Positions 1-64,000 of a DNA stretch of 64,000 nt are shown piece after piece. Position numbers and translations under genes: made by a program. The stretch is from a virus (Duplodnaviria > Caudoviricetes), in the IMG/VR virus record IMGVR_UViG_3300028591_000082. One strand, given 5' to 3'. Position 1 is the first letter of the stretch; each line of letters opens with the position of its first letter. Below the pieces are notes generated by a model. It was not told the DNA's origin, made no database searches, and worked only from the letters and a program-made list of their open reading frames with translations.

Positions 1-240
1 TATTATATCATAAAAAATACACTTTAACAGGGTGTAAAAAATAAGAGGAAAATATTAAATAACATCTTTTTCTATTATATCTTCAAAACCTTTCGTAAAA
101 GTTATATCGTCCATTATTTGATCGATATCAGGTTCTTTTTTGTCTACAGTTTCAATAGTTTCTGAAGATATTTGCTCAGTTATATTTTGAGCATTTTTAT
201 CATTTTTATCATTTTCGATAGACACCTACAAATCTCCTAT

Positions 241-963
241 TTAGGCAGCTCTATGCTTTTTTGCTATTTCTTGAGCTTTAAAATAATTAAACCAGTCATT
301 GTAAGAAATGTAAATAAATTTTCTTTCTTTTGTTTTTTCACTTTCAAATATTAAAGGTCTATATTCTACAAGCCCATTATTTATTTTAAAATCTTCTTCC
401 ATACAAACACCTATAGGAAGAAAACCTTTTAGTTTTTTATTTAAAAGATCTTCTAATTGTATTGGCGGTGGATCTTCCCTTACTTTTACAAAATCTCCTT
501 GAATATTTTCTGTGTCAATTTCTTCTGAATTTATATTATTTGTAATAAAAGAAAAATCATAATATTCTTCTTCTGCAGATGGCAATTCTTCCAAGTCACT
601 TTCAAAATCTTCTTCTATTTCTTCAAGGGCCCCAACAAACTGATCATCGAAAAAATCGTCACTTCCAGGATATTCCTTGTATGCTTTTTTTTCTTCAATA
701 TATTCTTCCAATGTTATATCCAAATTTACAACTTGAACAATCCTATGTTCCATTGGTTTATACTGTTCGTATTTATCATCCTCTCTTCTTAAAAAACCAG
801 AAATTGATATTTTTGATGGATCTTTCATAAGGTCTTCAAGCTCTTTTTCGCTAACACTATATACAGATTCATAGTATCCATGTTTAATAATCCAAACATA
901 AGATGGATTTACCTCGTATATATATGTTTTACTTTCCGATAATTTACATATTTTCAAAAGCAT
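241..963 (-). CDS. Acidic hypothetical phage protein (240 aa)
   Basis: Long ORF, AAGGA SD, D/E-rich, ends RAA. Confidence 0.75.
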   Translation of the reverse strand: MLLKICKLSESKTYIYEVNPSYVWIIKHGYYESVYSVSEKELEDLMKDPSKISISGFLRREDDKYEQYKPMEHRIVQVVNLDITLEEYIEEKKAYKEYPGSDDFFDDQFVGALEEIEEDFESDLEELPSAEEEYYDFSFITNNINSEEIDTENIQGDFVKVREDPPPIQLEDLLNKKLKGFLPIGVCMEEDFKINNGLVEYRPLIFESEKTKERKFIYISYNDWFNYFKAQEIAKKHRAA

Positions 964-1048
964 ATTTTTTTATCCTTATATCCCAAAACAAAATAAGGGA
1001 AGCATCGAAACTTTCAACGCTTCCCAAGAAGTAAGAGGTGAGTATTAT

Positions 1049-1222
1049 TTATTCGTCGAGAACACTATAGTCGACGAACTCTTCCGATTTACCTTCAATT
1101 TTTCTTCGAAGTTTTTCTGCTTCGGCAACTGAAATCTTTATACCGTTGTAATCAACACTTAAAGAGCCATTGCTTTCAACATTAATCGTTCCGACATTTT
1201 TTATAAATCTTGTTCTGCCCAT
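1049..1222 (-). CDS. Hypothetical protein, 57 aa (MGRTRFIKNV...VLDE), below ORF-track cutoff
   Basis: Manual translation; GGGAG SD; fills the gap between 241-963 and 1235-1753. Confidence 0.65.
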   Translation of the reverse strand: MGRTRFIKNVGTINVESNGSLSVDYNGIKISVAEAEKLRRKIEGKSEEFVDYSVLDE

Positions 1223-1234
1223 TTTACTTCTCCC

Positions 1235-1753
1235 TTATACAGCAAAAATATAAACTTTTACATCACCACTTTCTTCATAGTCAAATGAAACTTCACTTTT
1301 ATCTTCTGGATCAACTCCTTCTGTATAAAAGTAATCGTTATAAAGAGAAATAAAGCCAATCATTTTTTGACAAGTAGAAATCTTATAAGCAAAATCATTT
1401 GCGTCATCTTCAAGATAAGCAATATCATCTTCGAGCTGTTGTTTCTGCTCTGCATCAAGTTTGTAATACTCAACGCTATTTTTTATTGCTTTCTTTACTG
1501 CGGCTTCTTGAATCATTTCACGATACTTTCGTTCGTAAATTTCAGAAGCATTTGCAAATGAATTAAGATCATACCATTCTCCAAAAGAATCTTTTGTACC
1601 ACTTGGAGTAGGAAGATCACATTTGCAAGGAACAATTTCTTCGTCAAGATGTGCAGAATATCGAGTCTGATTTACATTCTTAAGTTCATTGAAACAAGCG
1701 TTAAACTGAAGTTTACCGTTCTTAAAAAGTTTGAAATGGATATCGTATCCCAT
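1235..1753 (-). CDS. Hypothetical phage protein
   Basis: ORF with AGGGGG SD in a co-directional run. Confidence 0.75.
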   Translation of the reverse strand: MGYDIHFKLFKNGKLQFNACFNELKNVNQTRYSAHLDEEIVPCKCDLPTPSGTKDSFGEWYDLNSFANASEIYERKYREMIQEAAVKKAIKNSVEYYKLDAEQKQQLEDDIAYLEDDANDFAYKISTCQKMIGFISLYNDYFYTEGVDPEDKSEVSFDYEESGDVKVYIFAV

Positions 1754-1772
1754 ATGATCCCCCTTATTTGTT

Positions 1773-2012
1773 TTATTTTATTTCAATGGTAACACCATTT
1801 TTCTTATGCACAATTACTTTTGCAGCAAGTGTTTTCTTAGAACCAGTTCCTGCCATTTTGTATTTATTTCTGTTCGTTATTTTTTCATTGTTAATCTTAT
1901 CCCATTCTTCGTCAGAGATTTTGAAACTATCACGAACAGCCTGCTTTTCCATAGCCTCACGAACTCTTAATTCTTTGAAGCTCAATCTTTTTCCACCTTT
2001 AAGATTTTTCAT
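1773..2012 (-). CDS. Small basic hypothetical protein
   Basis: First gene after the box A promoter at 2036-2070; GAGG SD before MKNLKGG. Confidence 0.7.
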   Translation of the reverse strand: MKNLKGGKRLSFKELRVREAMEKQAVRDSFKISDEEWDKINNEKITNRNKYKMAGTGSKKTLAAKVIVHKKNGVTIEIK

Positions 2013-2080
2013 TTTATACCTCACCTTACTCTTATATTATATCACGAAAATATCATTTCGACAGGGTGCAAAATTTTTGG

Positions 2081-2410
2081 TTAAATCTTAATATTATTTC
2101 TTGAAGATTGTTCAAGCTCTTTTAATATTTTAAAAGAACTTTTTCTTATATCGTCGCAATTATTCATTGGAAAATAACAATCTGCATAACAATTAACAAG
2201 TTTTATAATTAAAGTACATACAGGAATATCACATCTTCCTGCAAAGATTTCTCCTCTACCTGTTAACATAGTTTTTAATACACAATCAGAGCAAGGAATA
2301 TAATCATGTTCTAATTTTAATTCTCTACTTCTAGGAACTCTACTTATATATTTATTATATGATAAATATGATAATTGTCTTTTTGCTTCTTTCTTTTGTT
2401 CTGAATTCAT
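2081..2410 (-). CDS. Cys-rich small protein with C-terminal tag (RNNIKI)
   Basis: CxxC plus further Cys; tag ends in an ATT codon plus TAA with no overlapping downstream gene. Confidence 0.75.
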   Translation of the reverse strand: MNSEQKKEAKRQLSYLSYNKYISRVPRSRELKLEHDYIPCSDCVLKTMLTGRGEIFAGRCDIPVCTLIIKLVNCYADCYFPMNNCDDIRKSSFKILKELEQSSRNNIKI

Positions 2411-3045
2411 TTTACATTCCTGAAACTAGATTTCTTATCAAAACCGTGATTTTCTATTTTCTCATTGTTTGAAAGACCTTTACTCTCTGTCTTTTCGCTA
2501 TTCTCTTGCAAAGCAGTAAAATATTCTACAAAGGCAAAGTAAATTTCTTCAGCAGAAGTGCAAGAAGGAATACCACTTTCTTTAAGAATTATAATTCCTT
2601 TTTTGTTTCCATAAGGAGCATCTTCTATTACTTTTGAGTAATAATATTTATTAAGAACACATTTTATTATTTCTTCATTTCCCCTTCCATTGTTTTTCCA
2701 GCCAAGCTTCCAAAAATCAACATAAAGTTTTTCAAGAGTAAATTCAGATAAATGATCGTAATCCTTCCATTTATGTATAAGTTCTGTATTAAAATCAATT
2801 ACTTCTCTATACATAGAATCTGATTTTACAACATTTACTTTATAAAGAAATCTTGTATAACCAATAGATAAAAGCAAAACGCAATATTTATTGCCATTAT
2901 CATATGAACGATCGTCTATGCTAAAGTGAGCACACCATTCTTGTCTGGAAATAGATATAGAACCCCTTCTATCAAATGTATAAAAATCGGGGTATATTCC
3001 TTGAAGATAATCGTAAAAGTCTTTGTTTTTATCTATTATTCTCAT
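2407..3045 (-). CDS. Hypothetical phage protein, probably leaderless (starts MRIIDKNKDFYD)
   Basis: ATG lies 6 nt past the -10 at 3052-3057; no SD. Confidence 0.7.
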   Translation of the reverse strand: MRIIDKNKDFYDYLQGIYPDFYTFDRRGSISISRQEWCAHFSIDDRSYDNGNKYCVLLLSIGYTRFLYKVNVVKSDSMYREVIDFNTELIHKWKDYDHLSEFTLEKLYVDFWKLGWKNNGRGNEEIIKCVLNKYYYSKVIEDAPYGNKKGIIILKESGIPSCTSAEEIYFAFVEYFTALQENSEKTESKGLSNNEKIENHGFDKKSSFRNVK

Positions 3046-3095
3046 ATGTGTATTATACAACTAAAAAATTATTTAAGCATGGTGCAGATACTTTG

Positions 3096-3365
3096 TTATT
3101 TTAAATCTAATATATCGTCAAAACTATATATAAAATAATATTTTACTTCTTCTAATATGTCTTTACAACGAATGTAACCAGATCCATCTTTTTGCTTAAT
3201 GTTCATTCCAGGATACATTCTGTTTAACAATTTAATGCAAGAATCAATTCTTAATATTTTCTTTAAAAATCTACAAGGACAATCAATACAATCAATATCA
3301 TCTTCATGTAATTCTGACAATTCATTTACTTTATTTACAATTAATGCACTAAAACTTCTTTCCAT
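3096..3365 (-). CDS. Cys-rich small protein (CIDCPC...C...C) lacking the C-terminal tag
   Basis: Same Cys spacing as the array proteins; ends DILDLK. Confidence 0.6.
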   Translation of the reverse strand: MERSFSALIVNKVNELSELHEDDIDCIDCPCRFLKKILRIDSCIKLLNRMYPGMNIKQKDGSGYIRCKDILEEVKYYFIYSFDDILDLK

Positions 3366-3981
3366 ACTTTTCTTCACAATCAACCAAAGCAAATAAAAGT
3401 TCTTTTGATATATTTAGTTTATCAAGAAGTTCCAAATTCTTTGGAATTAAAAACATACAATCTTTATCAAAACCAACTATTTTAATATCTACTTTTTTAC
3501 CATTTAGTAAATCTATAAATTTTTGATTTCCTTCTTTTTTATTATACAAAATAAGATCGCTGCAAGTTCTAAATTCTTCGTTATTAAGAACTGTTTTGTC
3601 AAACTTCTCGATAAACAAATCTGAATTTATTACAAATGCATTATTAAACATTGAAACAAATAAATTTGCAGCCTTTGAGATCAATTTATCAAAATCTTCT
3701 GTATCGTCTGGAAATATAGTAATAAGTGGTTCTACAGGAATTGATACAATTTTTCCATTACCTATAGACTTAATCCAAGATTTAATACATCTTTTTTTGT
3801 GTGGATATTTTTCAAAGTCATAACCTTCGTCAAAATGAAATAATATGTATACCATTTCATTTTCTTTTGTACTTTCAATTACTTCTTTAATAGACCCACA
3901 GCTCATTTCACCACTTTCAGGATCAATTATTGTAACAATTAAAAAATCCCTTAAGTATTCTAAATCTTTATCACTTACCAT
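3349..3981 (-). CDS. Hypothetical protein
   Basis: ORF; start moved to MVSDKD to avoid overlap with the upstream gene. Confidence 0.65.
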   Translation of the reverse strand: MVSDKDLEYLRDFLIVTIIDPESGEMSCGSIKEVIESTKENEMVYILFHFDEGYDFEKYPHKKRCIKSWIKSIGNGKIVSIPVEPLITIFPDDTEDFDKLISKAANLFVSMFNNAFVINSDLFIEKFDKTVLNNEEFRTCSDLILYNKKEGNQKFIDLLNGKKVDIKIVGFDKDCMFLIPKNLELLDKLNISKELLFALVDCEEKYGKKF

Positions 3982-3997
3982 TTTATTCCCAAAAATA

Positions 3998-4486
3998 TTA
4001 GTCGTCTTTCTGATTAAAATATGAAGCAAGAATTTCAGATAATTGCTTTGCTTCATTAGCTGTTACTAAATCTTTATCTTTAATAAAGACAGATTTTTCG
4101 CTGCCAACTCCTACGAGTTTTGAAAGATTTATAATCTTCCTACAAAGAGTTCCATCTCCACCGACATCTTCACATCTGTCGGGCCAGGCAACACACTTCT
4201 CTTTATCTTTTGCAGAACAAGGATAACAAATTTCTACAAAATCAGAAGAAGGCATAATTACTTCTTCGGCTTTTCCATCAACACAACAAGAATTAATGAA
4301 GTCAATAAAGCACTGGTCGTCAACCATCTTTGCAACTTCCTGCTCAGAAATTTCTTTTCCAACTGGAGTTAAGTCATTATGACCCTGACAATAAAACCTC
4401 CAAAGAATTTCTTTGAAAGGAACAGGCTCCCAATCTTTTCTTGAGGCTTCGTAAAACTTTTCAAAATTTTCTCTTAAGTCTTTCAT
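3998..4486 (-). CDS. Hypothetical protein with Cys cluster
   Basis: ORF, GGAG SD. Confidence 0.7.
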   Translation of the reverse strand: MKDLRENFEKFYEASRKDWEPVPFKEILWRFYCQGHNDLTPVGKEISEQEVAKMVDDQCFIDFINSCCVDGKAEEVIMPSSDFVEICYPCSAKDKEKCVAWPDRCEDVGGDGTLCRKIINLSKLVGVGSEKSVFIKDKDLVTANEAKQLSEILASYFNQKDD

Positions 4487-4488
4487 TG

Positions 4489-4839
4489 CTATATCTCCAA
4501 TTTTTCTCTAGTGTCTTTGACACCATTTATTCTTTTAACCTGAATCCAAATCCAACGGCAATCGTCGTCAGAAACCGTAATGTGTGCATTATTTAATAAT
4601 TCTTCAAATGTAAATTTACCGTTATACATACACCACATTACATTATATTCACCATTTTGATGGGCAGCATCTGCAGCCTCTTCGCTTTCAACAAATTTTG
4701 CGTCAAAATCTGAGCAAATTTCTTCTACAGCTTTTCTTATTTTTGGAAATGATCTTTTATTAAAATAAAAAGGACTACAATAATCATAATCACCATTGTA
4801 ATCTTTTGCTTCAATTATTACGATTTTTTCGTCTTTCAT
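4489..4839 (-). CDS. Hypothetical protein (ends REKLEI, borderline tag)
   Basis: ORF in co-directional run. Confidence 0.65.
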   Translation of the reverse strand: MKDEKIVIIEAKDYNGDYDYCSPFYFNKRSFPKIRKAVEEICSDFDAKFVESEEAADAAHQNGEYNVMWCMYNGKFTFEELLNNAHITVSDDDCRWIWIQVKRINGVKDTREKLEI

Positions 4840-4864
4840 TGTTATATAAAAGTCAGAACTACCT

Positions 4865-4936
4865 TCGTAGAAACAGGACTCGAACCCATATTCACATCTT
4901 ATATTGATGGTATGCTACCAATTACATCATTCCACT
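4865..4936 (-). tRNA. Degenerate tRNA-like gene, nominal anticodon TAT (Ile), enclosed by a 9-bp inverted repeat
   Basis: Minus strand: acceptor GTGGAA/TTCTAC, D arm ATGT-AATTGGTA-GCAT, anticodon arm CATC-AATATAA-GATG, T arm ATGGG-TTCGAGT-CCTGT; lacks U33 and CCA. Confidence 0.55.
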
Positions 4937-4957
4937 TTCGTTCTGACTTATTTCTCC

Positions 4958-5308
4958 TTACTTTTCACTTTTGAATGTATAGAAACCATTTTCCTTAACT
5001 ATCAATCCCTTTTTAAGAGATCCTTCGATAAGCTGTCTTGCATACTTAGGCATCTTTTTCTTTAAGACTACCATTTGCTTATCTGAAAGGAAATTTCTGC
5101 TCTTGTACTGCATAGCAAAAGATGTAAGAAGAGGGGCATCTGATGGAGTAAATCCTACACCATTATTATAATGGGTGTCTCCACTTTCTTGTTCACTCTC
5201 TGTCTGATTTGCAAACACAGTCATAAGACCTTTTACAGCCTGATTATCACGAACTGATAACTGTTCTCTGAGATATGAAATTAAATCATTTTTAGAAGTG
5301 TATTTCAT
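4958..5308 (-). CDS. Conserved-type phage hypothetical protein (QTxxEQ...NGVGF...LSxKQ...KYxxQL)
   Basis: Motif pattern recalled from other large phages; box A promoter and GGGG SD upstream. Confidence 0.75.
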   Translation of the reverse strand: MKYTSKNDLISYLREQLSVRDNQAVKGLMTVFANQTESEQESGDTHYNNGVGFTPSDAPLLTSFAMQYKSRNFLSDKQMVVLKKKMPKYARQLIEGSLKKGLIVKENGFYTFKSEK

Positions 5309-5370
5309 TTGTCGCCCCCTATATGTATATTATACACCGAAAAATCCATTTCAGCAGGGTGCAAAAAATA

Positions 5371-5512
5371 TTGACATAAAAAATTTAAAAAAATAAAATA
5401 CGAGCAAAGCGAGTAAATACACAATGCTTTCTACTACTTGCAATTCGATTTCTGTTTGTTGGTTCCACTTCGTTTCACCAACAAACAGAAATAAGGGGAC
5501 ATAGTCCCCTTA
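5371..5512 (+). ncRNA. Candidate sigma70-driven small RNA with three hairpins
   Basis: TTGACA(5371)-17-TAAAAT(5394); downstream ORF-less sequence with 15-bp perfect stem TTTCTGTTTGTTGGT/ACCAACAAACAGAAA and a TAAGGGGAC/GTCCCCTTA hairpin. Confidence 0.4.
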
Positions 5513-5516
5513 TGAT

Positions 5517-6044
5517 TTAGCAATATTCGTTGTCGTACCAAATACTCTTTTTGAGTTTTAAAAGTCTTGCAATCTGAACGCAGCCGCTATTACCATAACC
5601 TTTATCAAGTTCTTCGCAGAAACCATCATATGAGTAATTTACTCTAAATTCTGGTTCAAAACCTTCTTCAAATTTTTTGAATTCTTCGTAAGCTTCTTCT
5701 TTTGTTGTTCCTTCAAAAACAAACTGATCAAAAAATTCATAAATACTGTCATAATGAAAAGTTTTATTGATCAATTCTATATCTTCTTCAAACAAAAGAT
5801 TATCAAGCATATTTTCATACTTGATATTTTTGAGAAGATCTTCGTCATTCAGTTCCATATATTCAGCGGCATCTATGTTGTAAGAACCGTGATTCATTGG
5901 ACTTTTGTAATGAGATACATAAATGTATTCGTGATCATATCCATTTGCATTTTGAATTATACGATGAACTTCAAAATATACATCAGATGGATTTGATGAC
6001 CAAAGATCCTTAACTGTAAAACTTCCTATTTTTCTTGATTTCAT
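5517..6044 (-). CDS. Acidic, aromatic-rich hypothetical protein
   Basis: Box A promoter and GGGGTG SD upstream. Confidence 0.75.
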   Translation of the reverse strand: MKSRKIGSFTVKDLWSSNPSDVYFEVHRIIQNANGYDHEYIYVSHYKSPMNHGSYNIDAAEYMELNDEDLLKNIKYENMLDNLLFEEDIELINKTFHYDSIYEFFDQFVFEGTTKEEAYEEFKKFEEGFEPEFRVNYSYDGFCEELDKGYGNSGCVQIARLLKLKKSIWYDNEYC

Positions 6045-6121
6045 AATCACCCCTTATTTGTACATATATTATATCACGAAAAATATATCTTAACAGGGTG
6101 CAAAAATTTAAATATAGAATG

Positions 6122-6343
6122 TTATTCTTCGAATAATGATCTTTGATATTCTACATATACTGCTAATGTAAAAAGCCAAGCTAATGTTTCTAAAGAAACT
6201 TCTGCAGTTCCATTCTTTGCAAAACTTTCAAGTTTCTTTTTCTTTATATCTTCTACTGTTATAATTTCTTTTTTAAAATAGCTCCACCCATTTTCTTCAA
6301 TAAATGTCATTACATTTTCAACAAGGTGTTCTTCACAAGACAT
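6122..6343 (-). CDS. Hypothetical protein
   Basis: GGAG SD, ORF. Confidence 0.65.
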   Translation of the reverse strand: MSCEEHLVENVMTFIEENGWSYFKKEIITVEDIKKKKLESFAKNGTAEVSLETLAWLFTLAVYVEYQRSLFEE

Positions 6344-6356
6344 TAAATTTCTCCAT

Positions 6357-6713
6357 TTATATTTTTATATTACGATCTGTTATTTTTATTTTTACAGGAA
6401 ATTTTTCAAAAAAAAGATCACATAACAAAGAATCATCTTCAACAAATTCTTCTATAAAATCTCGAAGAGTTCCACTCCAACCAATAAGTTTACATAAAGC
6501 ATAAGCTCTTTGAGCACAACAAGATATTGTACTTCTACTTGCATAACTAAAAAATTTTTCAAATTTTTTATTTTCGTGAAGAATAGCACGATTATCTGGT
6601 TCAAAAGGGCAATGATATCCATAGCAATTGTCAGTAAAACCTTCCCCTTCGCCAATTTCTATTTTATTTTTGATATATTTTAAGTTTTCTGATAATTGTT
6701 TTTCTAATTTCAT
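6357..6713 (-). CDS. Cys-rich tagged protein (ends DRNIKI)
   Basis: CxxxxCP...CC; C-terminal tag. Confidence 0.75.
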   Translation of the reverse strand: MKLEKQLSENLKYIKNKIEIGEGEGFTDNCYGYHCPFEPDNRAILHENKKFEKFFSYASRSTISCCAQRAYALCKLIGWSGTLRDFIEEFVEDDSLLCDLFFEKFPVKIKITDRNIKI

Positions 6714-7015
6714 ATTTTCGTATTTACCCTTGTTTTAACTTCTATATCATAAAACCATCTTGAAAACCTATCGCACCAAACTCCAGAACCTGGTTCGTGA
6801 ATTTCCTTTGGCAAATTTTCAATTTTAAAATAATCTAATATTTTTTCACAGTTAACTCCACAATCAAAAGCATTACTTATACCAATTTCTTTTCTGTAAA
6901 GACTCATTGATGTTTTTATTGGACAGTAATCACATTGTCCAAATCTTTTAGGATTTATTGTTTCTTTTATTTTATAAAAAATTTTTAATTTATTATATGG
7001 CATTCTTATTTTCAT
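6710..7015 (-). CDS. Cys-rich tagged protein (RVNTKI), paralogue of 7012-7326
   Basis: Shared FG.C..CPI, CG.NC..LDYF.I, GSG..C..FSRWF.D. Confidence 0.8.
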   Translation of the reverse strand: MKIRMPYNKLKIFYKIKETINPKRFGQCDYCPIKTSMSLYRKEIGISNAFDCGVNCEKILDYFKIENLPKEIHEPGSGVWCDRFSRWFYDIEVKTRVNTKI

Positions 7016-7326
7016 ATTTTTATATTATACCTTGATACAATTTTTAAATCACAAAACCATCTTGAGAATTCTTCACATGAAACACCATTGCCACTACCAT
7101 ATTTATGAATATGTTCAGGCAAAAGCCATCTAATGTTAAAATAATCTAATAATCTATCACAATTAAATCCACATCTTCTATTGTCAGATGTATTTGTCTC
7201 ATTTGGAAATTCTTCTTTTGCTATCGCTATAGGGCAACTGCAGCAATCACCAAAATAATCTGGATCACAAAAATTTACTATTTTATTAAATATTTTTACT
7301 TTTTTTGAAGTAAGTTTTATTTTCAT
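7012..7326 (-). CDS. Cys-rich tagged protein (RYNIKI)
   Basis: Paralogy to 6710-7015; ATGA overlap. Confidence 0.8.
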   Translation of the reverse strand: MKIKLTSKKVKIFNKIVNFCDPDYFGDCCSCPIAIAKEEFPNETNTSDNRRCGFNCDRLLDYFNIRWLLPEHIHKYGSGNGVSCEEFSRWFCDLKIVSRYNIKI

Positions 7327-7327
7327 T

Positions 7328-7534
7328 TTATTTCCCAAAAATCAAAGAAAGAACAAAAACCAATCCATATACAGATGTTTCAAGAACAAGAGCGTTGAAT
7401 GTCTTTTTGCATATATTCTTTCTTTCAAATGTATGTTCTGTATCGTGTTTTACTTTTGATTTTGATTGTACAAAGTTGTAAATAAGAGAAGCTGATTTTC
7501 CCATAAAAAGTACAAATGAAATATCTTTTATCAT
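7328..7534 (-). CDS. Small membrane protein
   Basis: Two hydrophobic segments; GGAGG SD; box A promoter upstream. Confidence 0.6.
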   Translation of the reverse strand: MIKDISFVLFMGKSASLIYNFVQSKSKVKHDTEHTFERKNICKKTFNALVLETSVYGLVFVLSLIFGK

Positions 7535-7594
7535 AATTTTTGCCTCCACATATAATTATATCACGAAAAATATATTTCAGCAGGGTGCAAATAA

Positions 7595-7903
7595 TTATAT
7601 TTTAATTTCTCTATTTGTTGTGATCATTGTTAAAATTTTTTTTGCTGAATCTAAGTTTCTACCACAAGTATCATTGTTTAAATAAAAATTGGTACGTAAT
7701 GATATAACATAATTAGTTAATGTTTGACAATTAGTATAATAATTTCCAGTTTTCTCTGTTCTTAATGGACATTGATCGCATGTACGACCACAAACATTAA
7801 TATACATATCTATAAATTCTATCATTTTTTTTGGACTAATCTTATATCTTTTTGAATAAAAATTTCTTATTCTAAGTGCTTCAATATTTTTGAATCTTTT
7901 CAT
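7595..7903 (-). CDS. Cys-rich tagged protein (REIKI)
   Basis: CDQCPL...C...C; tag followed by TAA. Confidence 0.75.
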   Translation of the reverse strand: MKRFKNIEALRIRNFYSKRYKISPKKMIEFIDMYINVCGRTCDQCPLRTEKTGNYYTNCQTLTNYVISLRTNFYLNNDTCGRNLDSAKKILTMITTNREIKI

Positions 7904-8235
7904 ATTTTTATATTCCTACTCTTAAGTCCAATGTTATATACCCAATTTTGAAAATTATCACAATCAACGCTGCCACGAATATATTTACACTGATATAGAT
8001 CCAAGTCAAAATAATGCATTATATCTATTGCTATATCAGAACAAGAATCAAAAATATCTACTTCTAATCTTATATTATTTATAAGATTATTTTCTGTGGC
8101 AATACCATATCTTCCTCTTAGTATACATACTGGGCATCCTTTGCAACTTTCATTTATTGTTTCTTTTTGCTCTTGTGGAGTTTTTATTCGAAACATATAT
8201 TTTTTTAACTCTTTAAATTCTTTAATATGTTTCAT
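7900..8235 (-). CDS. Cys-rich tagged protein (RNIKI)
   Basis: CKGCPVC...C...C. Confidence 0.75.
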   Translation of the reverse strand: MKHIKEFKELKKYMFRIKTPQEQKETINESCKGCPVCILRGRYGIATENNLINNIRLEVDIFDSCSDIAIDIMHYFDLDLYQCKYIRGSVDCDNFQNWVYNIGLKSRNIKI

Positions 8236-8489
8236 ATATTTATACTCCTACTTTTATTTAAAATATATTTTATTGCTTTTATATGGCTTCTACATCCATC
8301 TCTTCCTTCGTTAATTTTTCTCCAAATATCAAAACCACCTACTGTTTCTATATATCTTCCACAAGTAAGATGTAAACGATTATTTCTATCTGCACAAGCA
8401 CACATAATACATCCAGGATAACCTTTATTTCTAGAATGTTTGACGTACTCAACGGCTTTTTTAAAAGCAATTTTATCAATATTTTTCAT
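8232..8489 (-). CDS. Cys-rich tagged protein (RSINI)
   Basis: CIMCAC..NN...TC...GG...GC..HI.AIKY; related to 11566 and 11835. Confidence 0.75.
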   Translation of the reverse strand: MKNIDKIAFKKAVEYVKHSRNKGYPGCIMCACADRNNRLHLTCGRYIETVGGFDIWRKINEGRDGCRSHIKAIKYILNKSRSINI

Positions 8490-8755
8490 ATTTTTATATG
8501 CCTACCAAAATTGTTTACTATTTTGCAAATTATTGCTCTTCCTTCAGCACAACTTGTAAATTTTTTATCACCACCCATTGCTTTGTATATATCTGCACAA
8601 GAACCATGCATAGCATATTTCTCTCTTGGGAAGTCTGTTTTAAGTCTTTGCCATACACATTCTGCACAAGCAGTAACCTTTTCGTTTACTGTAACATTTT
8701 TATCGTATTTTATTATCCATTTGATATCTTTTAACAATTCTTTGTTTAAAGGCAT
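8486..8755 (-). CDS. Cys-rich tagged protein (RHIKI)
   Basis: CAEC...C...C. Confidence 0.75.
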   Translation of the reverse strand: MPLNKELLKDIKWIIKYDKNVTVNEKVTACAECVWQRLKTDFPREKYAMHGSCADIYKAMGGDKKFTSCAEGRAIICKIVNNFGRHIKI

Positions 8756-8783
8756 TTGCTAATCCTTCTTAATTATTTTTTTA

Positions 8784-9074
8784 TCATATTTTTATATCAC
8801 GTTTTGAATTATTGTCTAAAGCAAATTTTATTGCTACTATATGCTCGTCGCAACTAAGTTCATCTTCTTCAAAGCCAAGTCTTTCCCAAATATCTTCTCC
8901 TAAAACTTTTTCTATGCGTTCATAACAATATAAATTATCAGAATTATTTTGATGAGAGCTTGGGCAATTTTCACATTCGTCACAATCACTACTTTCATAA
9001 TCCAAAAATGTTATATAATGTAAAGTATCTTTAAATATTATTTCAGTTTGCTTATTTAGTTTTATTTTTTTCAT
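8784..9074 (-). CDS. Cys-rich tagged protein (RDIKI), paralogue of 9071-9328
   Basis: CENCP...C..IE.V.GE...EDE..C....AIK. Confidence 0.75.
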   Translation of the reverse strand: MKKIKLNKQTEIIFKDTLHYITFLDYESSDCDECENCPSSHQNNSDNLYCYERIEKVLGEDIWERLGFEEDELSCDEHIVAIKFALDNNSKRDIKI

Positions 9075-9328
9075 ATTTTGGCTGGTTTCCTATAATTTTC
9101 CAAAGTATATTTTATTGCTTTTAATCTATCACTACAGTTGTGCTCGTCTTCTCCTATTCCTATTTTTCTAAGAGATTCTCCAATTACTTCTTCAATAAAA
9201 ACACAACAGCCAAGATGAAGTGGATTATACTCAAAACTACAAGGACATTCAGTACAATTCCTTTCACCATATTTATGATATTCTAATGTTTTCTTAAAAA
9301 GTTCTATATAAGTTGAATTTAGTCTCAT
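9071..9328 (-). CDS. Cys-rich tagged protein (RKPAKI)
   Basis: CTECPC...CC...C. Confidence 0.75.
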   Translation of the reverse strand: MRLNSTYIELFKKTLEYHKYGERNCTECPCSFEYNPLHLGCCVFIEEVIGESLRKIGIGEDEHNCSDRLKAIKYTLENYRKPAKI

Positions 9329-9570
9329 ATTTTTGCTGGCTTCCTATGATTATAATCTTTTAAAGCTTTTTTAACTGATTCTAATCTTCTTTTGCATGAA
9401 TAAAAACCGAAACGATCTATATATTGTGGAATCACTCTAGTAAGAAAATCCATGCATCCTTCCCCACTTGGATTATTTGAATAACTAAGTGAACATATAC
9501 TACAGTCATGGCCTTGGTTTTCTTTTAATGCATTTTTTAAAGTTCTTATTTCTTCTTTGCTTAGTTTCAT
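9325..9570 (-). CDS. Cys-rich tagged protein (RKPAKI)
   Basis: CSIC...NN...GC...C. Confidence 0.75.
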   Translation of the reverse strand: MKLSKEEIRTLKNALKENQGHDCSICSLSYSNNPSGEGCMDFLTRVIPQYIDRFGFYSCKRRLESVKKALKDYNHRKPAKI

Positions 9571-9821
9571 ATTTTAGTTGCTCTTATTTTACTTTTTGTT
9601 TTATATATTATATCAGAAAAGCGTCTGACATCATCACAATTAAATAAATTAAACATTCGTTTTCCAGGAACAAATTTTGCAAACACTTCATTAAAATAAT
9701 CAATACAACCAATACCAATATCATTATTAGAAGAACTCATTGGGCATTCTTCACAAGCTGTAAAATCATTTATATATTTCATTTCAGAAAGTATTTTCAT
9801 TAATTTTCTGCTTGGTCTCAT
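9567..9821 (-). CDS. Cys-rich tagged protein (RATKI)
   Basis: CEECPM..NN...GC...C. Confidence 0.75.
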   Translation of the reverse strand: MRPSRKLMKILSEMKYINDFTACEECPMSSSNNDIGIGCIDYFNEVFAKFVPGKRMFNLFNCDDVRRFSDIIYKTKSKIRATKI

Positions 9822-10096
9822 ACTTTAATGTTCCTATATGATTTTTTTAATAATATATCTGTATAATTCCTAATTGTTAGACAATAACTTTCGTATTTTT
9901 TACTATTGTTAATAATCCATTGTTCAGAATTACTGCAAATTTCATGTAGATAAGTAAGACAAGAAATATTAAATCCACTATTAGTGGCATACAAAGGACA
10001 ATTGTCACAACCAATGTGCGTTCTTTTACAATCAAGAGAAAATCCTTTTGACAATATATTTTTTCTTAATGCATTTAATTTACTAATATCAATCAT
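9818..10096 (-). CDS. Cys-rich tagged protein (RNIKV)
   Basis: CDNCPL...C...C. Confidence 0.75.
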   Translation of the reverse strand: MIDISKLNALRKNILSKGFSLDCKRTHIGCDNCPLYATNSGFNISCLTYLHEICSNSEQWIINNSKKYESYCLTIRNYTDILLKKSYRNIKV

Positions 10097-10374
10097 ATTT
10101 TAATAATCCTAAAATTGGTAGGTAGCTGCTCCAAAAACCAACAATAAAACCTACTGCAATTAACGGAATTATCTATAATTGCTCTTGGCGGGTAATCCAT
10201 TTTTAATATGTCAAGCATTCTGTAAACTTCCATAGCACAACTTCCATTGCATATTTTTTTCCCAGTAATTTTTTTATAGATTTCCTTTGGACAAATATGA
10301 CATTCGTTGGCAATATCATTAGAGCGTGATATCATTGTTTCTTTTATTTTAAGAGCCAAGGTTGAATTTTTCAT
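10093..10374 (-). CDS. Cys-rich tagged protein (RIIKI)
   Basis: CHICP...C...C; start at ATGA overlap with 10371-10670. Confidence 0.75.
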   Translation of the reverse strand: MKNSTLALKIKETMISRSNDIANECHICPKEIYKKITGKKICNGSCAMEVYRMLDILKMDYPPRAIIDNSVNCSRFYCWFLEQLPTNFRIIKI

Positions 10375-10670
10375 GCTGGTATTTCCATTTCCTGATATTC
10401 CTTTCCAGCTTTCCAAGATTGATAGGTAGATACTTTCATTACACCTGAAGTATTATCAGTTAAAAAGCCTTCGCTGTTGTATTCACGATTATTGTCTTTG
10501 TGATATTCTTCATTAATACCGTCAAAGCCATCAAAGAAAGCGGCATTGATGTATGTCATATCTATTTCATCAAAGTTTTGAAACTCTTCGGAGTGTTCAC
10601 CATTATAATAATAGTCGTACCAGGCATCTCCCTTGTTATTATAAGCCTTCTTCATATCAGGAAACAACAT
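10371..10670 (-). CDS. Acidic hypothetical protein
   Basis: GGAGGTG SD; ORF. Confidence 0.7.
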   Translation of the reverse strand: MLFPDMKKAYNNKGDAWYDYYYNGEHSEEFQNFDEIDMTYINAAFFDGFDGINEEYHKDNNREYNSEGFLTDNTSGVMKVSTYQSWKAGKEYQEMEIPA

Positions 10671-10674
10671 AAGA

Positions 10675-10935
10675 CTACACCTCCTCTACTTCTAAGCAGT
10701 CTTCTTCAGCAAGCTTGTTAAATTCTTCTTCTGAGATTTCTTCAAGAATATAAGAGATGTGAAGTTCTTCTTCGTCTTCTTGTTCGTCGTCCCAATCAGC
10801 TTCTTCCATAGAGCGATCGTCTGCATGTTCGCAGCAGAAGTCGTCTACTGCGTTATAGTCCTTGTCAGACTTAATGAGATATTCGTTAGTATATCCACAG
10901 TAATTTGCATCTTCTTCTACTTTATAAAACTTCAT
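10675..10935 (-). CDS. Very acidic small protein (DNA-mimic candidate)
   Basis: GGAGG SD; box A promoter; long D/E runs. Confidence 0.7.
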   Translation of the reverse strand: MKFYKVEEDANYCGYTNEYLIKSDKDYNAVDDFCCEHADDRSMEEADWDDEQEDEEELHISYILEEISEEEFNKLAEEDCLEVEEV

Positions 10936-11021
10936 AATTTGCCTCCAGTTATTCCTCATATATATTATACAACAAAAAAAGCACCTTAGCAGGGTGCAAA
11001 AGTTTTAGGAATAATCAATAA

Positions 11022-11279
11022 CTATATCTTCACAGATTTTCTTTTTGACTTAAAATCCTCACATATTTGATAACAAGCATCTCTTACGTCACAGCAGCTA
11101 AACAAATGACCCGATGGTAAATATCCCTCAATTATTTCCTTACCAATCATATCTCGCAGGACAGTTAAGCAAGTTCTAAAATAAATTCTATCATTGAGTG
11201 GACACGTTTCACAATGCAAATCAGGAACTGTAGTTGTCATTTTTAACATTTTAATTATATCGGGTCTTATTTTTTTCAT
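11022..11279 (-). CDS. Cys-rich tagged protein (RKSVKI)
   Basis: CETCPL...C...CC; tag followed by TAG. Confidence 0.75.
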   Translation of the reverse strand: MKKIRPDIIKMLKMTTTVPDLHCETCPLNDRIYFRTCLTVLRDMIGKEIIEGYLPSGHLFSCCDVRDACYQICEDFKSKRKSVKI

Positions 11280-11569
11280 ATTTTTGTATTTCTTGAGAAT
11301 TTGTAATTTTTAACAAAATCATATACTTTTTGGTGTATAGTTGGGCAATGAGTGGTCATATCAATACCAAATATTCTCTGTATTTCACTGCATGGCTTTT
11401 CCCCACCAAGACAACTAATCATTGTATCTTTTTTCTTTCCAATACTTTCAAAGTATTTATGCAGTATACAAGTTTCTCGCATCAAAACCCCATAACCAGT
11501 TCTTCCAATATCTTCATTACAATTCTTTTGTATGCATTTGAATTTAGCTATCACATCATCTTTTTTCAT
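11276..11569 (-). CDS. Cys-rich tagged protein (RNTKI), CILHK subfamily
   Basis: CILHK...C.GG..C...C..IH shared with 12092 and 12382. Confidence 0.8.
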   Translation of the reverse strand: MKKDDVIAKFKCIQKNCNEDIGRTGYGVLMRETCILHKYFESIGKKKDTMISCLGGEKPCSEIQRIFGIDMTTHCPTIHQKVYDFVKNYKFSRNTKI

Positions 11570-11838
11570 ATTTTACATCCAAGCCTGTATTTAGAATGAT
11601 TAACCATATATTTAATTGCAATTACCTGATCTCTACAACCAGTACAGTCTCCCCCAGATTCTTCATATATTTTATCTCCTCCAATCTTCATTATAAATAA
11701 ATAGCATCCAACTTTTGCTCTATTATTTTTTTTAGACATAGGACATTTTTCACATATATGCCCTTCACTTTGATGCTCTTCTACATATTTTAAAGCACTT
11801 TTAAGCGTCATTAAATCTTTTTTACCAATCTTTTTCAT
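11566..11838 (-). CDS. Cys-rich tagged protein (RLGCKI)
   Basis: CEKCPMS..NNR...C..FI...GG; paralogue of 11835. Confidence 0.8.
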   Translation of the reverse strand: MKKIGKKDLMTLKSALKYVEEHQSEGHICEKCPMSKKNNRAKVGCYLFIMKIGGDKIYEESGGDCTGCRDQVIAIKYMVNHSKYRLGCKI

Positions 11839-12095
11839 ATCTTAATACCTCTAGTAGAGTTAGAATATTTAATCATATATTCAATTGCCATATGCTGAGA
11901 ATTATACCCCTTCATTGCCGCTTCATCGCGTATATTCTTTCCTCCCAAGAACTTTATAAATTCTGGGCAAGTCAATCCCACTCTATTATTAGTACTGCTC
12001 ATAGGACAAGTTCTACAATCAGCAAACCCCTTTCCCTCCCAAAGTCTTTTAGCAGTTTTCATAGTAGCCAGATCACTTTTACTAATCCTTTTCAT
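11835..12095 (-). CDS. Cys-rich tagged protein (RGIKI)
   Basis: CRTCPMS..NNR...C. Confidence 0.8.
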   Translation of the reverse strand: MKRISKSDLATMKTAKRLWEGKGFADCRTCPMSSTNNRVGLTCPEFIKFLGGKNIRDEAAMKGYNSQHMAIEYMIKYSNSTRGIKI

Positions 12096-12385
12096 ATTTT
12101 AATACCCCTTAAATGGCAAATTCTATATATTTCTTTATGTATATCAGCACACATAATATATCTATTAAGTCCAAACTCTTCTACTATTTTACCACATATT
12201 TTCCCACCAAGACATTGACTTCCGTGATATTCTTGTTGTAAAGCTTGTTCTAAGAATTTATGCAATATACAAGATTTTCGTATAATAAACCCATTATCAT
12301 CTATTTTAATATTAGGAGAGCATTTTATGCTTTTAAGTTTATTAAACATCTGCCTATAGTTAAGTATTTGTTGATACCCATTCAT
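12092..12385 (-). CDS. Cys-rich tagged protein (RGIKI), CILHK subfamily
   Basis: CILHK...CLGGKIC...MCADIHK. Confidence 0.8.
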   Translation of the reverse strand: MNGYQQILNYRQMFNKLKSIKCSPNIKIDDNGFIIRKSCILHKFLEQALQQEYHGSQCLGGKICGKIVEEFGLNRYIMCADIHKEIYRICHLRGIKI

Positions 12386-12663
12386 ATCTTAGTCTCCCTA
12401 ATACCTCTTTTTATAATATTATATACATTCTTATGTATATCAGCACACATATTAGTTGCTTTTAATCCAAGCATTTTCTGTATGCCTTCACATATATATC
12501 CTCCAACACAATTAGCTCCATAAAACCTTAATGGTGGGTTTACACATAATAAGTACTTATGCAGTATACAGTTATGCCGCCAGTTAACGCCACAAGTATT
12601 AAGATTAGGATTACACTCTTTTCTTACTTTACAAAGTAAGCGTATCATTTCATTATTAGCCAT
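12382..12663 (-). CDS. Cys-rich tagged protein (RETKI), CILHK subfamily
   Basis: CILHK...CVGGYIC...MCADIHK. Confidence 0.8.
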   Translation of the reverse strand: MANNEMIRLLCKVRKECNPNLNTCGVNWRHNCILHKYLLCVNPPLRFYGANCVGGYICEGIQKMLGLKATNMCADIHKNVYNIIKRGIRETKI

Positions 12664-12670
12664 ATTTCCT

Positions 12671-12919
12671 TTATATCCTACAAAATCTATTAATTTTTAT
12701 ATTCATAAATGCATCATAAAACTCTATACAACCACATCCACCACTATACTTTATACCAAGCCTTTTACATAACTGTTCCCGGTGTTCTGCACACCCAATG
12801 CCCTTAAGTCTTCTTATAGATAAATTACTATAAATGGTAATAGGACAGCACCTACAAGCACCAGGAGCATTGTTCTTAGCTAATTCTGCTTGTATTTTCC
12901 TTATCATTCTCTTATCCAT
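12671..12919 (-). CDS. Cys-rich tagged protein (RFCRI)
   Basis: CRCCPI...C...CGC. Confidence 0.75.
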   Translation of the reverse strand: MDKRMIRKIQAELAKNNAPGACRCCPITIYSNLSIRRLKGIGCAEHREQLCKRLGIKYSGGCGCIEFYDAFMNIKINRFCRI

Positions 12920-12975
12920 ACCCTATACCCTCTACATATAAAAATTCAAAAGTAAATATTTATCCTTATAACTAT

Positions 12976-13004
12976 ATTATACCATAAATCGCCCATAAAA
13001 TCAA
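12976..13004 (-). promoter_or_regulatory. Sigma70-type promoter heading the 12919-11022 array
   Basis: TTGATT-17-TATAAT on the minus strand. Confidence 0.6.
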
Positions 13005-13074
13005 TAAAAATGCTTATTTTGTCTCAGCCAGTGGTTTTTTGAAAGAAAAAGTCATTTTGAAGCGGTTTCAAGGT

Positions 13075-13140
13075 CAAAAACATCCAAAAAAGCTCAAAAA
13101 TACCCAAAAAGTGCCAATAAAACCCATAGTTTTGCCATAG
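13075..13140. repeat. Phased A-tracts (CAAAAA every 10 bp)
   Basis: CAAAAA at 13075, 13085, 13095, 13105; CAATAA at 13115; CATAGT at 13125. Confidence 0.8.
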
Positions 13141-13226
13141 TTATGTGTATATATAGGGGAGTAATAAAGGCACTTTGCCGATTATTATTGGAACTTTGAG
13201 GGAGTCCCCGCTCTCTCCTCCGTGTC

Positions 13227-13341
13227 AACAAAAAAACCTGCCCAGAGCAGCTGATTCAGGTGACAAAAATTATTCGCCAGATGCGTGGATTATGATGACA
13301 AAAAAATCTGCCCAGAGCAGCAGATTACCAAGACAAAAAAC
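13227..13341 (+). repeat. 35-bp degenerate tandem repeat, three units plus a partial
   Basis: Units start at 13227, 13262, 13297, 13332 (RACAAAAA...); CTGCCCAGAGCAGC is exact in units 1 and 3. Confidence 0.75.
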
Positions 13342-13370
13342 TTGAACTGTTTATTGTTCCGTGCTATAAT
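13342..13370 (+). promoter_or_regulatory. Sigma70 promoter with leaderless start at 13377
   Basis: TTGAAC-17-TATAAT (extended TG), ATG 6 nt downstream. Confidence 0.65.
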
Positions 13371-13376
13371 TGAGCT

Positions 13377-13730
13377 ATGCCTAGAATAAGTGATAGATAT
13401 AGAGTAATAGAAAGCGATTGGACTCCATATGTAACTGTAACACATAATGATACTACAGCTGATGCAACTACAGCTACTAGTACTGGTACATATTGGACAT
13501 TTAATGATGATGTTAATGATAATCGTGTAACAGTTAATTTACATGATTATTGGTATGAGGTACCTAATTCAAATGGATACATTACTTTGGATCCAAGTCT
13601 AAGCTTTAATAGTAATTCATTATGGTCTGATAATAGATCATATGTTAGTTGGGATCCAGGATTAAGTTTTGAAGAAGCTTACAAAAGATGGTTGAAAAGA
13701 CGGAATAAGAAGAGAGTTATAAGGATATAG
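13377..13730 (+). CDS. Cys-free hypothetical protein with C-terminal tag (KRVIRI)
   Basis: Thr/Trp/Asn-rich ORF directly after the promoter. Confidence 0.7.
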   Translation: MPRISDRYRVIESDWTPYVTVTHNDTTADATTATSTGTYWTFNDDVNDNRVTVNLHDYWYEVPNSNGYITLDPSLSFNSNSLWSDNRSYVSWDPGLSFEEAYKRWLKRRNKKRVIRI

Positions 13731-13732
13731 CA

Positions 13733-13912
13733 ATGGAAGAAGAACTTTTAGAATCGGTTAGACGATTACTAGATAGTGTTTATAGGGATAATATCAGCCG
13801 CAGAATATTTAGAGAATACTCTATGGAAGTGTCGGGAGATACTATTTATTATGTTAGACCATTCTTTGGAAAGAATATAAAACACAAGTGCAGGAAGAAT
13901 TGCAAGATATAA
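13733..13912 (+). CDS. 59-aa tagged protein (MEEELLESV...RKNCKI), below ORF-track cutoff
   Basis: Manual translation; AAGGA SD in the end of the previous gene; followed by a hairpin and T-run. Confidence 0.6.
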   Translation: MEEELLESVRRLLDSVYRDNISRRIFREYSMEVSGDTIYYVRPFFGKNIKHKCRKNCKI

Positions 13913-14048
13913 TCGAATATTTGCGCCAATTAGGCTTTGCGGCCACTGTGGCTTTTTTATTGACAGTGTAATGATAGGAACCCCGTTTCGGGGCAAAAAT
14001 AAAAGCCCCTCGGGCGAACCCAAGAGGCTTCTAGCAATTTTTTTATGA

Positions 14049-14432
14049 TTAAGCAGCAGGCTGAATGCTTACAACCTTACCGAAGTTGATGTAGCGTACA
14101 CCAGTTGTTCCGTTAGGAGTGTTGTCTTCGGTGTAGTTTACAGTGATTGTAGCCTCGCCAATCTTTACGATTGGGAACTGATACTCTTTAGCAAACTTGC
14201 CAGAGCCGCAGATTACAGTAGCGATGTCGCCAACCTTTGCGTCCTTAACAAGAGCCTTACCAGCTTCAATTGCTTCAGCCTTAGCGGCTTCGCGAGCTGC
14301 CTTTGCCTGTTCAGCAAAAGCTTCCTTACCAGCCTTCTTCATTTCCTTGAGGGCGTCGATAGCAGCGTTGATTGAATCGAGGTTGTCAGCCTGAATACCG
14401 ATAGTAGCGAATGTTTCTGGAGTGAATTCCAT
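14049..14432 (-). CDS. Coiled-coil + KOW/SH3-like protein, paralogue 1 of 3
   Basis: VGDIATVICGSGKFAKEY.FPI.KIGEAT.TV.YTE.NTPNGT.GVRYINF.KVV shared with 15842 and 20484; the fold call is inference. Confidence 0.8.
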   Translation of the reverse strand: MEFTPETFATIGIQADNLDSINAAIDALKEMKKAGKEAFAEQAKAAREAAKAEAIEAGKALVKDAKVGDIATVICGSGKFAKEYQFPIVKIGEATITVNYTEDNTPNGTTGVRYINFGKVVSIQPAA

Positions 14433-14444
14433 AATTTTGTCCTA

Positions 14445-14512
14445 CCTAAGTAAACTTAGGATTTTGATTAAATTTGTTGTTCTTACGAACTTTTTTGAGG
14501 AGCAACGCTCCC
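14445..14512 (-). promoter_or_regulatory. Conserved 5' leader of the KOW-like paralogues (also 16276-16327 and 20923-20975)
   Basis: Identical CCTAAG-TTTA-CTTAGG hairpin abutting the SD in all three; 5' hairpin GGAGC-GTT-GCTCC vs GGGTC-GTT-GACCC covaries. Confidence 0.75.
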
Positions 14513-14564
14513 TTACTCTTATATTATACACCGCAAATCCTAACAGAACAGGGTGCATATTTTT

Positions 14565-14960
14565 TTGGTCTTGCGACCGTTTGCAGCTTCGAAACCTCTC
14601 TGAGAAGGGGGCAGAACCCAGCCCACAAATTGGGCTTCAATCTCATAAAAGATTTCTGACTGCGACATTCCTTGCAGGAGTTGCACCGTGCATTTCTTGC
14701 CTGAGAAGCAATCGTCCTAGCTGTTAGACGAAAGGAACATAAAAGGTGCGAAGGTTTCGCATTCGCTTGCGGAGCTCACCTTGACCCGATGGGGAGTGGG
14801 GTTTTGTTGTCGCACAATCACTAAGGCGTTGCTCTTTTTTCGAATGGATGTAAGCAATAGCCACAAATTCGCAAAAGTAGGTAAGGGTTAGATCACGCAC
14901 ACTATCTAAAGTGCATCTTCTAGTGGGAGAGGGAATTTCTTCGTATTCCTATCGTTCCTT
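14565..14960 (-). ncRNA. ORF-less box A transcription unit: structured leader, tRNA-like gene, 3' hairpins
   Basis: Promoter 14969-15003; 5' GTAAGG pairs with CCTTAC; ends GGTC-GCAA-GACC. Confidence 0.55.
14666..14738 (-). tRNA. tRNA-Glu(CTC)-like gene with atypical T arm
   Basis: GTTCCTT/AAGGAAT acceptor, Glu-type D arm TC-GTCT...AGGAC, TTGC-TT-CTC-AG-GCAA anticodon arm; T loop TGCAACT with a bulged stem; no encoded CCA. Confidence 0.65.
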
Positions 14961-15011
14961 ACTCTTATATTATATCACGAAACTTTTAATTCAGCAGGGT
15001 GCAGAATTTTT

Positions 15012-15105
15012 TGGTCTCGCGAAAGAACGGGGGATTTTTGTGAGGTGAACTTTGTAACCGATCTGCTCATTTGGAAAAGCAGAACGATCAATCTCCCGTT
15101 CCTTA
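15012..15105 (-). ncRNA. About 95-nt ORF-less RNA closed by a terminal stem
   Basis: Promoter 15113-15147; 5' AAGGAACGGGAGATT pairs with 3' AATCCCCGTTCTTT; internal TCTGCT/AGCAGA hairpin. Confidence 0.55.
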
Positions 15106-15154
15106 TACTAATATTATACACCGTAAACCTGAAGTCAGCAGGGTGCATAATTTT

Positions 15155-15267
15155 TAGGGTTCGGCAGCAAATTCTTCTTGGACATGCGAGCCATAAAACT
15201 CTATACCAAGGTTCCGCCACTCTTATATCTCTTTCGAGGGAAGTTCGACCTTCCTTTGCTGCCTTAC
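15155..15267 (-). ncRNA. About 110-nt ORF-less RNA closed by a terminal stem
   Basis: Promoter 15274-15308; GGCAGCAAA pairs with TTTGCTGCC; internal GGAAG/CTTCC and CTC-GAAA-GAG hairpins. Confidence 0.5.
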
Positions 15268-15327
15268 ACTAATATTATACCACGCAAAAGTGAACTGGGC
15301 AGGGTGTAAAATTTTTTGGTTTTTTTA

Positions 15328-15465
15328 TTGACTTAAAATCGATCTTAAGTTATACTGTGAGTACACTTGAATAAATTCGGATTTTCCGAATATTTAAGTA
15401 CAAACATATACAACACCAAAATCCGACTTTTTCGCGAGGTTGATCTTCGCGAGGAAGTCGGTGCT
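15328..15465 (+). ncRNA. Candidate sigma70-driven plus-strand small RNA
   Basis: TTGACT(15328)-17-TATACT(15351); two long hairpins, ATTCGGA/TCCGAAT and CCGACTT..TCGCGA/TCGCGA..AAGTCGG. Confidence 0.4.
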
Positions 15466-15553
15466 GCTGCCTATAGTGTAATGATAGGAACAACGGTTTT
15501 GTCAAGGTGGGCAGGGTGCAAAAGTGTGAGTACATGAGTTTTTTCAAATACAT

Positions 15554-15749
15554 GTCGACTTTTTACAAAAAGTCGACTATTTACATAGTGTAGGCTTCGA
15601 AGCCGTTTTGGTTTCAAAATCAGACATATGTATAGTATACTAGAATACTACTATACATATGTAGTGTAATGATTTGAATAACTATATTATATCATAAGGT
15701 TTGGTTAAGCAGGGTGCAATACAAATACACTATACATATGTATAGTGTA
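15554..15749. repeat. Cluster of DNA palindromes
   Basis: GTCGACTTTTT-AC-AAAAAGTCGAC at 15554-15577; ACATATGTATAGTA...TACTATACATATGT at 15624-15662; perfect 24-bp TACACTATACATATGTATAGTGTA at 15726-15749. Confidence 0.8.
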
Positions 15750-15841
15750 ATGATAGGAGCCCCGCAATAAAAAAGGCTAGGTGGCTTTCGCCGACCTAGT
15801 CGATTTATTTTAGGAGTGTCTGCCCTTTCGGGCAGGGTGCA

Positions 15842-16258
15842 TTACTGTGCGTCTACTCCGACAACCTTACCGAAGTTGATGTAGCGAACACCTACTGTGC
15901 CATTCGGTGTGTTATCTTCGGTGTAGCGAACAGTAATTGTTGCTTCGCCGATTTTTTCGATAGGGAACTTGTATTCCTTTGCGAACTTTCCACTACCACA
16001 GATAACTGTAGCAATGTCGCCGACTTTTGCGTTTTTGAGCAAAACCTTTCCGTTTTCAACGGCTTCGGCATTTTTTGCTTCGCGGGCAGCCTTCTGCTGT
16101 TCTGCGAACATTTCCTTTCCCGATTTCTTCAACTGACGGAGAACTTCCATAGTTGCGTCGAGTTCGTCAAGATTTATGAAATCCTTTGAGATTCCGATTG
16201 TTGCGAGTTTTTCTGTCTGAGCAGCCAAAAGTGATGGAGAAAAAGTTTTGTTAGCCAT
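15842..16258 (-). CDS. Coiled-coil + KOW/SH3-like protein, paralogue 2 of 3
   Basis: C-terminal about 60 aa nearly identical to 14049 and 20484; same leader. Confidence 0.8.
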   Translation of the reverse strand: MANKTFSPSLLAAQTEKLATIGISKDFINLDELDATMEVLRQLKKSGKEMFAEQQKAAREAKNAEAVENGKVLLKNAKVGDIATVICGSGKFAKEYKFPIEKIGEATITVRYTEDNTPNGTVGVRYINFGKVVGVDAQ

Positions 16259-16664
16259 AATGGTAATTTCCTTTGCCTAAGTAAACTTAGGACTTTTATT
16301 AGATTTTTTGTTCGGGTCAACGACCCTTGATGTCTTTATTCTACAACCCGAACTCTGACAGAGCAGGGTGCAGATTTTTGTTTTTTCTGCAAGGCAGAAA
16401 CTTTTTATTTTTCTGCCCTACGCCTATATTATAACATTTTGAACTTGGTTTAGCAGGGTGCAAATTGAATTATCTTTTGCAATTCACTCACCCTTCCTTC
16501 CCTAGTAATGTCAAAGAACTGTAGGCTCTTGTTCGTGCCTTACTCCTATATTATAGCAAGTGAAATTGATTTGAGCAGGGTGCAAATTGTCTACAGGATC
16601 TTTTTGATCTGAGCAGGGTGCAGCGGCTGCGGGGGTGTAATGATATGAACAACGAAAGGAAATC

Positions 16665-17011
16665 CCCTAGGGGCACTTAGACCCACTAGGGAACTTCTAA
16701 AATCACTTCCTATGGTGAAGGCATGTCTGCGACTAGGAAACCCTCTACATCATTTTATAAGTTTTTCTCACCGAAAACTAGAGAACCCGTAGTGAAACTT
16801 AAAAGGGGCTCGCAATTGTTTTATTAGTTTCCTATAGTTGAACTCTCAAAGCAACGAGCGTGCAAAGTAAAACTGCATGGATAATTTATGGATAATCACT
16901 ATGCTCAAAACCCACTTTACCCTAAAGTGTAAGCTGACACCAATCTTCCCTGTGTCAGTAGGGTAAGGACTCGAACCACTTTTATTAGTGGGGTACCTCA
17001 TCGTTCCTTAC
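16665..17011 (-). ncRNA. About 340-nt ORF-less structured RNA
   Basis: Promoter 17018-17052; starts GTAAGGAACGAT like the 14960 unit; GGTTCGAGTCC T-loop-like motif; stems CTGACAC/GTGTCAG, CACTTTA/TAAAGTG, GCTCG/CGAGC; terminal CCCTAG/CTAGGG hairpin. Confidence 0.55.
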
Positions 17012-17125
17012 ACCATTATTATAGCAAGGTTATTCCAATTAAGCAGGGTGCAATTCTACTAATGTGTTATGATTTGAATAACGAAAAAAAGCCCACTATA
17101 CGAAAGTATAGTGGGCAGAGGTGAT

Positions 17126-17710
17126 TTATACTATTGTGTATGAAGTCCAATCATTGTTTTTCCTTATTTCTTCAATAGGAATAACTGTGAAACTGTAGTC
17201 AGGCCCCTCATCTTCGACATTTTCATCTTCATCTTCGCCATAGCCCATACTGTCATACCAAGATTGAGCACAGTCGCCAATGTAATCCAATATTTCTTTT
17301 TTAGTATATTCTGCAGGAAAAGCATAGGATTCAATTTCGTCGTGACAATCGTATGAGGAACTATAAGTTGCCTCGATATACTGAAGTTTATTGTCAAGAT
17401 ATTTTCGCAATTCCTTTTCATGTTCTTTTGTGAACTTGAGCATAAACTGAACAACTTTGACAAGAGCAGGAGTAAAAGAATCAAATTGATAATTCTTAAA
17501 CTTTTCAAGGAACTTATCAACAAACCCTGCTCGCATACTTGAATAATTACAATGTTCCAAGCCCTCGACCAATTCATCGTATTTTTTGCCAAAACTGATA
17601 TAAGTGTTTAAATCCTGAACTTCACGCTCAAATTGAGCACAACCGATTCTGTCAGCAAATACAATATCTATACCACAAACATCTGAAACATACTTTGTTA
17701 TTTCTTTCAT
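17126..17710 (-). CDS. Hypothetical protein with acidic C-terminal domain
   Basis: Box A promoter, GAGGTG SD, followed by a GCCCACTATAC hairpin with T-run. Confidence 0.8.
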   Translation of the reverse strand: MKEITKYVSDVCGIDIVFADRIGCAQFEREVQDLNTYISFGKKYDELVEGLEHCNYSSMRAGFVDKFLEKFKNYQFDSFTPALVKVVQFMLKFTKEHEKELRKYLDNKLQYIEATYSSSYDCHDEIESYAFPAEYTKKEILDYIGDCAQSWYDSMGYGEDEDENVEDEGPDYSFTVIPIEEIRKNNDWTSYTIV

Positions 17711-17767
17711 ATCATCACCTCACGCTTTTATTGTAACCCACTCGGCAGAGCCGAGCAGGGTGCAGAT

Positions 17768-18058
17768 TTAACATTCACGCACTAATCGATCTTCGGCTTT
17801 ATATTCCAACTGATCGATTTGAGCCTGCGTTAATTCTACATTGTACTTTGTTTCGTACAGGGTGCAGAAATCCTCAAAACACTCTTGAAAAGAATAGTAT
17901 CTTTCCTTTTTCAAAAATGTTTTTTTGGTAATATCACTGTAAACACCTATACAATAAATGCCTTTATACATATAAAGCATAACTGTTTGCATACCTATAA
18001 CAAAACGGAAATCGACACTGTCATCGTTGACGATAATTTCTTTTGAAGCCTTCCACAT
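17768..18058 (-). CDS. Hypothetical cassette protein (starts MWKASKE)
   Basis: Box A promoter, GAGGTG SD. Confidence 0.75.
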   Translation of the reverse strand: MWKASKEIIVNDDSVDFRFVIGMQTVMLYMYKGIYCIGVYSDITKKTFLKKERYYSFQECFEDFCTLYETKYNVELTQAQIDQLEYKAEDRLVREC

Positions 18059-18178
18059 CTTTATCACCTCGCACCAACAGTATAACAAGATCAATCTGAT
18101 TGAGCAGGGTGCAACACTGCCACTGTGTTATAATTTGAACACCACTTTTTCAAGTGGTAGGGGCTTTCGCCCCTAGAC

Positions 18179-18583
18179 TTAGGCAACCAAGGCTACCTGC
18201 AACCTACTTGCTACATAGGCTACAGCCCACCTAGAAGATTCGCCATTTTGGTTTTTACATACGATAGGGTATGTTCGGGCACGATTATTCCAGTCAAGAA
18301 TACGCCAGGTATTCCCCTTTTCATCACGCCATTTTAAGCCGATGACTACTTTAGGAACATCACGATAATAACACCATAAAGCGTCATGAATTTTGGCATT
18401 TGCGAAATCGTCGATTTTAAGAGAGCCGTCGGTATTTTTTTCGACAGTTTCAATAGTAATCTTCAAGCCAGTATCTGAATAAGTAATACGAGATCTAGAC
18501 ATCTCATTATTAAACTCAGCCAATAAACCACTAAGCATAGAATCAAGTCTAGCATGGAAAACTTTACAAGTTGATTTATCCAT
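18179..18583 (-). CDS. Hypothetical cassette protein, ends ALVA
   Basis: Box A promoter, GAGGTG SD. Confidence 0.8.
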   Translation of the reverse strand: MDKSTCKVFHARLDSMLSGLLAEFNNEMSRSRITYSDTGLKITIETVEKNTDGSLKIDDFANAKIHDALWCYYRDVPKVVIGLKWRDEKGNTWRILDWNNRARTYPIVCKNQNGESSRWAVAYVASRLQVALVA

Positions 18584-18710
18584 TTTATCACCTCACATCT
18601 TTATTATAATCTGCTCGGACTAACCGAGCAGGGTGCAGCACCACAACTGTGTTGTAATTTGAATACCGCAAATAAGAGCACCACCCTTTCGGGTGGTGTA
18701 GAGTGTGATG

Positions 18711-18992
18711 TTATGCGGTCATTAAAGATACTTCTCCGAGTGGAGAATGCACCCGTCTATGGCAGTTCGCACAAAGGCACACAAAGTTGTTTATATCGTT
18801 TTTACCACTTACTGCAAGTGGAACGATATGGTGGAGTTCAATGACATATTTGTCTCTTTCTCCACAAATCTGACATTCATACCCAAGACGCTCTTTAATT
18901 CGTCTAATGGTTGCCATTTTAGGTCTATCTCGTTTTATCGGAAAGTGATGGCAAATACGCTCGTACTCGCTCATTTTGTGTCCTTTCTTCAT
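18711..18992 (-). CDS. Small HNH endonuclease
   Basis: CQICG...ELHHIVP...G.N..NNFVCLCANCHRRVH. Confidence 0.85.
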   Translation of the reverse strand: MKKGHKMSEYERICHHFPIKRDRPKMATIRRIKERLGYECQICGERDKYVIELHHIVPLAVSGKNDINNFVCLCANCHRRVHSPLGEVSLMTA

Positions 18993-19066
18993 AAACTTGC
19001 CCCCTTAGTTTATTATGTCTTATGCCCTTATTATACTCGGCTAGCACTAGCCGAGCAGGGTGCAGA

Positions 19067-19198
19067 TTAGAACAGAGCCGAATGTCTTTTCTTAATCCAC
19101 GAATGTATTTCTGTTACTGCAAGATAGATTGTAAGCACTACAAGAGCAGGTACTGCCACGAGTGTTTCTACTGAAAACTGATTAAGCCACTGTATCAT
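19067..19198 (-). CDS. 43-aa single-pass membrane peptide
   Basis: Manual translation MIQWLNQFSVETLVAVPALVVLTIYLAV...; box A promoter and GAGGTG SD. Confidence 0.65.
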   Translation of the reverse strand: MIQWLNQFSVETLVAVPALVVLTIYLAVTEIHSWIKKRHSALF

Positions 19199-19253
19199 TT
19201 TATCACCTCACGACTATAGTATACCCCATTCGCACTAGGCGAACAGGGTGCAA

Positions 19254-19427
19254 TTAACAGATACTACTCCAAGAAGTATAGTAAGAACAAAAGCCAAGAG
19301 CATTTAATCCCATACAGATTTCTCTTGCATCCCAACGAGCCAAATCTTTTGCAACAAGTCTTTCAACACCATTCTCTCTGATGTAGACATTACTAAGAAG
19401 TTGCCAATGAAGTTTCTCTTTGTACAT
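19254..19427 (-). CDS. 57-aa cassette protein (MYKEKLHWQ...)
   Basis: Manual translation; box A promoter and AAGGAGG SD. Confidence 0.65.
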   Translation of the reverse strand: MYKEKLHWQLLSNVYIRENGVERLVAKDLARWDAREICMGLNALGFCSYYTSWSSIC

Positions 19428-19548
19428 ACTGTCCTCCTTACGCCTTTATTATAGCAATCATTGATTGATTGAGCAGGGTGCAACGCTGCAGCAATGTAGT
19501 AATACCAACCCCGCCCTTTCGGGTGGTGGGGCTTTCGCCCCTAGCGGA

Positions 19549-20007
19549 TTATTCAGTAGCGTATTTGATAAACTCATCATAGAGATTATGCTTTGCAAGG
19601 AAATCAAAAAGATAACAACTACCAACATAATCTTGTAAGGCTTCGTCGATTGCATTTTTTATACTATCGTTGCCATTTTCAATAAGTGTTTCAAGTTCTT
19701 TTTGAGTAAAATCTGTAATACTTGCAGAAACATGAACATTATCATCGATTGCTTCAACTAAAGCCCTTAAATCTTCATTGTTGTCAAATTCAACATCGTC
19801 CAAGAAAGTAATACCATCAATAGATTGTACAAGTTCAATGGCTAATCTTTCGCCATAGTCATTTGCATACTCTCCAAGATACCCGTAGTACTGACCACAG
19901 TCATCGCAAAAATACAATTTTTTGGCAATATCTAATTCATGGTCTTTAATCTGTTGCTTTTCCCAATCTTCAAGACCACAGAATGCTTTTGTTGTTTTTG
20001 TTTTCAT
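19549..20007 (-). CDS. Acidic cassette protein with CxxC
   Basis: Box A promoter, GAGGTG SD. Confidence 0.8.
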   Translation of the reverse strand: MKTKTTKAFCGLEDWEKQQIKDHELDIAKKLYFCDDCGQYYGYLGEYANDYGERLAIELVQSIDGITFLDDVEFDNNEDLRALVEAIDDNVHVSASITDFTQKELETLIENGNDSIKNAIDEALQDYVGSCYLFDFLAKHNLYDEFIKYATE

Positions 20008-20099
20008 ATCATCACCTCACGCTTTTATTATAACAAAGTTTGACTGATTAAACAGGGTGCAACGCTCACCCCGATGTAGTAATACCAACACCGCAAATA

Positions 20100-20350
20100 A
20101 AAAACCCTAGGGGTTATCCCCTAGGGGTAACTACCTACCTATACCATAGGTATTTCGGTAGGCAATCGGTAGACTCTTGCTAACATTAGAGCACGAGAAA
20201 TGCGAGTGGATTAAAGTGGCTACCCGTTCACTCGATTGTTTTCTTTAAGCCCTCGACCAACCTTGAATACGAGGGGCTATTGTCGTGCAAGCAGACGGAG
20301 GGTTTGTTACGCCATAGCCCACAACTACGTGAGGCTTTCGCCTCATTACA
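20100..20350 (-). ncRNA. About 250-nt ORF-less multi-hairpin RNA
   Basis: Promoter 20356-20390; GAGGC-GAAA-GCCTC, GGGCTAT/ATAGCCC, CCTCG/CGAGG, CGAGTG/CACTCG and CTACC/GGTAG stems; terminal CCCTAGGGG hairpin plus T-run. Confidence 0.55.
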
Positions 20351-20483
20351 TCTGTATTATACTATACTCCCATAATGAGAGCAGGGTGCAACACTACTTG
20401 GTGTAGTAATACCAACCCCGAGGTCGGCTCGGCAGAAAACCCGAGAGCCGACTTCTATTCCCACCCTTTCGGGTGGGGGCAGA

Positions 20484-20906
20484 TTATTCTGCCTTTTCTA
20501 CGCCAACAACCTTTGAGAAGTTGATGTAGCGAACACCTGTTGTTCCGTTAGGGGTATTACCCTCTGTGTATTCTACGGTAACAGTTGCTTCACCGATTTT
20601 TACGATAGGGAACTTGTATTCCTTAGCAAACTTGCCCGAACCACAGATAACGGTTACGATGTCGCCAACATTTGCTCCCTTAAGCAGAGCCTTACCATTT
20701 TCGATATTTTCGGCTTTCTGAGCCTCTCTCTGAGCCTTAGCCTGTTCTGCGAGAGATTCCTTAGCAGAAGTCTTGATTTTGCGGATTTCGTCGATAGCAC
20801 AGTCGAGCAAATCCTTATCAACACATTCAGCGTTGATACCCATAGCATTAAGACCATTTGCAACTTTTGCAACCAATTCAGAAGAAAAAACTTTCTTAGC
20901 GTTCAT
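20484..20906 (-). CDS. Coiled-coil + KOW/SH3-like protein, paralogue 3 of 3
   Basis: Same C-terminal domain and leader as 14049 and 15842. Confidence 0.8.
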   Translation of the reverse strand: MNAKKVFSSELVAKVANGLNAMGINAECVDKDLLDCAIDEIRKIKTSAKESLAEQAKAQREAQKAENIENGKALLKGANVGDIVTVICGSGKFAKEYKFPIVKIGEATVTVEYTEGNTPNGTTGVRYINFSKVVGVEKAE

Positions 20907-21205
20907 AAGACACTCCGTTTTGCCTAAGTAAACTTAGGACTTTTATTAGATTTTGTTTTGAGGAGCAACGCTCCCTTATGCCTTTATTGTACTCCGTTCG
21001 ACCTAGCCGAGCAGGGTGCAAGTTTTAGCCTTTTCCATAGAGTGAGGGGCGAACCCTCACTCAGCCATAAGACTGTTTCTCACTGCCTTACACCATTATT
21101 ATAGCAAGGTTTATAGACTTAAGCAGGGTGCAACTCGGCAGAGCCAGACCCTGGTGTAGTGATAGCAACCCCGCCCCCGACCCTTTCGGGTCGGTGTATA
21201 CTTTA

Positions 21206-21382
21206 TTAAACAAACATTCTGATTAGTTCATTAGCGAGTAAGAGTTTTTTCTTTTTGTCGCTATCCAAGATTTTTTTGTCAGAAACACTTTTAATTAAAG
21301 CACGAGCAATTGTAAGTTTCTGACTGTCGGTAATTGTATTGCCCAAGTCGGCAATAAGTTCAAGCAATTCGTCGTCGTTCAT
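21206..21382 (-). CDS. Small helical cassette protein
   Basis: Box A promoter, AAGGAG SD. Confidence 0.65.
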   Translation of the reverse strand: MNDDELLELIADLGNTITDSQKLTIARALIKSVSDKKILDSDKKKKLLLANELIRMFV

Positions 21383-21392
21383 ACGCAACTCC

Positions 21393-21599
21393 TTATGGCT
21401 TTATTATAATGCCCTTGCCACTATCGAGCAGGGTGCAACTCTCACCAACTTTCCTTATGACTTCAAAAGGAAGTACCATATTATCGCCAACGAAAGCAAC
21501 CCTTTTATCGCTACTGAAGGAAGTGATTATGCCTACAGATACAGTAGCCAAACTTTTATAAATGATTCTGTCGCCAACATTAAGTTTTTCGATAACCAT
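21393..21599 (-). CDS. Small beta-barrel-like cassette protein (VGDRIIY...)
   Basis: Box A promoter, AGGGGG SD; reads through the next promoter. Confidence 0.55.
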   Translation of the reverse strand: MVIEKLNVGDRIIYKSLATVSVGIITSFSSDKRVAFVGDNMVLPFEVIRKVGESCTLLDSGKGIIIKP

Positions 21600-21721
21600 A
21601 TCTGACCCCCTTACGCCTTTATTATACGCCAATCAATCGAGCCAAGCAGGGTGCAACTCCAACGACTGTGTTGTAATTCGAACACCGAAACTCACCGAGC
21701 GAACTCGGTGAGCAAGAGATG

Positions 21722-21925
21722 TTATGTGTTTATGTGTAAGTGATTTGCAATAGTGTTCTTACCCTTAATTTTAGCCTTATGGTATTCATAGCAAACCTTT
21801 GCTACATTTACCCCTATCATAAAAATGGCAGAAACAATTTTAATCGGTGTATTACCGAGTACCATTCCAACAAAAGAAATAGTCCTTACGAGTGTAGATA
21901 CAGATTCGATATAAAACTTTTCCAT
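21722..21925 (-). CDS. Small membrane cassette protein
   Basis: Box A promoter, GAGGTG SD, hydrophobic core. Confidence 0.65.
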   Translation of the reverse strand: MEKFYIESVSTLVRTISFVGMVLGNTPIKIVSAIFMIGVNVAKVCYEYHKAKIKGKNTIANHLHINT

Positions 21926-22015
21926 TTTATCACCTCACACCCATAGTATAACAAGGCTTGACTGATTGAGCAGGGTGCAAGTCGGCAACTGTGTTGTAAT
22001 TCGAACACCGAAAAT

Positions 22016-22303
22016 AAAAAAACTCACCACCCCCTGAGAGCAACGCCTGCTCTTGTGGAGATGGTGAGTGTAACTCAATACCCTTTTATTTTCGCCAAAA
22101 GGGTGAAAAGAACTCGGCGGTATTAGGCTCGCGAATGCCCACATCAACTGCAATAGTGATACTTTCCATTAAAGACAGAAACTTTTAATCTACTATGGCT
22201 TTCTACGATACCACTAACGGTAATCAAGGTCGTCAGATTACATGACGGATTTTGTAAGTGTTTTCTCACATAGACTGTCTATAGGAGGCTTTCACTCCCT
22301 TAT
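22016..22303 (-). ncRNA. About 285-nt ORF-less structured RNA with intrinsic terminator
   Basis: Promoter 22310-22344; GGAG/CTCC, CGTCA/TGACG and ACCCTTTT/AAAAGGGT stems; CTCACCA/TGGTGAG plus T7. Confidence 0.5.
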
Positions 22304-22345
22304 GCTTTTATTATACCCCATTCGTACTAGGCGAACAGGGTGCAA

Positions 22346-22531
22346 CTATGCTACAAGTTCCACATAGTCAATTACTTTTATGCAATAAACATCTGCCCTA
22401 GAAATCTTCTTGCCAAGTTTCTTAGACATCTTTTCAATATAGAAGGGCAACTTCATTTCGACATCTTCCTTAGAAGCGTTGTCGACAAGCACACATTCGC
22501 CCAACCAACTTCTTAAAATTATAGCAACCAT
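22346..22531 (-). CDS. Cassette protein, ends ELVA
   Basis: Box A promoter, AGGGGG SD; stop abuts the next box A. Confidence 0.7.
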   Translation of the reverse strand: MVAIILRSWLGECVLVDNASKEDVEMKLPFYIEKMSKKLGKKISRADVYCIKVIDYVELVA

Positions 22532-22651
22532 ATCTTGCCCCCTTACGCCTTTATTATAGCAAGGTTATTCAAACAGAGCAGGGTGCAACTCTACTACTGT
22601 GTTATAATTTGAATACCGTTTTGGAACGGTAGGGGCTTTCGCCCCTAGTCT

Positions 22652-22942
22652 CTAGTCGCTATCTTCAAGTCTTGTAAGATAGTCGTATTCTTTTAATTCC
22701 TTTTCAGTTGCAAACTGATACAGTTCGTCGTCGCGTATTGCAATAAAGAAAGGATTTTCTCTTTCAAAAAACTTGTAAAGAACATCAAGAGCATTTTTCT
22801 TACACTTCATTTCTTCAAGTTCTGATTCTGCAAATAAACCACCAACGCAAGTGTTCATTCTCAAATCATTCTCGTCGTTTATACTCCAACCCAAAAGGTA
22901 AGTAAGTTCACAAAAGAACTGTTTCTTTTCCAAATCAACCAT
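22652..22942 (-). CDS. Acidic cassette protein
   Basis: Box A promoter, GAGGTG SD. Confidence 0.7.
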   Translation of the reverse strand: MVDLEKKQFFCELTYLLGWSINDENDLRMNTCVGGLFAESELEEMKCKKNALDVLYKFFERENPFFIAIRDDELYQFATEKELKEYDYLTRLEDSD

Positions 22943-23053
22943 AACCACACCTCTTGCCCTAAGTATACTCCACTCACACCACCAAAACAGGGTGCAACAC
23001 CAACTATTGTGTTATAATTTGAATAGCGTAGGTGGGGCGTCTGCCCCTTTTAC

Positions 23054-23302
23054 CTATGCAACTTTTATATTGCGTACAATGAAATTGTTTTTCTTTTCTT
23101 TTTTGATAATCTTTATAAGACTAATTGAATTGATAACCAAGCAAGAGCCATTCATAAAAATCATACTAGGTAAGCCAAGCACGATAGCATAAACCAAGAA
23201 CATAATTCCACTTACTATTGCGATAGTACGGAAAATTTTCTGATTCTTTACACAGTATGTAACCAACACCAAGCAACTTGCAATAGTACTTAAAACTTCC
23301 AT
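23054..23302 (-). CDS. Small three-TM membrane protein, YgjV-like
   Basis: Hydrophobic pattern with K..R.I...FLVYA...N; family call is from memory. Confidence 0.6.
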   Translation of the reverse strand: MEVLSTIASCLVLVTYCVKNQKIFRTIAIVSGIMFLVYAIVLGLPSMIFMNGSCLVINSISLIKIIKKEKKNNFIVRNIKVA

Positions 23303-23357
23303 AACATCACCTCACGACAACAGTATACTATGCTCTCACTAGGAGAGCAGGGTGCAA

Positions 23358-23576
23358 CTATGCTACAAACTTGCAAACATCTACTGTCTTATATAAGTCG
23401 CATACTTTTTTTGACTTCAAATCTTTACAAAGTTTTTTGGCATACTGTCTTGCTTTTCTTTTAGAAGAAAAGTGTATTGCATTAGAGGGTCTGCCAACAA
23501 GAAAGCCACCGTTATCATAGTACATACGACCGTCCCAAGATTTTACTCCGACCAAATAATACTTGACTCTTTTCAT
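23358..23576 (-). CDS. Basic cassette protein, ends KFVA
   Basis: Box A promoter, GAGGTG SD. Confidence 0.7.
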   Translation of the reverse strand: MKRVKYYLVGVKSWDGRMYYDNGGFLVGRPSNAIHFSSKRKARQYAKKLCKDLKSKKVCDLYKTVDVCKFVA

Positions 23577-23704
23577 ACGCACCTCTTACCCATATTATAA
23601 CAACCATTGATCGATCGAGCAGGGTGCAACGCTGCCACTGTGTTGTAATTTGAATAACGAGTTGAGGGACAGATTGGCTCTGCCCCTTGTTCTATATCAC
23701 AGCG

Positions 23705-23845
23705 TTATCTCCACAGTAATGTTTCAGGGTTGTCTGCAATCTTTTTTGCCGAACCCTCGATTGCTTTATCCATATCATAGGTCTTAGCCTTGATAGCCTT
23801 CTTCAATGCGACAACTCTTCTGTGTCGCTCTGCTATTGTAATCAT
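23705..23845 (-). CDS. 46-aa FlgM-like (anti-sigma28) peptide, below ORF-track cutoff
   Basis: MITIAERHRRVVALKKAIKAKTYDMDKAIEGSAKKIADNPETLLWR; own box A promoter, AAGGAG SD and downstream hairpin; resembles the FlgM C-terminal consensus. Confidence 0.55.
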   Translation of the reverse strand: MITIAERHRRVVALKKAIKAKTYDMDKAIEGSAKKIADNPETLLWR

Positions 23846-23901
23846 AAGCAACTCCTTATGCCTATACTATACTCCCCCTAGGTTGAGGGAGCAGGGTGCA
23901 G

Positions 23902-24231
23902 TTAAAGCGTTATCTCTTTAAGAAGTTCAATAGATGATTTATCCTTGTACTTCTTTTCGTAGTAATACTTCCACTCTGCGAAGTAATAAAAACCATCTGA
24001 AGTGTTATTAGTATAGCAAGGCATTTTTAAGATGACTGCTTCTTTGAAACTATCATCATCGTTTTCAAAAGCCTTAAAGATTTCTGCATAAGCTCTGACA
24101 TTTTCCTCTGCTTCTTTGGCGGTGTCAAAGTTTTCATCAGCAATATTAAATGCTCGGTCTGTAAACTCGTTATAAATAATGTTATCCAAAACCTTAAAAG
24201 CATTATCGCTAAGCGTTATAGTTTTTTCCAT
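23902..24231 (-). CDS. Cassette protein (starts MEKTITLS)
   Basis: Box A promoter at 24250-24284. Confidence 0.7.
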   Translation of the reverse strand: MEKTITLSDNAFKVLDNIIYNEFTDRAFNIADENFDTAKEAEENVRAYAEIFKAFENDDDSFKEAVILKMPCYTNNTSDGFYYFAEWKYYYEKKYKDKSSIELLKEITL

Positions 24232-24287
24232 ATCATCATCTCTGACTAGAGTATAGTAACCCCACTGTGTGAGAGCAGGGTGCAAGA

Positions 24288-24500
24288 TTAGAAGAGTTCC
24301 ATAATGATAGATCCATTATCATCACCATAGCACTGTGGATTATTACAGTACCATTCATATTCTTCCCATGTTGGTTCTGTGCCTTTTTTGAAACACATCA
24401 TTTCATACTCTGCCCATGTGAAACAATCTTCATACTGTTCCTCTGCAAAGCAAGAACAACCAACCAATAACAAAGCAAGTATTAAAATAATCTTTCTCAT
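24288..24500 (-). CDS. Small exported acidic protein with signal peptide, leaderless
   Basis: MRKIILILALLLVGCSCFA; ATG 6 nt past the -10. Confidence 0.65.
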   Translation of the reverse strand: MRKIILILALLLVGCSCFAEEQYEDCFTWAEYEMMCFKKGTEPTWEEYEWYCNNPQCYGDDNGSIIMELF

Positions 24501-24640
24501 AGCCATAGTATATACAGTGGTGTATATACAAACAGGGTGCAGACTCCACCACCTGAGTTTGATTATGCACCCTGCTATAGCACCTCAATCTTTGTATAAT
24601 AAAGTTGTGAGGTGATAATATGAAGAAGTTCTAATTTGTT

Positions 24641-24961
24641 CCTGGCAGGGTATGTATATATACAGTACCCTGTGGGATAGGTGCCCCCGCATCTTCCAAC
24701 GCCGAAAGGCTTAAAAAGTTTATGCAGGGGGTGGGTAAAAAACTCCTGGCAGGGTTTACTATACATATATATAGTACTATGGTATGCCCCCACGCACTCT
24801 CCAATTGTATAAGGCTAAATGCCTACACAAAGAGCTAGTAAAAAGTTCCTGGCAGGGTTTCCACTATATAATGGTATGTGTATATAGTGCCCTCCGCTAT
24901 TCCTCCCCTCAAACTGCCATAAAAGGCTATAAAAAGGTATAGTGTTTTACTCCTGGCAGGG
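24641..24961. repeat. About 104-bp degenerate tandem repeat anchored by CCTGGCAGGGT
   Basis: Anchors at 24641, 24745, 24848, 24952; each unit has a TATA-rich palindrome, TGCCC(C/T)C and AAGGCT. Confidence 0.8.
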
Positions 24962-24962
24962 T

Positions 24963-25337
24963 TTATATATGTATATTCCTTTTAAAGAAGTGGCTTTCTA
25001 CCCAATCAGAAGTAGGATACTCGCATCTTTTACAACTATAATCACAAAGGTCTTCATAGCGTTCCTTATTGTATAAATTAGGGAGCTTAAGCTTTGTTCC
25101 TATCACCTTCCATATTGCAGTACATGAATACCTGGTTCCTAAGGTCTTGGCAAGTAAGTGAAATCTAATTCTACCGTCTTGGTTTAATAGCCAGAAGTAT
25201 TGGTGTGCTACACAGCCCTTACAGTGCTCGTCTTCTACTTTACTAAAAATTGGTTCATCATATTTAGCTATTTCTTTATTGTTGGCTTTTTTAATTGCCT
25301 GTTTTAAGATACTAATATTTAATATTTTATCTATCAT
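24963..25337 (-). CDS. Cys-rich tagged protein (RNIHI), paralogue of 25670
   Basis: EHCKGC.A..YFWLL...GR...LGT...CTA.WK.I. Confidence 0.8.
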   Translation of the reverse strand: MIDKILNISILKQAIKKANNKEIAKYDEPIFSKVEDEHCKGCVAHQYFWLLNQDGRIRFHLLAKTLGTRYSCTAIWKVIGTKLKLPNLYNKERYEDLCDYSCKRCEYPTSDWVESHFFKRNIHI

Positions 25338-25355
25338 TATTACTCCTGGCAGGGT

Positions 25356-25652
25356 TTATATATGTATGGTACGGTTACAGTGCTGTAGTTTTGCCAGTAT
25401 ATAATCTGAGCGTTGTGGAGGTGCACATAATATTGTGTTATAATTTGTTCCATACTGATAATTTAAACATTCTCTAATATCAATACAACTTATAAGGTAA
25501 GTGGTAAGTTCTTTACTTACTATATCTAATAGTTTACTTATATAACATCCATCGCAGTAGCAACTTGCTTCTTTTCCTTTTACCTGCTCTATGGATTTAA
25601 GTATTTGTTTTTTTGTTATATTAATATTTGATCTATCCACTATAGATGGCAT
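25356..25652 (-). CDS. Cys-rich tagged protein (RTIHI)
   Basis: CDGCYI...C...YGT.Y...C; start at the linker ATG. Confidence 0.75.
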   Translation of the reverse strand: MPSIVDRSNINITKKQILKSIEQVKGKEASCYCDGCYISKLLDIVSKELTTYLISCIDIRECLNYQYGTNYNTILCAPPQRSDYILAKLQHCNRTIHI

Positions 25653-25669
25653 AATTACTCCTGGCAGGG

Positions 25670-26053
25670 TTATATATGTATAGTTTTTCTTACAGAAACT
25701 AAAGATTCTACTCTTTTTGGATTTGGATAAAGGCAAAAGTTTCTTGGCTCTTCATCGTATTCATCTTCATCTTCAAGATCTTCAAATGTACTTCTGTCAT
25801 ATATATGAGTACCATATTTAATATCAATCAATTTCCATACTGCAGTACATGCGAATTTAGTTCCAAGTTCAGCAGCATTCGACCATAAATCACTTCTGCC
25901 ATTTCTATCTAAAAGCCAGAAATAATAATAAGCAGTACATCCTTTGCAATGTTCTTGTTCTCTTTGCATTGAAAGTCTGGCTTCTTTGTTACCTTCTCTT
26001 TTTCTGGCACTTTCAATTGCTTTCTTTAATTTATGTAAATCAATTTTATGCAT
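25670..26053 (-). CDS. Cys-rich tagged protein (KTIHI)
   Basis: Paralogue of 24963. Confidence 0.8.
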   Translation of the reverse strand: MHKIDLHKLKKAIESARKREGNKEARLSMQREQEHCKGCTAYYYFWLLDRNGRSDLWSNAAELGTKFACTAVWKLIDIKYGTHIYDRSTFEDLEDEDEYDEEPRNFCLYPNPKRVESLVSVRKTIHI

Positions 26054-26062
26054 TTGCCTTTC

Positions 26063-26368
26063 CTATATATCAATACATCTGAAACATTTAGTAGCATTAA
26101 TAAAATCATTTGCTACTAATTGAGTCAACGAGCAGCTTGTTGGACAATATGGGAAGAAACGTTGAAATAATCCCTTACCGCCACAAGGACTTCCACATAA
26201 ATCAACACCAAGTGCAAGCATAAGATCTTGAACTACACAAGTTTCACAAGATCCAATATAAACTTTTCTTGTTTTGATTTGTCTTATTTCTTTTGCATAT
26301 TTTTTTATTTCACCATTAAAGTAATTTTTATCTATAGTTTTCGTATTAATTTTTGCTGTTGCTGGCAT
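26063..26368 (-). CDS. Cys-rich tagged protein (RCIDI), paralogue of 26671
   Basis: CG....FQ..FP.CP..C...Q.V...FI. Confidence 0.8.
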   Translation of the reverse strand: MPATAKINTKTIDKNYFNGEIKKYAKEIRQIKTRKVYIGSCETCVVQDLMLALGVDLCGSPCGGKGLFQRFFPYCPTSCSLTQLVANDFINATKCFRCIDI

Positions 26369-26386
26369 AATTACTCCTGGCAGGGT

Positions 26387-26662
26387 TTATATTATAGTAA
26401 CCCTTGAAACTTTAAGTAATATTTCTTTTGTTTGGATTGGCTTTGTTGGACAAAATGACATACCTTTAAAATAAGATGTTCCATATTGTTTATCAAGAAG
26501 CTTTTTTACTTCAGAACAACTTGGTCGATTAACTTCTTCAAATAATTCTTCACAACGTCTTAAATAATGTATAAAACAATTACCACATTCATTAAATCCT
26601 TCATCTTTTATTTTAGTAGCATTTTTTATAGATTCTAAAATATATTTTCTACTAATATTCAT
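26387..26662 (-). CDS. Cys-rich tagged protein (RVTII)
   Basis: CGNCFI...SC...YGTSY...C. Confidence 0.75.
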   Translation of the reverse strand: MNISRKYILESIKNATKIKDEGFNECGNCFIHYLRRCEELFEEVNRPSCSEVKKLLDKQYGTSYFKGMSFCPTKPIQTKEILLKVSRVTII

Positions 26663-26670
26663 TGCTTCTC

Positions 26671-26997
26671 CTATAAAGGTAAAATTCTTTTATATTTTCT
26701 TTGTACATAATCTATAAAATTTGCTGATACCATTTGTGACATATCGCATAAATAAGGACAGTCTGGAAAATACTTTTGAAATCGTTCTTCGTTACCACAC
26801 CCACATTCAATTTTGATACCAAATGTTTTTAATAAGCAAACAACTATACAATCATCATCAGAACAATCAGTTTTGATACCAATACGAAAATTATCTATAT
26901 CAATTTTATTTATCTCTTTAATGATTTTTGGATTAAGGGAACCTTTAAATTTACCAAAATCAACCGCTTTTTTAAATCTTATTGATGGCATATTCAA
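26671..26997 (-). CDS. Cys-rich protein with variant tag (RILPL)
   Basis: Paralogue of 26063. Confidence 0.75.
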   Translation of the reverse strand: MNMPSIRFKKAVDFGKFKGSLNPKIIKEINKIDIDNFRIGIKTDCSDDDCIVVCLLKTFGIKIECGCGNEERFQKYFPDCPYLCDMSQMVSANFIDYVQRKYKRILPL

Positions 26998-27001
26998 TTC
27001 C

Positions 27002-27322
27002 TTAAATGTTAATTAGTCTTGCGTTGTTTATAATGCGTAGTATATCTTTTGTTGATGAATGAATGTCTTCTTCTAAATAACCATTACATACAATAATGCC
27101 TTTATGATACTTTTCTTTTATCATATCTTTTATATAAAAACAAGAATTTTTATAACTTTTTTTTGGTATTATTTCATCATACCATTCTTGAATAGTTATA
27201 TCATGCATAAGGTAATTAATAAAACATTTTCTACATTTTGGCGGATATGCATTGCCTCCAAATGAAGCTTCCGCATATTTTATACATTTTAGTATATTAC
27301 TTTTATCTAAATTTAATCCCAT
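27002..27322 (-). CDS. Cys-rich tagged protein (RLINI)
   Basis: CRKCFI...SC...C. Confidence 0.75.
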   Translation of the reverse strand: MGLNLDKSNILKCIKYAEASFGGNAYPPKCRKCFINYLMHDITIQEWYDEIIPKKSYKNSCFYIKDMIKEKYHKGIIVCNGYLEEDIHSSTKDILRIINNARLINI

Positions 27323-27341
27323 AATTTATTCCTGGCAAGGT

Positions 27342-27611
27342 TTATATTTCAATACATCCTCTCCCAGATATCTCATTATATAAAGTCTTGTATGCTTTAT
27401 TACAATCAAAATAGTTATATAATCCTGGATTTTTTTTAAATATCGTAGGTTCTATTTTAAATTTATAAAGTTCATTTTCTATACCAGTAGAACATATACC
27501 ACCATTAAATCTACATAAATTACAAACTCTATTACCTTGTTTAATAAGTTTATTTATTTCAGAAAGTTCTCTTTTTGTAAAAATAGGTTTTAAGATTGGT
27601 TTAGTTTTCAT
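27342..27611 (-). CDS. Cys-rich tagged protein (RGCIEI)
   Basis: CNLC...C...C. Confidence 0.75.
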   Translation of the reverse strand: MKTKPILKPIFTKRELSEINKLIKQGNRVCNLCRFNGGICSTGIENELYKFKIEPTIFKKNPGLYNYFDCNKAYKTLYNEISGRGCIEI

Positions 27612-27883
27612 ATTTTTGTTACTCTTTTAAGACTTGCAATTATATATATTATATCGTTTCTTGCTTCATTACAAGTTTTTGCTTCGCCATTATAAGTTGT
27701 ATAATATCCAAGAACAGATCCGCATCCGCTAGTAAAAGTGTCTTGTCCAAATCCTAAAATTTTAAGTGCTTTGCATACAACACAATAACTACAATTAGTT
27801 GATGCTCTGATTCTTGGATTTTGTAATAATTTTTTTAATTTTATTTTTTGCATTGATGTTGGATCTGCCAATAACTTAATCAA
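27608..27883 (-). CDS. Cys-rich tagged protein (RVTKI)
   Basis: CSYCVVC...C...C. Confidence 0.75.
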   Translation of the reverse strand: MIKLLADPTSMQKIKLKKLLQNPRIRASTNCSYCVVCKALKILGFGQDTFTSGCGSVLGYYTTYNGEAKTCNEARNDIIYIIASLKRVTKI

Positions 27884-28434
27884 TCTTCTCCTCCAGCAGC
27901 TTTTAACAAGTCTGCTTTATCCTGTACATTATTACAAAATTTTGCCCAAAGAGTTTCTGTATCTATAGGAATAAATTCAAAATCTTTAAAGAACTTACTT
28001 TCAGAGTTTGATTTAATACTTTTATTTATTTTCTCTGCTTCTCTACATTGTTCTGAAGTTGGATTTTCCAAAGAAGAATAAAATTCATATTGTTCATTCT
28101 TGTATCTTTTTATATCATTATTTTCACCTGGAATATATAAAATTGCTCCAAACAAAAGAAGTATTGTACCAAAAACATCAAGTGCTACAGATAACATCAA
28201 TAATATTTTATACCAAACATAACAACAGTAACTATCCCAACATAAATGTTCTGTACAAAAATATTTTATTTCATTAAATTTTTTTGCAATAGCATATTCT
28301 TTATCTGTTTTGTAAAGATTTTTTAAATGAAAATTATAAACAAAAATTTCTTTTATTATCAAAAGAATTTGAGGAATAAACATTAAAAATATTATTAATA
28401 AAAATCTTCTATATGTTACCCAATTTATATACAT
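27880..28434 (-). CDS. Membrane protein
   Basis: Two hydrophobic segments. Confidence 0.65.
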   Translation of the reverse strand: MYINWVTYRRFLLIIFLMFIPQILLIIKEIFVYNFHLKNLYKTDKEYAIAKKFNEIKYFCTEHLCWDSYCCYVWYKILLMLSVALDVFGTILLLFGAILYIPGENNDIKRYKNEQYEFYSSLENPTSEQCREAEKINKSIKSNSESKFFKDFEFIPIDTETLWAKFCNNVQDKADLLKAAGGED

Positions 28435-28784
28435 AAGCTTCTTTCTTGTATTTTTGCAAATTCAAAAGATGTCATAAATACTTTACAAACATCATCACCT
28501 TTGCTATCTAGTTCATTATATAATTTTACAAAATCTTTTGTGCCAAATAAGTCATCAAATATATAAGCATTTATATGACAGCTGCTTGTTGCAACTATTT
28601 TTTTATCACGAGCAAGGTTGTTATAAAAAGTTTTTTTATTTAAAAAAATTTCTTTGTATCTTGGAGGTAAATCTCTTTTTAGTAATCCATCACTAAATGG
28701 GCATTTACAAAAAAAAGATCCATCACCTCTAACTATATTTTTTATACAGATTAACATATCTGAATTTTTTCTTATTAGTACCAT
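28425..28784 (-). CDS. Cys-containing tagged protein (RSLCI), related to 6357
   Basis: G.G....C.CPF...SC...A...C pattern. Confidence 0.65.
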   Translation of the reverse strand: MVLIRKNSDMLICIKNIVRGDGSFFCKCPFSDGLLKRDLPPRYKEIFLNKKTFYNNLARDKKIVATSSCHINAYIFDDLFGTKDFVKLYNELDSKGDDVCKVFMTSFEFAKIQERSLCI

Positions 28785-29269
28785 CCAATTGGTTCTCCAA
28801 ATATTTGCTCATACTCATCAGCTTTATCAAGTATCATTGTTTTTATATCACCTTTAGATAATATATCTACTTTTAAAATATTTTCTGATGGTTTATTTGT
28901 TACTCCCATAACATATATTCCATTCGGAATATCTTCATCAATTTTAAGAATGTTCATTATATTCTTTGGTCTAAATGATTCAAAATCTATTTTGTTTCCA
29001 AAAATTCTTGGAACTATCAAATCATTCTTTATGTCAAATTCAATCATTAATGAAAGAAGAAAAGGAAGTTCTTTTTTATTATATTCTGTAATTCTAAAAG
29101 ATTTTTCACAAGCAAAAACTCCTAGCTCTACATCACATATATCAAATTTATAAATAAATTTTTCATAATAATATTTTTTTTCATGTATCTGACAAAGTTT
29201 TTTATCTAAAAAAACTAGATTATCTTCAGAGATAAATTTTTTAATTCCTTTTTCTTCTATTTCTTTCAT
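28775..29269 (-). CDS. Hypothetical protein
   Basis: ORF overlapping its neighbours. Confidence 0.65.
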   Translation of the reverse strand: MKEIEEKGIKKFISEDNLVFLDKKLCQIHEKKYYYEKFIYKFDICDVELGVFACEKSFRITEYNKKELPFLLSLMIEFDIKNDLIVPRIFGNKIDFESFRPKNIMNILKIDEDIPNGIYVMGVTNKPSENILKVDILSKGDIKTMILDKADEYEQIFGEPIGWY

Positions 29270-29580
29270 TTTGTTGTTATCTGCCCTTGCTTATTTATGA
29301 TTATTTTTTTTGTATTAGATTCTGCTTGTATTTCACAAACTGAGTTATAGCAACTAAATTCTTCTATGTTAGAAATAGATGCTGTTATATTCGAAGGTAT
29401 TACAATTTTTTTATTGCCATCTACTATAACAAGTTCCATATTCGAATTGTTTTCAATAACAATGTCCTGGCAATCTTCTTCTTGTACTAATTCTTTTTTA
29501 GTATTTAATTTTACTTTTATACATCCAACAGTTAAAAGTAATAAAGCAATAACTAAAAATACTTTTTTCATAATTCCCAC
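29266..29580 (-). CDS. Putative lipoprotein
   Basis: MKKVFLVIALLLLTVGC lipobox-like. Confidence 0.6.
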   Translation of the reverse strand: MGIMKKVFLVIALLLLTVGCIKVKLNTKKELVQEEDCQDIVIENNSNMELVIVDGNKKIVIPSNITASISNIEEFSCYNSVCEIQAESNTKKIIINKQGQITTK

Positions 29581-29591
29581 CCGTATGTTTT

Positions 29592-29939
29592 TTAAAAATT
29601 ATTTAATATATTTTCTCTTAATAAGAGTAATTCTTTTTTATATACATAATTAAAACGCGAATAATTATAAAACATTTTATAATTCTCTTCTGCTTCAAAA
29701 AGTTCCCAGAAAAAATTTGTTCCAAATAATCTGTCAATTTTCATTAATGTTGCACCAAATAAATCATGTGTTGTTGTTCTGTAATTTGATATATCTTCAA
29801 AGTGTTTAAGGCTAGAGTATAACTGATCAACAAAATTATTTAATACAACATCATACCAGTAATTATCTATATTAGAACACGTATGTATAAAATTATTTAT
29901 ATCTAAAAAATTTAATATGTTATCTGCATTTGTTTTCAT
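29592..29939 (-). CDS. Hypothetical protein
   Basis: ORF only. Confidence 0.5.
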   Translation of the reverse strand: MKTNADNILNFLDINNFIHTCSNIDNYWYDVVLNNFVDQLYSSLKHFEDISNYRTTTHDLFGATLMKIDRLFGTNFFWELFEAEENYKMFYNYSRFNYVYKKELLLLRENILNNF

Positions 29940-29976
29940 AAGCTAATATTAAGGAAAAAGGAGTAGGAGCGTAATT

Positions 29977-30324
29977 ATGGAAAGCGTAACAACTATGCTT
30001 GTTCAGCAGTATGGGCCCCTAATCGTAGACTGCCTTATAATAGCTGTTGAAACAATAGGTCTTGTTAAGTTCTTCGACAACTTTATTTTTCCAAAAAGAG
30101 ATCTGTCACTTAGAGAAAAATGTTTTCTTGAACTTATAATTTGTTGCAGCTGTGCTTTTGTAAATAGTGGTGCAGTTTCAGCTCTTTTAAACAAGATTAT
30201 TAACCTATTCCTGCTTTCTCTGTCATTTACTCAGCTTGCTTATGATTGTATCATAAGTGGTATAAGACACCTTATTGACAGAGCCTTTAAGGTTAAGGAA
30301 AACGAAAACGGAGAGGGCAAGTAA
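29977..30324 (+). CDS. Small multi-TM protein, holin candidate
   Basis: Three hydrophobic segments, charged C-tail, AGGAG SD, isolated plus-strand unit. Confidence 0.5.
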   Translation: MESVTTMLVQQYGPLIVDCLIIAVETIGLVKFFDNFIFPKRDLSLREKCFLELIICCSCAFVNSGAVSALLNKIINLFLLSLSFTQLAYDCIISGIRHLIDRAFKVKENENGEGK

Positions 30325-30329
30325 ACTTA

Positions 30330-30360
30330 GTAAGGACTGCTATATAGCAGTCCTTACTTT
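30330..30360. terminator. Hairpin between convergent genes
   Basis: GTAAGGACTGCTA-TA-TAGCAGTCCTTAC followed by a T-run. Confidence 0.75.
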
Positions 30361-30389
30361 TATTTATAGCCTTGCGGCGTTAAATGGTA

Positions 30390-30935
30390 TTAGGCTGCTC
30401 TTGTGAGCAGCTTGTTCCAAGGAATTGTTGGCTCAGTAAGAGCCTCTTCTTCATCAAGAAGAATTGTTTCCTCGGTAGGAACGTGATAAAGATATCTGTT
30501 GCCATCAATTGAAAGAACCAAAGAATCTTTATTTGAAACAATTATTCTTATCATATCTCCACGATAATAAATTGCTGACAACCTCAAAGATTTTCCTTTT
30601 TCTGTACATTCGTTATAAAAATCTTTTATCGCTTTCCTTATTTCTGGCTTAAGAACTGTATGTGCAGTAGCTGTTGCATCTGCTATTTCTTTTTTAGATG
30701 CTTCTTCTTCAGCTATTTCCCATCCTTCGTAAGAATACATGTTTATGTTATTCTTTGCACAAAATGTTTTTAATGTAGCACCACGATCTCTGTTTTTAAA
30801 CATTTCGTTATATTGGTCAAGTGTATATACACCTGCATAAAATGATTTGGCATTAACCTTGTAAATTACAAGGTTAGAGCCATCACTTCCAGTAATTGCA
30901 GCTCCTACAAAGGCATTTTCGCTTGTAAGTTTCAT
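30390..30935 (-). CDS. Hypothetical protein, ends RAA
   Basis: ORF, ATGA overlap. Confidence 0.75.
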   Translation of the reverse strand: MKLTSENAFVGAAITGSDGSNLVIYKVNAKSFYAGVYTLDQYNEMFKNRDRGATLKTFCAKNNINMYSYEGWEIAEEEASKKEIADATATAHTVLKPEIRKAIKDFYNECTEKGKSLRLSAIYYRGDMIRIIVSNKDSLVLSIDGNRYLYHVPTEETILLDEEEALTEPTIPWNKLLTRAA

Positions 30936-31231
30936 GACTGTGCCTTTTGAAGAGTTGCAATTGCAACATTGATGGTGTAATACTTGTTAAGAACAGCATA
31001 CAAAATTTTCCAACTTTCTGGAATGTTTTTGATTACATCAAAATCACTTTCAAAAATGTTAAGATTTTCAATCTTTGTCAATTTTGCTTTTGTCATTGGG
31101 ACATCTTCTTTGCGAAGAAGTTCTACGAATTCGCTGTCAAACTTTTCCCATTCTGCCTGGTTTGTAAACTTTGGCTGTTCTCCAGTCATCATTTTGTATA
31201 CAGTGTCAAATCCTTCATTTACATTTTTCAT
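30932..31231 (-). CDS. Hypothetical protein
   Basis: AGGAG SD. Confidence 0.7.
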   Translation of the reverse strand: MKNVNEGFDTVYKMMTGEQPKFTNQAEWEKFDSEFVELLRKEDVPMTKAKLTKIENLNIFESDFDVIKNIPESWKILYAVLNKYYTINVAIATLQKAQS

Positions 31232-31251
31232 AATCTTACTCCTTTTTTAAA

Positions 31252-31695
31252 TTAAGCCATTTCTGGAACTGCTATTTTTTCTTCGACAGTTTCAGTAATT
31301 TCTTCTTTTGGCTGTTCTTCCAAAGAAGCTTCTTCTGCTGGAGCAGTAACTTCTGCTACTGCTGCTGGCTCTGGATGTTCTTCTTCTGCTGGAAGTTCAA
31401 TTTTTGATATATGATCTGGCTTGTCGTCTGGAGATTCATATACAAATTGTGCTTTGTTTCCTTCGCTATCTTCTGAAGGATTGTCAGAGTTGACTTCAGT
31501 AAAAGCTGGCTGAGGTTCAACTCCCTGCTTTACAACAGCCTGTGAAAAAAGTTTATGTTGAATTTTTGATGATGTTGGAGAAGCTCCAATTGCTGTAGAT
31601 GGGGATCCATAAAGAACCCAACCTGAGTTGAGTTTTTCCTGAACCATTAAACTTAATCTTTTAGAATCGTCTGATGATAAAAGTAGAAACTGCAT
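31252..31695 (-). CDS. DUF1737-like N-terminal domain plus acidic low-complexity tail
   Basis: V...L..GW.LYGSP...QAVVK pattern. Confidence 0.6.
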   Translation of the reverse strand: MQFLLLSSDDSKRLSLMVQEKLNSGWVLYGSPSTAIGASPTSSKIQHKLFSQAVVKQGVEPQPAFTEVNSDNPSEDSEGNKAQFVYESPDDKPDHISKIELPAEEEHPEPAAVAEVTAPAEEASLEEQPKEEITETVEEKIAVPEMA

Positions 31696-31756
31696 ATTGT
31701 TTCCGCCTTAAAATGTGGGATAATTCTTCATACGAAGAATTTTTCTTTATATTATA

Positions 31757-31901
31757 ATTATAACATTTTTTACAAAAAATGTCAATAAAAATTCTTAAGA
31801 AACTTTAAATCTTTGCAGAGACTTTTCAGTCCCAGCAAAAACTTAAAGTCATATTCTATATACTCTATATATATTATAACATTATTTATATATTTTGTCA
31901 A
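31757..31901 (-). promoter_or_regulatory. Two tandem consensus sigma70 promoters
   Basis: TTGACA-17-TATAAT at 31785-31757 and 31901-31873. Confidence 0.75.
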
Positions 31902-31915
31902 CAAAATTAATAACT

Positions 31916-33649
31916 TTATTTCAAATCTTGAAGCATCTCTTCAAGCTCAGCTTCTGCTGATTTCATAAATATCTTTTTTGGTTCTTCTTTTTCTGCAGCT
32001 GTTATCTCTGTGCTTTTTTCCATGATCGGGGCAGGCTCTTCTTCTTTAGAAGTTTCTACTTCAACCAATGGGCTCCTTTCAGCAGGCGGATTAAAAACAA
32101 AAATGTTATCTTCTTCAATATCATTTTCAGCCACTTCCTTTTCGGAGATTTTGTCTCCTGCCTGCTTAGCAGTTGCTACTTTCGGCTTTGAAGACCTATC
32201 TGTCTTCCGTTTAGTTTTCTTAAATTCTTCCAATGTCTTTGGTATATTATCAATAGACTTGTTCTTTTCTGCTTTTGCATAAAATTCTTCAAGATTGATA
32301 ACTCCCTTTGAAAGATATTTACGATTAATTTGATACATTATGCTTTCTATATCTAATTCTTCATCGAAATAATATTTCTCGAAAACTTTTCTAGTAATCA
32401 TTGGTTTTGGTGTGAATGCCCATATAAGTAATTCAACTAATAAACCAGAGAAAAGAATAAATGCCATAATCATTATTTCTGTTGATCCGAATGAAGAAGC
32501 ATTATTCTTTTTAGAAAGGTTTTCTAATGTTGCTTTAGCTGTGAAAGCATTATCAATTGCTGGTCCGAGTAATACAAAAATCTTTGCAGATTCTCCAACG
32601 TCACCAGTATCATTTTCATATGCTGCTTTTAAATCTTTTAATGTAGTTAAAGCCAAACTTGGATTATCTTCATTAAACTCTACAAGCTCCCCACCAACTG
32701 ATGCTGGCCAGTAAAATCTTCCCTGCAGATTTCTAATAGCTGTTGTCATTGCATCTTTTGTTTGTGTGTCCAAAAGAATTAAATCATCTTTGGAAGTATT
32801 TTTGTTTAAAGCTTCAATTTCATTTTTGATTTGTTGTGCAAGTACAGCTTCAGATGTTATATTTCTAATTTGATTAATAGAAAGATTTCTACCTTTAGCC
32901 TTTACTTGACTTACAACCAAAGAGTTTTGTTCATCCCAATAATTAGTTGGTATTATTGTTTGTCCTTTATAAACAACCTCTTCGTTTGAAGAAAAGTTTG
33001 CACCAAACTCAGCTTCAAATTCTGCTCTATTCTCTCTATAAGCCTCTATAATAGGCCAGATCTTTGCAGCATCTTCCTGTGCCTTAATTGTAGAGTTTGT
33101 CCCCACACTTACAGAAGAATAAATAATTTCTCGCTGTTTTGATTGTCCAATAGAATTAGCATTAATAAGTTCTGCTAATGCAGTTATTTCTTCATTTGCT
33201 TTCTTAATTTCATTTTGATTTTTTCTTATACCATCACCAACTGATACTACAGATAAGCTCATGGCAGTCAAAAGTGAAATTGACATACAAAGTAAATGAA
33301 GTGTTTTCCAAAATCTTCTTGGTTTACGTAACTGTTTCCAGCAATCTTTTTTGATTGATTTAAGATGTGATGTGAGTTCGTCAATTTGAGAAACACGCAT
33401 TGCACACCAAGCCTTACCAAAAATAATTACTACAGACATTAATCCAAGAACTAATCCTGCTGGTATAACTTTAAATCCAAATAATGAGTATAATGTTACT
33501 GATAATCCAGAAAAGAATACAAGATCAATAAAACCAGACTCGCCACTGGCAATAAGGAACGTTCTTAATTCCCCTTTGTCTTGTACTGTATCATCTTTTA
33601 AAATTTTTTTTCTTGATTCTATCTTTTCTATAAATTTGAACTTTTTCAT
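31916..33649 (-). CDS. Large membrane protein with coiled-coil extracytoplasmic region
   Basis: Three N-terminal TM segments, one C-proximal TM, acidic tail. Confidence 0.75.
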   Translation of the reverse strand: MKKFKFIEKIESRKKILKDDTVQDKGELRTFLIASGESGFIDLVFFSGLSVTLYSLFGFKVIPAGLVLGLMSVVIIFGKAWCAMRVSQIDELTSHLKSIKKDCWKQLRKPRRFWKTLHLLCMSISLLTAMSLSVVSVGDGIRKNQNEIKKANEEITALAELINANSIGQSKQREIIYSSVSVGTNSTIKAQEDAAKIWPIIEAYRENRAEFEAEFGANFSSNEEVVYKGQTIIPTNYWDEQNSLVVSQVKAKGRNLSINQIRNITSEAVLAQQIKNEIEALNKNTSKDDLILLDTQTKDAMTTAIRNLQGRFYWPASVGGELVEFNEDNPSLALTTLKDLKAAYENDTGDVGESAKIFVLLGPAIDNAFTAKATLENLSKKNNASSFGSTEIMIMAFILFSGLLVELLIWAFTPKPMITRKVFEKYYFDEELDIESIMYQINRKYLSKGVINLEEFYAKAEKNKSIDNIPKTLEEFKKTKRKTDRSSKPKVATAKQAGDKISEKEVAENDIEEDNIFVFNPPAERSPLVEVETSKEEEPAPIMEKSTEITAAEKEEPKKIFMKSAEAELEEMLQDLK

Positions 33650-33899
33650 TTTAACCTACATTAATCGCCTTTCATAGGCTTCAATTATTTCTTCTTTTGT
33701 TGCTTGATAATCTAGACTATGTCTTAAATCAAGTGTCATAAATGTTGAAATAACCTTAACCTTATCTTTTAGACAATGTATAAAGTAATCATCTTTTGAT
33801 TGTGGTTCAGTATAGATTTTATGCGTTGTCCCATTATACACAAAATCTATATTACCACTTTTAAAATCCTCTTCAGTTGGTTTATCTATAAATTCAAAA

Positions 33900-34148
33900 T
33901 CAGTCTTCCTTGTCGACGTTTGCATAGATACCATCCTCATCGAATATTCCAAGATAGTCACATAATGTACAGAACCTACTAATTGTTTTACCAACCAAAA
34001 GACCAATTTGTGTCATCTTTTCTTCTTTCTGCTCTTGCAGAGAATAATTAGTACAGATTTCTTCAAGCAAATTTAAACTATCTGAAATATTTTGAGCGGC
34101 TTCCCTTACCCTCATTCTTCTTGCAACTTCTTCATTAGATACTCTCAT
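33900..34148 (-). CDS. Hypothetical protein
   Basis: AGGAG SD. Confidence 0.6.
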   Translation of the reverse strand: MRVSNEEVARRMRVREAAQNISDSLNLLEEICTNYSLQEQKEEKMTQIGLLVGKTISRFCTLCDYLGIFDEDGIYANVDKED

Positions 34149-34150
34149 TA

Positions 34151-34627
34151 TTAACTCCTTTTTGACATAAAGTTTTTGCTACTATCAATTTTCTTATTTC
34201 CAAAAAATTTAAACTTTATATTATTTTTGTATAACTCTATAATTTCTTTTTTTGGAAGAGATTTTAAGTTCCTATCACCATCTTTAAAGAAAGTAATATT
34301 CTCTCCTTTATGATTTTTAGCTACTTCTTTCAATTTTTTTGCTACTGTTTTTTTGTCATTAACCAAAATAATATATTGTATTAATCTTCCTTTATTGCCA
34401 TTGATATAATCACATATCATTTCTGCTACTTCATTGCTTGATGAATGATTATAGTTTGGATATTTTTTATCCAACATTTCATCACTCTGTATTATTACAT
34501 AAAGAATATCACTTTTTTTAATTGCTGAGTTTATATATTCTTTATGCCCATCGTGCAATACTTTTCCTGCAAAATATCCACTTATTATTCCTATTCTAAC
34601 TTCTCTTCCTATCATTAATTTCTCCAA
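34151..34627 (-). CDS. Cytidylyltransferase-like (HIGH superfamily) nucleotidyltransferase
   Basis: SGYF...LHDGH motif, L.VII.SD, K.GDR, K..SS. Confidence 0.75.
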   Translation of the reverse strand: MEKLMIGREVRIGIISGYFAGKVLHDGHKEYINSAIKKSDILYVIIQSDEMLDKKYPNYNHSSSNEVAEMICDYINGNKGRLIQYIILVNDKKTVAKKLKEVAKNHKGENITFFKDGDRNLKSLPKKEIIELYKNNIKFKFFGNKKIDSSKNFMSKRS

Positions 34628-34817
34628 TCAATAAATAAAAAAATATAAATGCAAGTAACAAAACAATAAGTAAAAAACTAATCCACAAAGGACTAAGTAC
34701 CCATATCCAAGACCAAGATATTTTACCAATTAATTTTAATACTATAAAAACAATAGTAAGTAATCCAGTAAAACCTATTCCTCCACTTGCACTTGCTGTT
34801 GCTTTACTATCACTCAT
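34596..34817 (-). CDS. Small phage membrane protein (GF.GLLTIVFIVLKL.G.ISWSW.WVLSPLWI family)
   Basis: Motif common in phage genomes. Confidence 0.75.
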   Translation of the reverse strand: MSDSKATASASGGIGFTGLLTIVFIVLKLIGKISWSWIWVLSPLWISFLLIVLLLAFIFFYLLIGEINDRKRS

Positions 34818-36169
34818 TTTCTTTCTCCTATCTTTTCTTTTAGAGACATATAACTCCAATCAATTTCGAAATCAACACTTCTACCAGTGTCTCCATTTCT
34901 ATTCTTTCCAACAACAATTCTATATTCACCTTTCTTAGAATCATCTTTGTTATATTTCTGCTGTTCTGTTTGAACAATACCAACAATATAATCACAAGTA
35001 TCAACAATTGCTTTTGATTCAGATATCTGTGATGTACTTATTGTTGCCTTAGATCCTCCACCTTTTTCACTCATAGCACCTCTGTTAAGCTGACATGCTG
35101 TGAATACTGGACAGCTAAATTCAAATGCTATATTTCTCATTTCTTCAGATACAGCTTTATAATAAGTATAAGGATTTTCTCTAGAAAGTCTTCCATCATT
35201 TGATGCTGTAATAAGCATATAATCTATTACAATTACATCAGGCACCCAACCTCTTGATGCTTTAAGATCTTTCAAAAGAGTTGTTATATCATTAGAACAT
35301 ACTGTGTGTGCTCCAAAATTCTTTATAAGAATATCACCAGTTCCATTTGGATTCATAAGATGAAGTTGTTCATCAACTTCTTTCGCATCTATGTCCATAA
35401 GTTCCAAACCAGTTTTATGAAGCATATTCTGGTAAAGACGAACTGCTAATCTTCTCTTATCTACTTCCAAAGAAGCAAAGAAAACTTTTTTACCTTCAAG
35501 AAAATTCTTAACTGCAACATTACCAAGCCATAGTGTCTTTCCAACTCCTGGCACACCTAAGAAGCAACATAGTTCTCCACCATTTGCCTTACCTAGAATT
35601 TTATCTAGCCCAGCTGAGCCCCAAGTTATACTTCCTTGTTCATCACCAAGAGTTTTGATGTTTGCAATTGTCTCTTGTGCATTATTAAGAGACATACCAT
35701 AATCTTTATCAAGATTAACAGAAACAGCTTCTTCCATTCTTTTAGAAAGTGAATCAAAGTTTCCATTAATAATATCCTGCTGGTTAAGCATTGTTGCTTC
35801 TACAGCTCTAGTTGTCTGTATAAATTTAACAGTTCTTTCTTGAAGATATTGTTCTGATACTGCACCTTTTGGTATTGCAAGCAATTCATCAAGTTTATCA
35901 TGGATTGCTTTATTAAGTACTTCATCATCTTTAATTACTCTATTGGTAATTAAATGAAGCGCCTGTGTGGTAACAGGCGTTTTATAATTTTCTTGATACT
36001 TTATTGCTGTATTAAGTATGAATTGAATTTTAGGATCTTGAAAATATTGTTTCTTTGTCCAGTCTTTTGTTACTAAATATTTTGATACTTTTAGAAAAAA
36101 TAACTGATCTTGTAGCAAATAAGAAGCGATATATTTCTCTTCTTCTTTGTCATCAAATTTTAACTCCAT
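34814..36169 (-). CDS. Replicative DNA helicase, DnaB/T4 gp41-like
   Basis: Walker A GVPGVGKT, SLE, VIVIDY, QLNR, KNRNG. Confidence 0.9.
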   Translation of the reverse strand: MELKFDDKEEEKYIASYLLQDQLFFLKVSKYLVTKDWTKKQYFQDPKIQFILNTAIKYQENYKTPVTTQALHLITNRVIKDDEVLNKAIHDKLDELLAIPKGAVSEQYLQERTVKFIQTTRAVEATMLNQQDIINGNFDSLSKRMEEAVSVNLDKDYGMSLNNAQETIANIKTLGDEQGSITWGSAGLDKILGKANGGELCCFLGVPGVGKTLWLGNVAVKNFLEGKKVFFASLEVDKRRLAVRLYQNMLHKTGLELMDIDAKEVDEQLHLMNPNGTGDILIKNFGAHTVCSNDITTLLKDLKASRGWVPDVIVIDYMLITASNDGRLSRENPYTYYKAVSEEMRNIAFEFSCPVFTACQLNRGAMSEKGGGSKATISTSQISESKAIVDTCDYIVGIVQTEQQKYNKDDSKKGEYRIVVGKNRNGDTGRSVDFEIDWSYMSLKEKIGERK

Positions 36170-36205
36170 TTTCCGTTCCTTAATTATTTATATTATATCA
36201 GATTT

Positions 36206-36784
36206 TTATGTTTTGTCAATAATAAAAAAATATTCATCTGGAAGCTTTAGTAAATCATCAAACCAATAACAAGCCCTTCCATTATGGAAGAAAATTGGCA
36301 TAGGTACATCTGTGCCTGGTTTTGGTATATCATTAACTGGTATAAAAACTATCCTTTTATGATTATTTATTTTAACAACAAGCATTGGTATTTTACCAAC
36401 GTTCCTGGCATCTGTTTCTGATTGTTCATACCAATGATATAAGTCAGATTTTAAATTAAACAGCCACCAAAAGTCAAATTCGGCATATGCCTTGTGTTCA
36501 ATTGTAAACTTAAAGTTTTTTGGTACTCTAATATCTCCAGAGAATACAAGCCTTTGTTCTTCAGTAAGTGCTTCTGCTCTTGATTGATTAACTCCACCAG
36601 TATATGCACCACTTTGTACTGAACGAGCAAATGTATATCCTTGAAATCTTTCATTAAGTATATGAACTAAATCAAGTTCCGCAGAAGAACCTTTACGTTT
36701 ACTATTTATGCTCTTCTTTCTTAATTTTGGTTTTGTTTTAATTTTTGTTTCTACTTCTGATAAAAATTCTTCTTCTATGTTCAT
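36206..36784 (-). CDS. Holliday junction resolvase-like PD-(D/E)XK nuclease
   Basis: NSKRKG..AE, SGA, GDI, IEHK. Confidence 0.75.
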   Translation of the reverse strand: MNIEEEFLSEVETKIKTKPKLRKKSINSKRKGSSAELDLVHILNERFQGYTFARSVQSGAYTGGVNQSRAEALTEEQRLVFSGDIRVPKNFKFTIEHKAYAEFDFWWLFNLKSDLYHWYEQSETDARNVGKIPMLVVKINNHKRIVFIPVNDIPKPGTDVPMPIFFHNGRACYWFDDLLKLPDEYFFIIDKT

Positions 36785-37038
36785 ATTCTTAACCTCATTC
36801 CTGGCTGCCAAGTTTCTCCATTGACTTTAAAATCAGTCACGTCTGGCAAAATTGAATATGTTGTACTACCTTTATTCTTTTCTACTTCATAAACAAAGCA
36901 GCCTGTTAAATTTAAATCAAAAGCATAATCAGATTTTTTTACAAAGCCATCTCTTAGTGCTTTTAAAGTTTTCATTCTACTTTCTTCAAATGCTTCGCGA
37001 AGTATATCGTTATTATCAAGTTCTACCGTTATTTTCAT
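36781..37038 (-). CDS. Hypothetical protein
   Basis: ATGA overlaps on both sides; ends MRLRI. Confidence 0.55.
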   Translation of the reverse strand: MKITVELDNNDILREAFEESRMKTLKALRDGFVKKSDYAFDLNLTGCFVYEVEKNKGSTTYSILPDVTDFKVNGETWQPGMRLRI

Positions 37039-37225
37039 TTTTCTTCCTTTATTTTTGTTTCAAGTATCACTTCTTTCCAGCCACCTAAATCCATTGATAT
37101 AAACTTGTTAAGCTCTTCTGATGTATAGTTTTCAAGAAGTTCCCAATCTGTTATTGGTGTGATTATTTCAGTTTCTCCATGACCTCCACCAATTTCTTTT
37201 ATTGAATATCTGTAATATGCTCTTT

Positions 37226-37735
37226 TCATTCTTTGTCAAGTTCCTCTATTATTAAATCCTTTGGTAAAAAATTCCAACAATAATATGCACTACTAAATGT
37301 TATACCTTTATCTTCTGGAGCATTATCAAACTCCATTCTTTTGTCAAACATAAGAAGCTGCAAACCTTTATCTTTAAAAAGTAAAGCTGGCGCTCTATCT
37401 GAAAGCCATGTTAATGTCATTATCAATGCGAATGGTTTATTAAATGACAAAGCTCTCTCAAAGAATAATCTTTTATTTTTGAAAGGTGGGTTGCTTATAA
37501 TACAGTCCCAAGGTTCATCTGGCTCCCACTCAAAAAAGTTTTGACCAGTATCTATATGTGAATAGATTACTTTATTAGTTCTTGATATAAGTCTAACAAA
37601 AGCACTATCTTCTTTATCAAATGGACACCATACAACCCAATCTTCTGGTATATATTTAAGAATAGGCTCTACTGCGTATTCTTTTGTGTACCTTTCATCA
37701 TCTGATTTTCCATATAAAATATCATTACTTTTCAT
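37226..37735 (-). CDS. Adenine-specific methyltransferase-like protein, leaderless
   Basis: DE.YT, WCPFD, NFF, IISNPPF; TTGACA-16-TAAAAT-6-ATG. Confidence 0.8.
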   Translation of the reverse strand: MKSNDILYGKSDDERYTKEYAVEPILKYIPEDWVVWCPFDKEDSAFVRLISRTNKVIYSHIDTGQNFFEWEPDEPWDCIISNPPFKNKRLFFERALSFNKPFALIMTLTWLSDRAPALLFKDKGLQLLMFDKRMEFDNAPEDKGITFSSAYYCWNFLPKDLIIEELDKE

Positions 37736-38174
37736 ATTTTTATTTTACCTTATTTTTTTTAGTTGTCAATTTTTTCTTTTCTTCTTCTTTTTCTGTATAA
37801 GAAGGTGGAATTGCTGGCACGGAATTTTCATTCATCTTTTCCAATTCCTCCATTGATTTTAAAGTTTCCTCTATTAAATCCATAGAAATTCTCCTATATT
37901 AAAAATAACATAGTCTAACTTAAATGTCAAGATAAATTTGTGAAAACTATACTAAAAAAGAAATTAGACAATCTCGATGTTTACTTAAACAAAGGAAACA
38001 CAATTGTTTTAGGTGAGGAATATTTTTTTTCTGGAAAGTTTTATAAAACTGAAGATGGTGGGTTACAATTAGATAACTGCCTCAATAATGAATTAAGTGA
38101 GGCAGTTAAATATTTGAGTAAGAAGGGAATAAATATTGAAATAATATCTGGACCGCCGTTAAGATATATTTTTG

Positions 38175-39164
38175 TTAAAAGCTGATTTTATCTATCCAAG
38201 ACTTATCAAACTTTGTAGGTTTATACAAAGTACATTCTTTTTTTAATATAAAATTTTTACCAGTTTTAACCTTAAGCTCATTTAAATCTTTTATTGTGTT
38301 TGGTAAATCATATAAATATATTGGTTTGTCATAACCATACATTATAAGTTTTGATATATTATTCTTTAATGTCCTGGCACCAGTTTCATCATTATCTCTT
38401 GCATATATAATATAACTAGGTTTCTTTTTTACAATTTTCTCTATTTGTTTTACTCCAAGATCACCAGAGCACATACAAGTTGCTGCTTGTTCATCCATAC
38501 TCATAGCATCAAATACTCCCTCACAAATTATGAGTTCGTCATTTATATCATCTATATTAAACACATATTCTTTTGTATCAATCCCAGTTGGATTTATATA
38601 TCTGAATTTTGCGTCTTTCTCTAAGCTCCTGGCTTGGAAATATACAAACTCTCCATTTTCAAAATATGGTATTATTACTCTTTTATCATATCTTGAATCA
38701 TCATTAAATACATACATCATTTTATCTATATATCTATCTGATATTTTTCTTTTCTCAAGATAACCTCTAACGATATTACAAAACGTTCCTTTATTACCAG
38801 CTATTTTCTGAGGCTTATCTTCTTTCAAAAATGTTTCTATAACATTTCCTTTTGGTTTACTTTCTTCTATTACTTTTTTTTGAGTTGCACTTCCATAATT
38901 TAAAATTATATATTCAATAACTGCTCTTGTTGAATCTATATTTAGATATTCTTTTATAAATTTTATAACAGAACCAGAACTCTCATCAAGACCAGAAACT
39001 TTATAATCACAATATACACCTTTATCAAGGTTTATATAACAATGATATTTTGAGTCTTGTTTAAATATTGAATTGATTCTTATTTCTTTTGGGTCAGATG
39101 TTCTCTTTATAGTAAACTCTGACTCAAAAAAATTTAAGAGAAGTTCTGCTGGTATTTTATACAC
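38175..39164 (-). CDS. DNA primase (TOPRIM, T4 gp61-like)
   Basis: RVIIPY, FQAR, ICEGVFDA, DND.TG, KDLNE. Confidence 0.9.
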   Translation of the reverse strand: MYKIPAELLLNFFESEFTIKRTSDPKEIRINSIFKQDSKYHCYINLDKGVYCDYKVSGLDESSGSVIKFIKEYLNIDSTRAVIEYIILNYGSATQKKVIEESKPKGNVIETFLKEDKPQKIAGNKGTFCNIVRGYLEKRKISDRYIDKMMYVFNDDSRYDKRVIIPYFENGEFVYFQARSLEKDAKFRYINPTGIDTKEYVFNIDDINDELIICEGVFDAMSMDEQAATCMCSGDLGVKQIEKIVKKKPSYIIYARDNDETGARTLKNNISKLIMYGYDKPIYLYDLPNTIKDLNELKVKTGKNFILKKECTLYKPTKFDKSWIDKISF

Positions 39165-39173
39165 TTTTTACCT

Positions 39174-39605
39174 CTATGTGATTATTTCTTCTATACTTTT
39201 AAATACTTTGCAGTTTCTAATTCCTGCTAAATCATAATGTTTATTTTTTTCTTTACAATAAAGAAAGTTTCCCTGTTTTTCGCATTTTTCACAATACTTA
39301 CAACCATTGAATGGTGGAAGATAGAAGTTTAAATTTACTATCTTTGGTTTCTTTATTTTTTCTGTTTTGTAGATTACTTCTATGTATTCTTTCTCATCTA
39401 TTCTTTCAACAAAATTTTCTACAAATTCATCTCTGATTAGTTTTTCTATTTTTCTTTTTAAAAGATATCTTGCATCATAGGCATATGTCAGATATTTTTT
39501 ATTTGTTACGTTAAATTCAAATATTTGATGTAATTCATCACCATTTTTTTTATACTTGATATTAACATAAAAATCTATTTGCCTTGCAATTTTAATATCT
39601 GACAT
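39174..39605 (-). CDS. Hypothetical protein with C-terminal Cys4 motif
   Basis: CKYCEKC...C...C. Confidence 0.65.
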   Translation of the reverse strand: MSDIKIARQIDFYVNIKYKKNGDELHQIFEFNVTNKKYLTYAYDARYLLKRKIEKLIRDEFVENFVERIDEKEYIEVIYKTEKIKKPKIVNLNFYLPPFNGCKYCEKCEKQGNFLYCKEKNKHYDLAGIRNCKVFKSIEEIIT

Positions 39606-39761
39606 ATTTATTTTATTCCTCTTTCGCTATACTTGCAACTTCATTTTGATAATCATTATCATATTTACTAAGAAGCGAGTACATTTTTGAAAGTAATTCA
39701 ATTATTATTTTTTGATTACTTATCAGTTCATCCATTTTAATTGATATTAGCTCATCTCCCA

Positions 39762-40016
39762 TTAAATCCTACCTTGAACCTGGTCAACAAGAGTTGAAAT
39801 TGCGTCCGTTTCGGATTCACCTTTATCATACTTTTCTTTCATTATTTTAAGCATCTTACCAGCTTCTCTTTTACCACCCTCAATTACTTTAGCAACTTCT
39901 TCTTTTACTATACTTTCTTCATCTTTAAGATTTGTTTTTCTATCATTAATTTCCAAATACTTTTCAAAAGAAATTTTTATCTGGCTAATATCATCTTCGT
40001 TAAGACTGTCCTTCAT
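39762..40016 (-). CDS. Small helical protein, possibly T4 DsbA-like dsDNA-binding
   Basis: Size, charge pattern and location only. Confidence 0.4.
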   Translation of the reverse strand: MKDSLNEDDISQIKISFEKYLEINDRKTNLKDEESIVKEEVAKVIEGGKREAGKMLKIMKEKYDKGESETDAISTLVDQVQGRI

Positions 40017-40311
40017 TTGTTTCCTCCTTTACTTCTGTAACTCCTGCTGCTGCAGCTTTTCTTTCTTCCATTTTAGATTTCAAGAAATTCATATATTTTT
40101 CAGCCATATCCTTTGTAATTCTTTTACCATCCTCTGAACTATACGCTTCACCTTTCATAAGTTTTTTTAGAGGATTATAATATTGAATAGAAACATTCCC
40201 ACTTTCATCTCTTTTTGAATATGGTTCTGGAGAAGCATCTTTTAGCATTTCGTTTATTGCTTTTCTTGCTCTTGCAGAATACATCTTTTTCATTCTACTT
40301 TTTCTTCCCAT
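40000..40311 (-). CDS. Basic hypothetical protein
   Basis: AGGAG SD. Confidence 0.65.
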   Translation of the reverse strand: MGRKSRMKKMYSARARKAINEMLKDASPEPYSKRDESGNVSIQYYNPLKKLMKGEAYSSEDGKRITKDMAEKYMNFLKSKMEERKAAAAGVTEVKEETNEGQS

Positions 40312-41156
40312 TTTATCTCCTGGTCCTTAATTACTTTTTTAAAAATTTCATAATTAGGATTTTCTTTATCTCTACAATAAACTGGGAAGACAATATTGTC
40401 AAATAAATAGCCATATTTTGCTATAATATCACTATATGCTTTTGCAACAACTTCTGGATTATTCCAGAATGCACCACAACCAAATGCTCCAAGAACAAGA
40501 GTATCTACTTTGTGAGCAGCAGCTACTTCAAAAATTCTTGTTGCTCTTTTAAAATGTATTTTGTATAATTCTTCATCAGAAATTAATGTTGGCTTACCAG
40601 TTTCATCAAGATTGTTTCTTGTTGCTGGTACAGCCCTTAGATTTGGAGCAGCACAGGTAATTACATCTGTAAGTTTCCATTCTGACTTTGGAAGAATTTT
40701 AAAATATTCATTTCTAAATATACATACTTTTGGTGTATAAATTATATCATCATTGTGCAATACATCTTTTGCTTTTATGTGAGGGTCATAGAATTTTTCA
40801 TGTGCTTCATCTATTGATAATGAAGCATAAAGAGTTGATGTCCTACATACACCTTCCTCCTGTGCAGTGCTACCTTTAAGTACTCCTCCTCCAGGGTTAG
40901 TTGCTGATGCGAAATTCAAAAGAGCAACCTTACCTTCGCATCTTGCAGCACATTCTGTACTCTTTTCTTTAGTTATTTCAACTTTTGTTACTTTTCTTTT
41001 TTTAAATGCTGACCAATTATATTCTTCTCTTCCTTCAAGAATATATTCCTGCTTCTTCTTCTGATTTTCAACTACTTGTTTTAATATTTTATCAGATTCG
41101 AATAATTCTATATTCTCCTGTATTACTTCTATATTTTTTTCTCTTTGATTTATCAT
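40290..41156 (-). CDS. TIGR02452-family PARG-like macrodomain protein
   Basis: LNFASA.NPGGG, AQEE..CR.S.LY, IYTP.V, ITCAAPN, LGAFGCGAF.N. Confidence 0.9.
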   Translation of the reverse strand: MINQREKNIEVIQENIELFESDKILKQVVENQKKKQEYILEGREEYNWSAFKKRKVTKVEITKEKSTECAARCEGKVALLNFASATNPGGGVLKGSTAQEEGVCRTSTLYASLSIDEAHEKFYDPHIKAKDVLHNDDIIYTPKVCIFRNEYFKILPKSEWKLTDVITCAAPNLRAVPATRNNLDETGKPTLISDEELYKIHFKRATRIFEVAAAHKVDTLVLGAFGCGAFWNNPEVVAKAYSDIIAKYGYLFDNIVFPVYCRDKENPNYEIFKKVIKDQEIKWEEKVE

Positions 41157-41314
41157 ATGTTTTCTCCATTGATTCTGTTAGCCAATTCCAAGCTTCTTCG
41201 TAACCATAATCTCTATTATCAAGTTCTACATAAGAAAGTTGCCCTCTTCTAGCATTTATTTCTGTTTCTACAGAAGCTCTCATTATTTGAGAATATAAAT
41301 CATAAACTTCATCA

Positions 41315-42226
41315 TCATCCATTTAATATCTCCATTATTTCATCTTCTGCTGCAGCCATATCATTTCCATTAAGCATCATTTCTATTTGACCACATTGAG
41401 AGCCCCACTCCTCCTGACACTTTTTTAGATTATGTTCTATTAAGAATAATTCAACTTTATTTTTATCAAATGTATTCCAATCTTTACTCTCTAATTCCTT
41501 GATTATGTTATTTTTATATTCATCTGGGTACTTTCTTAAGTCTACAATATTGAGAATATTCTCATATATAATAACATTCTCGGGTGTCATTTTTTTACAC
41601 CAAAGTGCTTTATCATTAAGCATTTCTTCAAATGTTTTTTCTCCGATTCTTGGAACACCTTTTATGTTATCTGATGTATCACCAACTATTGCTTTCTTTT
41701 CTATAATGTTTGGATTTGGTTCTGCTTTTCTTGACTTAATTGGATTAAAAACAGTTACTTCTTCAAAAAATAATGCTATCTGTGTTAAATCTTCGTCACC
41801 AGAAATAATCTGTATTCTTTCTCCTTTGTCTGCATAATATTTTGCACAAGCATATATTACATCATCGCCTTCACAATTATCAACTCTCATTGTTTTACAA
41901 TGAAAGTATGAAAGATATGTTTCTATTTCATTAAGAAGTGGTCCTATAAATCTATAGTCTGGATCTTCTTTTCTGTCTTTTCTGTTCTCCTTATAAAGAG
42001 GGTAAATACTTTTTCTCCAAGCAGTTGAATTGTGTCCCTCAAATGCCCATATACTGTTCTCATAAGTTGTAAGGAATGGCATAGCATATTTTATAAACAT
42101 ATGCCAAAATAATCCCAAATCCTTTTCTTCTATTTCATAGTCTGGACCATTATTCTTTTTTATTGTTTTTATAAACATAGAATATGTTATAAAAAATATA
42201 TTACTAGTATCTATTAAACAAACCAT
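41315..42226 (-). CDS. 5'-3' exonuclease / T4 RNase H-like
   Basis: LID.SN, YKENR, EGDDVI, SGD.D, GD.SDNIKGV..IGEKT. Confidence 0.9.
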   Translation of the reverse strand: MVCLIDTSNIFFITYSMFIKTIKKNNGPDYEIEEKDLGLFWHMFIKYAMPFLTTYENSIWAFEGHNSTAWRKSIYPLYKENRKDRKEDPDYRFIGPLLNEIETYLSYFHCKTMRVDNCEGDDVIYACAKYYADKGERIQIISGDEDLTQIALFFEEVTVFNPIKSRKAEPNPNIIEKKAIVGDTSDNIKGVPRIGEKTFEEMLNDKALWCKKMTPENVIIYENILNIVDLRKYPDEYKNNIIKELESKDWNTFDKNKVELFLIEHNLKKCQEEWGSQCGQIEMMLNGNDMAAAEDEIMEILNG

Positions 42227-42395
42227 AATCTTCTTCTCCTATTTCTGCAAATATTCTATCTTCTCTTTCGTATTTGTCTAATTCATTTTCCCATTTATAT
42301 TCTGCCTGTTTCCACGTCAAGTCAAACTCTTCACCGAGCGTGCATATTGCGTTATATCTTGCTTGTTTCCAGTCTTCTTCTTTCATTATTATTCC

Positions 42396-42683
42396 TTATA
42401 TTTTAATTAGCCTAGTATTTTTAATTGGAGTAAAACAAAAAATCTCATCAAATGTTCTGCCTTTTCTATTCACTCTAGCTCCTGAAATAATCATACTAAT
42501 AGTTATACTTATTAGGTTTTCTGCTGCAGTAATTCCTCTTAAAAAATCAATAGCTCCGTCTTTTTCTTTAAATAATCTAATAAAATCATTTTTAAGAAGT
42601 TTGTAAATATCCAAATTTATTTTTGCTTTTATTTTCTCAAATTCACATTTAGATTTTAAATAACTTTCTATTACTTCATTCAT
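42396..42683 (-). CDS. Tagged protein within the replication cluster (RLIKI)
   Basis: No CxxC; C-terminal tag plus TAA. Confidence 0.65.
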   Translation of the reverse strand: MNEVIESYLKSKCEFEKIKAKINLDIYKLLKNDFIRLFKEKDGAIDFLRGITAAENLISITISMIISGARVNRKGRTFDEIFCFTPIKNTRLIKI

Positions 42684-43267
42684 ATACAATCATTTCCAAG
42701 TAATTGTTTTATTTTTGCTATTATTTTTGGATAATGACTTGGTGCAACTCTTAGTATTTCTGGATTATATTTTTCTTTAAATCTTTCTTTATTTTCTTCA
42801 TAATATTTTATAAAAGTTTTGGAAAACCAAAATAACAAAAGATCAAAATCATTATATCCTTGTTCTATTTGATTTAAATAATATTTACCATCTGTAATAA
42901 ATTTATCCATACTTCCATATTTTTTAAATATTGTAGCACTTGAAGCAAGTTTTACTGCAAATGTATATTCTTCATTGTTATCATCATTTTTTGTATTAGA
43001 TATATACTGAATATATTTTGTCCAATTGTGTTCATATGGAAGCTGTTGAGGATATTTTACTCCTTCTCCATAAAAAAAGACTTCAATGAATTTATCAACT
43101 TTGAAGTCTTTTCTTTCAGCAAACATCATTGCAGTTCTGTCAAAATACTGTTTGTATTTTTTATAAAATGCTTGGTTATTAACAAACTTTCCAGATGCTT
43201 TACGATATACATTAGCAAATGTATATCCAATATCAAGAGAATAACTATTTATTTGATTTTCGTTCAT
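42680..43267 (-). CDS. Hypothetical protein (gp59 helicase-loader-like size and composition, unproven)
   Basis: Aromatic/basic helical 195 aa near replication genes. Confidence 0.5.
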   Translation of the reverse strand: MNENQINSYSLDIGYTFANVYRKASGKFVNNQAFYKKYKQYFDRTAMMFAERKDFKVDKFIEVFFYGEGVKYPQQLPYEHNWTKYIQYISNTKNDDNNEEYTFAVKLASSATIFKKYGSMDKFITDGKYYLNQIEQGYNDFDLLLFWFSKTFIKYYEENKERFKEKYNPEILRVAPSHYPKIIAKIKQLLGNDCI

Positions 43268-43485
43268 TTTTTTGTTTTAAAATCTTCGTATGCTTTAAGA
43301 ATAGGTCTTAAGTTTTTTATTTCAACACCAGAGGTGAAGCAATATATATCTTTGAAAGCTGGATTATCCATTTTCATTTTACATATTTGAAACCATGGAT
43401 ATTCATTTGAACTAGCCATGTAAAAGTCCTTAAATCCCATATCTAATTTGGAATAAGGACATTTTTCGCAATCTTTTACAATCAT
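43264..43485 (-). CDS. Small Cys-rich protein, leaderless
   Basis: TTGACA-17-TATAAT-6-ATG; CEKCP. Confidence 0.65.
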   Translation of the reverse strand: MIVKDCEKCPYSKLDMGFKDFYMASSNEYPWFQICKMKMDNPAFKDIYCFTSGVEIKNLRPILKAYEDFKTKK

Positions 43486-43516
43486 AAAAATATTATAATA
43501 CTTATTTTTTTAAATG

Positions 43517-43960
43517 TCAATTTTTCTTATTATTGAAGTTTTTAAATTGCTTTTCTATTTCTTTTGTAACTATAGAAGCAATCTGTTTTGTTGTATCTTC
43601 TTTTCTTTCTTTACTAAGAGTTTCTATACTTTTTTGTATTTGTTGAAACTGAGCTTTGTTCTGTTGTTGCTGCTGTTGCTGAGCATTTGACATTTGACTT
43701 ACTTGATTAGATGTTTGCTGCTGTTGTTGCTGCATATTCTGCTGTTGCTGATCTTTATTTTGCTGCTGAGCCATCTGCAAAGCTTTTGCAGTAGCCATAC
43801 CAGACTGTTTAAGTGTTTCAAAATTCTTCAATATATTTGGATCATTATATACAGTTTTTGCCTGATTTGTAAAATTATTAAGGTTTTGCATCAACTGAGC
43901 AAATTGTTTATTAAAATTTTCGAGATTAAGCTCTTCATCTATTACTTGTCTAAGTGTCAT
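43517..43960 (-). CDS. Gln-rich coiled-coil protein
   Basis: Poly-Q tracts. Confidence 0.75.
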   Translation of the reverse strand: MTLRQVIDEELNLENFNKQFAQLMQNLNNFTNQAKTVYNDPNILKNFETLKQSGMATAKALQMAQQQNKDQQQQNMQQQQQQTSNQVSQMSNAQQQQQQQNKAQFQQIQKSIETLSKERKEDTTKQIASIVTKEIEKQFKNFNNKKN

Positions 43961-43964
43961 ACTA

Positions 43965-44378
43965 TTAACTTACTTGCTCTAAGTATACTTTCACGTTTCT
44001 TAGATTGTTATAGTTATATCCTACTTTATCAAGCAATAATTTCTTTTCTAATGCATCTTCTACAAAGTGGTCTTTCTCGCGTTTTCGTATAGTGTTTGGT
44101 CTTACTTTTAATATTGCTCCAACTACGGCAACTTTATTTTCTACTGTAACGTCATTTATTATAACAAGTCTATCTTCTTCTTCATCATTATCATCTATTA
44201 TGATTTCAACACCTTGTGATCTCTCACCAGGTGTTTTATCAAAATCAAAATCATCAAAATTAAAATAAACTTCTTCGTTAGTATCCGTTAAACAGTATAC
44301 TCTTCCGTTTTCCTTTCTGATTGGCATTACGAGTCTATTTGAATCTTTTAAATCTGACCATTCATTATACTTAAACAT
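43965..44378 (-). CDS. Hypothetical protein
   Basis: ORF. Confidence 0.7.
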   Translation of the reverse strand: MFKYNEWSDLKDSNRLVMPIRKENGRVYCLTDTNEEVYFNFDDFDFDKTPGERSQGVEIIIDDNDEEEDRLVIINDVTVENKVAVVGAILKVRPNTIRKREKDHFVEDALEKKLLLDKVGYNYNNLRNVKVYLEQVS

Positions 44379-44395
44379 GGGCTATAAATTTATCT

Positions 44396-47300
44396 TTAAT
44401 TCTGAATATACTTTCCAAGAGAAACAACAAATCTCTTTATTTTTTCTCCATCTTTTATCCATCTTTTGCTTCCAAACTTTATTGAACCATCATCATCTGC
44501 ATATAAAGAAAGAAGATACAAATCATCACCACGCCATCTTTCTCTACAGAACTGATAATATGAAGCAAATATAGGTATTCTATAACTCTCTCCATTTATA
44601 TCAGATATTTCACAGAATGCCATATCATTTCCATTTTTGTCTTTCTTAAACATAAAGTTCTTTGCATAAACTGGACACATTGCATTTGGAAGATTTCTTT
44701 CTTTTACTTCCTGCATACTTCTTAAGCATAAGCCTCTTTCATAAAGTTTTTGTATTTTATCTCCAATTGCTGAGAAAATATTATGAAAGAAATTTCCACC
44801 AAGATAATTTTTTTCATATTCCATATATTGTTCATTAGATGTATCTTCATCAAGAACATCTTCTTCACAATCTTCCCATAACTGAATTAAAAGTTCTGGA
44901 GTTTTCTTTGTCTTTTTCTTTTCGTAAAATTGTGTACAAAGTTTATCATATCTGCTTCTTTTTGTTCCAATTATTTCATCAAAAGCACCAGAACATATAA
45001 GAGCATTTGTAATTCTCTTTGTATATCCTTCTGTTTCTATATTTTTAATAATACAGTCTATTACAGATTCGTATGGTCTATTTTCAATAATTCCATCAAT
45101 AGGCTTTTCTCCAATTCCTTTAACCTCATTTAATCCAAATCTGATTGTATCTTCAGATATAGGTGTAAAATGAGCATCAGATTCGTTTACATCTGGTGGA
45201 AGAATTTTAAATCCATTCTTTTGGGCATTATTTATAGAGTCTTTAAGAGCATCATTCTTTGTAGCATCATATGTAAGAGATGCAGCCCAGAAATACTGTC
45301 TAAAATATCTAGACATATACAAAGTCTCACAAGCAACATATGTATATGCAGATGCATGAGATTTATTGAAAGAATATGCAGAAAGAGTAATTAAATCTGC
45401 AGTAAGTTCATCTACTTCTCTTGTTGTAAGCTTATCTTGTGCCTCATCTTTAATTGTTTTTACAAGTTTGTTCCAAGCATCAAGATCTTCTTGTTTTTTA
45501 TTTGCTTTACCAAGCTTTTTCAAAAGACCACGAGCATAATTACCAGATACTTTACCATTCGAGAGATATTCTACAAGACGCATAATTTCCTCTTGGAATA
45601 AAATACATCCGTGAGAATCTTTTAAGAACTTTGAAACTTCTTCTGGGTATTTAGAACCACCAACTCCATTTCTTACAAAATCATCAAATGAGAATGAGCT
45701 TCCTGGTCTAGACAAAGCATTAAGGCAAGTAAGTTCATCAAAATTCTTTGGTAATGCTCTTTGAATCATTCCAGATGCAGTTCCTCCAGAAAACTGGAAT
45801 ATGTTATCTTGAGATTCATTTACTTGCTGATAAAGTTGCTTATCATTATAGTCCATTCCACAATATAAGAAATTTTTCAAATCTTGTTTTGATACATTTA
45901 CTTCTATTGTTTCTGCCGCACATTTTTCTGCGTAGCTTTCTGGAACTATTTTTATAATTCCATCCTCATCTTTTACTTTAATTATATCTTCTTTTACAAG
46001 ATCTATAGCATTACTTATTACTTCAAGTACAGTAATTGCAAGACAGTCTACTTTAATAATTCCAAGTTCATCAAGCTCTGTAGCAGAACCAGATTCTACA
46101 AACGCAGAAGCTATACCATCTTTTGTGTGAATTACTGGTACATATTCCCATACTGGATTATCCAAAATAAGTACACCACCAGCATGCTGACCAAGTTGTC
46201 TTATCTGTCCCATAATCTTTGGAGTAAAATCAAGATATGCCTTGTATTGAGAATATATTCTGTAAAGATTTGGGAAATTATTTCTGTAATTCTCCATGTT
46301 TTCTTCAAACGACATTTCATCATTTAATTCTTTACAGAAATTATTACTATCAGCAAATGGAACTTCGCATTTTCTTAAAATATCTTTTATTGCAGAAGCA
46401 AGACCAACAGTACCATATGTACCAACGCCCATAACTCTTTCCTGACCATATTTTTCAATAAGCCATTGTTTGAGTTCTTCTTTGGCTGCTGGTTCGTAGT
46501 CAGAGTCAATATCCAATCCCCCACTACCACCTTGTTTAATTTGAGCTATTTCAAGTGGTTTTTCCAAATCAACTTTATCTGTTCTACCAAGAAAGAATGG
46601 AAGTACATATCTATCATCACATTCTACTTCCATAATTTCATCATATACAGACATTTCATTTTCAAGCCATTTAGCACGTCTAAGTTCCTTAATGGCTCTG
46701 TCTTTATATTGAGGATATTCTTTGATTTTTTCTATTACTATTTTCTTAAGATCTTCAAAAGAATAATTTCTATTTTTTGTTATATACCAATCTCCAACAT
46801 AATACTTATAAGTATTAGAAACGAGACGATCATCTGATACAAAACGTTCAAAAAGAAGACCAAGCTTAAGAGGATCTAGTGCCCAAGAGGCAATACCAAG
46901 ACACAATGCTGTAAGACATCCTCCACAAGAACCTCTTGATGGACCAACCATAAACTTCTTTTCTCGTGCATGATTTACAAATGATGCTACTGTAAGCATA
47001 TATCTGTATGCACCTTTCTTTAAAAGAACTTCAAGTTCATGTTCGAGTCTTTCTTTATATTCTTTTGGACAATTGTCATATTCACAATTAAAGTGTTTTG
47101 CAAGACCTTCTTTTGCAAGTCTTACAAAATCCTCTTCTTCGTCAAATGAGTATCTTGGAAGTTTCATTCCAGTTCCAAGAGGAATTGTAAAATTACATTT
47201 TTTAGCAATCTTATCTGAATTTGCACACCATTGTTCTATCTGTTCATCAGTATATCCATAATTCCATTGCTTGTTGAACTGCTTAAAATCTTCTACACCC

Positions 47301-48037
47301 TGATAAAATAATGACTTACATTTGTAAGTATCATCACCTTCTGAATCATCTTCTTTTCTAAGATTAAAAATAAATCTTTGTGTTGCTGCACCTTCAGGTG
47401 TTGCATAATGTATATCACCAGTTAATATAACTGGAACATTATATTTTTCAGCAACTTTTATAATCCAATCGTTATATTTTTTTTGCTCATCTCTTAATTC
47501 ATTTAATTGTACTTCTGCATAAAAATTCTCGCCAAATTTATCATAGAATTTCTTAAAATATTCTTCTGCTTTTTCTTCATTTCCGCCAAGAACATACTGA
47601 GAGAATATAGAAGCAAGACAAGCTGTTCCAACTATAATACCTTTTGAGTGTTCAAAAAGTTCATCGAATGTAATTCTTGGTTTATAGTAAAAATGAATAT
47701 CATCTGAATTGGCTATATATGAAAGTTTACAAAGATTCTTCCAACCATATTCATTTGATGCGAGTAATATTATATGAGTATTTTTTGTTCTTATTCTCTT
47801 TTTACCGTCTGTAGTTACAAGTTCTTCTACAAGATAAGATTCATTTCCAAGAATTGGTTTTATTCCATTTGCAATTGCATATTGCTGGAATCTAAACAAA
47901 TCTCCCATTGAATCAAGCCCATGATTTGTTATCGCTAATGCTTTATGACCATGTGCAACTGCTTGATCTACAAGTTCTTGTACTGATGAAACTCCATCAT
48001 AACGAGAATAATTCGAGTGAGTATGAAGATGTACCAA
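44396..48037 (-). CDS. dnaE: DNA polymerase III alpha subunit (family C) with internal insertion
   Basis: PHP HLHTHS.YS..DG, RGS, LLFERF, DIDSD, HAGGV, KVD.L, RPG, FQEEIM, YSFNKSHA, PDVN.S, FGL..VKGIG. Confidence 0.95.
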   Translation of the reverse strand: MVHLHTHSNYSRYDGVSSVQELVDQAVAHGHKALAITNHGLDSMGDLFRFQQYAIANGIKPILGNESYLVEELVTTDGKKRIRTKNTHIILLASNEYGWKNLCKLSYIANSDDIHFYYKPRITFDELFEHSKGIIVGTACLASIFSQYVLGGNEEKAEEYFKKFYDKFGENFYAEVQLNELRDEQKKYNDWIIKVAEKYNVPVILTGDIHYATPEGAATQRFIFNLRKEDDSEGDDTYKCKSLFYQGVEDFKQFNKQWNYGYTDEQIEQWCANSDKIAKKCNFTIPLGTGMKLPRYSFDEEEDFVRLAKEGLAKHFNCEYDNCPKEYKERLEHELEVLLKKGAYRYMLTVASFVNHAREKKFMVGPSRGSCGGCLTALCLGIASWALDPLKLGLLFERFVSDDRLVSNTYKYYVGDWYITKNRNYSFEDLKKIVIEKIKEYPQYKDRAIKELRRAKWLENEMSVYDEIMEVECDDRYVLPFFLGRTDKVDLEKPLEIAQIKQGGSGGLDIDSDYEPAAKEELKQWLIEKYGQERVMGVGTYGTVGLASAIKDILRKCEVPFADSNNFCKELNDEMSFEENMENYRNNFPNLYRIYSQYKAYLDFTPKIMGQIRQLGQHAGGVLILDNPVWEYVPVIHTKDGIASAFVESGSATELDELGIIKVDCLAITVLEVISNAIDLVKEDIIKVKDEDGIIKIVPESYAEKCAAETIEVNVSKQDLKNFLYCGMDYNDKQLYQQVNESQDNIFQFSGGTASGMIQRALPKNFDELTCLNALSRPGSSFSFDDFVRNGVGGSKYPEEVSKFLKDSHGCILFQEEIMRLVEYLSNGKVSGNYARGLLKKLGKANKKQEDLDAWNKLVKTIKDEAQDKLTTREVDELTADLITLSAYSFNKSHASAYTYVACETLYMSRYFRQYFWAASLTYDATKNDALKDSINNAQKNGFKILPPDVNESDAHFTPISEDTIRFGLNEVKGIGEKPIDGIIENRPYESVIDCIIKNIETEGYTKRITNALICSGAFDEIIGTKRSRYDKLCTQFYEKKKTKKTPELLIQLWEDCEEDVLDEDTSNEQYMEYEKNYLGGNFFHNIFSAIGDKIQKLYERGLCLRSMQEVKERNLPNAMCPVYAKNFMFKKDKNGNDMAFCEISDINGESYRIPIFASYYQFCRERWRGDDLYLLSLYADDDGSIKFGSKRWIKDGEKIKRFVVSLGKYIQN

Positions 48038-48053
48038 TTATTTTTCTCCCAGA

Positions 48054-48236
48054 TTATATTTTTATTATTCTTTTTGGTTGTATGTCTACATTTAATTTAA
48101 TTTTTTTATAAATTTCATCAAGACACTTTACAATTATTGCTTCAACTTCTGAATGCAATATTCTTTCTTGATATTGCAAAAAATGTTCTTGAATATCTAT
48201 TCCATTTCTTGCAAGTTCTTCAAAATCAGGTGGCAT
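48054..48236 (-). CDS. 60-aa tagged protein (KRIIKI)
   Basis: Sits between DUF3310 and dnaE; tag plus TAA. Confidence 0.6.
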   Translation of the reverse strand: MPPDFEELARNGIDIQEHFLQYQERILHSEVEAIIVKCLDEIYKKIKLNVDIQPKRIIKI

Positions 48237-48492
48237 TTTTTAAATCTTCCACTAACTTATTTATATACCAAATTGCTTTATTACACTCTTGAGCTGCTTC
48301 ATCTTTTTTTCCAGTTCTACAAAGATATTTAATTGCGTTTCCTCTTAAAAATCCTCTGTATTCATCTGGTGACATCCAAGCTTTTAAAACTTTAATACAT
48401 TCATATGTTGTATCACCACCATAATGTTGTGGGTGATTTACCATTTCTTTTGGCTTTTGTTGTGGCTTTTTTTTAGAAATTTTATTAGCCAT
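48226..48492 (-). CDS. DUF3310 family protein
   Basis: VNHPQHY, ECI, GFLRGNAIKYL.R.GKK. Confidence 0.85.
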   Translation of the reverse strand: MANKISKKKPQQKPKEMVNHPQHYGGDTTYECIKVLKAWMSPDEYRGFLRGNAIKYLCRTGKKDEAAQECNKAIWYINKLVEDLKNAT

Positions 48493-48560
48493 AAAAATTC
48501 TCCTTACTTTTTCTACAATTTTATTATATCATGAGGCAATATAAAAATCAAGTTAATCAT

Positions 48561-48920
48561 ATGATAGATAAGAAAAAAATAAATACTCTCACATTAAGAA
48601 GATTCAATGAAATGTATCACAACGAAAATGTAAAATTTGGTGGTTGGGATAAATATCATATTCCAAGTGAAAAAAAATATTTCTTATCTTTGTATTGCCC
48701 ATTTGCTAATTTTAAAGATCCATTTGGTGTTTATTGGCATTCTGGAAAATTTCATGTACCAAAATATAAAGACCTTTCTTATAGACAGTCATCAAGACTT
48801 GAAGATATATGCAATTCTTTAAATTCAAATCAAAGTTTGATAAGAGCTTGCAGAGAAGTAGATAGACTTATAGATTTAAAAGCTACAAGAGCATTTACTG
48901 GAAAATATTTTAATTATTAA
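48561..48920 (+). CDS. Hypothetical protein
   Basis: ORF convergent with 48917-49420; AAGTTAA just upstream. Confidence 0.55.
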   Translation: MIDKKKINTLTLRRFNEMYHNENVKFGGWDKYHIPSEKKYFLSLYCPFANFKDPFGVYWHSGKFHVPKYKDLSYRQSSRLEDICNSLNSNQSLIRACREVDRLIDLKATRAFTGKYFNY

Positions 48921-49420
48921 TCAATAAGAAAATCAGTGATATTTCCAATAGGTAAAATATCCCATAAATTTTGTTCCTCTATTTCTTTTTTACTTATTTT
49001 TGCTTTATATGAATGTTCACTTAATAAATGCGGTTTAAGATTTTTAAGACTCCAGCATTTTCTTGCTTCATCATCAATTAATGACTTAAATTTATAACAT
49101 CTTTTTGGTATATAAAATGTAACTCCCCAAACTTTACCATAATTTTCAAATGTCATTTCATTTGTAAATCTTTCTTCAAGATGCCTTCTTATGTCTTCTG
49201 CTGTATAACCAAGTATTCCACTCCAAGAAAATGGACCATTATATTTTATGCAATATATAAGACATTGTCTTATATTCTTATCCATTTTTGAGACTTTATT
49301 AGTTTTTCTTTTTGACATACAGGATTTACATTTATTTTTGTAGCCATCTTTATTATTTGAATCTTTGTAGAATTGGCTTATATCTTTTTCAATCCCGCAA
49401 GTATTACAAATCTTGGTCAT
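48917..49420 (-). CDS. Zn-ribbon + degenerate HNH-type protein
   Basis: CNTC..EK...F......DG....CKSC; LGY.......LE..F...MT.ENYG..W; SL.NL.P; catalytic His motif absent. Confidence 0.65.
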   Translation of the reverse strand: MTKICNTCGIEKDISQFYKDSNNKDGYKNKCKSCMSKRKTNKVSKMDKNIRQCLIYCIKYNGPFSWSGILGYTAEDIRRHLEERFTNEMTFENYGKVWGVTFYIPKRCYKFKSLIDDEARKCWSLKNLKPHLLSEHSYKAKISKKEIEEQNLWDILPIGNITDFLID

Positions 49421-50366
49421 ATCCTTCGTGATCTTTTATATTATTTACTCCTTCAAGTACATTCTCAAGGTTGCTAGCACCTATTTTATCAAATATTTGT
49501 TTAAGCTTTTCTGTTTTTCTTGATTCATAATTTGCCTTAACCTTTTTAATTATTTCTCTTTTCTTCTTAGAAAGAATTCTTGAATTTCTTAATCCATCTA
49601 TAATGGCGAGCTGAAGATCTCCCATTTGTCTATCCATTACTATTTTAGCTATCTCGCAATCTACTGGTGTTTCATATGACATAACTTGATTTCTTAATGT
49701 AGTAGAAAGATCTATTGCTTTTGCTCTTATTTCTTCATCAAATTCAAGATCATCTTTATTTATAAGATGGTTCTTTTCTATTATTTCATAAACTTTTTCA
49801 AGTATTGGTTTAAAATCTTGGGTCATTTTTGCTTCAAAATATGTTAACCCAGACTTGCATTTAATTTTACAAGTACAAGATTCCATACCATCAATGCCTT
49901 TTCTTCTTTGCTCTACTTCTTCTTTTGATATTTCACCAATTCTTGCTACTATTTCTTCTTTAGATGGTGTTTCAATGCTTCCTTTAAAATACACATTTGC
50001 ATATGCAATTTTATACATTTCTATTATATTATTTTTAGAAGCTATTATTCTTGATTTTGCATAATCTTTAGATTGTCTAAAAAATCTGTCTTTTATACCA
50101 TGTATATCATCAACAAGTTCACATTGCTTTTCTTCTATGAACTTAACGCAATCTTTTATATCATTTACACTTACTTTTCCAGCATTTCCTATAAGACCGC
50201 CTTTTGCGTCTAATACTTTTATACCTCTTGAAGATATTTCAAGCTGTTTTTTTAGTAATACCTTAAGTATGCGTGTTATAATTACTACAATAAGTGCTAA
50301 AATACTAAAAAATATAATAAAGAAAATGACTGGGTTATTAGAAGCCCAATTTAATAAGTCTAACAT
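49404..50366 (-). CDS. N-terminally anchored coiled-coil membrane protein
   Basis: Single TM at the N-terminus. Confidence 0.75.
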   Translation of the reverse strand: MLDLLNWASNNPVIFFIIFFSILALIVVIITRILKVLLKKQLEISSRGIKVLDAKGGLIGNAGKVSVNDIKDCVKFIEEKQCELVDDIHGIKDRFFRQSKDYAKSRIIASKNNIIEMYKIAYANVYFKGSIETPSKEEIVARIGEISKEEVEQRRKGIDGMESCTCKIKCKSGLTYFEAKMTQDFKPILEKVYEIIEKNHLINKDDLEFDEEIRAKAIDLSTTLRNQVMSYETPVDCEIAKIVMDRQMGDLQLAIIDGLRNSRILSKKKREIIKKVKANYESRKTEKLKQIFDKIGASNLENVLEGVNNIKDHEGYDQDL

Positions 50367-50466
50367 TTTTACTCCCTTACTTCGTCTTTTTCATTTTTTC
50401 TTCTTTAAATTAACTTATTAAAGCTAAATAATAAGGAGGCCACCTCTTCTATGGTGGTAGTTAATA

Positions 50467-50919
50467 ATGAATTATAATGAAGTTTTAGATACTTTGAAGG
50501 AAGAAATGGAAATCCTCATTGAAGAGGAAAAGAAACCTGGTTCTCCTCTTAGAAATGGCAGCGAACCAAGTTGCGAAACTGGAGCTGGTACTGCTAGAAC
50601 TGGTAGTGAACCAAGCTGTTACACATCGGATGATGACAAAAAACCTGCAGTAAAAGCAGCAGAAATGCCAGAAGTTACAGCAATGGTATTATCTGTTCTT
50701 AAGAAGAATAAGGTAGAAACAGCATCTGCAATTAAACTTGCAAGACCAATTTCTTCAACAATCCTTGCTTTTGAAAGAAAAAATAGTAAAAAAGATTTAA
50801 ACGATTTTGATGCAGAACTTTACTCAAAACTTTGTTCAGATTTTGAAAAGATATCAGCACTTAAATCAAATGCTGATAAACTTGCACAAAAAATAGTAGA
50901 TGGTTATCACAACTGCTAA
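50467..50919 (+). CDS. Hypothetical protein with duplicated R.GSEPSC motif
   Basis: RNGSEPSC / RTGSEPSC. Confidence 0.7.
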   Translation: MNYNEVLDTLKEEMEILIEEEKKPGSPLRNGSEPSCETGAGTARTGSEPSCYTSDDDKKPAVKAAEMPEVTAMVLSVLKKNKVETASAIKLARPISSTILAFERKNSKKDLNDFDAELYSKLCSDFEKISALKSNADKLAQKIVDGYHNC

Positions 50920-50921
50920 AT

Positions 50922-50948
50922 AAAAAAGCCACTCTTTTGAGTGGCTTT
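50922..50948. terminator. Bidirectional terminator
   Basis: AAAGCCACTC-TTTT-GAGTGGCTTT between convergent genes. Confidence 0.8.
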
Positions 50949-50952
50949 AATT

Positions 50953-51324
50953 TTATTCATTTATTTCATAAACACATTTTATTGAATCTGCTTGTGTTAA
51001 TGCATAGAAAACATCATCATTTGGTCCAATAAATTGCAAATCATAGTTATTAGCTATAACAATATCACCAACCTTAAATCCGTATTTGTCTCCTTCTACT
51101 AATGGTCCAATAGAATGAACATACATATCAACTTTTGTTTTATCTCCAGAAGATTTTGTTACTTCCTGACCATTTGTGGAATTTTCCTGACCTGGTATAA
51201 TAATTCCGCCAGGTGTCTTAATCAAATTTGATGTTTTCTCGACAATCCTTACACACTTTAAAACAACATATTTTCCAGTTGCTTCAATTTTGTCGATTCC
51301 TCCATTATCATCTACTGTTGCCAT
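50953..51324 (-). CDS. groES: GroES-like co-chaperonin
   Basis: G.YVVL, mobile loop KTPGGIIIPG, V.SIGP, KVGD.V. Confidence 0.75.
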   Translation of the reverse strand: MATVDDNGGIDKIEATGKYVVLKCVRIVEKTSNLIKTPGGIIIPGQENSTNGQEVTKSSGDKTKVDMYVHSIGPLVEGDKYGFKVGDIVIANNYDLQFIGPNDDVFYALTQADSIKCVYEINE

Positions 51325-52043
51325 TATTTACTCCTTTTCTTTGTTTCTTTTTTTGGGCTATTAATAATTTTCTGAATTTCAGCGTTAATTATTTTTTCAT
51401 ATTTACTTGTTACTTCTTGAACTGCTTTCTGCTTTTCATTATCTTCTTTTGTATATGCTTCAAGTCTCTTTATTGTTTCTTCAGCATTAAACCAGAAATC
51501 TTTTCCATTGAGACAAGCTTCAATTTCTTCATCTGTCATAAAATCTTTGTAAAGCTCTCTAAATTGAGGTTCTGAAGATTTTTCATCAAAATGATATTGT
51601 GCTTTTATTTCATGCCATTTTCCAGCCAAGACTTCACTCCAAGAATGAACCATAACAGTTGCATGTGGAGAAACTTCCCACTCATTTGCTGCAAGCATTA
51701 TATCTGTAGCAGCTGAGGCGCAAATTCCTTCAATACAAGCCTTTACATTTGCATCTGTTTTTAATAATGCATCATGTAGGTTCATAGAAACAAATGTATT
51801 TCCACCATAACAATTTATATGAATTACGATTTCATCTCCAGTCCTACAACTTTCAACAGCCCTTAAAAAATCAATATAATCATCAATGCTTTCAATTACT
51901 TCTGTAAGATAGAAATCAATTTTTCTACCCTGATCTGTATCGACTACTTTCAAAGGATCGTTTAAAACAGCGACCTTTTCCATAGGTTGCAAATTTCCGC
52001 CTTCAAATCTTCTCATTACTTCTCCTTTTTTACATTTCTTCAA
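51324..52043 (-). CDS. clpP: ClpP-like protease
   Basis: IHINCYGG, EGICASAA (Ser), MVH (His), GKD.W..AEE (Asp). Confidence 0.85.
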   Translation of the reverse strand: MKKCKKGEVMRRFEGGNLQPMEKVAVLNDPLKVVDTDQGRKIDFYLTEVIESIDDYIDFLRAVESCRTGDEIVIHINCYGGNTFVSMNLHDALLKTDANVKACIEGICASAATDIMLAANEWEVSPHATVMVHSWSEVLAGKWHEIKAQYHFDEKSSEPQFRELYKDFMTDEEIEACLNGKDFWFNAEETIKRLEAYTKEDNEKQKAVQEVTSKYEKIINAEIQKIINSPKKETKKRSK

Positions 52044-52653
52044 ATAATAGTATATTATCGTTTACTTTGTCAAGATAAGCAGATTTACTTTTCTTTTTGG
52101 CATGTACATGCCCTTCGTTATATGCTATTATTTTTTTATTAGTTCCATAAACCCCATATTTTTCATTATATTCATAAATCCAACAAGAAACAATAACATT
52201 TATTCTTATATCATACAAATCTTCTGGTTTATAATCAGTACCATTTTTCCAATTATAATCAGTCAATCCAATTTCAGATACTTGCCCAACACCTCTACCA
52301 AATTCAGCTCCACAATATGAGTTTGCATACATCTTAAATTTACTTTCTTGCTTGTATATAGCAAGCATTATTAAAGGTTCTTCTGAATTTTCTTCAAGAG
52401 TATCTAATAATATTTTTATTTGTTGCTTATTTAGATTTCCATATGTTTCGATGAACTTTTCCATTTTTAATCTTATTAATTCATCTTCAGAAACTATTTC
52501 TTCTTGTATTATTTGAGGTTCTTCTATTATTTCATTTGTAACAGATTGCTCTTGCTTTTGTTCTATTTTTATTTCTATAACAAGAGTAATCTGTACAGCA
52601 ATTAATATAATTGCTGCCGCAATAAGCGACAGCAACTTCGTATTTCTACGCAT
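52030..52653 (-). CDS. Lytic transglycosylase (SLT domain) with signal anchor
   Basis: QES.F, G.G.GQV, LYD...N, AYN.G. Confidence 0.85.
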   Translation of the reverse strand: MRRNTKLLSLIAAAIILIAVQITLVIEIKIEQKQEQSVTNEIIEEPQIIQEEIVSEDELIRLKMEKFIETYGNLNKQQIKILLDTLEENSEEPLIMLAIYKQESKFKMYANSYCGAEFGRGVGQVSEIGLTDYNWKNGTDYKPEDLYDIRINVIVSCWIYEYNEKYGVYGTNKKIIAYNEGHVHAKKKSKSAYLDKVNDNILLFEEM

Positions 52654-53929
52654 TTTCTTTATCTATTTCCATCTGTTTAATCATTGAAGCTAACTCGATT
52701 TCTTCATCTCCAGTATCAACTCCATTTTCAGCTAAAGCTTCATTAATGTCATTAACATCGAGATTTTGTCTTATTCTCTTCAATTCTTCTTCTCTGTTGT
52801 CAAGAGCTTTCTGAAGTTTTTCTACATTTTCCTCTTCATTTTCTTCAAAGAGTTTTAAAAAATCCTTTTTATAGAAAGCTTTATCCCAAAGTGCTGGTAT
52901 AGAATACATTGAGCCACTCTTTGTACAAAGTCCATAATCTTTTAACATTTCAAAAAGACCAGAATTTTGTACAATACCGAAATCGGCATCCATAAGATAT
53001 GTGGCATTTTTATTGGTTGTACCAAATCTAGATTTAGTAACCCTTGCTCTTACAATAGATAAACAAGTACCAATAGCACTCTTTCTACTTAACTTCTCGT
53101 CGTCTACTTCTTTTCCAGACAATTCTACAGCATTTGTGTCGTTCATTGCAAGATTAGTAAGTTCAATACTGAGAGATGGGTTATAGATTACAGAATCTCC
53201 ACCTTTCTGAATAAATCCAGTATATTCATCCATAGAATTATATACTTTATTTGTAAATACGAGTGTACAATGAGCTTCTTCAAGTAAAGAATCTATTGAA
53301 CTAAACAAATCATTTAAATTCTGACCTGTCATTCCCATATCATATCCACCAGAAAGTTGTCTTACCGATTTAACATTTCCAAGAGAATCTATAGCAAGAA
53401 GAATTTCTTCTTCATTGTGATTATAAATCAATTTATTAAGGATACCCTTAAGCATTGATATAAGACCTCTCTTGTAGAAAAAAGAATCACTTTCTAGATT
53501 TGCAGGAAGTTCTTTCTCTGAAATCTCTGTAATTGTTCCATCTTTCTTTGAAATCTTATAAGAAGTAAATGTTTGAATTGGTACAATTCTTACTTTATCA
53601 TAAGGTGAATTAACGAATTCAAAAAGTGAGCGGCAGTTACCACCACCTTCTGATTCAAATATAATTGTTCTTTTAATTCTTGGATCTTTGTTTATATTAG
53701 CAATAAGCAGAGATTTACCAGTTTGAGACCTTCCATACAAAGATGAAATTCTATGCATTGGAATAGCCCCTTTTAAATTCTTTGAACATATATAATTCAA
53801 AGCATAATTACCAGTAGTAAGAAATTCTGATACAGAATCATCATCTTTTGATAAATCTCTTATCTCTGCGAATTCATCTGCTATAAGATCATCAAGAGAA
53901 TTTCCACTACTACTTTTGCTTTTTGCCAT
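52646..53929 (-). CDS. RecA/UvsX-like recombinase
   Basis: TG...LN...S, G.IP, GRSQTGKS, IDSLG, KGG, KSRF. Confidence 0.9.
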   Translation of the reverse strand: MAKSKSSSGNSLDDLIADEFAEIRDLSKDDDSVSEFLTTGNYALNYICSKNLKGAIPMHRISSLYGRSQTGKSLLIANINKDPRIKRTIIFESEGGGNCRSLFEFVNSPYDKVRIVPIQTFTSYKISKKDGTITEISEKELPANLESDSFFYKRGLISMLKGILNKLIYNHNEEEILLAIDSLGNVKSVRQLSGGYDMGMTGQNLNDLFSSIDSLLEEAHCTLVFTNKVYNSMDEYTGFIQKGGDSVIYNPSLSIELTNLAMNDTNAVELSGKEVDDEKLSRKSAIGTCLSIVRARVTKSRFGTTNKNATYLMDADFGIVQNSGLFEMLKDYGLCTKSGSMYSIPALWDKAFYKKDFLKLFEENEEENVEKLQKALDNREEELKRIRQNLDVNDINEALAENGVDTGDEEIELASMIKQMEIDKENA

Positions 53930-54224
53930 TCTTAGCTCCTCTTACAGATACATCAGCAGTTATTTTTGCATTTGCCAATGTGTTAAGTGCATTATCATCT
54001 TTTGGTTTTTTAATTTCTTCTTTTGGCTCTTCTTTAACGCCCTCATTTGGTTCATTATTTTCAGAATGGCAGTTACAACCACCATTACCTCTTACCAATC
54101 TTACAATAAAATTAAAAAACGCTCTTAACAAATCAAGTGCAACACTACCAACAACAACTATACCAACTGTTATACCAGCCCATACCCAGAAATTAGATGT
54201 ATAATATGTTAATATTTCTTTCAT
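53910..54224 (-). CDS. Small membrane protein
   Basis: N-terminal TM; AGGAG SD. Confidence 0.65.
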   Translation of the reverse strand: MKEILTYYTSNFWVWAGITVGIVVVGSVALDLLRAFFNFIVRLVRGNGGCNCHSENNEPNEGVKEEPKEEIKKPKDDNALNTLANAKITADVSVRGAKNGKKQK

Positions 54225-54253
54225 ATTTTCTCCTTTATATTAAAAAATATATA

Positions 54254-55132
54254 CTAGATTTTTGAAAGAATGTCATCTATATCATCTGGTAAGGTTTCTG
54301 TCTTTGGAGCTTCTGATTTTACTTCTTTTACTCCAAAAACTTGATCTTCAAAAGAACTAACAGCATCAGTTGCTGCTTCAACAGTTTCTTCTGACTTAAC
54401 TGTTTCGTTGAAATAATCTCCAAGAAGTTCTTTTAATTCCTCTGGTGATTTAAATTCTACCAACTGACTATAATCCATCTTTTTAAGAGAATCTGACAAA
54501 GTTTGAACTTTTGCAGCATCTGTAAATACAGGTGTCTGTTTCATTGATAATGAAGAACCAGAATAATCTGTATTTTTTCCAGTTCCTGTTTTTGAAAGAA
54601 GGAAATCTCTTCCATCTTTAAGTGAAAGGAAATTACCACACTCACCAAGCTTCATCTGCCCAAACAAATATGTATGAATCTTTGAACCAAATTCATAGAA
54701 TTGCGGAACAGCTTCTATATCGTTTCCTTTCTCATCTTTAAGTCCTCTTACAACAACTCTTGAAACATATCTATCCTTTGCAGAAATAGATGATGCAAGT
54801 TTTGCTTCTTCAGATTCCTTACCTGTTGAAAGTGCATAAAGTGCATTCTTTTTCTTACAAATAGGGCACTCTTCAGCTTCGTGAACAACACCATTTTTAT
54901 CTGTAAGAGTCTGATTTAAACAGAAATAAGGTTTCTTATTAATGTAATGGATTTTATGTCTTTGATAGAAGACAACTTCGTTAAAACTCTTTAACGGCGA
55001 AATGAAACGAATTGGATAAGTTCCTTCGTTTTTAGGGTTCCAGTAAAGAAGATTTCCTCTAGATTCTTTTTCTTCTTTCTCCATAGCCTGCAACATTGCG
55101 TTGTAGTCATCATTTGAAAAATCGTTACTCAT
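54254..55132 (-). CDS. Single-stranded DNA-binding protein, T4 gp32-like
   Basis: IRF, H...C...CPIC zinc site, GRDF.L.K.G, acidic C-tail DDIDDIL. Confidence 0.8.
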   Translation of the reverse strand: MSNDFSNDDYNAMLQAMEKEEKESRGNLLYWNPKNEGTYPIRFISPLKSFNEVVFYQRHKIHYINKKPYFCLNQTLTDKNGVVHEAEECPICKKKNALYALSTGKESEEAKLASSISAKDRYVSRVVVRGLKDEKGNDIEAVPQFYEFGSKIHTYLFGQMKLGECGNFLSLKDGRDFLLSKTGTGKNTDYSGSSLSMKQTPVFTDAAKVQTLSDSLKKMDYSQLVEFKSPEELKELLGDYFNETVKSEETVEAATDAVSSFEDQVFGVKEVKSEAPKTETLPDDIDDILSKI

Positions 55133-55307
55133 AATTTATCTCCTGCCTAAACGGTGCTATAGTGCTCTAAGGCGATGTGCGTGTTTAGGTCTTTATACCA
55201 ATAGTTTATAATATAAAAAAATTTAAGTCAATCAAATTACTTTGATTTTATTTTAACTTTGTTTTTGATATATAAAAAATTATAACAAATTATTTTTAAA
55301 AGTAAAT

Positions 55308-55334
55308 AAAAAAGGCGACCTAATTAGGTCGCCT
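55308..55334 (-). terminator. Intrinsic terminator
   Basis: AGGCGACC-TAATTA-GGTCGCCT with T-run on the minus strand. Confidence 0.8.
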
Positions 55335-55354
55335 ATATTTGCAAAAATATCTAA

Positions 55355-56473
55355 TTAAAGAGAAAGAATTGCAATACTCTCTTTAATTGCTCCAACATCT
55401 GTTTCATTATTCTTTGAGCTTGATTCAATTGCTGTAAGAAGAGCATTTATTTTTGAAACAAGTTTTTCATCTTCAATCTTGTCAGCTGCTGTTTCAAGTG
55501 CTTTCTTAAGCTTTTCTACGTCACTATCTTTAGCTGCAAGCTTTTCATCTTCTTTTTTCTCTTTATCGTCTTCACCTTCGAAATCGTCATCGCTCAAAGC
55601 TTCTTCGATAATAGATTTCTTGTCTGAAAGATATTCACTTTCTTCGATAATTTTATTAATTTCATCTGCAAGTTCTTTTCTTTCTGCAACAAGTTTTGGT
55701 TCTCCAAGAACACTCATTCCAACAAATTCTTTGAATTCGCTTTCATTAAGACCCATAATCATTTCATTATTTCCAACATAGTCTTCAATAACTGTAGGAT
55801 CTTCTGTTTCTTTATATACCTTGATTGCTTCAAGAAGTGCCTTCTTTGCTTCTGAATCTTTTGAGAATTTTGCAACTTTATCTGAAATATCAGAATAAAT
55901 TACTCTTTCTTCATCTTCATCAAGAACTGCTACTTTTACTGGGTGTACAAAATCAATATAGTGAATTGTAGAAACTGGTCTTTCTTCAAGAAGTGCAGAA
56001 TATTCTTCAAAAAGTGATGTTTCTTTAAGTTCATCAAGTTCTTCATTAATTCCGCAAAGTGGTGAATAATCAATTACATCACTAATATTCTTTGAAGCAA
56101 GTGCTTCAACTATTGAATCTTGAAGTTCATTATCATCTTTTTCGAATTCTTCAGAAAGAGCTTCGCCAATTCTTTCTGTATCAACTACTTCTTCATTAAA
56201 GTAATCACTAACTGCTTCTCTAAGTGAATTTGTTTCCTTCTCTAATTCAATATTTTCAAAATTTTCAAAAACAAAAGTATTGCCATCAAAACTGTAATCA
56301 GCAGTATAAATATTACCATTTGTATGGTCTGCAAGCAACACTTTATCCTCAAACATTTCCATAAGAACGGCGTTTGAGCTTTCATTTATAATTTTTCTTG
56401 CAAGCTTTTCAACCATTCTATTGCTATGTGCTATAGTATCTGATAATTTGCTAATTGTCATAGTAATCTCCAT
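55355..56473 (-). CDS. Acidic helical protein, possible prohead core/scaffold
   Basis: Very E-rich, downstream of portal; function is inference. Confidence 0.55.
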   Translation of the reverse strand: MEITMTISKLSDTIAHSNRMVEKLARKIINESSNAVLMEMFEDKVLLADHTNGNIYTADYSFDGNTFVFENFENIELEKETNSLREAVSDYFNEEVVDTERIGEALSEEFEKDDNELQDSIVEALASKNISDVIDYSPLCGINEELDELKETSLFEEYSALLEERPVSTIHYIDFVHPVKVAVLDEDEERVIYSDISDKVAKFSKDSEAKKALLEAIKVYKETEDPTVIEDYVGNNEMIMGLNESEFKEFVGMSVLGEPKLVAERKELADEINKIIEESEYLSDKKSIIEEALSDDDFEGEDDKEKKEDEKLAAKDSDVEKLKKALETAADKIEDEKLVSKINALLTAIESSSKNNETDVGAIKESIAILSL

Positions 56474-56496
56474 TTATACTTTTAACTTTGTCGTTT

Positions 56497-56907
56497 TTAT
56501 AGTTTATATATAGTTCTAGACAATTCAAGACTTCTGCGCTTAATTACGTTAAATTCTTTTTTAAGTATTTGAATTTTATCTATAACAAATGGGTTACTAT
56601 ATTCATCTTTTAACGATATATTTCTTACATAGACTTTATTTTTTTCTATTTTTTCAACAACAAGGACATCCCCTCTTGTGATATCCTTAAATACTTTTAA
56701 TAAAGGTGATTTTTCTTTTATAAGAATCTTTTTCCATTGTTGACTAGAAGCACTAGGAACAGTCATTCTTATTCCATCAATAATATAATTATTTTTTTTC
56801 AAAACAAATTGGGTTTTGTAAGTCTCAAGCATATCACCTGGACTTACAATTTCAATTTCATTATTAATTTTTTTTAATATGTCATTAATGGTTTTTTCAT
56901 ATTTCAT
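56497..56907 (-). CDS. Hypothetical protein
   Basis: ATGA overlap with portal. Confidence 0.7.
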   Translation of the reverse strand: MKYEKTINDILKKINNEIEIVSPGDMLETYKTQFVLKKNNYIIDGIRMTVPSASSQQWKKILIKEKSPLLKVFKDITRGDVLVVEKIEKNKVYVRNISLKDEYSNPFVIDKIQILKKEFNVIKRRSLELSRTIYKL

Positions 56908-58907
56908 TTTAAGGTCTTTGTTTCCTCGCTTTCTGTAAGTACTTCTTCTGCCTTTTTACCTTTTCCTTTCTGTTTAACTCTAGAATAAACACTAAATGAA
57001 TGAGAATCATATTTTAAACCACCAAGCTCATTTTCATAAAGTAATGAAATTGCTTCATCATTTGTAGTTTTTACTTTTTTAACACCCATTGCTTTCTGCA
57101 TTTCTGTAAGAATTTCGGCATTAAAATCTTCTTCTCTATTTACTTCTTTTAGTATCTTTTGCTCTTCGTTATATTCGTCCAAAGCCTTAAATAATTTACC
57201 GATATCTTGTTTATGTTCAAGAAGAACATCTTTTCCAAACATTTTTACGATAAGTTCCTGATTAATTACATTTTCTGAACCATCTATTGGTTGCTGACCA
57301 GGTTGTTGTGCATTATTATCTGGAGTTAGAGATGGCTGCATTCCCATATCTGGAGCTCCACCAATACCACCAGTCATTCCACCACCTATGCCACCACCAG
57401 GCATTCCACCAGCTGCTTGAGCTGCTGCATTATTTTCAACACTCTTAAAGAATGACAAATCATTTATTTCTTTGTTTGTCATTTTCATTACGTATTTTAG
57501 AATAAATTTACTTGGGAATAATTGTGTAGACATCATAGCAGAAATAAGAGACATTTTTTGATTAAGATATTCAATATCCATTATTTCCTTGATATTTGAA
57601 GGAGATGTTAATTCTATTTTAAAGTTTTTAAGATCATCTTTCTTCTTTTTCTTAAAGAAAAGCTCAATTGCTGCAAGCTTTATAAGTCCTTCTTCTATAT
57701 AATACTGAATTCTTTCAGCAAATCTTGCGAACTTAATATCCTGCATAGCAAGAGAACCACGTCCACCAGCACCAGCACCATTTCCATCTGAAGAACCTAA
57801 GTACTCTGGCGGAATATTCATTGTCCAAAGAATTTGATCTTTAAAGTATTTAATATCATCTATATTATTAAGAGCGTTTCCAGCTTGAAGTGTATCAATT
57901 ACTGTTGCTGCTCCATTATCCTTAACTGGAAGGAAAATATCTTGAGTAATTGCAAGAGCAGCTGCTTTTCTATCAATATTTCCTCTTTCGTCAAGAACCT
58001 GGCTTGTTCTGTAAGAATCTCTAATCTTTTGAACATATCTAAGCGCTTCATTTTTAGGAAGATTCCCTACTGGAATCTTAAATACTCTTCTTTCTGGAAC
58101 ACGAGCCATCCTATAAATAACCATTCCGTCTTCAAGAAGCTGTAATCTATTATATACTTTTATACCTGATTTTAAAAGCGAACCACCATAAGGATAAAAA
58201 TCTTTATCTGCAATTCTAAAGTGAATAATTTGCCAAGGTTCAAGTTTGTAAACTACATTTTTATTTTCTGTATCATTTGTGAGATCTGTATTTACATAAT
58301 TAAAAGTGTTTTGTTCATCTGAAGTTTCTGTAGAGTATGTATAAAATGCAAGTTTACCATTCTTTTCAATTCTGTTTACTTTTGTAGGATCAAGATAACG
58401 AATTCTTGCAACCATTGTTGGCTTATCATAACTATCTGGAATTACTTCATAGAAGTTATCACCAAGTTTACAAGTTTCATATACTATAGACCATAATTCT
58501 TTATTAAAATTAAGTCTATTATAAAATAAATCTTCAAGAATTTCTTTTATTTCATCATCATCAGAATTAATTTTTACTGTATGACCTTCTTGGTTTTTCT
58601 GAGAGCAATCATCAGCAATAATTTGCAAACCTCTATGAATAAAATTACAATTACTCATATCCTGGAATGTCTGATAATATTCTTTTCTATTTATTTTTCC
58701 TTCTTTTGAGAGAAATGTATTATTGTTTTGAAAACTAAAATCAACATTTATTAACGAATCTGAATCAAAGTTTTCGAGTTCTTTTACTTCTTTTTTGCTT
58801 GCTTCTACTTTAAGTGTTTCAGGAAGTGCATCTATTGGATTCATTTTTCTCTGAATCTCTTCAGCCTTCCTGAAATTTATATTTACATCCTTTCCGTTAA
58901 CAATCAT
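56904..58907 (-). CDS. Portal protein, T4 gp20-like
   Basis: LED.MVIYR..R.PERRVF.I.VGNLP, D.FLP, IDTL..G, DI.YF, DIKF..F. Confidence 0.92.
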   Translation of the reverse strand: MIVNGKDVNINFRKAEEIQRKMNPIDALPETLKVEASKKEVKELENFDSDSLINVDFSFQNNNTFLSKEGKINRKEYYQTFQDMSNCNFIHRGLQIIADDCSQKNQEGHTVKINSDDDEIKEILEDLFYNRLNFNKELWSIVYETCKLGDNFYEVIPDSYDKPTMVARIRYLDPTKVNRIEKNGKLAFYTYSTETSDEQNTFNYVNTDLTNDTENKNVVYKLEPWQIIHFRIADKDFYPYGGSLLKSGIKVYNRLQLLEDGMVIYRMARVPERRVFKIPVGNLPKNEALRYVQKIRDSYRTSQVLDERGNIDRKAAALAITQDIFLPVKDNGAATVIDTLQAGNALNNIDDIKYFKDQILWTMNIPPEYLGSSDGNGAGAGGRGSLAMQDIKFARFAERIQYYIEEGLIKLAAIELFFKKKKKDDLKNFKIELTSPSNIKEIMDIEYLNQKMSLISAMMSTQLFPSKFILKYVMKMTNKEINDLSFFKSVENNAAAQAAGGMPGGGIGGGMTGGIGGAPDMGMQPSLTPDNNAQQPGQQPIDGSENVINQELIVKMFGKDVLLEHKQDIGKLFKALDEYNEEQKILKEVNREEDFNAEILTEMQKAMGVKKVKTTNDEAISLLYENELGGLKYDSHSFSVYSRVKQKGKGKKAEEVLTESEETKTLK

Positions 58908-58942
58908 TAAAAAATCTCCAGGTCTACTATGTTAACTTTTTT

Positions 58943-59425
58943 TTAGATTCTAACGTTTCTTTTCGGAAGCTTATTTAATGTAGATAAAGTTGATAATCTA
59001 TTTGCAACACTTTCATATGATAAATACATATCATCACCATTGTTTCCAATAAATCTAAAATATTTTACAGGCATTTCTTTTTCAATTAAGTGAATTGTAT
59101 TAAAATCAGACTTAATAAATAATTCAGTTATGTTATCTTCAAGTGCATCTGCAAGAGCTATAAACCTAAATTTTAAATAACCTTCTAAATTATTTATATA
59201 TTCATTATACATACCACCAGTAGAGTTTAACAGATCATTTTGATATTCTGTCAATTTTTCCAGTATTCTTGGCTCCCAAATTGTAATAAATTTACCAAGG
59301 AATCTGGCAAATTCACTATTATTAATAGCAATAAATGAAATATCATCTTCAAATTCTATTCGAAAATCATTTACTCTGCCATAATCTACATCAAGTTTTA
59401 TTTCTTTTATAAATATTCTTCTCAT
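58943..59425 (-). CDS. Tagged protein between portal and terminase (RNVRI)
   Basis: No Cys motif; terminal Ile is encoded by ATC. Confidence 0.65.
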   Translation of the reverse strand: MRRIFIKEIKLDVDYGRVNDFRIEFEDDISFIAINNSEFARFLGKFITIWEPRILEKLTEYQNDLLNSTGGMYNEYINNLEGYLKFRFIALADALEDNITELFIKSDFNTIHLIEKEMPVKYFRFIGNNGDDMYLSYESVANRLSTLSTLNKLPKRNVRI

Positions 59426-59464
59426 AATAAAAAATTTTAAACATTGTTTAAAAAAAGTCAAGTA

Positions 59465-59860
59465 TTATATCTTAACAATACATCTACTAGCAACTGTTCT
59501 TTTTTTTGCTTTTACAAGTGCACTTACACAAATATTTGAAAAAACCTGTTTAAAATATATAGTTCTTCCATTATATGTATTAATTATAAAATCTCTTGAT
59601 GCTAATTCTTCAAGAATAAATTGACCAAAAAGACTAACTATAGTCATTCCAATGCTATATGATACTCTATTTGAAATATACATTGGATTGTTATTAATCT
59701 TTTCTATAAATTTTCTAATTATATTTTCAAAAGTTGGAGATATTATTATTAATTTTTTTGTTCTTGGTGTAAATTCAATATTTACATCACCATTTGTTCT
59801 TTCGATACCACTAATAAAAAATTTTCCAACATTAAAAAAATCAGCTTCAAGCATAAACAT
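59465..59860 (-). CDS. Tagged protein between portal and terminase (RCIVKI), leaderless
   Basis: TTGATT-17-TATAAT-6-ATG. Confidence 0.65.
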   Translation of the reverse strand: MFMLEADFFNVGKFFISGIERTNGDVNIEFTPRTKKLIIISPTFENIIRKFIEKINNNPMYISNRVSYSIGMTIVSLFGQFILEELASRDFIINTYNGRTIYFKQVFSNICVSALVKAKKRTVASRCIVKI

Positions 59861-59925
59861 ATTTATATTATACTATACACTAATATTTAAATCAAGTTAA
59901 ATAAGGAAACGAGCAGAAAAAAAGT

Positions 59926-61836
59926 ATGAATGAAATAGAAAAAAAATTTTCGGATGCTATAAAATATAAAATAAAACATTATTCAATAAATACAACATAT
60001 GAAAAAGTTCTAGCACATGCAAAAAATAAATTTGTAGAAACGGTATATCCAGATGGAGAAAGAGAACTTATAGATATAGGATGTGAAAAATTTTTATATC
60101 AAATGTCTCCATTACTTTTTCTTGAAAAATGGTGCTTTTTTGATTTGCCTGGTGTTGGAAGAATTTCTTGTAAACATTTATATTATTTTCAAAAAGAAAT
60201 TTTAAAAGATTTTACAAACTATCAAAGAATTGTGCTTTGTAAATCACGTCAGGTTGGTCTTTCTACACTTACTTCTCTTATATTTTTTTGGAAAGCTGTA
60301 TGTTTTTCAAGAGAATGGCTTGTTGTTATATCAAAAGACGCTAAATCATCTATGGAAGTTCTTGAAAAAATTAAAACAAATTTTGATTGTATTCCACCTT
60401 GGTTCGGATTAAGTGTTACAAAAAATAATACAGAAAGTTGTGCGTTTTCAAACAGAAGTAAAATAGATAGCTTTGCTCGTTCAAAATCTGCTGGTCGTGG
60501 TTGTTCTCCAACAATGGCACTTCTTGATGAGTGTGCTTTCTATACAACTGATAAAATAGTACAGGGAATTGTATCATCTGTAGTTCCTTCTCTTTCTAAA
60601 ACTGGTGGTAGAATGTTTGTAATTTCTACGCCTAATGGAAATATACCAGGTTCAGAGGGATATTGGTATTATGACCAAGTAAGACAGCTTAAAGATTGTG
60701 GCGGAAAAGATGGAAGTGCTATATTATATGATGTAAGTTGGTGGGAAATACCAGATATGGAAGAACCACCAATACCTCCATTTAAAGGATTTAATAAAAA
60801 ACTTCAAGAATATATAGATCGTGATTACTTTAATCATCCAGAAGTAAAAAGAGAAGCTGAAGCATTTTTTGAGCCAATCGCAAGAGATTGGAAAAATAAT
60901 GATTGGCTTAAATTCCAACATTCTTCTTCTGGTGAAGTAAAATACCGTCAGGAAATTCTTAAAGACTTCGTAATCATGGAGAATACTGTATTCTCTGCTG
61001 AAATTATCGAAAGAACAAAAAAGAAAATAAAAGAGCCTATTGAAATGAACGTTCTTGAAGGTAGAAGTTTTAAAAACTTCTGGGTTTGGAAAAAACCAGA
61101 AATTAATAAAAAATATATAGTTTCAATAGATGTTTCAAAAGGTACATCAAATGACTCTTCTGTAATAGAAGTTCTTGATATGACTACCTTGGAACAAGTA
61201 GCTGAATATTTTGGAAAATGTACAACTATGGATTTAGCAAGATATGCCTATAATATAGGTACTTATTATAATCAGGCATATGTAGTTGTAGAATGTAACT
61301 CTATTGGTGAAGCAACTTTTAGTGAACTTTATTATAATCTTAATTATCCAAATCTTTATAAACAAAAGAAAGTAAAAGAAGGAAGAGAAATTTGGACTGG
61401 ATGGATGACTACTCAAAAATCAAGAGAGTTGATAACATCAAAACTTATAGATTATTTTTATGAAGATGATTTATGGGCAGCATTTTCACCTCATTCTGAA
61501 AGACTTCTTGGACAACTTACTGGTTGGATTTGGAAAGGCGGTAGACCAGATCATCAAACTGGTGGTCACGATGATGCCATATTGTCTTTAGCAATTGGAC
61601 TTTATAATATTGATAAAGCAAAAACAGAAATAATTAATGATAATGATACAGTATTTATAGACGAAAATGGTAATGATATAATATATAATATGGATACAAA
61701 ATCAGACAAATATTCTGAATTAGAAGAGCGCGGTATTAATGTAAAATATGAACAAAGAAAAATGTATAAAAATGCTGGTATGAATGAAGATATGTTTGAT
61801 GATGGTGAAAATATTATGAATTGGTTACTTAGTTAG
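59926..61836 (+). CDS. terL: Terminase large subunit, T4 gp17-like
   Basis: LY.FQ, KSRQVGLST, LLDECAF, ISTPNG, QE, IDVSKG..D.S, VVE.N, HDD. Confidence 0.95.
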   Translation: MNEIEKKFSDAIKYKIKHYSINTTYEKVLAHAKNKFVETVYPDGERELIDIGCEKFLYQMSPLLFLEKWCFFDLPGVGRISCKHLYYFQKEILKDFTNYQRIVLCKSRQVGLSTLTSLIFFWKAVCFSREWLVVISKDAKSSMEVLEKIKTNFDCIPPWFGLSVTKNNTESCAFSNRSKIDSFARSKSAGRGCSPTMALLDECAFYTTDKIVQGIVSSVVPSLSKTGGRMFVISTPNGNIPGSEGYWYYDQVRQLKDCGGKDGSAILYDVSWWEIPDMEEPPIPPFKGFNKKLQEYIDRDYFNHPEVKREAEAFFEPIARDWKNNDWLKFQHSSSGEVKYRQEILKDFVIMENTVFSAEIIERTKKKIKEPIEMNVLEGRSFKNFWVWKKPEINKKYIVSIDVSKGTSNDSSVIEVLDMTTLEQVAEYFGKCTTMDLARYAYNIGTYYNQAYVVVECNSIGEATFSELYYNLNYPNLYKQKKVKEGREIWTGWMTTQKSRELITSKLIDYFYEDDLWAAFSPHSERLLGQLTGWIWKGGRPDHQTGGHDDAILSLAIGLYNIDKAKTEIINDNDTVFIDENGNDIIYNMDTKSDKYSELEERGINVKYEQRKMYKNAGMNEDMFDDGENIMNWLLS

Positions 61837-62219
61837 ACTTTAAAAAATAATAAACCTTTCTTTTCTTTAAAATTCTTTATTGCAGATTTTTTATAATGTC
61901 TTATATATCTAAGTGATGCTGGATATTTTTCTTTTATTTCTTTATAAATATCCAGTTTTTCTTTTTTTGCTTTTTCTGCTGCATTAAAAATTTCTTTTAT
62001 TTTTTTAATTTCTTTTGAATTTTTTACATAATTTATATTATAGCCGAGAATATCATGCTGATTTGGAATTTCTTTACCTCTTCCATTAAATCTATAATTA
62101 TCATCTAATATAAGAATTTTTGGATTTGGATCGTTTTTGTAATTATCGTATGAGAACTTTGCAGTTCTCATATCTTCTGTGATAACTAAACTTAAATCCT
62201 CGGCTTCTTCAAACTTCAT
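61833..62219 (-). CDS. Basic hypothetical protein (F.Y...K.DP.P.IL...G.N.NY...RHY)
   Basis: ORF; pattern loosely recalls T4 gp2-type end-protector proteins, unproven. Confidence 0.6.
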   Translation of the reverse strand: MKFEEAEDLSLVITEDMRTAKFSYDNYKNDPNPKILILDDNYRFNGRGKEIPNQHDILGYNINYVKNSKEIKKIKEIFNAAEKAKKEKLDIYKEIKEKYPASLRYIRHYKKSAIKNFKEKKGLLFFKV

Positions 62220-63148
62220 ACTTTTAACTTAGTTCTTATAGTTTGTGCTATTTCTCTTATTTCTGTCTGAGCATGTGGGTCATCTCTAAGAGCTATAAAT
62301 TTTTTCCAATCATTTGTAGTACCAGTTACAACAATAATTGTAGCTGCAGCATTTGGAAGTACCTCTCTAGCATCTTCTGGTTTAAGCCCATCATCTATAA
62401 GATCGAAATATTCAAGTTCTGCATGTTCAAAAGCATTTTTAAAAATATTTTCAATTGATTCATCATCTGCTGCGGGGGTCTTTTTATTACACTTAAATTT
62501 TGGCATAATAAAATTTATTGAGTGATCAAATTTATCATTAGAGAAATTACAGTATCTTTGACTCTGTTGTGAAAACGATAATGAACGATGACGTACTATT
62601 TGATGACTTGTTGAACGATTACAAACAATATTAAATGTTTTACTATCATGAAGCTCTTTTATACCTTCTGGTATATCTTCTTCTTTTATGTATTCAGCAC
62701 ATACTGGATAATTCAATGTAGCACCTTCTACATTATATGTAGTTTTAAGATCCCTTGTAAATATATATGGATATAATTCTTTAAGAATTGTATATGTTCC
62801 ATTATCATAATATATTTCTGGAGCATTTGTTGCATCCAACCAACCCCTTATATTTGATGAAACATATATAATTCCTTCTTCTCCTTGAGAAATATTAAAA
62901 AATTTCATATGATCTCTTTGAGAAATTGTTGCAAATGGGTCTCCTTTTCTAAGATCATATTTTATACATACTCTTTCGTGTTCTAGAACAGAACAGTGAC
63001 CACTTTTAACAACATTAGATATAAACTTTATGTATGAAGTATCATTTATGTTAGAATCACTTTTATAACATGTTCTACCAGCAATCTCTATTTTTTTACC
63101 AGGTGTTTTATTAATTATTTCTTCTACACTACTTTCTATTATATTCAT
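62216..63148 (-). CDS. thyX: Flavin-dependent thymidylate synthase, leaderless
   Basis: AGRTCY, GH.SVLEH, HQIVRHR..SFSQQSQRY, AR.VLP, AQ.EIR; TTGACT-17-TATAAT-7-ATG. Confidence 0.93.
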   Translation of the reverse strand: MNIIESSVEEIINKTPGKKIEIAGRTCYKSDSNINDTSYIKFISNVVKSGHCSVLEHERVCIKYDLRKGDPFATISQRDHMKFFNISQGEEGIIYVSSNIRGWLDATNAPEIYYDNGTYTILKELYPYIFTRDLKTTYNVEGATLNYPVCAEYIKEEDIPEGIKELHDSKTFNIVCNRSTSHQIVRHRSLSFSQQSQRYCNFSNDKFDHSINFIMPKFKCNKKTPAADDESIENIFKNAFEHAELEYFDLIDDGLKPEDAREVLPNAAATIIVVTGTTNDWKKFIALRDDPHAQTEIREIAQTIRTKLKV

Positions 63149-63207
63149 AAAAATAATTATATTATTATGATATTTACAAGTCAAGTTAAAAATAAAAAGG
63201 AGTTGAA

Positions 63208-63942
63208 ATGTGGATAAAAAGAATAAAATCATTATTGCCATTATTATTGGTAGCGTTTTGCTTTATGCAGCAGGCTTTGGCACAGCCTATTTTATCGGAA
63301 AATTTAAATACACAAGAAGTATCGATAAACTTGAACGAATTCTTGGGGATGGAGAGTATACTGGAACCAGAGTTTATGAAGGACTCGAACAAAGACTCAA
63401 AGAGCTCGACGGATTTAGAGAAACAACAGCAAATATCGAAAAAGACACAGACAAATGCCTCGACACTGTTAAACAATCAAGACTTACTATTGGACAACTT
63501 GGAAATACAGTGGAAAGAATTGGAGCTACAAGTACAGGCATTGGAGATACAATCAGACAGCTTAAAGAAGGACAATCAAAAACTAGAGAATATGTTGTCG
63601 AGCTCGAAAACAACAATATCAAACTTGAGACAGAACTTAGACGAATACAAGATAGCGTTAGAGAGCAATAAAGAAGATACAGGATATATTGTAGCATTAT
63701 TTGCAGATGCACAAAATGAATTACAAAATATAAAAGAATATGTTGCACAACTAGAACATTCTAAAGCAAAGCTTAAAAATATAAGAATAACAACTGGTGT
63801 ATTTACTAGTGCTGGAATTGCAATGTTTTTCTGTGCGGATCTTATACAAGACCATGATAAAGTTAAACAATTTTTAAAAAGTTTTGGTATAGGAATGGCT
63901 GCTGCTGGTGGGATTTCATTAGGTGTAAGTTTTATGTTTTAA
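63208..63942 (+). CDS. Signal-peptide coiled-coil protein with C-terminal hydrophobic segments (spanin-like partner)
   Basis: MWIKRIKSLLPLLLVAFC..ALA; heptads; overlaps 63210-63671 in another frame. Confidence 0.65.
   Translation: MWIKRIKSLLPLLLVAFCFMQQALAQPILSENLNTQEVSINLNEFLGMESILEPEFMKDSNKDSKSSTDLEKQQQISKKTQTNASTLLNNQDLLLDNLEIQWKELELQVQALEIQSDSLKKDNQKLENMLSSSKTTISNLRQNLDEYKIALESNKEDTGYIVALFADAQNELQNIKEYVAQLEHSKAKLKNIRITTGVFTSAGIAMFFCADLIQDHDKVKQFLKSFGIGMAAAGGISLGVSFMF
63210..63671 (+). CDS. i-spanin-like protein (N-terminal TM plus coiled coil), nested in 63208-63942
   Basis: MDKKNKIIIAIIIGSVLLYAAGFG; heptads; GTG start sharing the AAGGAG SD. Confidence 0.6.
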   Translation: MDKKNKIIIAIIIGSVLLYAAGFGTAYFIGKFKYTRSIDKLERILGDGEYTGTRVYEGLEQRLKELDGFRETTANIEKDTDKCLDTVKQSRLTIGQLGNTVERIGATSTGIGDTIRQLKEGQSKTREYVVELENNNIKLETELRRIQDSVREQ

Positions 63943-63943
63943 A

Positions 63944-63974
63944 TAAAAAAAGCGGGTTTAAAACCCGCTTTTTT
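63944..63974. terminator. Bidirectional intrinsic terminator
   Basis: A7-GCGGGTTT-A-AAACCCGC-T6. Confidence 0.85.
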
Positions 63975-64000
63975 ATTACTCGTCCCAAGTAAAATCTTCT

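Follow-up and report, generated by a model that had tools for sequence, protein, structure and literature searches.

Predicted RNA genes, including a tRNA-Glu, among the cassettes of a promoter-bounded early region in an uncultured T4-like gut phage

Hypervariable early regions of phages are usually taken to be collections of small-protein genes, with the gaps between them left unannotated. What promoter-led intervals without an open reading frame might encode is a question raised by the early-gene region of an uncultured, large (~222-kb), T4-like gut phage, from which a 64,000-nt stretch (hereafter the window) was analysed. An earlier note had read nine such intervals as an early-expressed library of decoy or regulatory RNAs, most of them starting with RTAAGG and some ending in terminators. 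The terminase of this phage shares about 25-28% identity with T4-like phage records; similar DNA was not found among INPHARED phages, and the GTDB genomes searched gave no match. The intervals lie within one array:

13900-24600, minus strand: early-type cassette array, about 33 copies of a box, 20 nt and a -10 hexamer

The box, TGCACCCTG, occurs in 39 exact copies in the window, where 0.12 would be expected and no shuffle gave more than 2; most copies are followed by 20 nt, often palindromic, then by a TATAAT-like hexamer, 6 nt, and RTAAGG or GTGAGG. From this fixed spacing, and from the Shine-Dalgarno (SD) sequence and ATG that follow in coding cassettes, we infer that box and hexamer form a promoter; each copy in the array would drive one small ORF or one ORF-less unit, a PeSL-like layout. 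The box was rejected as a sigma70 -35 element (a sigma70 scan gave 29 sites against 25.6 expected), and IMG/VR matches to the promoter pattern and to the leader palindrome of the protein genes listed below, being single and isolated, were taken as chance. The RTAAGG start is present as the earlier note had described, but it belongs to the promoter consensus and is the SD of coding cassettes; since it starts those as well, it is not specific to RNA units.

Promoter-early stem-loop (PeSL) cassettes of the T4-like phages RB49, phi1, PST and nt-1, in the portions of PMC2839356 and PMC4122927 drawn on here, likewise combine dense, repeated early promoters with stem-loops, some of them between upstream element and -10; each promoter precedes an ORFan in a hypervariable region, and exchange takes place at the repeats. 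In contrast, the upstream element here is a 9-bp box 20 nt 5' of the -10 rather than a sigma70 -35, a second box follows the terminators, and RNA genes, which those portions do not describe, appear among the cargo. The array seems to work like PeSL, yet it is not classed as PeSL because it has no sigma70 consensus.

The bodies of the nine units were delimited from the predicted +1 to the next box, all start sites being predictions: 14558-14962, 15004-15106 and 15148-15267 (box with one mismatch); 16373-16421, 16463-16543 and 16623-17011; and 20062-20349, 21021-21091 and 21980-22303. The intervals are real and lie on the minus strand throughout; in coding neighbours the SD, immediately 5' of the ATG, has an energy of about -9 to -12 kcal/mol, and no SD-led ORF of this kind occurs in any of the nine. 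In all six frames, translation gave matches to nothing but the same chance ORFs where these recur in near-identical copies; the units resemble no protein cassette, and beyond common terminator and box motifs no unit has a long antisense match elsewhere in the window. They can be sorted into three kinds, namely a tRNA cassette, terminator-ended long RNAs and short terminator-less units (21980-22303 is unverified). The array also contains spacers of 34 nt, a tandem box at 16576-16622, and the following block:

15309-15841, strand not assigned: palindrome-rich block, boxes without a proper -10

Two tested segments of this block fold equally well or better on the plus strand, so that a DNA element is more likely here than RNA genes.

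The first kind is represented by a tRNA gene inside 14558-14962, which the earlier reader had overlooked:

14558-14962, minus strand: ORF-less cassette N15, with a leader of about 224 nt, tRNA-Glu, and a structured trailer of about 100 nt
14666-14738, minus strand: tRNA-Glu(CUC), Rfam RF00005, 40.7 bits (gathering score 29)

The same tRNA in relatives scores 44.6-51.2 bits with RF00005, and ARAGORN detects the copy in one relative (L083) only. Besides the CUC anticodon, the tRNA bears U2-A71, U11-A24, U13-G22, A46, no base 47, and G73, which make up the identity set of bacterial tRNA-Glu; CCA is not encoded. In the alignment, the window copy differs from its relatives by G18A plus U55G, double changes occur in the anticodon stem, and positions 18 and 55 change together, a coupling read from the alignment only, as we found no paper on A18 together with G55. 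On sequence grounds, N15 is a tRNA-Glu(CUC) precursor under selection. It has no terminator, and its promoter box lies at 14995-15003. With phage tRNA genes (RF00005) it shares the cloverleaf, the CUC anticodon, the Glu identity elements and covariation; it differs from them in standing alone, in a cassette of 405 nt that supplies an early promoter and a structured leader and trailer, and by A18 with G55 and one bulged base in the T-stem. A tRNA pattern search of IMG/VR gave no match.

The terminator-ended units comprise two families with homologs and one singleton:

16655-17011, minus strand: long RNA family N6, about 355 nt, terminator-ended, multi-domain, accessory
20098-20349, minus strand: long RNA family N4, about 250 nt, terminator at 20105-20126
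22016-22303, minus strand (body 21980-22303): ORF-less unit N2, terminator-ended

Terminators were thus found in three units (20062 and 21980 by terminator scan; in 16623 a conserved long stem is followed by a tail rich in U and C) and in none of the other six. With terminators removed, the long units were not distinct from coding controls in folding energy (controls, z +1.0 to -2.2; the halves of 16623, -1.2 and +0.8; 20062, -2.2; 21980, -0.8). Covariation, which the earlier note had proposed as a check, was found in N6, N4 and the short unit N3, on a base of 7-10 related sequences (49-100% identical) that represent few independent lineages. The N6 core, terminator omitted, has 23 pairs, 98.8% paired, of which 8 changed on both sides; slid controls gave 41-56%, and the shuffle count (0/500) is not to be read as a probability, since the helices were chosen by eye after viewing the alignment. 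Most double changes trace to a single deep split that separates L015 and L021 from the others. N4, also without its terminator, has 32 pairs, 96% paired, with 8 changed on both sides, and contains a nearly invariant 35-nt core. Paired columns showed G-U in 26 cases and A-C in 2, a count biased by minus-strand folding. N6 contains two repeated modules, each a stem plus an A-rich loop; its model finds weak matches (28-32 bits) in L017 and L033. Neither family matches Rfam, and a search of IMG/VR with the N4 core gave no match. By this comparison, N6 and N4 are structured non-coding RNAs selected for minus-strand pairing, carried as accessory cassettes with their own predicted promoter and terminator.

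Translated micro-ORFs could in principle account for the units: N6 has an ATG ten bases past +1 in most homologs and a 51-codon ORF at 16846-17001, and N15 has a 12-codon ORF (SD energy -7.4) overlapping the tRNA. The spacing from SD to ATG is probably too short, however, and the longest ORF varies among homologs from 26 to 51 codons in N6 and from 16 to 38 in N4, in differing frames, whereas the sequence changes track base pairs; with no ORF shared among the homologs of N6, N4 or N3, this explanation is highly improbable.

The remaining five units (N3, N8, N9, N13 and N14) measure 49-120 nt, have no terminator by terminator scan, and lie directly upstream of three paralogous barrel-protein genes, three of the five in fixed position:

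15004-15106, minus strand: N14, one long closed stem-loop
15148-15267, minus strand: N13, multibranch fold with a 5'-3' closing stem
16373-16421, minus strand: N9, 49 nt, one 5' hairpin plus an A-tract
16463-16543, minus strand: N8, 81 nt, weak fold, sequence-conserved 25-nt core
21021-21091, minus strand: N3, 71 nt, two hairpins, covariation
20484-20906, minus strand: barrel protein copy 1, 140 aa, invariant leader palindrome at 20923-20938
15842-16258, minus strand: barrel protein copy 2, 138 aa, leader palindrome at 16276-16291
14049-14432, minus strand: barrel protein copy 3, 127 aa, leader palindrome at 14445-14460

A terminator at 14000-14033, past copy 3, closes the array. Folding z-scores are -3.7 for 15004, -3.1 for 15148, -5.6 for 16373 and -3.0 for 21021 (for comparison, -4.8 for the 3' part of 14558), and merely -1.1 for 16463; N3 covaries in 15 pairs, 97% paired, 5 of them changed on both sides. 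N3 always stands immediately 5' of barrel copy 1, and N9 is always the last unit before copy 2. N14 occurs in near-identical relatives only, L083 having a 439-nt tRNA-Glu cassette instead, and in the L009 clade the N13 slot is filled by a unit of 85 nt whose 5' and 3' stem words are those of N13. Because these units lack terminators and lead into barrel genes, they may be leader parts of barrel mRNAs, and we give an even chance to their being mainly stacked promoters with 5' hairpins that raise barrel-gene output: the first stem would hide the SD-like 5' hexamer and shield the 5' end. The barrel genes use ATC in 24/30 cases against 2/44 in the polymerase; such C-ending codons are typical of strong expression. 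N13 and N14, with their closed stems, may be excised as small RNAs too. N8, present in 11/11 genomes covering its slot, conserves sequence and not structure, which a plain leader hairpin leaves unexplained.

The cassette map of 14 genomes or contigs separates fixed from mobile units. N6 is present in seven and missing from its slot in five; N4 follows barrel copy 1 in the window and precedes it in six others, occurs twice in L021, and is absent from the examined stretches of L033 and L090. In L083 and L084, neighbouring slots carry tRNA-Glu and tRNA-Ala cassettes. N3 and N8+N9, by contrast, stand 5' of barrel copies 1 and 2 in every case, including a clade with a different box. Indels and replacements among relatives end at promoter repeats, and the long RNA cassettes are gained, lost, moved or duplicated whole. 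With near-identical promoter elements on both flanks, cassettes would be gained, lost and swapped at promoter boundaries, each bringing its own early promoter. A PeSL-type hyperplastic early region of this sort, with RNA genes among its cargo, is the reading we consider probable.

Recombination at promoter repeats might also leave empty cassettes or decayed genes that have no RNA function; PeSL recombination excises and shuffles cassettes (PMC2839356), and the 34-nt spacers and the tandem box could be such remnants. N2 is a further case, a singleton without homolog or excess structure (MAFFT aligned it with N4, but the N4 model does not match it, and the kinship was dropped). For N2 and the spacers alone this account is plausible; for the units at large it is very unlikely, given the covariation in N3, N4 and N6, the intact tRNA, the fixation of N3, N8 and N9 across two clades, and the lack of any likeness to protein cassettes.

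The functional part of the earlier claim was that the units are independent trans-acting decoys against host defence, mimicking CRISPR repeats, antitoxins or tRNAs. Each unit lies in an early accessory region behind a promoter of its own, one contains a tRNA, N13 and N14 have 5'-3' closing stems of the kind expected of excisable RNAs, and RNAs of this type are known, the Racr anti-CRISPRs directly following their promoter in phage accessory regions (PMC10651486). Across the window and six relatives, however, no Rfam CRISPR-repeat, antitoxin or sRNA family reached threshold (the comparison covered the Rfam families); stem sequences vary freely, unlike a sequence mimic; and no acr gene was identified nearby. 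A ToxI-like antitoxin, with tandem ~36-nt pseudoknot repeats, found no Rfam match, nor was such a repeat among the families listed. GAG, the codon read by the tRNA, is rare in the phage genes checked, and the short units have no terminators, N3, N8 and N9 being tied to barrel genes rather than mobile. We therefore regard it as unlikely that all nine units are decoys of this kind. What does stand is that several units are RNA genes moved like small-protein cassettes, as indicated by the tRNA, the covariation in two long families and one short one, the lack of a conserved micro-ORF, and the cassette-wise turnover.

Apart from RF00005 in N15, no unit matched Rfam at gathering score. Weak matches (His leader, anti-hemB, L10 leader, sroB, ARRPOF) fell below it and, where aligned, were driven by terminators or palindromic hairpins; hammerhead, T-box and kink-turn likenesses were weighed by eye and dropped. 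The large phage RNAs ROOL and GOLLD (bioRxiv 10.1101/2024.12.08.627333) and the lncRNAs and terminal-repeat sncRNAs of phage K (PMC9241854) are comparable as structured RNAs encoded in early regions or close to tRNAs, in part under early promoters of their own; the units here differ in having no Rfam match, and no pseudoknots were established in them. Their 250-405 nt contrast with GOLLD, often over 800 nt, and the ROOL and GOLLD covariance models gave no match at gathering score or in E-value scans.

The barrel proteins themselves might bind both the RNAs encoded next to them and the hairpin of their own leader, with N6 as a titrating RNA in a CsrA/CsrB-like or chaperone-like module. All ORF-less clusters but N2 adjoin a barrel gene, and a composite motif, A-rich plus TAAGTT, occurs in the three leaders and in every scanned N6 homolog. 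Copy 1 is predicted to fold as a long helix plus a five-strand barrel of the SH3/KOW/Tudor/Sm group, which contains RNA binders; with small beta-barrel proteins (KOW of NusG/Spt5, Tudor, Sm/LSm/Hfq) it shares the five strands and a KOW-like Gly-Asp/Gly-x-Gly turn, differing by the long N-terminal helix and by the lack of a Pfam or clear structural assignment. Fold matches are tied (VIA-align, Z 5.3-6.8, among Tudor, chromo, KOW, integrase and LSm domains), and the best Foldseek matches (Sm/Gemin/MscS) have E 0.014-0.07. No Pfam model reached threshold with the barrel family, Phage_ProQ_C_like (E 0.13, 2 of 27) being no more than a lead; the family comprises 35 clusters, none named, atlas matches outside it stay <0.9, and IMG/VR held no encoded relative. 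Against the module, the motif was defined post hoc, three of its four sites belong to paralogs, and in a looser form it matches at eight further places in the window; N6 is dispensable whereas the barrel proteins are not; and the leader palindrome could be a DNA operator. We rate the module as rather improbable.

Returning to the PeSL-type region, N6 and N4 would be made early and act in trans. Because conservation in N6 falls on loops borne by covarying stems, a role as decoy or scaffold for a protein is favoured over antisense action, tentatively and at somewhat less than an even chance. The nearly invariant, partly unpaired C/U-rich stretch of N4 may equally well be an antisense seed or a protein site. 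It is quite doubtful that the whole forms an early RNA-protein system, in which paralogous barrel proteins, each following a fixed group of small RNAs of its own, bind swappable decoys and scaffolds (N6, N4 and the tRNA cassettes) exchanged among phages much as a library of anti-defence proteins would be.

The locus is best described as a known cassette system with apparently new RNA families as cargo: promoter-bounded shuffling here carries RNA genes too, a tRNA and two families without Rfam match. If the short units are merely stacked promoters, what remains is two or three new RNA motifs within a single phage clade. Since start and end are predicted for each RNA and its presence varies among close phages, direct cloning and assay are possible; RNAs of the N6 and N4 type are ready candidates for the question of what phage non-coding RNAs do, and the three barrel proteins of an unnamed family may be their partners.

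All nine ORF-less intervals described in the earlier note were located in the window, and an SD-led ORF comparable to those of neighbouring cassettes was absent from every unit; their homologs share no conserved micro-ORF, and no protein-cassette remnant was found in any of the nine. The observation is confirmed, and its interpretation as an RNA counterpart of the small-protein cassettes is partly supported: a tRNA, selected pairing in three units (N6, N4, N3) and cassette-wise exchange speak for it, whereas the decoy role stays a proposal. A cassette map across related phages sorts the units into three kinds: a tRNA cassette, long accessory RNAs, and short units.

ORF-less units and related cassettes (window coordinates unless a related contig is named)
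14666-14738, minus, tRNA with CUC anticodon (Rfam, 40.7 bits)
17011-16655, minus, long RNA family N6
20349-20098, minus, long RNA family N4
22303-22016, minus, N2, promoter-to-terminator layout as in N6 and N4
21021-21091, 16463-16543, 16373-16421, 15148-15267 and 15004-15106, minus, short units N3, N8, N9, N13 and N14
L083:436-874, alternative 439-nt cassette ending in a second tRNA-Glu(CUC)
L084:1-280, 3' end of one tRNA, and tRNA-Ala(UGC)
L012:5730-5952, L081:599-835 and L030:1574-1810, copies of N16, a further ORF-less family

The window is part of a contig of 222,619 bp from an uncultured phage encoding DnaB helicase, primase, PolIII-type polymerase, UvsX-like recombinase, portal and a large terminase with ~25-28% identity to T4-like phage records; no cultured relative was found at the DNA level among INPHARED phages. 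Syntenic regions of related phages, reached by homolog search with the barrel protein encoded in the array, were drawn from assembled metagenomes, one of them with the label pig gut, and one clade uses another promoter box.

A 9-bp box occurs 39 times in the window (0.12 copies expected), 38 times on the minus strand; downstream of most copies a TATAAT-like hexamer lies beyond a 20-nt, often palindromic spacer, and a further 6 nt on stands RTAAGG or GTGAGG. Because this start hexamer is the SD in coding cassettes, with the ATG ~13 nt past +1, the box-plus-hexamer element is, on sequence grounds, very likely a promoter; for the same reason the RTAAGG start, present as the earlier note stated, is not particular to RNA units. 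In promoter-early stem-loop (PeSL) arrays of T4-like phages, repeats of promoter and stem-loop, the latter possibly between -35 and -10, delimit exchangeable ORFan cassettes (PMC2839356; PMC4122927). The likeness to these arrays is close, but the element in the window does not fit a sigma70 -35/-10 pair, an identity ruled out by a sigma70 promoter scan. A second conserved box (~17-21 bp), likely a protein-binding site, follows most terminators (13960-23660), sitting 9-13 nt ahead of the promoter box where a block begins. The far boundary of the array (24600-25360, minus) carries about six copies of a different repeat that shares the CCCTG core, also found in L009, L010 and L012, and a predicted divergent plus-strand promoter at 24566.

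The tRNA was undetected by ARAGORN and overlooked in the earlier note; it bears the bacterial Glu identity elements. Among its relatives, pairs of the anticodon stem are changed on both sides, and the alignment shows a tRNA-Glu kept under selection; in the window copy G18 and U55, partners in the tRNA tertiary pair, are both altered relative to relatives. Since one relative (L083) has another tRNA-Glu in a differing cassette in the adjoining slot and a second (L084) a tRNA-Ala upstream, RNA genes do fill cassette slots. GAG is rare among the phage genes checked, so the tRNA is not a simple match to phage codon use. A second tRNA-like gene (4865-4936, minus; Rfam, 35.1 bits), with an anticodon loop reading UAU (Ile), an atypical base 33 and a poor fold, is possibly degenerate.

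N6 occurs in seven distinct versions; in its 3' core, terminator excluded, 23 hand-picked pairs are 98.8% paired (slid controls, 41-56%). Eight of these pairs in N6 and 8 of 32 in N4 (96% paired, with a near-invariant 35-nt core) are altered on both sides, changes that come from few lineages and, in N6, mostly from one deep split. With N3, which retains two hairpins (5 of 15 pairs altered on both sides), the covariation proposed as a check in the earlier note shows pairing evidently under selection, while folding energies of the long units were not better than those of coding controls. G-U occurs in 26 paired columns and A-C in 2, a count biased in that the minus strand was the one folded; such tolerance of G-U but not of A-C favours RNA of the minus strand rather than cruciforms in the DNA. 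Between relatives, each family comes and goes as an entire cassette, N4 additionally relocating and duplicating; the repeated promoter-like element and whole-cassette exchange are both shown at the sequence level. Neither N6 nor N4 matched Rfam, with no CRISPR-repeat, antitoxin or sRNA model scoring at threshold; the candidate unit N2 had no homolog and no excess structure. N16 (223-237 nt, terminator-ended), absent from the window, likewise had no Rfam match. The different-box clade, represented by L033, carries ORF-less cassettes particular to it, measuring 231 nt (1974-2204; a weak match to the N6 model, 28 bits) and 177 nt (2917-3093). Precedents include ROOL and GOLLD near tRNA islands (10.1101/2024.12.08.627333), whose Rfam models gave no hit, the lncRNAs and terminal-repeat sncRNAs of phage K (PMC9241854), and the Racrs (PMC10651486); membership of the units in these classes is not claimed.

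In both clades the units immediately ahead of barrel-gene copies 1 and 2 are invariably N3, N8 and N9, and copy 3 is preceded by N13 and N14 or by unrelated 85-nt units; a terminator scan found none in these five short units. N9 retains a single hairpin of varying sequence, N8 a 25-nt sequence with slight structure, and in the barrel genes' own leaders a hairpin at the start covers an SD-like hexamer. The simplest reading would be stacked promoters with protective 5' stems; the conserved N8 word and the closed folds of N13 and N14 would also allow for excised small RNAs.

The three barrel paralogs (~63-65% identity; a more distant fourth lies elsewhere on the contig) have codon use suggesting strong expression and a predicted fold of a long helix and five-strand barrel (pLDDT 88; domain 86). 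Foldseek ranked Sm/LSm, Gemin and MscS first (E 0.014 or worse), and VIA-align tied chromo, Tudor, KOW, integrase and LSm domains (Z 5.3-6.8); RNA binding is possible on these models. A motif common to the three leaders and N6 was defined post hoc and is a lead only. An invariant 16-bp palindrome in all three leaders (14445-14460, 16276-16291, 20923-20938), and likewise in relatives, may act as a hairpin in the RNA or as an operator in the DNA, perhaps for autoregulation.

Elsewhere in the window, a palindrome block (15309-15841), retained in relatives, has boxes without a proper -10 and two segments folding equally well on either strand; it may be a DNA element, for instance an origin or a signal for the genome end. 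The minus strand also encodes a 93-aa HNH protein (18711-18992; Pfam PF01844) present in nearly all relatives, a 68-aa protein resembling another small KOW-type barrel (21393-21599), and runs of Cys-rich small proteins of 80-125 aa (7900-12920 and 24960-27900), many sharing a similar basic-x-hydrophobic-x-Ile tail.

We infer that the units would be transcribed early, that N6 and N4 would act in trans, with protein binding favoured for N6, and that the short units would stack promoters. Judged from sequence comparison, the array is a variant form of a known cassette system, and its cargo includes a single tRNA along with two or more RNA families not described before.
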